From positions 108,628-144,291 of the forward strand of contig CAJNOJ010000205.1 in NCBI GenBank assembly GCA_905250025.1: a stretch of DNA of 35,664 nucleotides, given 5' to 3'. Below the pieces are notes generated by a model. It had not been told where the DNA came from. It saw only the letters and a list, made by a program, of their open reading frames with translations, and made no database searches. Within the stretch, counting starts at the first letter, position 1, and each line of letters begins with the position of its first letter. A program made the translations under genes and the position numbers. Origin of the DNA: Adineta ricciae (Eukaryota). Below, in pieces: positions 1 through 35,664 of the stretch.

Positions 1-1
1 T

Positions 2-295
2 CAAGATGCTCGATACAATAAACAGACCAAAGCAATCGATATTCAAGTTCAGTACAGTGGTGGTTGTGCCGAACATGAATTTCAACTCAAAGTTGGCTCT
101 TGTCGAGAAACTTATCCTGTTCAATGTGATGCGAAGTTGATCGACTTAACAGTAAACGATTATTGCGATGCGATCGTCTCTCGTGAAGTTTCAATCAGTA
201 CTCAATCGATTGGCTTAGATGATGGTTATTACGCTGGTGCAACCATTCAAATATATGGGGGCGCGAATACAAAAGCTAAGCTTGTTCTTCCATAA
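2..295 (+). CDS. 3' partial CDS (C-terminal ~97 aa) of an unknown Cys-containing protein; the 5' part lies outside the window
   Basis: Open frame from the window edge to TAA at 293-295 (…GCAEHEFQLKVGSCRETYPVQCDAKLIDLTVNDYCDAIVSREV…AKLVLP*). A recognisable but disrupted paralogous copy lies at ~1190-1606. No family recognised. Confidence 0.45.
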   Translation, partial: QDARYNKQTKAIDIQVQYSGGCAEHEFQLKVGSCRETYPVQCDAKLIDLTVNDYCDAIVSREVSISTQSIGLDDGYYAGATIQIYGGANTKAKLVLP

Positions 296-439
296 ACATT
301 TGTACGCCGATTGCACGTGTTTATTTGTATTGAAATAAAATGTGTATTTTCGCAATATTTTTTCGTTGTCTACTTTGAATAGTCTATATCGTCATTGATA
401 GAATTATAGTCTTCCGTTCTTAAATATGGAAAAGATTGA

Positions 440-1060
440 TACTAGCGCTTTTTCCTACGGAAATACTTCGTCATATCATGACATGATCTATATGCATTCA
501 AAGGACTCAAGGAGCGTATCGATGTGATTGTAGATAAATATGATAAACAGAATATAAATTTGCAGCGCATATCGAAAATAACGTGCGACTTCATCTGCCA
601 ATCAATTTCTTCGGAACAAATTCGATTGCTGACATTATCTGATGATGAGAATACAATTTCACATATGCATCTCAAGTCATTAATATTGACTGAAATCGAT
701 GAACAAGACTGAGCGAAACACTTGCTTCTAAGCTTCATTATCAACCTCATCTGACATCTTTGTCACTCATACCCTACGGATCTTTACGTCCGACATCTGA
801 TGAAAAACTACCGCTGAAATCTTTCACTTTAGGTGAATGTAGCATGTATATAACACTGTAGTTTTAGGAAACAGGCTAAAACTTTCGAGCGTTGTGATCA
901 AATACAGATTTAACGAAATGAGAATGTACGATGAAGGCGGTTTAGTGGAATGGTTAACAAAACGTGTGCCAAGATTAAAAGAATTTGAATTCATAAGTAT
1001 ACAGGGATTCCACTGCGAAAGTACTTATTTATATTTATGGATGGGTCAGTGAGAAGACAA
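440..1060 (+). pseudogene. Decayed partial copy of the F-box/LRR gene at 1762-3417 (F-box motif, one LRR segment and C-terminal segment retained; large internal deletion and frameshifts)
   Basis: Translated pieces align to the intact gene: LALFPTEILRHIMT ~ FDRFPTELVFETFRY at 443-480, then in-frame stop TGA at 479-481. 482-712 YAFKGLKERIDVIVDKYDKQNINLQRISKITCDFICQSISSEQIRLLTLSDDENTISHMHLKSLILTEIDEQD ~ aa 30-113 of the intact gene. ~700-840 HYQPHLTSLSLIPYGSLRPTSDEKLPLKSFTLGEC ~ HFLSNLTSLSFRLSHHLSPISVELPLKSLVLSIC. ~905-1050 GLVEWLTKRVPRLKEFEFI… ~ C-terminus LLPWLTENVPKLKNFTHQI…. The pieces are in different frames. Confidence 0.5.
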
Positions 1061-1189
1061 TAAATCTTTCATATTAACTTGACTCGGACCAATACAATTT
1101 GTGTTACTGTACTGAAGAGTCAATCAGCTATTTGTTTGTGAATTGTTTCTCTTTGTGAAATAAAATGGAAGATTCTTTTGTGTCAATTC

Positions 1190-1606
1190 AGGAATTAAAA
1201 CGAAAAGTTTCGGGCAACTACTGCGTGCTATTACAATGAGGAAATCAATTCTATTGATATTGAAATGAGCTATCGCGGCTGTAAGGAACATACATTTCAT
1301 CTCACAATGCGGCGTTTGTCATGAAAGTTATCCACAGTTCAATGCACTGAGAAATTGTTTGATTTAATAAACGATGTATGTGAAACGTTCTTTCTTGATC
1401 GAGCATTATTTAGTCTTGAATCACTCGGCTTAAATACCCGTTACTACTCTGGCAGAACCACTCGTATCAAAGGTGGAAATGGTACATCGGCTACTGTTGT
1501 TCTTCCAGAGTTTTCGTGGAATTTTTTCTCATGTGTATTAATGAATGTGTATGTAGACGAAAGAGACAAGCAAAATAAATATTCTGTATCGCGTGTAACG
1601 ACTTAA
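1190..1606 (+). pseudogene. Disrupted paralog of the gene fragment at 2-295 (frameshifts and in-frame TGA; lost the original stop)
   Basis: EEINSIDIEMSYRGCKEHTFHLTM / (frame+1) GVCHESYP / (frame 0) VQCTEKLFDLINDVCETFFLDRALFSLESLGLNTRYYSGRTTRIKGGNGTSATVVLPEF aligns along its length to KAIDIQVQYSGGCAEHEFQLKVGSCRETYPVQCDAKLIDLTVNDYCDAIVSREVSISTQSIGLDDGYYAGATIQIYGGANTKAKLVLP. A continuous translation requires two frame changes near 1305-1350. Confidence 0.4.
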
Positions 1607-1761
1607 CTAACCAACTAAAACATGATTGTTGGTGCAAACATTGAGTGAAATATGCCATCTATCGCAATTTTGTTTTGATTTGCTTATATGAAATGACGTA
1701 TGTAATTACATAACGTTGCCAAAGATGGTTGTGACTCGTTTCATACTGTCATACATTCGTA

Positions 1762-3417
1762 ATGCCAAGTCCAACGATGTTTGATCGGTTTCCGACCGAA
1801 CTAGTCTTTGAAACGTTCAGGTATTTAACAACTTACGATATTCTGCGCGCATTCAAGGGCCTCAATCGACGTATTAACATGGTGTTAACAAATTACCACA
1901 AATACAATTTGAATTTTCAATCATGGCCAAAAGACAAATTCGATTTTGTTTGCGAATCCATTTCTCCTGACCAAATTCAATCTTTGGTGTTATCCGATGA
2001 AGACGATACAGTTCGACAAATTCATCTCTTCTTTCGATCGTTCTACATTCGACGATGTGTAAATCTCAAATCATTAACACTGATTGCAATCGATGAGCAA
2101 GATTGGAAGAAAATTCAAAGAAAACTTCATTTCTTATCAAATTTAACTTCCCTTTCATTTCGATTGTCACATCATCTATCACCGATCAGCGTCGAATTGC
2201 CACTGAAATCTTTAGTTTTGAGTATATGTACAACGAATGAATTGCATCAATGGCTTCTGCACACACCGATGTTAATCAATTTAGAAGTTGAATTGATTGC
2301 TAATGTATCCGACAATGATTTTCGTTTAAATCCAATTAGCACGAATATTCGCCGATTGAAAATCAAACTTCCTGAAAAGTCTAACATAACATTTGAGGAT
2401 CTCGAAGCACTTTTTCTCTGTATGCCGAAAGTGAAGTTCGTGACATTTACTGTCGTCAAAGGATTTCGTTTATTTCACGGTGATCGTTGGGAAGATCTAC
2501 TCCGAAGATATTTACCTCAGTTAGAAGATTTTCGTTTCAAAAGTCATCCCAGTTTGGGCAATGTCACTCCTACACAAGTAATATCTGCATTTCAAACACC
2601 TTTCTGGTTACACGAACATCAATGGATTGTTCATTGTGATTTTCATGGTATACTCAATCAACATCATCGTAACGTGATAAATATTCACCTCTATACATTA
2701 CCTTACCCTGATGATCAGTTTCATTTAACTACGTCAACAAAGTCATTAACTAAGCATTCAAAAGATGCATTTCAATCGGTCAAAGATCTATATCTATCAA
2801 TGGATTCCGACATGTCTACACATCTGCTCGAACATTTTTATTTTCCTGACCTTGACTCATTGACCATCCGTAACTTACATCAATTTCCATCGTTGATTGA
2901 TTTGATTAACCTATCTCATATTAAGCATCTAACCATCGAACAAAACAATCCTATCCAGCCTCAAGAATTCTTCTCGCATATTCTAGTATATTCCATTAAT
3001 CTTCGATCGTTGAAAATCTCTTGGCATTCGCTGATGGAAATCACTCGGGAGTTCACCGATCAAAATATATGCTCGATATTGAAGAAACAGATTAAACATT
3101 TACATGTATTCGACTCTGCAACGAAAATCGTTCCAGACAAGGGTAAACAAGTCGAATGTCTGATCAAATTATTTTCGAAAAATCTTGAAAAACTCAACGT
3201 ACATGTTCCATCGCTGGATACTATTGCCTTACTATTAAATAAAATGTTGAAATTAAACAGTATGGCTGCAGAATATGAGTCAAACTCCAACAAGATGGAT
3301 AGTGATCTTTTATTGCCATGGTTAACAGAAAATGTTCCGAAATTGAAAAACTTTACTCATCAAATACGATACACGTCGAAATCTCGAGTTCAATTACTTT
3401 TTTGGTTGAGTCACTGA
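1762..3417 (+). CDS. F-box domain protein with leucine-rich-repeat-like C-terminal region (551 aa, intronless)
   Basis: 1656-nt ORF. N-terminal F-box-like motif MFDRFPTELVFETFRYLTTYDILRAFKGLNRRIN. Repeated L-rich segments follow (LKSLTLIAIDEQD, LTSLSF, LKSLVL, LRSLKISW…). The antisense ORFs 2247-2459 and 3060-3293 are spurious. Confidence 0.8.
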   Translation: MPSPTMFDRFPTELVFETFRYLTTYDILRAFKGLNRRINMVLTNYHKYNLNFQSWPKDKFDFVCESISPDQIQSLVLSDEDDTVRQIHLFFRSFYIRRCVNLKSLTLIAIDEQDWKKIQRKLHFLSNLTSLSFRLSHHLSPISVELPLKSLVLSICTTNELHQWLLHTPMLINLEVELIANVSDNDFRLNPISTNIRRLKIKLPEKSNITFEDLEALFLCMPKVKFVTFTVVKGFRLFHGDRWEDLLRRYLPQLEDFRFKSHPSLGNVTPTQVISAFQTPFWLHEHQWIVHCDFHGILNQHHRNVINIHLYTLPYPDDQFHLTTSTKSLTKHSKDAFQSVKDLYLSMDSDMSTHLLEHFYFPDLDSLTIRNLHQFPSLIDLINLSHIKHLTIEQNNPIQPQEFFSHILVYSINLRSLKISWHSLMEITREFTDQNICSILKKQIKHLHVFDSATKIVPDKGKQVECLIKLFSKNLEKLNVHVPSLDTIALLLNKMLKLNSMAAEYESNSNKMDSDLLLPWLTENVPKLKNFTHQIRYTSKSRVQLLFWLSH

Positions 3418-3614
3418 GAGAATTCTCGTTTAACAGTCGAAATAAATCATGATAAAATTCTTTTGTTTAGCAATGATATCGACTTTGTTGTCGTCATTTA
3501 AATCACTTGCAGCTGATAAGATTTGAGAAATTTGAGAAATCACGCCAATCGAGACACATTGGCAGTAGCCCACGGTTGCATTTTATGTGCACGTAACACG
3601 TTAAATTAGTGATA

Positions 3615-4126
3615 TTAAGATTGGACGTATAAGTCGATTGTGCCCATGTTGGATCTGTTTTTAGTAAATGTTTCTTTCACAATGCTAGCAAATGATGTGT
3701 TGGAGTCAAATGTAAATTGACAAAACGTTCCGAACCATGATGATGTACAATTATAAAATCGATCCAATACACCTGATGTTTCTAATCTATTTTGAAAACT
3801 TACGTAGTTTTCGACAAGATCGATCGAGGCAGACCAAGAAAGTAGATCTTGTGCACTGACATTCATTGCTTTCAAGTCATCGAATGTATAATTTGATAGT
3901 ATATTATCTCGTGTCTCCACAGAAATTTGATATAATCATCTACATTGAACTGCAGACAGTCATGATACAAAGCATCTTTACTTATCGAATCAGTGTAATA
4001 CAGGTTTAGCTGAGCGTGAATTGGCCTACACATCGTGATTAGCGTCGTCGTCGCAAGGATGATCATGATGGAAGTAATAACCATTCTTACTATATTAACT
4101 GAATATAAGAATACGTATATAGCCAA
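3615..4126 (-). pseudogene. Small N-terminal-TM (signal-anchor) protein gene in two overlapping frames (3872-4126 and 3615-3920); frameshifted or containing an unresolved tiny intron; possibly a truncated distant relative of the 13332-15980 family
   Basis: The ORF starting MAIYVFLYSVNIVRMVITSIMIILATTTLITMC has a hydrophobic anchor. The second frame continues as ILSNYTFDDLKAMNVSAQDLLSWSASIDLVENYVSFQNRLETSGV, loosely resembling NDFRMNFIYRFRALSDFCTLSNQTISNALNQFYSSQYIRSSV of the downstream family. No clean GT-AG intron joins the two frames. Confidence 0.3.
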
Positions 4127-4845
4127 AGCTTTATGCGCGTGTTAATGGAATGTTAAAAAAAAACTTCAGTGCCATCAAAGTCAAATGCTAAATATCATCA
4201 TTTACTCTATCAATCAGGCTGACACGTTTCATAAACATTGTCATTGTCATGTTTTTTCATAGTGGCATAACGTGCAACCGAAACATATAGGAAATATACA
4301 TATAAAGAAAGTGATTATTACCACGTATAATCAAGTGTAGTACGCAGTATAGTTATTTAGTGACTGAAGTGCCCATATGACATTTTTGTGTATTCATTTT
4401 CACTATCACAACTGTTTGATTTTTAATGCTATTGGTGGACAAATTTTAACAAAACTTCAGAATTTCTCAGCTACCCACATTGATTTCATATACTTAAATG
4501 TTATTTTTTTAGTTGTGAAATTTCCGTATTCATCATAATTGAATGATGAAGGTAAGTGTAGCCATGTTACTCAACTCCTCCCATTAGTTTTTCGTTAAGA
4601 TATTACATGCAGCAACAATTTCTTTTTCTTGTTCTTCCATCGACGCTCCGATATGTTTACTTTCTTAAAAAGATGAGAATGTCATGGAAGTTGCCATCGC
4701 TGCATTCATTTTACTGCCTGTCGTTATGTTCACCACGTGTTTGGTGTCATTACAGTTTCATGCGTTGTGTAATAACAACATAAACCGAACAAAACCTTGT
4801 ATAAGAAGAAAAATTTCAATCGTATAAACAATCCTGAATTTTAAC

Positions 4846-5293
4846 ATGGCATTGTCTTCTACATGGACGGGCCGAATAGCTAAACTTAGTGAAAATAAAA
4901 CTCTGAAATCAAGAACATGTAAAGTGTTCTTGAAACATCCAGAAAGAGATATATGTCAATGTGGTCGTCTAAAGCCGAGCCATAGTTATGAAACACTTGA
5001 TATGAAAACTCTAACTGATCGAGCCGATCAAACCAGAGAATGGAATGAATTTCCAGACACAACTGCAGTTCCTATCAACGTCTATGGTCAATTATCGTCC
5101 AATGGACCGAAATTTGTTCGTTGTGACAATCGAACGAAGCCGGTAGACTTGTATAATTTAATTCTCGACGATTGCAACAATCAAAAACCAAATCTGTTAA
5201 TAAGTGCTTATGGCGGTGCAAAATTTTTCACCCTAAGTGAACGTATAGAGAAAGATTTTGTTACTGGTATTATTGATTTAGCCACAAGAGCAG
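4846..5293 (+). CDS. TRPM exon 1 (start codon to donor gtagga; ends in phase 1)
   Basis: ATG at 4846. Exon ends …IIDLATRAG with donor GT at 5294-5295. The next exon starts at 5353 after acceptor caaag. Confidence 0.6.
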
Positions 5294-8200
5294 GTAGGAA
5301 AGAGTAGCATACACAAAAGTTGCGATACGAGCTTTGGGTTTCTCTTTCAAAGATGCATGGATTCTGACAGCAGGTGTAAATAATGGCGTCGCAAATCTGA
5401 TTGGTGAAGGTATTTCGCAATATCGAGTACTGAAACAACATCCGAAATCGATTATATGTATTGGTCTGACGCAATGGGGAAGTCTGACTGAACGGACACG
5501 ATTGAAATTGAAACAAACGACTCCAGTAAACATTACGTATTGATAGTATTTTCTATTAGCTATTTTATTAACAGAATTACCCTGAACAGCTGACCTATAT
5601 TAGACAAGCTGAGCCAAACCTGGAAGCAGATAGTGAAGATCTGGAACTAAATCATACACATTACATTATATTAGACAACGGTCAGTTGCGTGGTCATCTC
5701 AGTGATAAGCCGCGCGAACAATTCGTCAGTCAAGCGACGCAAGATGGCAGCTGTAAGTATTGTAAAATATATTCTATCAACTATACATGCCGCATGTTTA
5801 GGTTATGGAATCACGATTATCGTGGAAGGAGGTGCAAATACTCTAGAAGTCGTTCAAAATGATCTTGATGCGAAACGGCCTGTTGTTTTAATCCAAGTAC
5901 GTGACCAGAGGATTTTCGTATTGACTGAATTAACGTGAAATATTCGCCTAGAAAAGTGGCCGAATATCGGATGTGCTGGCGAGTTTGATACAGTTGACGT
6001 CAAGTGCTGATCGAACCAAGTCTAGGTACGAATCTTTCTACATGTCTATTCGAAGGTGTATCTGCTTTATTTAGAGAACCGACTCAGGCGGAAGTCGAAG
6101 AACATCTTTATAAATATTTTCCTGCGTTGAAAGAAGATAGAGATCGAACGACTCGTATCAAACAGATTCTTGAAATTATGAAAACTACGAATCGATACTT
6201 ATTACATGTCTATCAGCTCGATGGAGAGAAAAGTATGTCGGAGACCATGTTTCAAGCTATTTTCTCAGGTACAATAATGAATGACTCTGTCCTTTCACAT
6301 AATAACCATCGATTGAATTGCTTTAGCTTATAAAGACAATCCCGACGATGCTAAACGTGCACGCCTGCTTGATTTATCGATTCGATGGAATTTCCTAGAT
6401 GGTGCAAAGGAATTACTCGAAGTAAATAACACACAGAGAGAAAAAAGTGGTCAAACAAAGGTAGGAAATGTATGTTCTCTCGATCGTTTTCCAGCTTTCT
6501 GCTATGTAGGATAAACCATTGTTAGGAAAATTGTTCAAACAAGCGTTAGAACAGAACCGACCATCTTTTGTCGACTATTTTCTTCGCTGTGGTTACGATC
6601 CAAGAGATCTACCAAGTGTCATGAGTCAAACGTCCTCGGAACAGGAACCTATGTTCACCAATGTAGATACAGCAAACAAATGTCAAAACTTCGTTCTGAG
6701 TTTATACAATCATATAAAAAAACATGCGTACGAAGTAAGCACAGTCCGATTTACTTGAATACTGTAGTGAATGAACGGTTTGCTGGCTTTAGCATCATAA
6801 TAAAGAGTCAATTAAATTATTTTATGGTCCGAGAAACGAGTTGAACAATGTTGAGTCACTAAATCGAAGACTTAGGCGATGGTTGGGTTCCTATGTCGAT
6901 GTGGTTTATGCTGCTAAGGCACAGACATTACTAGCGATTCCATCGACTAGACAATTACTCACTAAACATTTCAATAATCAAGTTGCAGCTGAGAAAGGCG
7001 AAGCAATTGTGCAGTTTCACGATGGTACGCCGAAAAGCAGGCCTAGTATTGACCATATTACGACAGTCGGCATCACTCCTGACAACATTGCAGACAGTAG
7101 AACGGATTTGAATTATTCTCAACAAGAGATGCTCAGAGATTTGTTCCTTTGGTCTGTATTTATGGATCTTTCACTAATGTCGAAAACAATTCTCATTCAT
7201 ATGCAAGAACGGATTTGTGCTTCATTAATTGCCGCGAAAGTTTTCAAAGCATACGCCGATGAAACACCAATTACTGATTTGAGAGATCGATTGAATCGAC
7301 AAGTGGTCGAATTCGAAAATTACTCAGCAAAATGTGTCGATACATGCTATGAAGTCAGCGAACCACTCGCTTGCCAATTGTTGATGAGAGCCGTTCCAAG
7401 GTTTGGCAATGTTACATGTATGCAAGTGAGTACATTCTATTCGACAAACGATTGGACAACGGTAGGCTAAACATAGGTTGCAATATCAGGTAAAAACGCG
7501 AAATTTTTGGAAACAGCATGTTTCGATCATGTTCTCAACCAAATTTGGTATTATAAATTGGCTCTTTCAACCAAATCTCTCTCATCGAAGGTTCGATTGT
7601 TCGGCAGTATAATCACACTTGGTTTGCCTGCACCGTACCTTCTTGAATATCGATCGAAGGAAGATTGTTATTCAAGTGTAAGCGACAGAGGATCAGCAGG
7701 TAATCTGTACTTTCTACTATTTGTTCTAGGAAATATTAACGGAAGAGGAGAAAAATGCAAAGTAAATTGAGAGTGAATGATCATTGGATAGTCTTGAAGA
7801 ATCGATTTCGTTTAGATTATCTGAAGATGGCATCATGTACGATATTTATGACGATCAGCCTAGTTTCCTGCAGAAATTTACTAGTTTCCATCAAACTCCC
7901 GTTGTTAAAATGTGCTACCATGTTGTAAGCGCGAAATAGTTTCACAAAATAACGCTACATTATATTTTCCTCCTTATTCAGATATCGTACATTCTCTTTC
8001 TGCTAATATTCAGCTACATGATGCTTTATCATTTCGATTCACTTGCTGTTACTAATGGAACACTCCATTGGACTGAATATGCAGTGATTATCGTTGTTAC
8101 AACTATGTTTTTGGAAGAAATACGACAGGTAGATATATAGAGTTGAAATATATTCTATTTCGAAGTATTGTTTGTATAGATTGTTCATGATTTACATACA

Positions 8201-9514
8201 AAGATGCTTGAAAAATGGAATACGACCACTCATTTGATTCTAACCAAGTTAGCCAATCCATTCTACGCATTGCCATTTCTTCTTTTCTACCTGGGAATCT
8301 TGTTACGCTATGCATTTGGTAATACACCGAGTGTATTGTCAGCTGCACGCATTCTCATGGCATTCGACTTGGAACTGTGGTATCTTCGTTCGCTGAAATT
8401 TGTTATTGCACTTAAGTTTCTTGGACCTAAACTTTTCATGCTTAGAAATATGGTAAGACAAATATGAAATCATTATCGACTGATTTGATCGTTGTTTCAG
8501 TTACGAGACTTAGCTGCATTTGTCTACATGATATTCATTGCGATTGCTGCATATGGTGTTGTTTCTCGTGCGTTGTTTATGTATAAGCAAGTACCATTTA
8601 CAGGACGTGGAATATTCGAAAATATATTCTATCCGCCGTATTGGTTTATCTATGGGAATCCAAATGATACGACAACACTGGATAGTAAGAATATCTGCAT
8701 AGACTCGTATTTCTCTGTCATGTATTTGATTTTTAGATATCATACATGATGAAAATAGTTCATTTATTGCCGAAGCAACTGCTACACATGTCCTACTAGC
8801 TTTTCATATGTTATTTATTAATATTTTGTTGCTCAATTTGCTCATCGCTGTTTTCACGTGAGAAAATCCTGTTTTTCTTTTCGATTTGATGACGAAGATT
8901 TCTTCTCTGTAGCCGTACGATTGACGAAGTTCAAGAACATACGGAATTCTATTGGCGTTTTCAGCGTTACTCATTCGTACGTGAATATTTCGAACGGCCA
9001 TGGTTAGCATATCCGCCATTGATAATTATTCCACATTTGTGGATTGTGGGTCGTGCATTGTGGAAGAAATGCTGTTCTTCGAAGCACTACGATGCTCGAA
9101 CGGAACATCATTCTGTTACAACGCCGATTTTCAGTAAGAAAATCAAATCTAACTCTCGAATTCGAGCGTGATCTGTGTTCGAACTTTTAGAAATGGTCCC
9201 ATTAAATCGCAAGATATTCCACGAACGATGGAATAAATTCGAGAATGCCGCAACGTATAGTTATGCTCGATCTATCATCAACTTTGAAAATACGAGCAAG
9301 TCGAATCAACAGAGAAAATCAGCAGAATCGTTCGTAGAAAGACTGTGTGAACGCATTTATGAATTCTTCTTCTATTATTTTTTTAAGGACAACTACAGTA
9401 CAAACACAGGAAGATATGCAAAGACAATTAAATGAAATTACCATCGCACTGAAGCGTCTTACAGAATCATTAGTACGATCGGACGTCAATGCTCAATCAA
9501 TATCACAAACATGA
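4846..9514 (+). CDS. TRPM-family (melastatin) cation channel gene, multi-exon (more than 15 exons; gene-level span)
   Basis: Exon chain with consistent phases. N-terminal TRPM motifs are RTCKVFLKHPERDICQCG, ISAYGGAKFF, WILTAGVNNGVANLIGEGI (compare WIxTGGxNxGV), HTHYIILDNGQLRGH, ITIIVEGGANTLEVV (compare VxEGGPGTL) and KSGRISDVLASLIQL (compare GSGRxADxxA). MHR region at 6841-7770 (DLFLWSVFMD…, NVTCMQ, VLNQIWYYKL). Transmembrane core at 7900-8870 includes LGPKLFMLRNM, pore YPPYWFIYGNPND and S6 NILLLNLLIAVFT. TRP box at ~8940-9010 is EFYWRFQRYSFVREYFERPWLAYPP. Putative coiled-coil terminal exon ends at TGA 9512-9514. Confidence 0.85.
5353..5525 (+). CDS. TRPM exon 2
   Basis: G+AT gives D, then AWILTAGVNNGVANLIGEGISQYRVLKQHPKSIICIGLTQWGSLTERTRLKLKQTTP. 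Donor gtaaac at 5526. Confidence 0.55.
5575..5752 (+). CDS. TRPM exon 3
   Basis: Acceptor ttaacag. Translation NYPEQLTYIRQAEPNLEADSEDLELNHTHYIILDNGQLRGHLSDKPREQFVSQATQDGS. Donor gtaagt at 5753. An alternative acceptor a few codons downstream is possible. Confidence 0.5.
5802..5896 (+). CDS. TRPM exon 4
   Basis: Acceptor gtttag. Translation (C)YGITIIVEGGANTLEVVQNDLDAKRPVVLIQ. Consensus donor gtacgt at 5897. Confidence 0.6.
5952..6025 (+). CDS. TRPM exon 5
   Basis: Acceptor cgcctag. Translation KSGRISDVLASLIQLTSSADRTKS. Donor gtacga at 6026. Confidence 0.55.
6075..6268 (+). CDS. TRPM exon 6
   Basis: Acceptor tatttag. Translation (R)EPTQAEVEEHLYKYFPALKEDRDRTTRIKQILEIMKTTNRYLLHVYQLDGEKSMSETMFQAIFS. 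Donor gt at 6269. Confidence 0.5.
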
Positions 9515-9516
9515 AA

Positions 9517-11559
9517 TCATTTAGGCAGAAGGTTTTGTAAATACCATTGATATCCATCCTCATAATTTTGGTTATAAAAATGTAATAAACAATCAAGAAA
9601 ATCGTCGACGAACATACTATTAGATGATTGATTGCAGCTGACCACAGGTAATTTGCCTAAGTATGTGCAAGACCAATTGCTTGTGTATCGAACGAACGAA
9701 CACATCAGAGGTATACAGCCGGACCCTGGCCAACTACACGGCATGCGACCAACAATATGGTTGGGTTGCAACATATTCTTAGTTTGTTTCACTTGGTTTA
9801 CTGTGATTGGAATCACTTTTCTAGATATAATTTTGATGCAGTTCGTGATCGCAGTGCTGCGCGTATTGAAATTTTGTTTGCCGAGAAACTGATAAACAGC
9901 ATTGCCTAATGCGTATTGCTCGATACAGAAAGCTGAACCGGGAAATGATGGATTCGGATCTTGATAAACTGAGAAAGGCTGCGGTTCAATCCATTTAATC
10001 CATGCTTGTTTCCACAGGGAGAAGAACGAAGAGATGACCGTTGATTTGAATCCCATAAAACAAGCTTGTGGTATCATTGCTAACGGATGCTGTTCACACC
10101 ATTTCTTTATGAAATCGGTATCGTACATAACATGGTCAAGAATAAAGTAGAACATTTGTGAAGATGAATGAAAATCATGTAAACTAGATGTCATATTATT
10201 GTAAATGGCCGTATCGGAATCCATCCAGTAGATTTCTTCGAATCCATCATAAGAAAATTTGATAATATCAAGTTTATACTGTGTTAAATTCCAGTCTTTT
10301 AGAATTGGCGAACTTGAAATTGGTTTACATAAAATCCGGTAATGGTATTGTCGACTAATGTTATTCAAAACTAAGGATTTCGTATCTTCATTCATTACTA
10401 ACAGTCCAACCATAATATTTGGTGTCGATGCTAAGAAAGAATTTATTGAATTGATTGTCATTGTTGTATATCGTTCAGTGCCATCGGCAAAAAAGCAGAC
10501 AATCGCTGATGGGACTTTATAAAGTTTCGAACAGTTTTCAAAAGCAGATGTGTATAAGCCAGAAATCATATATTTCGATAATTCATCATTAAGATTTCCT
10601 TTGGGATTTTGTGTCAGGGATTTAACTAGCCAACGTTGTAAAGCCGCATGCAACATTGCTTGATTTGATATAACAAGATCAGTGTGATCGAGAATATCTG
10701 TTAGAACCTCGAGAGGAAGTTTTAGAAAGTCAGCCTGGTGGCAAATATAGAGAAAGTATTTCGCCGCAGTCTCAATGCATTGCTTGCGTATGGTTGCCCA
10801 GTTATGGGAGAGATACTTCTCTAAGAATAATAAACGTAAGCAATTATGTGCATCGATGTGACTCGCAAGAGAATTCAGCAAAACCTTGTGTAAGGATAGA
10901 ATTTGGTACATGTCGGCAATTTCTAATAGCGATTCTAATTGGTCAAAGGTGAGTTTTTCGACTTCCATCACACCGGTGTAAAGATACTTTAACATATCTG
11001 AGAATACTTGAACATCGTTGACTTGTAATGATATAGTTTTGCTGGTAGATTCCGTCATGCCACTCTGAAACATGGCTGCGAAATAATCGGAACCAGCTGC
11101 TAGAATCGCTCGATGTGCTTTGTAACGATTCACATCATTGACAATCAATTCCACATCGAACATCAGATGATCAGTGTAGAGAATCATACCAACGTCATGG
11201 TAACGGGTTCGTTCATTTTGTGTAATTGTCTCTTGTGCATCGTATCGGTCGAGAATCAGTTGCATGAAATCTTCTCTATCAAGAATATTGCTATCTTTAT
11301 TTTTTCTTTCATTTGGATTCAAACGCCAATGTTCGTTATTGATTTTATATTTATATTCGTAGGAATCGGGTACGAGTTGTATGACTTGACTGAAAACAAA
11401 TTCTTCGGCGTTTCTCTGATAAGCATATGTCAGTATCGCAATAGGTTCTGTCCAACTCGTCTTTGAAAATGAACCGTACAGTTCGATACGATCGGATCTC
11501 GACTTTGCACAAAATTGAAATGTAACAGGATACTTTCGTTGTCTCCAACACTGAGCCAT
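9517..11559 (-). CDS. Intronless 680-aa fusion protein: N-terminal CBM48/AMPK-beta-type glycogen-binding module + BTB/POZ + BACK + C-terminal nucleotide-diphospho-sugar glycosyltransferase-like (GT8/glycogenin-like) domain
   Basis: 2043-nt ORF. CBM48-like motif VTFQFCAKSRSDRIELYGSFSKTSW…YEYKYKINNEHWRLNPNE (compare AMPK beta GBD TFRW…VYLSGSFNNW…HQYKFFVDGQW.HDP). BTB motif FDVELIVNDVNRYKAHRAILAAGSDYFAAMFQSGMTE…ISLQVNDVQVFSDMLKYLYTG. BACK-like DAHNCLRLLFLEKYLSHNW…MLHAALQRWL. C-terminal ~330 aa carry a DxD-like IYWMDSDTAIY and a later FCIEQYALGN, reminiscent of the DQ..LN motif of GT8 enzymes. The antisense ORFs 9632-9892 and 11113-11466 are spurious. Confidence 0.75.
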   Translation of the reverse strand: MAQCWRQRKYPVTFQFCAKSRSDRIELYGSFSKTSWTEPIAILTYAYQRNAEEFVFSQVIQLVPDSYEYKYKINNEHWRLNPNERKNKDSNILDREDFMQLILDRYDAQETITQNERTRYHDVGMILYTDHLMFDVELIVNDVNRYKAHRAILAAGSDYFAAMFQSGMTESTSKTISLQVNDVQVFSDMLKYLYTGVMEVEKLTFDQLESLLEIADMYQILSLHKVLLNSLASHIDAHNCLRLLFLEKYLSHNWATIRKQCIETAAKYFLYICHQADFLKLPLEVLTDILDHTDLVISNQAMLHAALQRWLVKSLTQNPKGNLNDELSKYMISGLYTSAFENCSKLYKVPSAIVCFFADGTERYTTMTINSINSFLASTPNIMVGLLVMNEDTKSLVLNNISRQYHYRILCKPISSSPILKDWNLTQYKLDIIKFSYDGFEEIYWMDSDTAIYNNMTSSLHDFHSSSQMFYFILDHVMYDTDFIKKWCEQHPLAMIPQACFMGFKSTVISSFFSLWKQAWIKWIEPQPFSVYQDPNPSFPGSAFCIEQYALGNAVYQFLGKQNFNTRSTAITNCIKIISRKVIPITVNQVKQTKNMLQPNHIVGRMPCSWPGSGCIPLMCSFVRYTSNWSCTYLGKLPVVSCNQSSNSMFVDDFLDCLLHFYNQNYEDGYQWYLQNLLPK

Positions 11560-11745
11560 AGTTTGAATCGAATGAAATGCTTTTTATTATCGAAAAGTAT
11601 GTATTTACTTTAGTCATTTTCTTACTTTTTCTGTCTGTCGAAAGTAACAACGGTAAATATCAGTAGCACATGTAGGAAGAACAAAAAACGAAAACAGTTG
11701 TGTAAGTAACAATTTCTTTAGCTATAGATGCACGTTTGACAAAAC

Positions 11746-12845
11746 CTATTCAGGTACGATTACACATCGATAGTAAACAGATCCGTCGGATGGTATTGTT
11801 TTTGGATCTTCATAGACATAGTTTGATTCCATTGCCATAAATACATGTATCTCATCGTAGCTCGATTGGAGGAAGGCATCAGCATCACCTCCAGTTGGGA
11901 CATGTTTATACGAAGAATACCTTAATAGAGCATAGAAGTTGCCTACTAACAGGCCGCTGACCGTGACTGTTCCGTTCATCTCTCGCGGTTCAGGGAAAAA
12001 GTATGGTACTTGTTCATCACATGCCGAAACAGACAGATGAACGGGTAATGTTACTCCATCCTTATCAACGATCCCCGTAATAGCGATACCATAATCGATC
12101 TATAATATCATGTAGACTGGAGTACATTGCATAGTGAGAAAATTCTTACATTCAATGGTAAACATCCGTCGTCAGCATCTTCTTTATCATCAATGCTTGC
12201 TCGTGTTGCTGCAAACTCTTTTTCGTTTAAACCCTTTTCGATTTGTTGAAGTTCGTATAAATCATAGTAGATGAGTTTATCATGATCCGGATCATGCTCA
12301 TCTTCATTTTCATATTTTATGCCAACTGCAGGAACGATATGATCATAGTCGTCACAATCGTCGTCAGGAAGAAAGATGCCAAATACGACCGGATGTCCTC
12401 GTAGAATTGATCGTTTCATCCACTGGCAAAATTGACGGAATTGCGGTTGAGGAGTGTCCTTCCAATTCCATTCGTCATATGTCAAATGAAGTTGTGTCAA
12501 AGTTTGCAATGGATCTCGACGATCTTCGGACGATACTGGTTGCAGAAGATATTCACCTTTGTTAATTTTACGGATCAGACCTTGAGAAATCCAAGCACCG
12601 AATTTGAGAGCTAGTGATATATGATAGTGCAATGAAAGAAAGAGTAACCTTCACTTGCGATATTTACCGATCGATTGAATGGATACTTCGCCACAGAAGC
12701 CATTTCCATGTTTCCATTGTAAGCGTGGTGGAATACTGAGTAAAACAGTTGTTGCAGACATGTGTGTTTTTGTTCTTACCGTAGTTCGATGTCGATCTGC
12801 TCGAATATGCGGCATTATATACAGGTAGAATTTTACAGATGTCAA
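11746..12845 (-). CDS. Three-exon gene, hypothetical protein (~330 aa) with conserved Cys…His…Asp-type residues (possible papain/transglutaminase-like hydrolase fold; unassigned): join(12668..12845, 12150..12610, 11746..12099) on the minus strand
   Basis: Exon 1 (start at 12845, 12815 or 12761) ends …GNGFCGEVSIQSI G|gtaaat. The 57-nt intron is 12611-12667 with acceptor cactag. Exon 2 reads (A)LKFGAWISQGLIRK…HPVVFGIFLPDDDCDDYDHIVPAVGIKYE…DADDGCLPLN|gtaaga. The 50-nt intron is 12100-12149 with acceptor tattatag. Exon 3 reads IDYGIAITGIVDKDGVTLPVHLSVSACDEQVPYFFPEPREMNGTVTVSG…RCVIVPE*. Phases are consistent (1, 0). Confidence 0.55.
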
Positions 12846-13331
12846 TAATGTAACTCGTTACAACGCATTAATTGCGCAAGATATCTTAAAAATGACTTTG
12901 GTGGATTCTTCCTTTCTGGCATAGATAAGAATATTACCTTGGCATGCACGTTACGACATTATGTTTTTTCTTCTTTCTTTCTTTTCCACGCTTAATATCT
13001 ATCATGGACGACAACATGTTTTTTTCTTTTCGTCTTCATGCAAGCATGAAAAAAACAAATATACTATTTCGCTTTCCTTGTCAATCGTTCGTTCTCTCGT
13101 ATACCCACTCGGTTCCAATTGCACTACTGCTCTCAGTCAAGCCTATGCAAATATCATTGCAAACTATAGATAACATGAACTACGCGTTGTTCTTGTTTAC
13201 AAACATTGAAGATTAAATGCTTGATACTGACTGACAAGCTGTAGTCAATTTAATTATCGAGTATTCTGAGAGCATAAAGACAAAGTTACACAAAGCGTAC
13301 AAGAATATCTATGTAGTAGTTTATCGCGAGT

Positions 13332-14633
13332 CTATTGTGCTTCATTCCGGCTATTTGGATTCACTCGTCTCGTTTTCCATTTTCGAATGCAATATGCCAC
13401 CAACTCGACTGTCAAAGGTACAGTCAATTTTAGCACTGTTGCTAAACCACCAACTAATCCAATTAATGTTGTTATTATGTAAATAGGAGCATTTTGCGTC
13501 TCATAACTATAAACACATTCTACTGGCTGACATTGCTCATAATAAATTTCATACATTGTGTTGATATTCCATTGTTCGATCATCAAGTTTTTCAGAAGAT
13601 CGTTTACTGTTGAATTTATGCGATAGTTGCTTGATAATGAAATATTCAAAAATGTTATGTTCGATGGACGTTTGTCCGACATGTACAATTGAATTGTGTC
13701 GATACAATTCTGATCATAAAGGCACTCTAGTGTTGATTTGAGTAGTGCTTCAACTGTATAGCACCCGACATCGAAACCAGGTATTAAAAGCGACGGCAAA
13801 TCGGTAGAATTATCCCAAATGTAAGTCGATTCAGTACATTGAGCCGAGTGAGCGCAACTACAGTTGTTATAGGTACGCTGCGCCGTACTAACTGAAGATC
13901 CGCTTGGTCCGGTAAAAAAGTCATGACTTGACAAAGTTCCTGATGTAAGAGAGTTGCTTTGAGTCGTTTCGCGTATCATCGAAATAGACGACAGAAAATC
14001 ATTGATTGTGAAGAGTTTAAACTCAGTAATCAATGCTTGAATTTGTAATTCAAGCACCTTATACGATGTGACAGATGATCTAATATATTGACTTGAATAG
14101 AATTGATTTAGAGCATTCGAAATCGTCTGATTGCTCAACGTGCAGAAGTCACTAAGTGCACGAAATCTGTATATGAAGTTCATTCGGAAGTCATTTGGAT
14201 TGATGGACGTCGGATCAGCTTTAGGTATAGTATTAATCCATTCTTCAGATACGAAAATACTTGTACAGATTTGATGAAATGTGTAATTAACATCAAGAAT
14301 CGCTTTGTAGCTAATTGAGATTTGTTTACATGGACAGGATAGCGTTTGAGAATATGAAGAATTGAGACGAGCATACTCTTCATAGGAAGGTACTGGCACG
14401 TGGACTCTCTTCGTGATTTTCACAACGGATGTGTAGAGAAGAAGAATGGCCAATGATAGAATGAAGAGAACAAGAAATATTCGAGTGGAAATTATTTGAT
14501 TGCAAAGCTTGTACTGATCAGTTGAAGGTGGAATCGACGGAAACAGATTGAAGTTTTGTAACGAGTATTTTAACTTTTCATACAATATATTGACTCGTTC
14601 ACGAGTAGTTAACACTGCAAACGTAGAAAACAA
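13332..14633 (-). CDS. Two-TM glycoprotein, family member A (433 aa, intronless): cytoplasmic N-tail, signal-anchor TM, ~330-aa Cys- and N-glycosylation-site-rich ectodomain, C-terminal TM and basic tail
   Basis: 1302-nt ORF. TM1 is IFLVLFILSLAILLLYTSVV. The ectodomain has many NxS/T sites and about 12 Cys. TM2 is IYIITTLIGLVGGLATVLKLTVPLTVELVAYCI followed by RKWKTRR. ~50% identical to the downstream paralog. No family recognised. Confidence 0.7.
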   Translation of the reverse strand: MFSTFAVLTTRERVNILYEKLKYSLQNFNLFPSIPPSTDQYKLCNQIISTRIFLVLFILSLAILLLYTSVVKITKRVHVPVPSYEEYARLNSSYSQTLSCPCKQISISYKAILDVNYTFHQICTSIFVSEEWINTIPKADPTSINPNDFRMNFIYRFRALSDFCTLSNQTISNALNQFYSSQYIRSSVTSYKVLELQIQALITEFKLFTINDFLSSISMIRETTQSNSLTSGTLSSHDFFTGPSGSSVSTAQRTYNNCSCAHSAQCTESTYIWDNSTDLPSLLIPGFDVGCYTVEALLKSTLECLYDQNCIDTIQLYMSDKRPSNITFLNISLSSNYRINSTVNDLLKNLMIEQWNINTMYEIYYEQCQPVECVYSYETQNAPIYIITTLIGLVGGLATVLKLTVPLTVELVAYCIRKWKTRRVNPNSRNEAQ

Positions 14634-14695
14634 AACTATATTGCATTTCTGAGATGAAAGTCAATGTTTCAAGTAACACGGTACAATTTATTGTG

Positions 14696-15980
14696 TCACT
14701 CACCGTTGAATGTGTTTTGTTGTCGCTTTTTTCGTCTTATCAGCTTCACTACGAATGGTACCAAGATCCTCAGACCTGTTGATAGACCGCCAATTAACCC
14801 AATCAACGTTGTAATGATGTAAAGCAAATCATTCCTCGTCTCATAAATATAAGTGCATTCAGCAGGGTGACATTGCTTGTAATAATCTTCATGGTTGACG
14901 GACGAATTCCACTGTTCGATCATTAAATTTTGAAGAATGTCATTGAAGGTAGTGTTGATTAAGTAGTTACTGGGAAGTGATGAATTCAGAGCTGTTACTG
15001 CGATTGGTGGAGAATATGTCACATACGATATAACTGTGTCGATACAATTTTGATCGTAGAAGCACTGAAGTGTTGATTGAAGTAATGATTCGATTACATA
15101 GCATCCAATGTAGAAATTCGGTACTTTAAATAGAGGCATAGAGACTGGATAAGTGTAAATAGAAGATTGTCGGACACAGGTACTTGAAGTGGGACAAATG
15201 CAATCATCATCAAATCGGGCCAAATGTATTGCCAAAGAACTTGTAAATCGATCGATACGTATTGTGTAACCGACGAGAAAGTTCGAAAGCAAAGCATTGC
15301 CTTGAGTTGTTTCTCGAACCATAGTGAGCGATGACGAAAAGTCATTAATTATTGACAATTGAAATTGATCGATTAACGCTTGAACTTGAGATTGGAACAC
15401 ATCATAGAGTATGACAGAAGCAGTAACAAATTGATTCGAATAGAATCGATTCAGACTATCCGATATTGTCTGATCAATCAAGTTACAGAAGCTTTTGATG
15501 GCTTGTAATGCAGAAGGGAGTGTGTTTCGAAAATCATCCACAAAAAGATCGATTCTTCCGACTACTACTGTAGGACTCAAATTCAAACCATTCATCCGAC
15601 AGGAAAAAACTTGTACAAACTTGATGTAATGTATAATTGACATGAAGGATGTCTCTGTAATCAATCGAGATATTTTGACATGGACAGGATAATGTTTGAG
15701 AATATGAAGAATTGAGACGAGCATACTCTTCATAGGAAGGTGCTGGCACGCGGACTGTCTTCGTGATTTTCACAACGGATGTGTAGAGAAGAAGAATGGC
15801 CAAAGATAGAATGAAGAGAACAAGAAATATTCGAGTGGAAATGATTTCATTTCGAAATTGATGTGCATCTGTAATGGATTCCATGGACGGGAACAGATTG
15901 AGATGCTGTAGATATGTTTTGCATTTGTCCCATAATCGATGCATCTTGTGGGAAATGGTGTCTGACACTGGAATAGCCAT
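14696..15980 (-). pseudogene. Tandem paralog B of the two-TM glycoprotein gene, split into two overlapping frames (15534-15980 and 14696-15733) by an apparent 1-nt frameshift near 15583; a recent pseudogene or a sequence error
   Basis: The N-terminal frame MAIPVSDT…ISTRIFLVLFILSLAILLLYTSVVKITKTVRVPAPSYEEYARLNSSYSQTLSCPC…SDEWFE matches paralog A and then runs into a stop. The second frame resumes homology at LSPTVVVGRIDLFVDDFRNTL… and continues through the C-terminal TM IITTLIGLIGGLSTGLRILVPFVV and RRKKRQQ. Confidence 0.6.
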
Positions 15981-16434
15981 GTCAAATAGATTTCGATTTG
16001 TGTTAAGGCTCTTACATACTTGCGATTCGGTTGACGAGAAAAGTGGAAAATTCAGTTTTTGTTGCGGAAAAGTTTATAAGCAGGCACCCGTATCTGCCAT
16101 TTTGAAAAAATGATGGTTATACAGTAAAAACTACTTCTCTTCAAGGACGGCATTAACATACGGTCCTCTGATTTTTAAGATTATTTCTTTTCTTCACGTT
16201 TTAATTGAAACGTTAATTATAGTCGACATCCGGAGAAAATAATTTGTCACGTTTTATGTAAATACTCAAAGCAATATCAATATTCTTTCTCTTTCCTGTT
16301 TCCATAGAAACGAGCCGTCTTCGGTATTGCAATTAAAACAAGGAAATCAAAGTTTGAACAAGCCTTTATTGTTTATTTGTTACGGATAAAATGCATATGA
16401 GATGCATGCAATCTTTCTTTTTATTTCACATTGT

Positions 16435-17721
16435 TCAAGAAGAACTAATTAAATCTTCGACTGTGCACCAATATTCATCCCATCCAATTCCTTCTTGAAC
16501 CCAATCCGCACTCTCAACTGGGAACAATGCATCCATTACCATTTGTGCAATTTTCAAATAAGGCAGTGTATCATGTGCAGTGTCGAATTTCTCTGCATAC
16601 ATCAGTGCTCTGATTGTCTTCAGCACATGTTCATCGGGATGTGTTAAGCATTTCTCGATCAGAGGCAGCCATGGATTTATTGCATCGGAATACAGATGCT
16701 CGTTTGATACTTGATATTCATTGCATAAATAATCAACATTGAGCTTTGGTCGGCCACGTGCAACGTAGTATAAAAGGTCAGTTGCGAACTTTGCTTTCAT
16801 CAATTTCAACTGATTTTGTTTGCTTTGAAGTGAATGAACGATAATATCCAAGAAGAGACCACTTGTAGTTGCATGCATGAGAAAAAAATCCAGACGAGGT
16901 GGTTTGTTTGGTCGTATAGCAGCTACATTTGCTAGAATACTCGTTCGTCTAGCGTCATTCAAGTCTGGTTTCCACATTCGTGCATATTCTGCAATTAACG
17001 GACCACCACCTCTTTGTAGAAGTACGGGCGTTTTCGGTCGAGCATCGGTGTAAACGATCATATCATCAAATCGATGATCATTTCTGATCAGTTCAATAAT
17101 TTCCAAAGCTGTTTTATCACCATCTCCACTAAAATTCGAATCTAAACGATCGACAACATCTTTAACATTGATTCGATCAACCGCTGCCATAGCTAGACCT
17201 TCAATGGCCATTCCTTTCGATTGAAACTCAAGAGCATATCCAAGATGAATGAATGGATGATAAGCGCCAGCCAAAATAAGACCAAGATATCCTTTGTTAA
17301 ATGTATAATCTTCGATTAGAGCTTCCATCTTTCCTTGATACTTTTCACTGATTAATTCATTTTTAAAGAATTCCAAATAATCATGATAATACTTATCGTC
17401 ACCTAAGCATTTTTCGGGATCGAAGTTATCTCTTTGATCAAGTGCAGCTAAAGGCTGTTGAATTTTTGTATGTTGTTCAAAGATGTGTTTCAACGTTTGA
17501 GAAGAAGCACCGAATCCTAAAGCAGCTAGAAGATGATGCGCAGTATGATTGTGAAAACCGCCTGGAATATTGAAAAACAGATGATGAACTTCGTGATTCT
17601 TTTCGAGGAGATCAGAACATGTTCGAACTGCTTCAGGTTGAATACCAGGTAATAGACAGACATCATTTTTTCTGAGAAATTCATTGCATGACAAAGCAAA
17701 CATGATGCAGTAAGTTAGCAC
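16435..17721 (-). CDS. DUF4243 / questin-oxidase-like (fungal-bacterial type oxidoreductase family) protein, 428 aa, intronless
   Basis: 1287-nt ORF. N-terminal region HHLFFNIPGGFHNHTAHHLLAALGFGAS and later AYHPFIHLGYALEF resemble the conserved His-rich motifs of the questin oxidase/AflY-like DUF4243 family. The family assignment is from memory only. CT-rich tract just upstream on the + strand (17788-17810). Confidence 0.55.
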   Translation of the reverse strand: MLTYCIMFALSCNEFLRKNDVCLLPGIQPEAVRTCSDLLEKNHEVHHLFFNIPGGFHNHTAHHLLAALGFGASSQTLKHIFEQHTKIQQPLAALDQRDNFDPEKCLGDDKYYHDYLEFFKNELISEKYQGKMEALIEDYTFNKGYLGLILAGAYHPFIHLGYALEFQSKGMAIEGLAMAAVDRINVKDVVDRLDSNFSGDGDKTALEIIELIRNDHRFDDMIVYTDARPKTPVLLQRGGGPLIAEYARMWKPDLNDARRTSILANVAAIRPNKPPRLDFFLMHATTSGLFLDIIVHSLQSKQNQLKLMKAKFATDLLYYVARGRPKLNVDYLCNEYQVSNEHLYSDAINPWLPLIEKCLTHPDEHVLKTIRALMYAEKFDTAHDTLPYLKIAQMVMDALFPVESADWVQEGIGWDEYWCTVEDLISSS

Positions 17722-17888
17722 GAGTGATGTAAGGACAAAAAGTTGATCTAATGGTTATCGCCATTCACGTGGCGTGTATTATTTATCTTTTTTCTTTCTT
17801 TTCTTCAACAATGTCGTTCGTTTTATTTCGTTCTCTTTACGTAATATGTTGACTTATATACAATCAGATTTATTCTGCAATTGAATTT

Positions 17889-18627
17889 TTAGTATTTATT
17901 CACTGTATCTGTTCGTCTACATGATCCTACATTTTTCCATTTTGCTTTAAACCCTGGTAAATTCAAGCTGGGCAGTTTCTTCGTCGGACTTTCTCCTGGC
18001 TTGTTCGTTTGGAGAGCTTGATATTTTATTCCATGAGCACTCACTAAGCTACCACGCAAGTATTTCATCGTCGTATTCCAAACAGGTGGGCATCTTTGAG
18101 GATCATCTTCTAGTTTAATCGATGTTTCACTGCATAAGCCTTTCCAATTGTCAAAATCTGAATTGTAACTTGCCTTTCGTTGACGAAGGAAACATTCGAC
18201 AGCGGCATTATCGCATTGGCAAGTTCTATAAGCACATGTTCCTTCCGGGTCGATGCATTGAATAGTTCCATTCGACATCTTTTTATATTTGTAAGCTTTT
18301 AATAATGGCCTGCACTTCTCGACGGCGGCTTCCGCACTTCCATAACAGTTATCATGTACTTGGCAGCAACGATCTGTTGCATCGACAACCAAATTACCAC
18401 GTTTACCTTTGCCACACCTGAAACGAAGGGAAAGATAATACTTTATTGACACATCGAAAACTTTACCAGCATCCGTAACCATTGTATGCCAGAGGATTGC
18501 CAATAGTGTCGAGAATCAAAGTACCGAATTCAATAACATTCCGATTTTGAATACCAGACACGGCATCTAATAAATCATAGGTGATATTCACAAGAAAGAA
18601 AATATAGAGAAGGTTAACGAAGGACAT
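17889..18627 (-). CDS. Secreted phospholipase A2 (group I/II/X-type sPLA2) with C-terminal extension; 2 exons: join(18467..18627, 17889..18417) on the minus strand, 49-nt intron
   Basis: Exon 1 is MSFVNLLYIFFLVNI… (signal peptide) …AYNGYGCW ending TG|gtaaag. Acceptor tttcag. Exon 2 reads CGKGKRG (Ca-binding loop YGCxCGxGG), DRCCQVHDNCYGSAEA (His-Asp catalytic dyad motif CCxxHDxCY) and TCQCDNAAVECF. 229 codons in total. Confidence 0.8.
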
Positions 18628-18831
18628 TGCATCTAATCAAGTACACTTTGTTTTCGTTTGAGAAAAGTGCGGATCTTAAATATGAAATATCCTTGTAAAT
18701 TGAGGATTAGGTGTTTTCATTAATGTCTGGAAAAGTAATGAAGAATCACGTACAATCAGCTCGAAAACAGGTTTGTTAACGATTTTATTTCGTTTTAGAT
18801 TACCAATTCTATTTCTAGACGATGAAATAAG

Positions 18832-18890
18832 AAAAAAAAACTGTTTGAAGTCAACACTACTCCATACATTTCAATAAATAAATAAATAAT
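18832..18890. repeat. Low-complexity: A9 run followed by the microsatellite (aaat)n aataaataaataaat
   Basis: Direct reading of the sequence at 18832-18840 and 18869-18886, in the intergenic region between the sPLA2 and PARP-like genes. Confidence 0.5.
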
Positions 18891-20078
18891 CATCATTATG
18901 GGAATTTTTTGTTACAGAGTAGTACACATACTGAAGCTCCATGAATTGCCCGAACCAAGATTTGTATTCATTTTGATGAGCTTGGTTTTAGCTCTTGTCA
19001 TACACGATCTCCTCGAGTTCGAGTTTTAGTCGGTACATGAGAGCTGGATGGACAACAAAAATGGCATATGTCTCCCATGATCTCGAATTGCGGTAGAAAA
19101 TATTTATTACTTTGGCATAAACCAGTTGTCTTTTCTTCGTCTGGAATGCCAGTGTAGATAATTACGTTTGCTCTAGAATCTTTGACATCAAGTTCGATTT
19201 GACCATTCTTGCGAACAAGTTGACAATAGATACATTTATTTGGTTCACAGGCAGCGAAATAATTGTGATAAGTGCTTGTGTTGAGTCACTATTTGAGGTA
19301 TTGAACAGAGTGAAATCCGATGGTAACGATCTATTTATTTGCATGTCATGATCTAGGTGATTGACGATTGAAGAGATGCAATTGAACGAATAAAGACAGT
19401 TCAGTGTTGACATGCATAATCTATCGATAGGATAAGATCAGATGGACTGATGTGAAGTGGTTCTTGGCATGTACTGTTCATGAATGTGCAAAGGTATACC
19501 TCGAATAAGTTCAATTATTCGTCAAAATCGAAATAAGCGTCTAATGGTTTCTATTGCCAGTTTGAGAATAAGTAGAAAAAATTACAATCCTCTGTATTTC
19601 AAGTTCTTTAGCAGCAGGAAACGATTGTTTCTCTATCTGTGTCACGCTGTCATTTTTTTACGAGAAAAAGCCTGTGAATTCATTCTTCTACGGGCTTTTC
19701 TATTTGGCCTTTGAGTATTCTCATAAAAGCAAACATAATAACAATCAGTGTACTGCTAGAATTTGAGCAGGATTTAACATATCCGCACCCGCTGCAGAAG
19801 AAGTAAAAGGTTTTTAGTGTTCAGAAGTTAGTCATGCTCGCATTTATTTACATGAAAACCAGAAATATATCGACGGTTGAAAATAAAGAACGCATCTGTT
19901 TCAGCAACTTGTGCAATAACGTAGTCAGTATAAAACTACGAGATGAATAATGTAAAAAATATATGTCAATCTTTCTTTTTCTTGTTCTCGCCATGCACAA
20001 CGCTTTCAGAGCGGATGAGTCATCTACATCTACACGACATATTTGTACCTGATTGTTTGAAATTTTCCTCTAGATTAC

Positions 20079-23000
20079 TTGACTAGAATGTCTTCAGCGT
20101 CCGCATCCACGTTGTCTGGTAAAACCATTCTATTAGAACTTGGGTATGAAAAAGGCTTTAAAGCGAAACAAGAACTGATCAATTTCTTGCGAGAGCAACA
20201 CGCACGTGTTTCGTATATTCTTACAGCTAGTGTACGTATGTTTACTTTTGTACTTCAATCTGTAAAAATCTTTTTTTCCATCAAGACTGATTATGTTTTC
20301 ACGACGAATAATGTCGATAATTCGAAGACGCGTCGTGCCAAACAACTCGGTATTCCACTAATCGACGTCGAATATGTGCGTCAATATCGTTCCTCGTCTT
20401 CTGGACAAATATCGATTGATATCAATAAGTTTCTCATCAAATCGTCCGAAGATCAAGAGAATTTTACGAGAACTGGCACTATAACCGTCTTAGGTATTGT
20501 CGGATTCCTTGTATAACGACAAGCCTTCCTAAAATTGTTATAGAATCTCGACCGAATATGTGTAAAATCAATAAATTCGATGCCAGTAAAATCAAATTAT
20601 GGAATTCCGACGATGAAAAGCTGCCTTGCTTCGACGAACTGACGCATGGTGCTATTGGAAAATGGGCGATCTTTAAAGTATCCTCACATTGACCTGCTCA
20701 TCACTCTTCTTTTTTGATATTCTAGGAAACCACTGATAATTCCCACGTTTTCTTCGCTCTTGAACTTCAAATAATTCCCGAACAATACTACAATCCATCG
20801 ACAAGTGATTATCGCTTGCGATTTCGGTATGAAAAGCAAACTATTACAGAAGGAAAACAGCAAGACAAGAACATTTCGATTCAATATGCCTTTGGAAATG
20901 ATCCTAATGAGCAGCAACAATTATTTGCATTCTATTACAATCGAATATCCACGATGCCACGTATTACACGTATTCGCGACATGTTACCTAATCAATTAGG
21001 TTCAAAATTATTATTACGAGTGAGTTCCTTGCATGTACGGAAGAAAAGCTATGATTGAATTCGTTTTCAGTCGTTGTTCATGCATCGTCTTGATACACAA
21101 ATACTTGATGAGAATGTATGTCAATTGATTGAATCGATTTGGTTGGAGTCAGTTGGTGATGTGAATAAAATCTTGAGTGTCTCACCTGAATTCATCACTC
21201 TCAAAACGGTATGCACGTCTAAAAATGACTGATTTAGTCTCAAATCTACCGTGTTTAGATAGTTGAAGCCGAAGCCGCACTTCTTGAATTGAAATCTACC
21301 AATGATTCGGCAGCAGCAACACGCTTTTATTCGCTTTTACCACATCAACCGTCGTGTCAGATTGACCTCGTGAAAAATCGGCGCGCATTGATGGAAAAAC
21401 TAGATTTATGTCAAGTATGACAAATAGATATCTTTATCTTTTTTGTTGATCGTTTTAACTACCAACAGATGCTGAGGGACATGCTAACAGTGAATGAACT
21501 GACAAACTGGAACATGAAAGCGCCAATTGAAGCAAAATACAGAGCGTTAAAGTGCTACATAGAAGTTCTGTCGAGCTCGACACCTGAGTATAAGAATATT
21601 GCAAAGTTGATTCAATCATCATCCGATAGGTTAATCAATTTTCACCATTCGTTTTGAGAATACTGAATATACAACATTTTTATTCGTTACAGCAGTGAAC
21701 AAGTTCATATTCATAATATATTCAGCGTAGCAAAACAGAGTGATAGTTTGAATTTTCGTTCTACACTATCTTACCAACGGCAGTTATTTCATGGATCTAA
21801 ATATTCGAATTTCCTCGGAATTCTCTCTCGGTAAAACAGTTCATTTCTCATCGAAATTTGTCTATGTTGTCAAATTAGTGGTCTGGTTTTGCCGAAAATG
21901 GTGGCGGAAGACTTCGGTGTTGTGCGTACTGATATTGGTTGTCTTGGTTATGGAATTTATTTCTCAGATTCAATTTCTACATCTCTCAAATATACAACAG
22001 CAAGCACCGCACGACCCGGACGTCGACTGTTATGCATATGCCAAGTGGCATTAGGCGAATCGGCAAATTACTACTCATTTGCACCAAATCTTACAAAGCC
22101 TCCCGATGGCTTCCAGAGTACACATGGAGTCAAACGAACAGAAGATAATCACTCGATGTTTACTGTAAGTTTTAATTTAAGATGAATGCTCTGTTCATAA
22201 TTGGTTCTAGGATAATGAGTACGCAATCTATCAACTTGATCAACAGCTTTTACACTATGTCGTTGAAGTCTCTTGGGCACCAAAGGATGCTTTAAACATC
22301 CAATTGGAACGTTTACCAATCGTTCATCATCAACAATGTGCACTTGACGGTGTTTCAGTTGATGTTCCAACAACGATCGATGATGAAATTATCGAAATGG
22401 CGGAGCAAGATTATGGTTTGATATGTCCGTCATCAGGCAAAATCATTCCGCTACGATCATTTCATCTGCGTGCTCAAGTTGTTGACACAACAGTTGAAGT
22501 AATTCGATTCATTTTTCGATTTGAATGTCTAATTTTATCTTTAACATGCAATAGGTTGTCCTGTATCAAGTCTATTACAACACGAGTTCGATGCCCATCG
22601 AAGCTAAGTACGTTTTTCCATTAGATGAAAATTCCACGGTGTGTGGTTTCGAAGCCCATATTAATGACAAAGTGATTAAAGGTGTTGTCAAAGAAAAAGA
22701 ACAAGCGAAACAAGAATATCGCGAAGCTATTGCCAAAGGTCATGGTGCTTATCTAATGCATCAAGAAGAAGCTCAGGTTTTCAGTGTAGCTGTTGGTAAT
22801 TTACCTGCAAATACCGAAGTCATCATAAAGATAACCTACGTTGCCGAGCTAGAAATCGAAAATGGTGATATTATGTTCCGTCTGCCGGCGAAAATGACTT
22901 CTTGGCAATCAAAGCAAGCCATAGAAGCACGAGATCAATCGATTCTTCGATCGATCGGCATGGTCGACGAGAAAGTGGAATTCACTCTCAGAGCATCCAT

Positions 23001-26000
23001 TCGAATGCCATATAATATCACAAAACTATTTTCGCCAACACATCGTCTTCGTCGAAAAATAACCAATTGCATTGCCATGGTCGAACTCGTTGATAATGTT
23101 CTACTTGACCGAGATTTTATCCTCTCAATCACACTCAATAGTCCGAATTTACCTCGAATATCGACTGAAACCTTGGAAAATTCCAGTTCTCAGGCATGCA
23201 TGTTAACGTTTTACCCAAAATTTGAAACACCAGCTAATTCTCGTGAAGAAATCGAGATTATATTTATTGTTGATGTGTCCAATTCAATGGATGGTACTCA
23301 TGTACACCAAGCGAAACAATTGGCTCATTTATTCCTCACTAACTTATCAATTAATGATGTGAAGACGTATTTTAACATCATTACTTTTGGATCAGGTATG
23401 ATATATTACACAATTTATTGATTGCTATAATAGAATTCGATTTAGATAATGATGAATGCTTTCCTATATCTGTACCAATAACGAGAGAAAATCTTGACAA
23501 AGCTAAACATTTTGTTCTGGTTTGTTACTTTTCTTGAAATAAGTGTCTTCCTCTACTGAATTCATTCTAGCATTCACTGATTCATCGTGGTAATACAGAT
23601 CTATTCTCTGTTCTTCACCGTTACTCACTATTGCCATCCAAATTTTCACGTCAATTTATTCTACTATCTGATGGACACATTCATGACCTCCAGTCGATTC
23701 TCACTCTACTCAAACACCAATCAACATTCCGTCGTGATCGTTTGTTTACCTGTTCAATTGGTAATGTTGCAAATAAGCATTGTCTGAAGCAGCTGGCTAA
23801 CGAAGCAAGTGGAGGTGGTCTAACGATCATATTCGACTCGAATTACCGATCGAAATGGAAAGCTAAAGTGTTAAATCTTCTCGAACATGTTCGACAGCCA
23901 TGTGTGACTAGTATATCGATCGATTGGAATGGTCATATCGATGAACAGGAAAGGTTTCATATGCAAGCACCAAAAACAATTCGTTCTCTATTCAACGGAA
24001 TGCAACTTACTGTTTATCGATTTGTACAGAATTGTCATAAGGCAACGCTGACGGCAATGGTCGACGGACAAGAATTTGTTACCACTGTATTTAGCAATCC
24101 GATGACAATGACAACAGGACGTATTCTACACTGTTTAACTGCGCGAGCGATCATCGATGATTATGCTAATGGGCTATTAGATGCTGATGAAAGTGAAAAT
24201 GAACTAATCAAAGTTCAATATAAGCAAGATCTTATCGATCTGAGCATCAAACATTCAGTTGTTAGTGCGTACACAAGTTTTGTTGCTATCGAAGAGCGTG
24301 ATACGAAATCGAATGTCAAAAATCGTCAATTAGGTAAGCGAAACGAACTAGTACACATTGATATTGAAGTTTTCATTACTGGCCATAGGAGTTCGTCTGC
24401 TTGATATCATGCTGGAAAATGACACGGATCTACTTCCATACATGGGATGGGATGGTGATGTGTCAAATGTGTTAATAATGAAACAAAAACTCATCGATGC
24501 ATGTACTTTACTCGATAGTACACCGATTCAAAGGAAAAAAGAGGTGATTGTTGATATTGAAAAACTTTGTGAAAGTATTTCCTATCGAGCAAGTGGAGAT
24601 GCAAAGTGTGAGATCATGATGAATATCATACGGACGTGTCGGTATTCGTTAAATGAATATGATAAAGCGGATGAAATCGAACAGAAAATGCGGCAAGGTA
24701 GATGATTTGCAGGAACGAATTATGCATTCCTTCGTTTATTTCGAAAAATATTCAGATATACTGATGGAGATGGTAGGTGCAACAGCAGAAGAACGACAGG
24801 TGTTAAAACAACAGTGTCAAGCGAAAAACTTGATATTTACGGATGATGAAATGTATGTAAAATAGCTATGAGTATATCAGAATAAGATTTCTTGCTTTTG
24901 TAGAGATTTGTTGTCTTCCTACGATGGTAAGAAGGCGATTATTCACTCAGACGTAATGATATTTCTTTGTCATAGAAATCAGTGATTCATTTGGAGCGGA
25001 TTTCAAGAACTTAACACCAATTGATCGAACGAAGAAAATGAGAGAATTAACAACTATGGTATGAACATTGAATACTATTTGAGCTATGACGTTTCTTTGT
25101 AGTTAGGTGAAAAGACAGATTTCGATAACGGATGCTTCTTACCAACTACCTCAACTGAAGGAAAGATCATGCCATCCTCGGTAGTTGAGGAACAGGTTTT
25201 ACCGGCAGTAGAACAAGATCCATGGGAAAACATATTACAAGAGCTAGCAACGACAGATGATTGGAGTACGGCTGATTTCGGCTTTCTGGATTGCCTGGAC
25301 GAAACATCCTATGTCGAAATTAGTGAGTACCTATGAAGACCTAATAGTGATTTTCTACGCGTATTCATCCGCATGTTATTGTGGATAACGACATATACGC
25401 TTTTGTTTGTAGCCAGTCGTCTAGATCAAGTACGATCGAGAAGAATGCGTATGTTTCAAGATGCCGAAATCGAAGAGAAAGACGGAGATGTTGACGTATC
25501 CTCATTAATTAATCTGCCTCTTGGTGGAGAAGATCGTCCAGCGGATTTAAATTTACGCTCAGAATCGGACGTTGGATATGTGCCGACACCTAATAATGAA
25601 AAATCTATAGAGGAAAACGACGAGATGGAAAGTAGGTCTGGATATTGTTCAAACTCCTTTTTATTGTGCCTATTATAGTGGAAACAGCTCGTGCATCATC
25701 GATATCGTTGCTTGCGAAATCTGAACACGATACTACAACAACACGTGCAGCGACGTCTACACCTACTACAATTGAATCAGACAGCTTGTATCGAAGGATA
25801 TCATTAGTGGATGAGACTCGATTGAATGCGTCTCAACGTCGTAGTGGCTGCATGTCATCTTCGGCTCCATCAGAACCGAAGATTAGTAAGTTAAGATGAC
25901 TCGTTTTCGTTTTGATTATTCATTTTCATTAATGCATCACGAATACAGAAACACGTGCATCGAGTCCACCTCTTCCTGAAAGGCATGAAGGTCCATCATG

Positions 26001-26898
26001 TGCGACGAACGAATCCACAAGTCTCCATACCAGAGCAGATGACAAAGTAATATCCGAATGCTCACAATTTGTGCTCATGGATCAAGATGAACGACGCCAA
26101 GAGACGCGTAGTCCCATCAGATATACGCCGACAGACGAGCCAGTACGTAGATTAGAAAAAATATTTCTCCACAAAAAGTCTACCTATTCTCAGGAGCTAC
26201 AAACTCGACGAGTTGAATTGTCACGTTTGGCTTCAAACGCAAAACTGAAGAACGAAAGGCGCAAACAGGAGATGCTAGCTGAAAAGAACGTTTTCGGAGA
26301 TATCATAGACATCTCCACCTTCTATCAAAATTCGATGGCTATGTGTGATTTACTACTTATCGATGTATGTCCACTTGGACTGGGCATTGGGGATATTCAC
26401 GGTCAAATGCACACATTAATTCGTCGTAATACGACGATTCCAACACGAACTCAATTTTGGCCAATATTTACCAATGCTTATGCTTATCAAGCAACAGCTA
26501 CCATTCGTATATTCGAAGGTGAACATAAGTTAACGAAATACAATGTACGTTGTAGTCCAATACCATCGACTGTTTTTGAATAATCCTATGTTGATTGTAG
26601 GAATTTTTGGGTGAGTTCGATCTTTCCGGTTTAACGAGTAATTTCACTTCTCGAACACTTCAAATATCTGTTCGTATGGATATTGATGCGAATGGTATAC
26701 TTCGCATCGATGCTGAAGAAGAACTTTCCGGTGTCAAAGCTACATATACCGTCTATAACTCGAGTGAAAAAAGTTCGATATTTATTTATTTGTATTCGTA
26801 ATGACGCTTTTGATATAATCATGTAGGGCTGTCGAGCGATGACATTCAACGGCATCTCATATTCGTAGGAGGTCAAACGGATGCTGCAGCTAAATCTG
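20079..26898 (+). CDS. PARP4 / vault-PARP-like gene, multi-exon (more than 20 exons): BRCT, PARP regulatory helical, PARP catalytic, VIT and VWA domains, with a phase-consistent splice chain continuing into a C-terminal HSP70-type substrate-binding (SBD-beta) domain. The 3' end is uncertain and may extend to ~27850
   Basis: BRCT exons 20079-20231 and 20286-20493 (MTRMSSA…ILTAS / TDYVFTTNNVDNSKTRRAKQLGIPLIDVEYV). PARP regulatory region 21070-21640 (…MLRDMLTVNELTNWNMKAPIEAKYRALKCYIEVL). Catalytic core is LFHGSKYSNFLGILS (21750-21830), YGIYFSDSISTSLKY, LLCICQVALGE (21880-22165) and DNEYAIYQLDQQLLHYVVEV (22212-). VIT at 22440-22900 (LRAQVVDTTVEV…MPIEAKYVFPLDENSTVCGFEAHINDKVIKGVVKEKEQAKQEY). VWA is EIEIIFIVDVSNSMDG (23240-) and continues through 24332. 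Phase-consistent junctions run from 24332 to 26827 (listed in the first finding). Confidence 0.75.
25949..26898 (+). CDS. Exons encoding an HSP70-like substrate-binding beta-sandwich domain (25949..26544, 26601..26763, 26827..26898), part of the PARP4-like splice chain
   Basis: MCDLLLIDVCPLGLGIGDIHGQMHTLIRRNTTIPTRTQFWPIFTNAYAYQATATIRIFEGEHKLTKYN | [54 protein letters not shown] | RLSSDDIQRHLIF… aligns motif for motif with canonical HSP70 SBD-beta ([32 protein letters not shown]…YEGER.[38 protein letters not shown]…GRLSKEEIERMV). The introns fall at positions that restore this alignment. No HSP70 ATPase (NBD) sequence is upstream. Confidence 0.65.
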
Positions 26899-27901
26899 GT
26901 TAGTCTTACACTAGTCGAAATATTATTTATGTTTCATTGTTTCCTGTATAGTTTACGATCGTACACCCGATGATCCGTTGTGTCAAGTTCGTACTATAAT
27001 ATCTTTTTATGGGTTGATTTTGTGTATTTTCGACTAGCTCGGTGGACAAGTTCAGGTCATGCAGCATAACTTCTCTGGTGAATTTGCTGATACAAATCCA
27101 CTAGGTTGGTTATCACCTGTCAGTATATATCATATCTTTGTGAATGTATAGATCAAACAACTGATATTTCACTGTTGAGAAAGTTGAAAGATGTTTGCTC
27201 TACATCTACAATCATCAACGAACTTATGATACTTCAATTTGAAGTCTGATCACTTTTGATACATTGTTAAAATATCGCTAACGTTGTTTCATTGAATATA
27301 GGATGGGTCGTTTATTTTGAACAAGCAGTTAGCCGATGTTTTTCATCTTGATTGTGCAGTTTTTCAAAGTCTTGAACACTATTTAGCTGAACGTGGTTTC
27401 AAATCACTCGGTAAGCTTTCACTATGTGTAAAATCATGGAGAAACAGCGATCTATGGTTACAGCTTTGAACTTACAAAACGAAATTCTTCGTTTGATCGG
27501 TACCGGTCTCATCCTTCTCTGGCTTGTCCACCAAACTCAAGTATCGCATTCTAATTCGCTCGAATTTTCCTTCAGCATTGAGCAAATCAAAGTAACTCAA
27601 GTCGCTTTCTTTACACATTCGGCAATCTTTTTTTTTTTTGGATATCCATCAGATTCATCTTTGCACGAATTATCCTTCTGACATCCACGAACAAATTCTG
27701 AAGGCCATTGACTTTTATCAACGAATCAGTCAACAGCACGGTATCTATTGCCAACAACTAGAGCTCGAGGGCTCATCATGGAACATGTTTGTTCAATATC
27801 TGTTCTTCGCTGACGGTCTTCATAAAACAAACAACGTTTAACAATGTGAAGGCATGGAAAAAAAAACTTTTATTGAGATTAAATAAAAAAAGAAAGAAGA
27901 T

Positions 27902-28375
27902 TTATTGAGCAGTAATGTCTGTTTCTACTTCGAAAACTGGTATCTTTGGCAGTTTTTCTTTGAATATTGGAAAATCTATAACGAAGCAACGCCAGAAATC
28001 TGGTTTCACAATAAATGTCACACAGAGACCACCGCGTGGACAACACCAACAACCAATATAGTTCTTGCAAGTCTTATTTGCTATGTCCTTGAATTTTTGC
28101 GCATTCGCTGACATAAATCGACGATAAAGGGCCCAGCAATCCGTTGGTGGTTTGATAATTATATCATAAGGAATTAATTTTAACGCACGATATTGATGTT
28201 TATCGATAGGTTCGACTTCGACGACATTTTTATCACATTCAGCCAGCCCTTTGAACAGTTCTTCACTTATTTCAAGTTGGCCTGTTTCAGTATCAGCTCT
28301 TTCGATGGTAGCTGCATTGATGTTTGAGCAAAAGAATATTGTAATAGTTAAGATGAATGCTGATGCTTTGTACAT
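27902..28375 (-). CDS. Small secreted cysteine-rich protein (~157 aa from the Met at 28375; the longer ORF extends to 28495), unknown family
   Basis: MYKASAFILTITIFFCSNINAATIE… is a typical signal peptide. The mature part has about 9 Cys including CWCCPRGGLC. No recognisable domain. Confidence 0.45.
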   Translation of the reverse strand: MYKASAFILTITIFFCSNINAATIERADTETGQLEISEELFKGLAECDKNVVEVEPIDKHQYRALKLIPYDIIIKPPTDCWALYRRFMSANAQKFKDIANKTCKNYIGCWCCPRGGLCVTFIVKPDFWRCFVIDFPIFKEKLPKIPVFEVETDITAQ

Positions 28376-28859
28376 TTTGAATGAAGTTTCACAAGATTCT
28401 AACCGATATTTATACGCAAACGAGATATATGTGTGTGCGTAGAAGAAAATGATGCGTAACAAGTATGTGTGTCGATCGGTTTCTATTGACGTCATTGGTT
28501 TTGATCATGAATATATGACTTAGTTCGAAATCGATGAGTGATATTTGCGCATCAGAATATAAAAATAGAACAGAGGAGAAAGTTAGCAGTCAGACCTGAT
28601 TAGATTTTGATGAAAAATAATACGTTTTTCTTTTAACACACCTCGACCATTATAGAGGGAAACGCCAGATTTGCGGATGAACAGATAGATGAATTATACA
28701 GCTCTACCTTGAAAAAAAGAAATCTGTAAGAATGACGTGCACGTCAAAATCAGTTACATTCTAATCTTTTCTCCGACAGCAGAAAGAAATGACGTGTATT
28801 TAATGTCTTTCTCAACAATCTAATATACATCAGTATTTACGCTATACTACTGATTACCA

Positions 28860-29873
28860 ATGTCAGTTGCTTCTACTTCTAGTCTAACAGTCATATTCAA
28901 CAGTGTTAATTGGTCGTTTAACTATGTTATACTGCCGATTTGTTTCATATTAGGAAATGCCGGTAATTGTCTGAACTTGTTGATCTTTGCACGATCGTCA
29001 TCGCGATCAAACTCGTGTTTCCTTTATTTTCTATCTGCATCAGTTATCAACGTAATTATACTGAATTTCGGTCTTGTACTTCGTTTATTGCGTGGCTTGT
29101 GGAATATTGATCCTGCGCTAACCTTATTATGGTTTTGCCGTTTACGTACCTATTTGGTAGGAGCAAGTTTTTTAATCTATCGATTATCGATTCTGTTTGC
29201 TTGTGTTGACCGAATGTGTGCGAGTTCCCGCAGTGCATGGATACGAATGGAAAGTCGTCCGAAAGTTGCTTATCGTTTGATCATATTAATATGGATCATT
29301 TGTGCCATCTATTTATCACCATCTCTAATATATCAGACGATAGTCTATGGTCAATGTTTAGCGCCACCGAACACTATATATGCAACTTACTCAACTATAT
29401 CCACGTTGATTCAAGGATTGTTCATTCCTTCGAGTATGATTCTGTGTGGTATCATTACTTTTCTTCACTTGAAAATGATGCAAAAACGAGTGGAACCACT
29501 ACATAATCTCACAGGACAAAATGAACGTCACATCCTCGGTCAATACCTTGCGATGTTAGTTGTCCAAGTTATTACCGATTTCTTATGTAATATATTGTAC
29601 CCGGCTTATTTAATCTATAATCTTATCTCCCCAGCACCAACCCCAACGACTTTATTCATTTTGAATCTGGCATTCACAACACCTTATTTAAACTTCAGCG
29701 CCGCATTTTATTTGTATACACTATCAAGTCCAAAATTCCGTCGTAAACTAGTTCGTGCTTTGAAACAAATCAAATGGATTCGTCAAAATTCACCGGATGA
29801 TCGAAGTCATGGACACACCGCAACTGCAGTTTCATTGCGTCATCAACCAGTTATAACTGCTTTGTACGCATAG
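28860..29873 (+). CDS. Rhodopsin-like (class A) 7TM receptor, 337 aa, intronless
   Basis: Seven hydrophobic segments. GNAGNCLNLLIF in TM1. DRY-equivalent ACVDRMCAS after TM3. NPxxY-like FSAAFYLY in TM7. The frame-shifted internal ORFs 29056-29238 and 29216-29506 are spurious. Confidence 0.75.
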   Translation: MSVASTSSLTVIFNSVNWSFNYVILPICFILGNAGNCLNLLIFARSSSRSNSCFLYFLSASVINVIILNFGLVLRLLRGLWNIDPALTLLWFCRLRTYLVGASFLIYRLSILFACVDRMCASSRSAWIRMESRPKVAYRLIILIWIICAIYLSPSLIYQTIVYGQCLAPPNTIYATYSTISTLIQGLFIPSSMILCGIITFLHLKMMQKRVEPLHNLTGQNERHILGQYLAMLVVQVITDFLCNILYPAYLIYNLISPAPTPTTLFILNLAFTTPYLNFSAAFYLYTLSSPKFRRKLVRALKQIKWIRQNSPDDRSHGHTATAVSLRHQPVITALYA

Positions 29874-30639
29874 TTTTCTCAGTATGCATTTGATATTGTG
29901 TGTGGTACCACATCTATTTTCTCTTGTCCTTATATTAAAGGGTGTTGTGACTCGAGTACTATTTTCGATGAGATTTTATATGAGCATACATCACGTACTG
30001 CACTTCCTTCTATTCATGATTCTATGGAACATGCTTTGGATGATCTCTGCTCTCGAGGTAGTCTTATCGGATGTATTAAGTCAAGATGTCAACGAAGGGC
30101 TATGTAAGCTCATTTCACTTATGTTAGAATGGTGCACTACTGATCACCAGAGACGAAAAATACTTTCATCTTCATTCTCAATTGATCGTGTAGTGCAATA
30201 AAAATAGGAATATTAAAGAAGATAAAAGTACTGCCGATGACAAATATGGTTATCACAATTGGAAAAGACAGACAAAAATAGGACACATATGACATTTGAT
30301 GGAACATTTATTTTACTGTGAGCTTTGCCAAATAAAAATATTGTCCTTGTTTCGTCGGATTTTGTTTTATGACGATTAATCGTCTAAATCGACAGAAATT
30401 TTATGAAAATTCTGTTTTTGATTCGCGCGGGGTTGGATTTTTGAAGGAGGCGTCATATCTTGTTCTGGAAAATCAAACACTTCAAAACTACGCGCCTGTC
30501 AGCCGCATCGCATCTGAGTTTTTTTTCTAGAAATGGCTGTTTTTAGCATGAAGAAGGGTGAGGGTTCGTAATTAAATATCACGAAAGCTTAATGTATTTT
30601 CTCTTTTACAAATCTATCCGCAACAAATGTCAGACACAC

Positions 30640-30930
30640 CTGCTTCTATGGTCAATCAACTATATTCAATAGCGTCAGTTGCGGTCGTTTAACTATGTTA
30701 TACTGCCGATTTGTTTCATATTAGGAAATGCCGGTAATTGCCTGAACCTGTTGACCTTTGCACGACCGCCATCGCGATCAAACTCGTGTTTCCTTTATTT
30801 TCTATCTGCATCAGTTATCAACATAATTATACTGATGTCCTATGTAATATATTGTACCCAGCTACTTTGGTCTGCAGCCTCATATTTTGAAACGAGTCAG
30901 ATAGATTCGTCGAAACTCACCAAATAATCA
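30640..30930 (+). pseudogene. Decayed partial duplicate of the 28860-29873 receptor gene (N-terminus/TM1-TM2, a short TM6 piece and the 3' end, joined by two internal deletions)
   Basis: 30650-30838 is ~93% identical to 28880-29068 (…NYVILPICFILGNAGNCLNLLTFARPPSRSNSCFLYFLSASVINIIIL). 30839-30868 matches 29583-29608 (cttatgtaatatattgtaccc). 30895-30945 resembles 29775-29830. The copy lacks more than 60% of the CDS. Confidence 0.6.
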
Positions 30931-31096
30931 ACACACTCGGGAAGCTAACGGAAACACCCCTATGCTTAATTTCCGTGCGTCTTCGAGAAATGACAGCGTT
31001 ATATCATTAGTTGTTTCATGGTCTCAGTGTGAATGGCAACATGTGAAGCGAATAGAATCTTTATTAATCCATCTCTTTTAAAGTTGAATAAACTTA

Positions 31097-32137
31097 TTAA
31101 TGAGGATGCATAATGATTGTATTGGCATCATTTGTTGGGACGATTGGAAAACGACGTAAAACACTACTACGACAGAGATTGATGAATTCAAGTCGGAATG
31201 GTCTGGATATTGAAATAAATAAATAGAATGGAACAACACCAGTTAGATAGACAAGCATGAGACTAATAAAACTGTAGAAGGCTTCTATTTCTAACCTCTC
31301 TGTGGTTTTATTCGTCACATAGTATGTCAATGCACCATAGAGAAGATTAATTCCATATGGAACCGATGAGATAATATTAATGACGACTTCGGTAATGACC
31401 ATATAAGCAAGATGACGATCTAATTTTCTGGCAGAGACTTGACTTGCATTATGACGCTGATATAGATCACGAATCGTTAAAAGACTGAAGACTGCCATTA
31501 AGATAGGAGGTGTAAAAGTAAAAAAAATAATTTGATAAATTGCATACGATAACTTGTACATGCCGAACATTCCACAAGTGCCGGCGCTGTTAATATACAT
31601 CAATATGGGCATATGCAGAGGAACTAATGTGCATATAACGCACATAATGCAAACAAGTATTATTGCTGCTTTAATCGAGCTGAGCGAGCGAAGACGCACG
31701 TTTGCTCGTGTAGCAAAAAATCGATCGATGCAAGCAAGAACGACTGCATACCGAAGAAAAAGACTGAATGTATGGCTGCCGTATTGCCGTACTTTACAAT
31801 AGAAGACGGATTGAGTTTGAAGATCCGTGTTATTAAGAGCATAAAGCAACGGAGGAAGCGTCCAAAGCAAAAACATGATTGAAAATATTGATAAGGAAAG
31901 AAGATAAATTGAGCTGGGACTACGTCGATATGCCCGGCGTGTAAATATTAGACAGTTGCAAATACTGCCGACGACACCTAAGACAAGATATAGGCTAACA
32001 CCATACCGAATGATTTCTCGTTGAATAGCTGGTAACCGTGTTACTGCCATCGTTTTCTTTGCTATTTGTGAAGCGCATTTTTCTGAAGATTTATAAGTAG
32101 AATAAAACGTTGGAATTTGTATCCAAGTTATCAGCAC
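31097..32137 (-). CDS. Rhodopsin-like 7TM receptor (second, divergent paralog), 346 aa; the start may be the internal Met at ~32050
   Basis: 1041-nt ORF. GSICNCLIFTRRAYRR in TM1/ICL1. DRY-equivalent ACIDRFFATRANVRLR. Seven hydrophobic segments. NxxxY-like segment near the C-terminus (TGVVPFYLF). Confidence 0.7.
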   Translation of the reverse strand: MLITWIQIPTFYSTYKSSEKCASQIAKKTMAVTRLPAIQREIIRYGVSLYLVLGVVGSICNCLIFTRRAYRRSPSSIYLLSLSIFSIMFLLWTLPPLLYALNNTDLQTQSVFYCKVRQYGSHTFSLFLRYAVVLACIDRFFATRANVRLRSLSSIKAAIILVCIMCVICTLVPLHMPILMYINSAGTCGMFGMYKLSYAIYQIIFFTFTPPILMAVFSLLTIRDLYQRHNASQVSARKLDRHLAYMVITEVVINIISSVPYGINLLYGALTYYVTNKTTERLEIEAFYSFISLMLVYLTGVVPFYLFISISRPFRLEFINLCRSSVLRRFPIVPTNDANTIIMHPH

Positions 32138-32805
32138 CTATTCATATGGTTCTTCCTGTGTTTTCATTTGCAATTTCATTCTTACAAGTTCATTTTATCG
32201 TCGATAAATGACACAGTGTTTGTTAGATGTCAATAAAGCAAATACAACATAGGATGAGAATGTCTCTTGTCATTTAGGACTTTAAATACAAGATAAAGGT
32301 TATAATGTCATCAAAGTCATATAGATTCAAATTTCTACATTTCACATATTCATTAATATTCCATTGTCGTATAGACTGTTTTGACTAATCTTCTCGTATT
32401 GATGCAAACATGCATGCATATATCTAGCCCACATGTATGACAGTTACTCACAGAATCAATGAGTAAGCCACCTGATGATACATACGCGGCATGCACATTA
32501 TGTTTCTCCTGTCACTTTTCTTTTCTCTCGTTCTGTTGCAATACTCTCCTTCCCTCCGGTGTATAATATCGCTTTTCAATGAATCACCGCGAAGAACTTA
32601 CATTCTCTGCTTGTTCTTATCAATACACATATATATATAATCTCAACACGAATCAGTTTCATATTTTCGTTCTATGATACACAACTACCTAGTAGTATAT
32701 ATTTTACAAAGCAGAAAATAATTGCCCTTTAATATTTTCTGTAATTGATGCGCATATATAATATTCCAGTTTTATTTACTGACGCGAGTTCATATTAATT
32801 TCAGA

Positions 32806-35328
32806 ATGGCAAGTAATACGACTTCAGCTGCTCAAAGTATGCAGGGTTATTCACTCTCGCAATTTTTCACCACGTTAACCGCTTCTGCAATCATTGCTGG
32901 TATTGAAGTTGTTTTATTTATTATTATCAGAACGATATTTAAACGTATCTATGAACCAAAAACATATCTTGGAGACGAAAAACAACGTGTTAAGCCGTTA
33001 CCTCGTACACCATACGGATGGTTACCTGCTCTATTAAAAATGCCGCCAGAAGATCTCATTCGTACATCTGGCCTTGACGCTTATTTATTTGCACGTTATC
33101 TCTACATTCATGCTTTGTTTTTCTTGAGTTTCTTTCCTCTCCTAGGAGTTATTCTATTCCCGATCTACACAGTTAATGGTAAAGGTGCGACTTTGGGTAA
33201 GACTGGGCTGGATATTCTAACATTCGGAAACATTACACCACGTCATTCGCTACGATATATAGCTCCGTTGATACTAGCATATGTTTTCATCGGTGCATAT
33301 CTTCTTCTTCTGTACGTCGAGATGAAGGTTTTCGTTGGGAAGCGTCAAGCGTTATTACGAAATGCAGCATATCAATCTCGTGCTAGTGCAACAACGATTC
33401 TTGTCACTGCTATACCAAAACCGTATTTACATGTCGATGTTCTCCACCGAATTTTCGATCAATTTCCCGGTGGAGTGAAATATATTTGGCTCAATCGAAA
33501 TCTCGGAGATCTTCCGGATAAGGCAGAACAACGTATGGAGTTAGTCGAAAAGCTCGAAACAATCTTGTCCAAATTGATGAAAACCGTACTGAAAAACAAG
33601 GCGAAATCGAAAACGAACCTGAAGGTTCATGCTACAGTCGAAGAAGAAGGTATGATTAATCATTACATCCCACAAAAGAAACGGCCAACAATGCGAGTTG
33701 GATCCATACCAGTACTTTCATCATTGTGTTGTGGCAAAAAAGTCGATGCTATCACACACTGTAAAGCGACAATTTCGCAACTGAATACGGAAATCGAGAG
33801 TGCACAATCAAATTTAAAAGATTATAAGCCAATCAATTCTGCATTTATTCAGTTTAATTCGCAAATAGCAGCACATATGGCTGTACAGAGTGTTGCGGCG
33901 TCCATCCCGCTCGCCATGACACCGCGATATATCGATATCAGACCATTGAATATAGTCTGGTCGAATCTAAGATTAACCTACTACGAACTGAAAGTCAGAA
34001 AACTCATCATGGTAGCAGCAACAGTAGCGCTCATTGTCTTCTGGACTATTCCCGTCTCTATCGTCGGTATTCTTTCTAACATTACATATCTTACGGATAA
34101 AATCACCTTTCTGAAAGTCATTTATAAACTCCCGACAGCACTTCTCGGTGTCGTCACTGGCCTCCTACCGGCAGCTCTATTGGCTATTTTGATGGCATTG
34201 TTACCTATCGTTTTGAAACTATTAGCATCACTGTCCGGTAAACCTACAACAGATGCTATTGATCGTTATGTTCAAGGTTCTTACTTTGTTTTTCAAGTGA
34301 TACATGCGTTTCTATTTGTGACCATTTCGAGCAGTGTCTCCAGTGTAGCTGTTGATATTATTCAAAACCCGCCACTGGCTGCAACTATTCTCGCTGCGAA
34401 TATTCCAACTGCCAGTAATTTCTTCTTTAGTTTTATTGCACTGCAGGGATTAAGCGTAGCTTGTGGTGTTCTTTTACAAGTTTTCACCTTAATTTCTTTT
34501 TATCTGCTTGGTAAATTATTCGATAATACGCCACGAAAGATCTGGAGACGATATTTCACACTTTCAAGTCTCAGCTGGGGCACGATCTTTCCTGTTTTTA
34601 CAAATTTCGTTGTTATCACTTTAGTTTATTCGATAATCGCGCCCCTAATCCTAATCATATCCGCTTTGGCGTTTGCTTTGTTTTACATTGCTTATGCGTA
34701 TACGATGTTTTATGTGAACGATTTTCCCAACGATTCTGGCGGCCTGGCTTTCCCAAGAGCAATTTACCAGTCATTTACCGGTGTCTATTTAATGGAAATT
34801 ATGCTTGCAGCTCTGTTTTTTCTCGTACAGAATGAGGTCGGCGCACAAGCTGCTGTTCCTCAAGGTGCTCTGATGTGTGTCTTAATCATCATTACATTTG
34901 TTGTCCACATGGCCATGCGATCCAGTTTCGATCCACTGACATATTATCTACCGGTTGACGCTGATGAATACGCACAATTAGAAAATCCAGGCACACGAAT
35001 GTTTCCGATAGCGAGAACGGCCATGCATAGGATCAGTTATTGTCGAACGACGAACATGAACGATGTTGTCGTGGACTTCTTCGATAACACAATGGAAAAT
35101 GCATATATACATCCAGCACTACGAGATCCTACACCAATTGTATGGATTCCCGAAGACAATATAGGTATTGCAATGGATGAGATTCAACGAACTAAAGTAT
35201 CACATCCGAATGTTTTTATGTCAACGAAAGGCGCGACATTTAATGAGAAGACCAAAATTGTGGTCAATTCTCATCCACCTGATTATTTCAAAGCACAAGG
35301 CGAAGATATTATTCAAGCGCGATTTTAA
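32806..35328 (+). CDS. CSC1/OSCA/TMEM63-family (DUF221) calcium-permeable stress-gated cation channel, 840 aa, intronless
   Basis: 2523-nt ORF. N-terminal RSN1_TM-like region RIYEPKTYLGDEKQRVKPLPRTPYGWLPALLKMPPEDLIRTSGLDAYLFARYL (compare fungal CSC1 RVYEPRTY…G.FGW…S..D.I…GLDAY.FLR). Cytosolic PHM7_cyt-like region SRASATTILVTAIPKPYL. 10-11 predicted TM helices with DUF221-like core (ALLPIVLKLLASLSGKPT…FFFSFIALQG). Confidence 0.8.
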   Translation: MASNTTSAAQSMQGYSLSQFFTTLTASAIIAGIEVVLFIIIRTIFKRIYEPKTYLGDEKQRVKPLPRTPYGWLPALLKMPPEDLIRTSGLDAYLFARYLYIHALFFLSFFPLLGVILFPIYTVNGKGATLGKTGLDILTFGNITPRHSLRYIAPLILAYVFIGAYLLLLYVEMKVFVGKRQALLRNAAYQSRASATTILVTAIPKPYLHVDVLHRIFDQFPGGVKYIWLNRNLGDLPDKAEQRMELVEKLETILSKLMKTVLKNKAKSKTNLKVHATVEEEGMINHYIPQKKRPTMRVGSIPVLSSLCCGKKVDAITHCKATISQLNTEIESAQSNLKDYKPINSAFIQFNSQIAAHMAVQSVAASIPLAMTPRYIDIRPLNIVWSNLRLTYYELKVRKLIMVAATVALIVFWTIPVSIVGILSNITYLTDKITFLKVIYKLPTALLGVVTGLLPAALLAILMALLPIVLKLLASLSGKPTTDAIDRYVQGSYFVFQVIHAFLFVTISSSVSSVAVDIIQNPPLAATILAANIPTASNFFFSFIALQGLSVACGVLLQVFTLISFYLLGKLFDNTPRKIWRRYFTLSSLSWGTIFPVFTNFVVITLVYSIIAPLILIISALAFALFYIAYAYTMFYVNDFPNDSGGLAFPRAIYQSFTGVYLMEIMLAALFFLVQNEVGAQAAVPQGALMCVLIIITFVVHMAMRSSFDPLTYYLPVDADEYAQLENPGTRMFPIARTAMHRISYCRTTNMNDVVVDFFDNTMENAYIHPALRDPTPIVWIPEDNIGIAMDEIQRTKVSHPNVFMSTKGATFNEKTKIVVNSHPPDYFKAQGEDIIQARF

Positions 35329-35540
35329 GATTTTCATTTGCAATCATAAATTATGAGTAGTATGTAAATTTCATAAAAATCTCATCGTTAGACAAGTCAA
35401 AAATTTTAATGGACGAGAATGGAATTTAAAATCTTTTTGATCAATTTTATAAATAAAAATGATATATGAAAAAGATAAGAAGACAAGTAATCTGCAAAAA
35501 TTCACAAAAGAATCACATCCTTATTCAATACATGTCATTA

Positions 35541-35664
35541 GATTGTTGTTTGTAACATTTGACGGCCCCATTCAATGATGGTTTGAACATCGGGTGTCGA
35601 ATCAATAATCGTACCGTTATCTACTCCGTATGACTGCCATTGTTTGAAGCTAAGTTTTGTGCTA
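35541..35664 (-). CDS. Possible 3' end (C-terminal ~40 aa) of a minus-strand gene that starts beyond the window
   Basis: Open frame from the window edge to TAA (complement of 35538-35540): …STKLSFKQWQSYGVDNGTIIDSTPDVQTIIEWGRQMLQTTI*. Too short to classify. Confidence 0.2.

Follow-up and report, generated by a model that had tools for sequence, protein, structure and literature searches.

A predicted fusion of carbohydrate-binding, BTB-BACK and GT8-like glycosyltransferase domains encoded by one open reading frame in the bdelloid rotifer Adineta ricciae

Here, we report a 680-amino-acid fusion protein of the bdelloid rotifer Adineta ricciae, in which a single open reading frame (ORF) joins an AMPK-beta-type, CBM48-like carbohydrate-binding module, a BTB-BACK scaffold resembling that of Cul3 adaptors and a divergent GT8-like glycosyltransferase domain. 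The ORF lies in a 35,664-nucleotide stretch of contig CAJNOJ010000205.1 (assembly GCA_905250025.1, positions 108,628 to 144,291, forward strand), hereafter the window. The fusion protein is so far without characterisation, and its database entries (CAF1287517.1; UniProt A0A815CQF5) are annotated only as "BTB domain-containing protein." The reading that we favor, at a little less than an even chance and with all function inferred, is a retaining glycosyltransferase that is tethered to glycogen, dimerised through its BTB domain and coupled to Cul3.

Gene and domain architecture

The features of the gene are given in Table 1. The neighboring upstream gene is on the same strand and ends at about position 11746. 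The gene is intact and conserved. A. ricciae carries the gene for the 680-residue product twice, with the same order of neighboring genes at both sites, intact homologues (50 to 60% identity) occur in other bdelloid genera, and the same architecture is encoded on single-ORF transcripts of the amoebozoan Protostelium. Against these data, the possibility of an artefact, be it a fortuitous ORF, a chimeric assembly or a pseudogene in decay, is effectively refuted, and the one-ORF fusion of three modules described in the earlier note is real. That note also called the architecture undescribed; the combination recurs in amoebae, and its label in the databases is the bare BTB one. The dN/dS ratio against the second A. 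ricciae copy was 0.35 (166 codons with 12 differences, too few for any conclusion). No signal peptide or transmembrane segment was found in the 680-residue protein (hydropathy scan; 19-residue maximum, 1.32), and it is predicted to be cytosolic; a secreted or Golgi GT8 enzyme was rejected because both elements are missing.

Table 1. Positions in the window of the ORF and its predicted domains, motifs and residues
Feature	Positions	Strand	Residues (aa)	Basis or remark
ORF	9517..11559	(-)	680 + stop codon	complete, single exon; matches CAF1287517.1 / A0A815CQF5 exactly
AMPK-beta-type / CBM48-like module	11260..11529	(-)	11-100	Pfam AMPK1_CBM, profile, residue alignment
BTB/POZ domain	10867..11184	(-)	126-231	Pfam BTB, E 1.5e-20, 73.9 bits
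phi-x-E Cul3-contact motif M168-T-E170	11050..11058	(-)	168-170	aligned with KLHL3 M-S-E, entry 4hxi
3-box and BACK helical domain	10555..10866	(-)	232-335	Pfam BACK at aa 252-317, E 1.2e-6
Divergent GT8-like GT-A glycosyltransferase domain	9520..10509	(-)	351-680	
DxD motif D447-S-D449	10213..10221	(-)	447-449	predicted Mn2+/UDP-sugar ligands; alignment with PuGat1 and glycogenin
E547-Q548 (FCIEQYALG)	9916..9921	(-)	547-548	invariant in alignment A1; helix start in model
Variable Cys/Ser-rich insert in glycosyltransferase domain	9661..9783	(-)	593-633	predicted disordered; pLDDT <50, model residues 278-318
H660 (LLHFYN)	9580..9582	(-)	660	at least 90% conserved; end of last core strand before C-terminal helix (model)

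The N-terminal module is of AMPK-beta type and CBM48-like by sequence, as the earlier note had proposed for the first 90 or so residues, although the single-sequence score against Pfam AMPK1_CBM (PF16561) is 20.0 bits (E 7.8e-4), below the gathering threshold of 26.8 bits. The assignment comes from a seven-sequence family profile, which aligned with the AMPK-beta module at an hhalign probability of 94.2% (E 1.1e-7) and had the AMPK beta1 and beta2 modules as its top matches in the PDB, and from residue alignment A5, in which W36, K70 and W78 fall on the sugar-contacting residues W100, K126 and W133 of AMPK-beta1. This predicted binding triad is kept, with W36 and K70 invariant and W78 retained in seven of the eight aligned modules; for the equivalents of AMPK-beta1 L146 and N150, residue alignment is unreliable. 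In homologous architectures, the module scores more strongly and passes the PF16561 threshold (P0033, 36.6 bits, E 5.1e-9; P0098, 38.3 bits, E 1.6e-9). The module is invisible to single-sequence search, since phmmer with the N-terminal 124 residues against the PDB returned chance matches only, and too divergent for word-seeded search, since a large-database search with the N-terminal 125 residues found the second A. ricciae copy as sole homologue. Matches to the PDB from a three-sequence profile and from the P0033 N terminus were thematically right and nonsignificant, and an AF2 model from a four-sequence alignment was all-beta but poor (pLDDT, 45.8) and was discarded.

The middle of the protein bears out the canonical BTB and BACK domains of Cul3-adaptor type that had been noted before, with both Pfam scores above their cut-offs (29.0 bits for BACK). 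BTB is a dimerisation domain, and the phi-x-E motif in BTB adaptors is a Cul3-contact motif. The best PDB sequence matches of the BTB region were KBTBD4, KLHL3, KBTBD2 and SPOP, all of them Cul3 adaptors; the alignment with KLHL3 (entry 4hxi, the KLHL3-Cul3 complex) spans residues 127 to about 311, through the BTB domain and into the 3-box/BACK. No Kelch repeats were matched by Pfam in the protein. By sequence, the BTB-3-box-BACK scaffold is thus most similar to that of KLHL/KBTBD-type Cul3 adaptors, with phi-x-E intact. The motif is kept in the orthologue group of the window protein, and the Protostelium version is WKE. A second group of bdelloid paralogues (P0092, P0094, P0095 and P0005) has lost it, as have P0002 and P0065, and Cul3 coupling is therefore not imposed on the family as a whole.

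Glycosyltransferase domain and its family

The C-terminal 330 or so residues had been read as a GT8-like glycosyltransferase with a DSD motif, and structure prediction with fold comparison had been suggested as a check. The model has a GT-A Rossmann-like fold with GT8 enzymes as its nearest structures, and the assignment holds through the fold, the DxD alignment and profile links to proteins recognized as GT8. D447-S-D449 aligns with D102/D104 of glycogenin and with D117-A-D119 of PuGat1, whose DxD residues are Mn2+/UDP-sugar ligands (bioRxiv 10.1101/764241). Both aspartates are invariant in an eight-sequence alignment (A6), and every position of the motif is at least 90% conserved in a 36-sequence family alignment (A1). 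Past the DxD, sequence alignment is unreliable (with MAFFT using GT8 intermediates and with hhalign against glycogenin, the match covers the N-terminal half and stops at the motif), so the next residues were assigned from topology only. In the model, E547-Q548 may correspond to the catalytic D-Q pair of GT8 enzymes, with D534 in YQDPNP as the alternative, and H660 may be the third Mn2+ ligand, in the role of glycogenin H212 and PuGat1 H231. The insert at residues 593 to 633 is unconserved in family alignments. GT8 enzymes have a "KPW" lysine, of which no counterpart is evident in the window protein.

Pfam Glyco_transf_8 (PF01501; gathering threshold, 24.3 bits) gave no match to the protein at an E value of ≤1, and few relatives pass (P0037, 25.6 bits; P0128, 26.4 bits). 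Of the four domains that the earlier note expected from a Pfam search of the 680 residues, BTB and BACK were thus recovered above their cut-offs, AMPK1_CBM stayed below threshold and Glyco_transf_8 was not returned. The link to GT8 runs through the family profile, which matches P0193 at E 2.1e-13 (P0193 itself matches Pfam GT8 at E 4.5e-140) and also P0234, itself above the GT8 threshold. About 20 invariant positions, mostly polar or aromatic, are common to more than 90 members, many of them standalone proteins; together with the DxD, they form an active-site-like pattern and not one of decay, and the domain is therefore likely an active enzyme, as far as sequence can tell.

Some 160 representatives of the GT8-like family were found among 1.84 billion proteins, in bdelloid rotifers and protists only, the named sources being bdelloids, Protostelium, Stenamoeba and Blattamonas. 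The subfamily is sharply bounded, unannotated and currently missed by Pfam. About 80% of its members are without an E3-type module. The same domain is elsewhere fused to a C-terminal BTB (P0101 and P0102), a RING (P0067) or a probable F-box (P0036), which gives the Cul3 link a family context; further partners are C2 and caspase domains. Orthologues or paralogues are present in A. steineri, A. vaga, Didymodactylos and Rotaria, and the distribution of the fusion, which the earlier note had proposed to trace, takes in bdelloids and amoebae. In a neighbor-joining tree (no bootstrap support; short backbone branches), bdelloid sequences form a clade that lies within those of protists, and bdelloids probably acquired the fusion in its entirety from a protist resembling Amoebozoa, to judge from the sequences. 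Bdelloids are known for foreign-gene uptake (PMC4632278, PMC3499245). Searches with two signature peptides, which very divergent relatives could escape, recovered no relative from 185,579 prokaryotic genomes and none from IMG/VR; origin by bacterial horizontal transfer was rejected because these searches found no prokaryotic relatives.

Proposed function and competing readings

In the mechanism that we propose, the carbohydrate-binding module would tether the fusion protein to glycogen (alpha-glucan), and the BTB domain would make it a homodimer, the state in which the GT8 enzymes glycogenin and Gat1 also act (bioRxiv 10.1101/764241). The GT8-like domain would bind Mn2+ and UDP-sugar and transfer the sugar with retention to an acceptor on the glycogen particle, perhaps the end of a glucan chain, perhaps a protein associated with glycogen. 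Cul3-Rbx1 would be recruited by the BTB/3-box, leading to ubiquitination of a protein held by the glycosyltransferase domain or of the enzyme itself. The fusion protein would thus be a glycogen-localised glycosyltransferase doubling as a CRL3 substrate receptor.

Two readings keep only half of this mechanism. The protein may be a glycogen-targeted cytosolic GT8-type glycosyltransferase whose BTB-BACK serves as a dimerisation or oligomerisation scaffold without functional Cul3 coupling, a reading we consider rather unlikely. It would suit a BTB that dimerises an enzyme of a class that works in pairs, a family in which most members stand alone without an E3 module, and the loss of phi-x-E in the six relatives named above; it is harder to square with retention of the motif both among orthologues of the window protein and in the distantly related protein of Protostelium, with the persistence of BACK/3-box, with closest solved relatives that are all Cul3 adaptors, and with the independent joining of the GT8-like domain to RING and probable F-box. 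Alternatively, the protein may be a glycogen-localised CRL3 substrate receptor whose GT8-like domain is noncatalytic, a pseudo-enzyme or a UDP-sugar/glycan sensor in place of Kelch. The domain does occupy the place of the substrate-binding Kelch propeller of KLHL/KBTBD proteins, lacks both a Pfam GT8 match and an evident KPW-type lysine, and has a precedent in Gat1, for which a 2026 preprint describes nonenzymatic control of an E3 subunit by a GT8 enzyme (PMC13278062). The essentially invariant DxD and the other invariant positions, which extend to standalone members, argue against a dead enzyme, and we regard this reading as unlikely.

"Glycogenin-like," the term used in the earlier note, stands as far as a GT8-like GT-A domain with a DxD is concerned and fails as a statement of close relationship. 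That the protein is a true glycogenin, a self-glucosylating glycogen primer with extra domains, is very improbable, and a glycogenin orthologue was rejected. The family profile aligned with human GYG1 at E 0.021 and an hhalign probability of 2%, around the DxD only, and in the fold comparison five other GT8 enzymes outscored glycogenin. [quoted passage not shown] No conserved acceptor Tyr was found in the family alignments, the sole candidate loop being the variable, predicted disordered insert.

Relation to known systems and meaning

The glycogen-tethered, Cul3-linked glycosyltransferase that we favor resembles several known systems in part. With the BTB-BACK-Kelch adaptors KLHL3, KBTBD4 and KBTBD2 it shares the BTB and 3-box/BACK (E 1e-15 to 1e-17), the phi-x-E motif (M-T-E against M-S-E in KLHL3) and a C-terminal domain in the substrate-receptor position; it differs from them in having a GT-A fold for Kelch and an added N-terminal carbohydrate-binding module. 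Gat1 (PDB 6mw5/6mw8), a GT8 alpha-galactosyltransferase of the cytoplasm, both binds Skp1 and modifies it (bioRxiv 10.1101/764241); it is the terminal enzyme of protist Skp1 glycosylation and proposed ancestor of glycogenin (bioRxiv 10.1101/764241; PMC13278062). Whereas Gat1 is a single domain acting in trans on the Skp1 of SCF, the GT8-like domain here is covalently joined to a Cul3-type BTB adaptor and a carbohydrate-binding module, and sequence similarity between the two is undetectable beyond the DxD region. Glycogenin (GYG1/GYG2) has in common with the fusion protein the GT8 GT-A fold, the DxD, a cytosolic location and a link to glycogen, the features being predicted for the window protein, in which glycogen association would come via a separate module. 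Identity with the GT8 enzymes LgtC, WbbM, GlyE and the LARGE1 xylosyltransferase domain is only 8 to 12%, and these act in lipopolysaccharide or secretory-pathway contexts with no BTB or carbohydrate-binding partners.

The N-terminal module is like the AMPK-beta module and the CBM48 domains of SEX4, LSF1 and pullulanases in its profile-level match and its W/K/W positions; unlike them, it is very divergent and sub-threshold in Pfam, and it is joined to a BTB adaptor, not to a kinase scaffold, phosphatase or glycoside hydrolase. Laforin-malin (a CBM20-phosphatase with a RING-NHL protein) and HOIL-1 (an RBR ligase) are glycogen-directed ubiquitin ligase systems. The concept of a carbohydrate-binding module that takes ubiquitin-ligase activity to glycogen particles is the same; the parts are unrelated, and those systems are without a glycosyltransferase domain.

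Very few cytosolic glycosyltransferases act together with ubiquitin ligases, and the protist Skp1 glycosylation pathway is the paradigm; here, a separate GT8-like subfamily is covalently linked to E3-ligase modules (BTB-BACK, RING and probably F-box) and, in the rotifer protein, also to a predicted glycogen-binding module. Given an active enzyme and a BTB domain that binds Cul3, nature would have coupled glycosylation, glycogen and ubiquitination within one compact protein, whose three separable domains, each open to clear point mutants, would offer a tractable handle on how proteolytic machinery reads the status of an energy store. A bolder possibility, which we hold to be improbable, is that the protein represents a novel class of receptor for cullin-RING ligases, with a glycogen-seated active cytosolic glycosyltransferase as the substrate-recognition domain, glycosylating its target or reading UDP-sugar levels, presenting the target to Cul3 and so coupling sugar-nucleotide or glycogen status to turnover, the whole being an amoebozoan-type protist module captured by bdelloids through eukaryote-to-eukaryote transfer. 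Were that so, the recurrent fusion to RING, to a probable F-box and to BTB, the last on either side of the GT8-like domain, would point to a general glycosylation-ubiquitination module. The rotifer fusion gene is, in addition, a candidate for protist-to-animal gene transfer in bdelloids.

Gene and locus

Every peptide string quoted in the earlier note is present in the translation of the 680-aa study gene (table), and exact look-up returned an identical A. ricciae protein with the same 680-aa single-exon model (CAF1287517.1, "unnamed protein product"; UniProt A0A815CQF5, "BTB domain-containing protein"). The protein sequence is already public, with annotation limited to BTB. With about 37% GC, little space between genes, coding on both strands and short introns in some genes, the DNA around the gene resembles a compact animal genome. 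A further A. ricciae copy (P0091, P0090; 94% identity) lies on a separate contig in an identical gene order (PLA2, questin-oxidase-like, two unknown genes, a 302-aa gene, study gene), so this is a real gene and not an assembly accident. Between the copies, dN/dS was 0.35, calculated over the first 166 codons from 5 synonymous and 7 non-synonymous differences only. The start codon of the study gene is only about 190 bp from the stop of the upstream same-strand gene (spacer 11560-11745); therefore, either its promoter is very compact or the two are co-transcribed.

Protein-coding features of the window
Feature	Position	Strand	Remarks
551-aa ORF	1762-3417	+	No Pfam match
Study gene, 680 aa, single exon	9517..11559	-	Uninterrupted ORF, ATG start, TGA stop
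Upstream same-strand gene, two exons	12108-12632 and 11746-11979	-	
Two adjacent paralogous ORFs, 433 and 345 aa	13332-14633 and 14696-15733	both -	No Pfam match
Questin_oxidase-like, 428-aa single-exon ORF	16435-17721	-	Full-length domain, E 6.4e-73
VIT + VWA protein	22591-24404	+	Apparently split by short intron, about 23421 to 23631
Divergent rhodopsin-family GPCR ORFs	28860-29873 and 31097-32137	+ and -	Facing each other
OSCA/CSC1-type channel, 840 aa, single exon	32806-35328	+	RSN1_TM, PHM7_cyt, RSN1_7TM, plus PHM7_ext tail domain

The questin-oxidase-like gene lies four genes upstream of the study gene; because members of this family are typically fungal or bacterial, it may be a foreign-origin gene of a kind common in bdelloids. 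The adjacent paralogous ORFs, also present on the second A. ricciae contig, encode Cys-rich proteins that carry a hydrophobic anchor at the C-terminus and share motifs (LMIEQWN, EC.Y.YET, IITTLIGL.GGL); they have the appearance of a tandem duplication within an uncharacterised family of membrane-anchored proteins. One of the GPCR ORFs is under the Pfam threshold (24.6 bits versus 30.5). The 551-aa ORF, with an F-box-like N-terminus (FDRFPTELVFETFRYL) followed by leucine-rich-repeat-like periodicity, may be another E3 adaptor.

Domain assignments

Pfam searches of the translation returned the BTB (aa 132-231, E 1.5e-20) and BACK (aa 252-317, E 1.2e-6) domains proposed in the earlier note, both above threshold; AMPK1_CBM was matched at aa 11-90 below its cut-off (20.0 bits against 26.8; E 7.8e-4), and the glycosyltransferase family expected for the C-terminal domain was not returned, residues ~340-680 having no Pfam match whatever.

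The N-terminal module had no meaningful phmmer match in PDB and, searched alone among 5.8 billion proteins, one homologue only; its AF2 model (4 sequences) was all-beta and unreliable (pLDDT 45.8). Equivalent modules in two distant proteins of the same architecture exceeded the Pfam threshold (P0033, E 5.1e-9; P0098, E 1.6e-9). A profile of seven family N-termini matched the AMPK beta1 and beta2 CBMs best in PDB (E 0.005-0.013), and 21 of the 24 listed matches bind starch or glycogen (AMPK beta, pullulanase CBM48, LSF1, SEX4/DSP4, glucoamylase CBM20). Aligned with hhalign to the AMPK-beta1 CBM (94.2% probability, E 1.1e-7), the family places W36, K70 and W78 on W100, K126 and W133, the carbohydrate-contacting residues (AMPK-beta1 numbering); W36 and K70 are invariant among the aligned family modules. 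At profile level, the AMPK-beta/CBM48 identification made in the earlier note holds, and we accept the module as a predicted, divergent domain of this type that is probably still sugar-binding.

The closest PDB sequences to the BTB-BACK segment were KBTBD4, KLHL3, KBTBD2, poxvirus A55 protein, SPOP, gigaxonin and KLHL11, which are Cul3 substrate adaptors. Alignment of AMFQSGMTES on AMFTGDMSES of KLHL3 (entry 4hxi, the KLHL3-Cul3 complex) places MTES on MSES, so that phi-x-E, the Cul3-contact motif of BTB adaptors, is present as M168-T-E170. It is kept in the orthologue group (both A. ricciae copies, A. steineri, Didymodactylos) and, as W-K-E, in the distant Protostelium protein; it is lost in P0002 and P0065. 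Bdelloids also have a second paralogue group of the full architecture (P0092 of A. vaga, P0094, P0095, and P0005 of Rotaria), in which the motif positions read N-M/L/I-K/N. Since phi-x-E is lost there and an A. vaga member has Cys at the W78 equivalent, comparison of the sequences suggests that Cul3 and glycan links may be subfunctionalised or decaying in this group.

For the C-terminal domain, the 5.8-billion-protein set yielded about 90-115 homologues. AF2 modelled this domain confidently (36-sequence alignment; pLDDT 82.9, pTM 0.82) with a single disordered insert (aa 593-633), and Foldseek against PDB matched solely retaining GT-A glycosyltransferases (GT6, GT8, GT24). The family profile matched best, marginally (E 0.12), PuGat1, the Gat1 structure, over the K...DxD region; the invariant family DSD falls exactly on D117-A-D119. 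PuGat1 D117 and D119, with His231, are Mn2+ ligands (bioRxiv 10.1101/764241). When 1.84 billion representatives were searched exhaustively with HMMER, only 161 proteins reached E<=1e-3, the weakest full-length matches being the genuine GT8 proteins P0193 (E 2.1e-13; Pfam GT8 E 4.5e-140) and P0234; several family members individually reach Pfam GT8 near the DxD, two or three above threshold. Together, the GT-A-only fold matches, the DSD alignment and the HMMER link make the domain a divergent, sharply delimited GT8 subfamily. Alignment to classical GT8 sequences is unreliable past the DxD; from the topology of the model, K429 (YKLD), E547-Q548 (FCIEQYALG, helix N-terminus) or else D534 (YQDPNP), and H660 (LLHFYN, end of last core strand), all invariant or nearly so, may plausibly correspond to residues of the GT8 active site.

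The GT8-like part of the earlier assignment stands, and close kinship to glycogenin does not. Five other GT8 structures fit the model better; the family aligns to human glycogenin (sequence checked against 7q0b) around the DxD only (hhalign E 0.021); and the protein ends 20 residues past H660 and so is without the linker or glycogen-synthase-binding tail. No conserved acceptor Tyr was evident in the family.

Distribution and origin

The family was found in bdelloids (Adineta ricciae, A. vaga, A. steineri, Didymodactylos carnosus, Rotaria spp.), the amoebozoans Protostelium nocturnum and Stenamoeba stenopodia, and the metamonad Blattamonas nauphoetae; other members are on metagenome or transcriptome contigs, the long ones with eukaryotic-looking gene content. 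Protein searches found none in animals besides bdelloid rotifers, and two signature peptides none in 185,579 prokaryotic species genomes and IMG/VR. The full arrangement, whose distribution the earlier note had asked about, recurs in Protostelium P0033 (30% identity, one Trinity transcript) and P0098 (892 aa, 2.8-kb transcript-like contig); as each sits on one such sequence, transcription of the fusion as a single unit is favoured.

In about 80% of members, the GT8-like domain stands alone. Elsewhere in protists it is highly promiscuous, joined to a C-terminal BTB (P0101, P0102), RING (P0067), a probable F-box (P0036, E 6e-3), two C2 domains (P0145), or EF-hand, C2 and caspase (Peptidase_C14) domains (P0143, 1252 aa); further partners are pentapeptide repeats, SHOCT and C2. 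All are cytosolic signalling modules, several of them E3-ligase modules. Two standalone members (P0035, L002 8001-9182; P0038, L003 8001-9149) are each preceded by a full-size ABC transporter gene and followed by one with an ASCH domain; because this synteny is conserved across contigs from different environmental samples, L002 and L003 represent one eukaryotic lineage, whose genes are compact and apparently poor in introns.

A rough NJ tree (no bootstrap, short backbone) unites the bdelloid sequences in a single clade, nested among those of protists. Foreign-gene uptake is well documented in bdelloids, and this, the nested tree and the single exon suggest acquisition from an amoebozoan-like protist.

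Proposed function

Having neither a signal peptide nor a TM segment, the protein is cytosolic. In the best-supported reading, the CBM48-like module would tether it to glycogen, BTB would make it a dimer, the GT8-like domain would be an active Mn2+/UDP-sugar-dependent retaining transferase, and the BTB/3-box would link the complex to Cul3 and any ubiquitination. Glycogenin and Gat1 likewise function as dimers (bioRxiv 10.1101/764241). In the main rivals, the protein is either an enzyme for which BTB provides just a scaffold or a Cul3 adaptor whose GT-like receptor domain has no catalytic role; these differ solely in which of the two proposed activities is real. The analysis shows the fold assignments, the DxD, phi-x-E, the CBM triad, conservation and the recurring architecture, from which glycogen binding, catalysis with its donor and acceptor, Cul3 binding and any ubiquitination are inferred.

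The protein resembles a KLHL/KBTBD adaptor with the Kelch propeller exchanged for a GT8 enzyme; it falls outside the BTB-BACK-Kelch and glycogenin classes and, by Pfam criteria, is a peripheral member only of GT8 and CBM48. Literature searches found no published description of the CBM-BTB-BACK-GT8 architecture, in agreement with the earlier note. Gat1, a cytosolic GT8 enzyme, stably binds and modifies the cullin-ligase adaptor Skp1 (bioRxiv 10.1101/764241; PMC13278062). This relationship is echoed by a GT8-like domain joined to a BTB adaptor. Laforin-malin and other E3 systems directed to glycogen offer a further, conceptual parallel, and the protein is of interest to glycobiology and ubiquitin specialists.

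Follow-up and report, generated by a model that had tools for sequence, protein, structure and literature searches.

The function of PARP4 and of the vault particle is still unclear. In human and other vertebrates, PARP4 (vault PARP) is built, in sequence, from a BRCT domain, a PARP1-like regulatory region, an ADP-ribosyltransferase domain with an H-Y-E triad, an ITIH-like VIT–vWA block, a long and disordered tether and, at the C-terminus, a helical MINT/MVP-ID domain. Four residues of human MINT contact MVP, namely S1614, K1618, Q1682 and R1689 (PMC12280208). PARP4 is single-copy in most animals, and clade-5 PARPs have had extra modules added after the VIT–vWA block (PMC4245714). Accessory domains of other PARP4-like proteins include an actin fragment (sponges, choanoflagellates, Capsaspora), 14-3-3, ubiquitin (molluscs) and EF-hand pairs (bdelloid paralogues). 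The actin fragment occupies residues 1300–1369 of a sponge protein (P0041), the EF-hands lie at ~1340–1550 in the bdelloid proteins P0009 and P0004, and PF00240 is present in P0038, P0039 and P0042.

Here we describe a PARP4 gene from Adineta ricciae, a bdelloid rotifer. The gene occupies positions 20088–27841 on the + strand of the window, a 35,664-nucleotide stretch of contig CAJNOJ010000205.1 that was analysed as a whole. A first-pass annotation of the window had proposed a single polypeptide combining BRCT, PARP catalytic, VIT and vWA domains with an Hsp70 substrate-binding domain (SBD) devoid of its ATPase domain (NBD). A continuous 29-exon open reading frame, the Pfam matches and a public protein model confirm that this fusion is real and is one gene. 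The locus is a PARP4 orthologue carrying an inserted Hsp70 SBD. As in the PARP4-like proteins listed above, the added module follows the VIT–vWA block; unlike theirs, it is a chaperone peptide-binding domain.

The 29 exons encode 2077 aa (CDS of 6234 nt, from ATG at 20088 to TAA at 27839–27841) uninterrupted by stop codons. The 28 introns are GT–AG throughout and measure 44–90 nt, and the GC fraction is 0.399 in exons versus 0.316 in introns. The 23-nt micro-exon at 24904–24926 (+) is required for the reading frame, and its residues are also found in an independent public model of the Adineta ricciae protein (P0392; CAF1287590.1, 2063 aa). The public model equals ours except for two local splice choices. 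One is an optional in-frame 51-nt GT...AG segment at 26143–26193 (+), which codes for 17 aa (VRRLEKIFLHKKSTYSQ) in the present model and is removed in the public one, both versions fitting the sequence. The second concerns an alternative donor site, at 26773, whose use adds SEK. Six of the ten splice junctions listed in the first-pass annotation were exact (25322|25413, 25631|25679, 25885|25949, 26544|26601, 26763|26827 and the acceptor at 24389), whereas four were shifted by 1–13 nt; the corrected junctions are 24333|24389, 24697|24756, 24852|24904, 24926|24976 and 25058|25103. The orthologous A. vaga locus (L001) is colinear with the window gene over the entire protein, including the linker, and has been called as one gene.

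The encoded domains follow the order putative BRCT, PARP4-type catalytic domain, VIT, vWA, a tether of ~500 aa, Hsp70 SBD-beta and a C-terminal MINT-like domain. Pfam matches to PARP, VIT, VWA and part of HSP70, all anticipated in the initial reading, were recovered on the conceptual protein; BRCT, also anticipated, was weak and under the cut-off. The BRCT region (exons 1–2, 20088–20493, residues 1–118) matches the Pfam profile at residues 9–80 with 20.2 bits versus a cut-off of 21.3 (E 7e-4), and the orthologues P0003 and P0027 score above the cut-off, at 24–26 bits. The ADP-ribosyltransferase catalytic domain spans 21586–22276, introns included (residues ~398–575; Pfam PARP at 398–554, E 4e-25). 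Its best PDB match is human PARP4 (E 3e-43), compared with ~1e-13 for PARP1/2, and the H-Y-E triad is kept in alignment with the human enzyme as His (LFHGS), Tyr (GIYFSDS) and Glu (DNEYAIY). It is followed by VIT (22451–22839, residues 634–744; Pfam E 9e-38), with a dN/dS of 0.03 against A. vaga, and by the von Willebrand A domain (23254–23813, residues 883–1035; Pfam VWA_3 E 8e-13, VWA E 1.5e-9). The tether (eight exons, 24389–26346, residues ~1209–1726) begins with a conserved helical stretch and continues as a poorly conserved linker of low complexity. At the protein level, residues 1392–1595 of this linker align colinearly with the A. vaga locus at 27% identity (E 3e-15). All of these domains lie on the + strand. 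With its BRCT match weak, the rotifer protein follows the domain order of vertebrate PARP4 and differs from it in holding an Hsp70 SBD-beta within the tether; bdelloids also differ from vertebrates in having several PARP4 paralogues.

The inserted module (26347–26855, +; residues 1727–1858) comprises the hydrophobic Hsp70 interdomain linker (DLLLIDV), an eight-stranded SBD-beta sandwich with its peptide pocket, and the start of helix A. Its exons are broken by two introns, at 26545–26600 and 26764–26826, the latter with the alternative donor at 26773. Pfam HSP70 matches residues 1725–1856 over profile positions 380–509 of 599 only (E 2.6e-25), and phmmer against the PDB returned the SBDs of BiP, Hsc70 and DnaK at E 1e-25 to 1e-21. 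The initial claim that an Hsp70 ATPase domain is missing held up: a tblastn search of the whole window with five full-length Hsp70s (E <= 10) found none, the sole matching region being 26326–26858. An Hsp70 lid after helix A was not detected, as the Pfam match ends at profile position 509; in the paralogue P0027, a weak extension reaches position 561. The SBD is followed by a spacer (26856–27243, +; residues ~1859–1936) with 31–56% identity among bdelloids.

Like the SBDs of BiP (HSPA5), Hsc70 (HSPA8) and DnaK, the rotifer module retains the interdomain linker, the sandwich and helix A, and it is 45–50% identical to eukaryotic Hsp70s of the cytosol and ER. Unlike Hsp70s, it is devoid of the ATPase domain, the lid past helix A and an EEVD or KDEL tail. 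In DnaK numbering, the pocket residues I401, F426, I438 and I472, the arch residue A429, and Q433 are invariant, while V436 is Ala in every bdelloid copy. The module also departs from Hsp70 in having Asp for T403, a 2-residue insertion before F426 and a bdelloid-specific motif, NAYAYQTTATIRIFEGEH, in place of (S/T)TYSDNQPGVLIQVYEGER. The changes at T403 and V436 may give the module a peptide specificity unlike that of canonical Hsp70. The lid-latch residues D431 and R467, present in 54/54 and 52/54 Hsp70s, respectively, have been replaced in every bdelloid copy, D431 by Ala and R467 by Ala or Ser. When the origin of the SBD was scored, eukaryotic cytosolic and BiP types were equal, and both stood above DnaK and mtHsp70. 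The string 'DVCPL' was considered as a signature of a BiP-like origin and dropped as not diagnostic; Didymodactylos has DVAPLSLGIE and the second paralogue clade DVTPL.

The fold was assessed by AF2 modelling of P0123, a homologue from R. sordida that is 60% identical to the window protein and 71% identical in the SBD. The model, built with 81 sequences including Hsp70s, had a pLDDT of 71 overall and 80–90 in the SBD. A model of another homologue (P0121, 22 sequences) reached a pLDDT of 43 and was set aside as too poor. The predicted P0123 SBD superposes on the SBDs of DnaK and BiP at 1.7–2.1 Å over 134–144 columns; past helix A, the model continues in a segment with pLDDT <50. Lid-truncated BiP (PDB 7a4u, 7a4v) was among the closest structural matches and likewise has a lidless SBD after a hydrophobic linker. 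Those BiP structures are engineered truncations that keep the NBD, whereas the lidless, NBD-less state of the rotifer module is natural and conserved.

The Hsp70-derived module is under purifying selection. Its dN/dS values are 0.11 and 0.29, and its identity across bdelloids, 59–76%, is near that of the catalytic domain and above that of MINT. The segment FTNAYAYQ(T/A)TATIRIFEGEH.LTKYN is near-invariant between paralogue clades that are otherwise ~45% identical, and the LLLL of the linker is kept in 19–23 of 23 bdelloid copies.

Six further exons past the SBD (26952–27841) carry a homologue of PARP4 MINT/MVP-ID, a C-terminal helical domain encoded at 27152–27838 (+). By phmmer, the C-terminus matches human PARP4 1574–1703 (PDB 9bw6, 9bw7, 11jf) at E 7.7e-4, and by BLASTP it matches a cnidarian PARP4 (P0040) at E 2e-5. 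Precomputed annotations place PF26156 on close homologues and on the C-terminal half of this gene as it appears in contig CAJNOR010001277.1, and the region is helical in the P0123 model. A Pfam search of the C-terminal fragment at E <= 0.1 did not detect MINT; the Pfam copy used evidently lacks or under-scores PF26156. The initial reading had implied that the SBD replaces the MVP-interacting end of PARP4, which is not the case, the MINT homologue being encoded 3' of the SBD. Rather than forming a new C-terminus, the SBD thus interrupts the tether, ~70 residues N-terminal to the MINT-like domain. Two of the four MVP-contact residues are kept (S1614 and Q1682), while K1618 is replaced by Asn and R1689 by Gln, so vault anchoring is a prediction from homology only. 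The position of R1689 is Gln in all bdelloids and Arg in cnidarian and fish PARP4.

As the first-pass annotation had suggested, orthologous architectures occur in related genomes: 19 fused gene models were found in 8 bdelloid species, including Didymodactylos, and independent assemblies from three bdelloid orders contain the module. The insertion is older than the divergence of Adineta, Rotaria and Didymodactylos. Bdelloid models without the SBD also lack MINT, with the exception of P0010, which skips the SBD alone. None of the 83 listed non-bdelloid PARP4 homologues contains PF00012. In a search of 1.84 billion representatives, SBD plus MINT was confined to bdelloids among the named matches, a set that includes a minority of the short ones; the long non-bdelloid matches (Toxocara, Jatropha, Daucus, Striga) carry Hsp70 annotations or resemble Hsp70 models. 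The architecture had been described as not known from any described protein. Literature searches on PARP4 with Hsp70 or rotifer indeed found no published discussion of a PARP4–Hsp70 fusion, but the fusion is listed as a predicted protein of eight bdelloid species in NCBI/UniRef, and the supplementary tables of Moris et al. 2024 include a copy binned as 'HSP'. It thus appears to be already in the databases and unremarked in the literature searched.

In many cases, public models divide the gene between an N-terminal half of 1150–1850 aa, without SBD or MINT, and a short SBD+MINT protein, as would be expected if the SBD–MINT exons were expressed apart from the PARP–VIT–vWA exons, either as a second transcription unit or through a major short isoform. 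The models do not, however, agree on where to split, and some breaks fall inside the beta-sandwich (P0127 and P0129 begin with MHTLIRRN); another SBD+MINT model, P0243, is simply cut by the end of its 28-kb contig, at window position 24515. The tether introns, all of 44–90 nt, leave no room for a terminator and promoter, and its linker exons are in frame and conserved at the protein level. No AATAAA or ATTAAA hexamer was found between 22675 and 27878, and thus none in the tether; the first poly(A)-signal-like hexamer past the vWA exons is ATTAAA at 27878–27883 (+), 37 nt beyond the stop codon. MINT, moreover, belongs to PARP4 in every other animal retrieved. We therefore consider separate expression improbable and rejected a separate SBD gene, which the first-pass annotation had placed, as its alternative, from near 25100. 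A functionless, decaying relic of an exon-shuffling accident, or an assembly chimera, might be suspected from the fast-evolving flanking tether, which acquires other domains such as the EF-hands of some paralogues. The low dN/dS of the SBD, the near-invariant segment shared by divergent paralogue clades and the recurrence of the module in independent assemblies of 8 species led us to reject both, and we regard them as very improbable indeed.

In A. vaga, FUN_013713, a PARP4-like gene, reached a log2FC of 4.5 (FDR 4e-94) 2.5 h after X-ray exposure, and FUN_002086, a PARP4-like gene with an Hsp70 domain, was induced with a log2FC of 1.8 (PMC10809525). FUN_013713 carries PF00012, PF00644, PF08487 and PF13768. 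Each of the two may be an orthologue or a paralogue of the window gene. A. vaga also has MVP genes, and these are radiation-induced as well (PMC10809525). In supplementary tables, one of the two induced fusion genes is binned as heat-shock and the other as PARP (BER), with the fusion unnoted. The A. vaga genes are absent from the proteomics supplements of PMC10665377.

We propose that this PARP4 orthologue uses the inserted SBD as an ATP-independent peptide-binding adaptor on vault-tethered PARP4, a reading to which we give a probability of about 0.55. The pocket and arch are retained while ATP-driven allostery and the lid are lost, so the module is most likely an ATP-independent, fast-exchange binder; we infer that an ATP-regulated substrate cycle cannot run in cis without an NBD. 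A lidless SBD would bind exposed hydrophobic peptide segments with fast exchange and without ATP, as a holdase or adaptor. The SBD adjoins the domain that in humans anchors PARP4 to the vault wall, and unfolded or damaged polypeptides might thus be held on vault-tethered PARP4 and, as the animal recovers from desiccation or irradiation, be sequestered there or ADP-ribosylated. The more specific proposal, that a vault–PARP4 clamp captures unfolded or damaged proteins and couples this to ADP-ribosylation or to sequestration inside the vault, is tentative, and we would not expect it to hold in full.

Simple client binding does not explain why LLLL is so strictly conserved in a linker that has no NBD to dock on. 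This conservation would fit self-association or autoregulation, in which the lidless SBD binds the D-LLLL-DV linker of its own or a neighbouring PARP4; the effect would be to multimerise PARP4 within the vault, or to gate it there, with no capture of foreign clients. BiP oligomers form through trans-engagement of the interdomain linker, and the lid-truncated BiP entries 7a4u and 7a4v are described as 'in an oligomeric state'. The linker residues also begin strand beta-1, however, so that folding could explain their conservation, and self-association is compatible with client binding too; we hold it possible but rather doubtful. The kept linker and the surface features typical of Hsp70, N415 and the DIDANGIL loop among them, could instead serve to recruit J-proteins, an NBD in trans (via the linker) or co-chaperones, making the module an adaptor to the canonical Hsp70 system that binds no substrate. 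We know of no precedent for such an arrangement and think it unlikely, the strongest conservation being in the substrate pocket.

A lineage-wide, selectively kept SBD beside the predicted vault anchor is a natural experiment pointing to the binding of exposed hydrophobic peptides. For Hsp70 biology, it offers a rare natural SBD-beta long separated from its ATPase domain and lid, in which the conserved residues show what stays constrained (the pocket and linker) and what is released (the latch). Bdelloid biology gains a further candidate for the stress-tolerance toolkit. A vault clamp built into PARP4 would, if true, give the vault particle a role in proteostasis, one that would contribute to the desiccation and radiation tolerance of bdelloids.

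The vault PARP (PARP4) gene of the window (20088–27841, forward strand) was modelled from a three-frame translation by linking open reading frame (ORF) segments via GT-AG introns. The resulting chain of 29 exons runs from the ATG at 20088 to the TAA at 27839–27841 and comprises a 6234-nt coding sequence of 2077 residues with no internal stops. Its 28 introns measure 44–90 nt each, exons have a GC content of 0.399 versus 0.316 for introns, and retention of almost any intron introduces a stop within a few codons. Six of the post-vWA junctions proposed by the first-pass annotation are exact; the remaining four were right in substance but shifted by 1–13 nt relative to the joined chain, which also includes a 23-nt micro-exon (24904–24926). 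A public Adineta ricciae protein encoded on a 190-kb contig, P0392 (CAF1287590.1, UniRef A0A815D1S1; 2063 residues), is identical to our model but for two ambiguous splice choices, which alone account for the difference in length. A 51-nt in-frame GT-AG segment (26143–26193), either coding or intron, is translated in our model and spliced out in P0392, and of two donors 9 nt apart (26764–26773) P0392 uses the downstream one at 26773, adding SEK. An independent predictor has thus reached the same fused gene, micro-exon included. The window from 24515 to 35664 is 100% identical to the start of CAJNOR010001277.1 (assembly GCA_905250095.1), and the gene called there, P0243 (CAF1112265.1, 779 residues), is an exact C-terminal suffix of P0392.

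A Pfam scan of the conceptual translation recovered the PARP catalytic (residues 398–554, E = 4e-25), VIT (634–744, E = 9e-38) and vWA (883–1035, E = 8e-13) domains, and an HSP70 match (1725–1856, E = 2.6e-25) limited to profile positions 380–509 of 599. These are the domains anticipated from the sequence, although the BRCT match (9–80) scored 20.2 bits, just below the cut-off of 21.3. The catalytic domain is specifically PARP4-like (E = 3e-43 to human PARP4 versus about 1e-13 to PARP1/2), with all three residues of its H-Y-E triad (His, Tyr, Glu) aligned and conserved. The Hsp70 segment matches the solved substrate-binding domains (SBDs) of BiP, Hsc70, Hsp70 and DnaK (E = 1e-25 to 1e-21); the similarity begins with the interdomain linker (DLLLIDV) and extends to where helix A starts. 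In a tblastn search of the whole 35.6-kb window with five full-length Hsp70s (E ≤ 10), the sole match was this segment (26326–26858); no Hsp70 ATPase-domain (NBD) sequence was found, in agreement with the first-pass annotation.

That annotation identified the fusion correctly but erred on the C-terminus, where it implied that the SBD takes the place of the usual MVP-interaction region. Six further exons (26952–27841) lie 3' of the SBD and code for ~220 residues, the last ~140 of which align to human PARP4 1574–1703 (E = 7.7e-4 against the full set of PDB sequences) and to a cnidarian PARP4 C-terminus (E = 2e-5). In human PARP4 this region is the MINT/MVP-ID domain, which anchors the protein to MVP repeats 3–5 near the vault waist (PMC12280208, PMC10450202). 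The corresponding Pfam family, PF26156, has precomputed hits in the C-terminal half of the window gene and in its homologues. Because a MINT homologue follows the SBD, the Hsp70 module was inserted into the long tether that links the ITIH-like VIT-vWA block to the vault anchor, and did not replace that anchor. Of the four residues by which human PARP4 contacts MVP, two differ here (K1618 to Asn, R1689 to Gln). In the region corresponding to 27302–27838, every bdelloid copy has Gln in place of R1689, and the salt-bridge lysine K1618 is replaced by Asn; cnidarian and fish PARP4 keep the arginine, which has been singled out as a conserved residue at the heart of the MVP-ID surface. These substitutions suggest that the bdelloid PARP4–MVP interface is altered or has co-evolved, and they make vault anchoring of the window protein putative.

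We sorted the public bdelloid models into three classes by their N-terminal domains, SBD and MINT: 17 long models with all of these, N-terminal models of 1150–1850 residues with neither SBD nor MINT, and short SBD-MINT models. With P0392 and the Didymodactylos model P0394, the fused models number 19 in eight species. The short models could reflect a separate SBD-MINT gene or a dominant short isoform, which we consider improbable. They start at inconsistent places: P0127 and P0129 open with MHTLIRRN, which lies within the beta sandwich, P0124 matches part of P0007 exactly, and P0243 is cut by a contig end, so that they look like prediction or assembly splits. The tether introns span just 44–90 nt, no AATAAA or ATTAAA occurs between 22675 and 27878, the first lying 37 nt past the stop codon, and all other animals retrieved have MINT as part of PARP4. 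In A. vaga the orthologue is called as a single gene (P0003, I4U23_015385), and in tblastn the window protein is colinear with its locus over the whole length, including the poorly conserved linker residues 1392–1595 (27% identity, E = 3e-15). The continuous 29-exon ORF, the same gene in P0392 and the 19 fused models bear out a single-polypeptide fusion.

The surroundings are syntenic with the A. vaga orthologue locus (window 1–19900; L001 1–5952): TRPM2-like and questin-oxidase-like genes lie upstream in both. In the window these are a TRPM2-like exon (6841–7470, +) and a questin-oxidase-like ORF (16435–17721, −), with a BTB-BACK ORF (9517–11559, −) between them. Directly downstream of PARP4 is a convergent, publicly annotated gene of 157 residues (27902–28375, −), with a signal-peptide-like N-terminus, several cysteines and no Pfam match. 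Two rhodopsin-family GPCR-like ORFs in opposite orientation follow (28860–29873, +; 31097–32137, −); they share 174 bp at 93% identity, inverted (28893–29064 versus 30662–30835), and resemble a local inverted duplication. The next gene encodes a CSC1/OSCA-like channel (RSN1_7TM; 32806–35328, +).

A search with the SBD-MINT region recovered this combination in bdelloids only, the next matches being ordinary Hsp70s (E about 1e-21); among the matches that could be named, profile searching of 1.84 billion cluster representatives led to the same result. PF00012 is absent from all 83 listed non-bdelloid PARP4 homologues (molluscs, cnidarians, sponges, vertebrates). Orthologous architecture in related genomes, as the first-pass annotation proposed to seek, occurs in Adineta, Rotaria and Didymodactylos carnosus and in both A. 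vaga paralogue clades (P0003 and P0027), and is therefore older than those splits. Eukaryotic cytosolic and ER Hsp70s both outscore DnaK and mtHsp70 against the SBD, pointing to a donor of cytosolic or ER type. The PARP4 tether seems to take up modules repeatedly: a sponge PARP4 contains an actin fragment and molluscan PARP4 ubiquitin domains, and actin, 14-3-3 and ubiquitin-related domains have been described in PARP4-type proteins (Perina et al., 2014; PMC4245714). In other bdelloid paralogues, though not in the window gene, the tether contains two EF-hand pairs upstream of the SBD (R. socialis P0009, residues ~1400–1550; A. steineri P0004, ~1340–1440; Pfam EF-hand_7, E = 1e-24 to 3e-29), so the bdelloid tether has gained at least two kinds of module.

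Bdelloid SBDs are 59–76% identical to the window copy, comparable to the catalytic (64–83%) and vWA (68–84%) domains and above MINT (36–67%) and the post-SBD spacer (31–56%), while the tether linker is mostly unalignable. Against the A. vaga orthologue, the two SBD exons had Nei–Gojobori dN/dS values of 0.11 and 0.29, versus 0.08 (catalytic), 0.03 (VIT) and 0.15 (MINT), estimates that are approximate because dS (0.6–1.3) is close to saturation. In an alignment of 27 bdelloid copies with 54 Hsp70s (DnaK numbering), pocket positions I401, F426, Q433, I438 and I472 are invariant across the bdelloids and arch residue A429 is Ala throughout; V436 is replaced by Ala and T403 by Asp in all copies. 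D431 and R467, which latch onto the helical lid in DnaK, are kept by 54/54 and 52/54 Hsp70s, respectively, but are Ala and Ala/Ser in every bdelloid copy, a replacement consistent with a missing lid. The R. sordida homologue P0123, whose SBD is 71% identical, was modelled with AF2 (pLDDT 71 overall, 80–90 in the SBD); the model has eight strands followed by a 12-residue helix A, a segment of low confidence and a helical C-terminal domain. Foldseek matched its SBD part to those of DnaK, BiP and Hsp70 (E = 2.5e-13, rmsd 1.7–2.1 Å, 134–144 columns), with a TM-score of 0.8 against beta-only chains. The hydrophobic linker DLLLIDV (26347–26367) is strictly conserved in 23 bdelloid copies even though the protein has no NBD against which it could dock. 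It might act as an internal pseudo-substrate or let an Hsp70 NBD engage in trans.

These proteins are already in public databases as unremarked predictions. Moris et al., 2024 (PMC10809525) tabulate, in their supplement, two A. vaga PARP4-like genes with PF00012 in the Pfam string, and the fusion is discussed neither in that text nor in the other literature searched. In that data set, FUN_013713 is induced after X-rays (log2FC 4.5 at 2.5 h, FDR 4e-94; 2.9 at 8 h; 2.0 at 24 h), FUN_002086 has a log2FC of 1.8, and MVP genes are induced too. Its mixed Pfam string placed FUN_013713 under 'HSP' in one of Tables S5 and S8 and under PARP2_3_4 (BER) in the other; the string also includes a mitochondrial-carrier domain, so two neighbouring genes may have been fused in this model. 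The fusion amounts to a bdelloid-wide PARP4 variant carrying an Hsp70-derived module with predicted peptide-binding activity.

We conclude that the window holds a single gene, a PARP4 orthologue, whose constrained SBD lacks lid and NBD, retains an intact hydrophobic pocket and adjoins a MINT homologue. Its mechanism we infer from these features. With ATPase and lid absent, the SBD would be unable to cycle; it would bind stretches of exposed hydrophobic peptide in rapid exchange and, tethered beside the putative vault anchor, could hold unfolded or damaged polypeptides on PARP4, where they might be sequestered or ADP-ribosylated in stress recovery. By analogy with lid-truncated BiP oligomers, the SBD might instead bind the linker of its own or a neighbouring PARP4 molecule, which would fit the strict conservation of LLLL despite there being no NBD to dock on. 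A peptide-holding SBD on PARP4 is most likely how the protein works. The architecture provides a concrete handle on vault and PARP4 function, and on the activity of an SBD without its motor.
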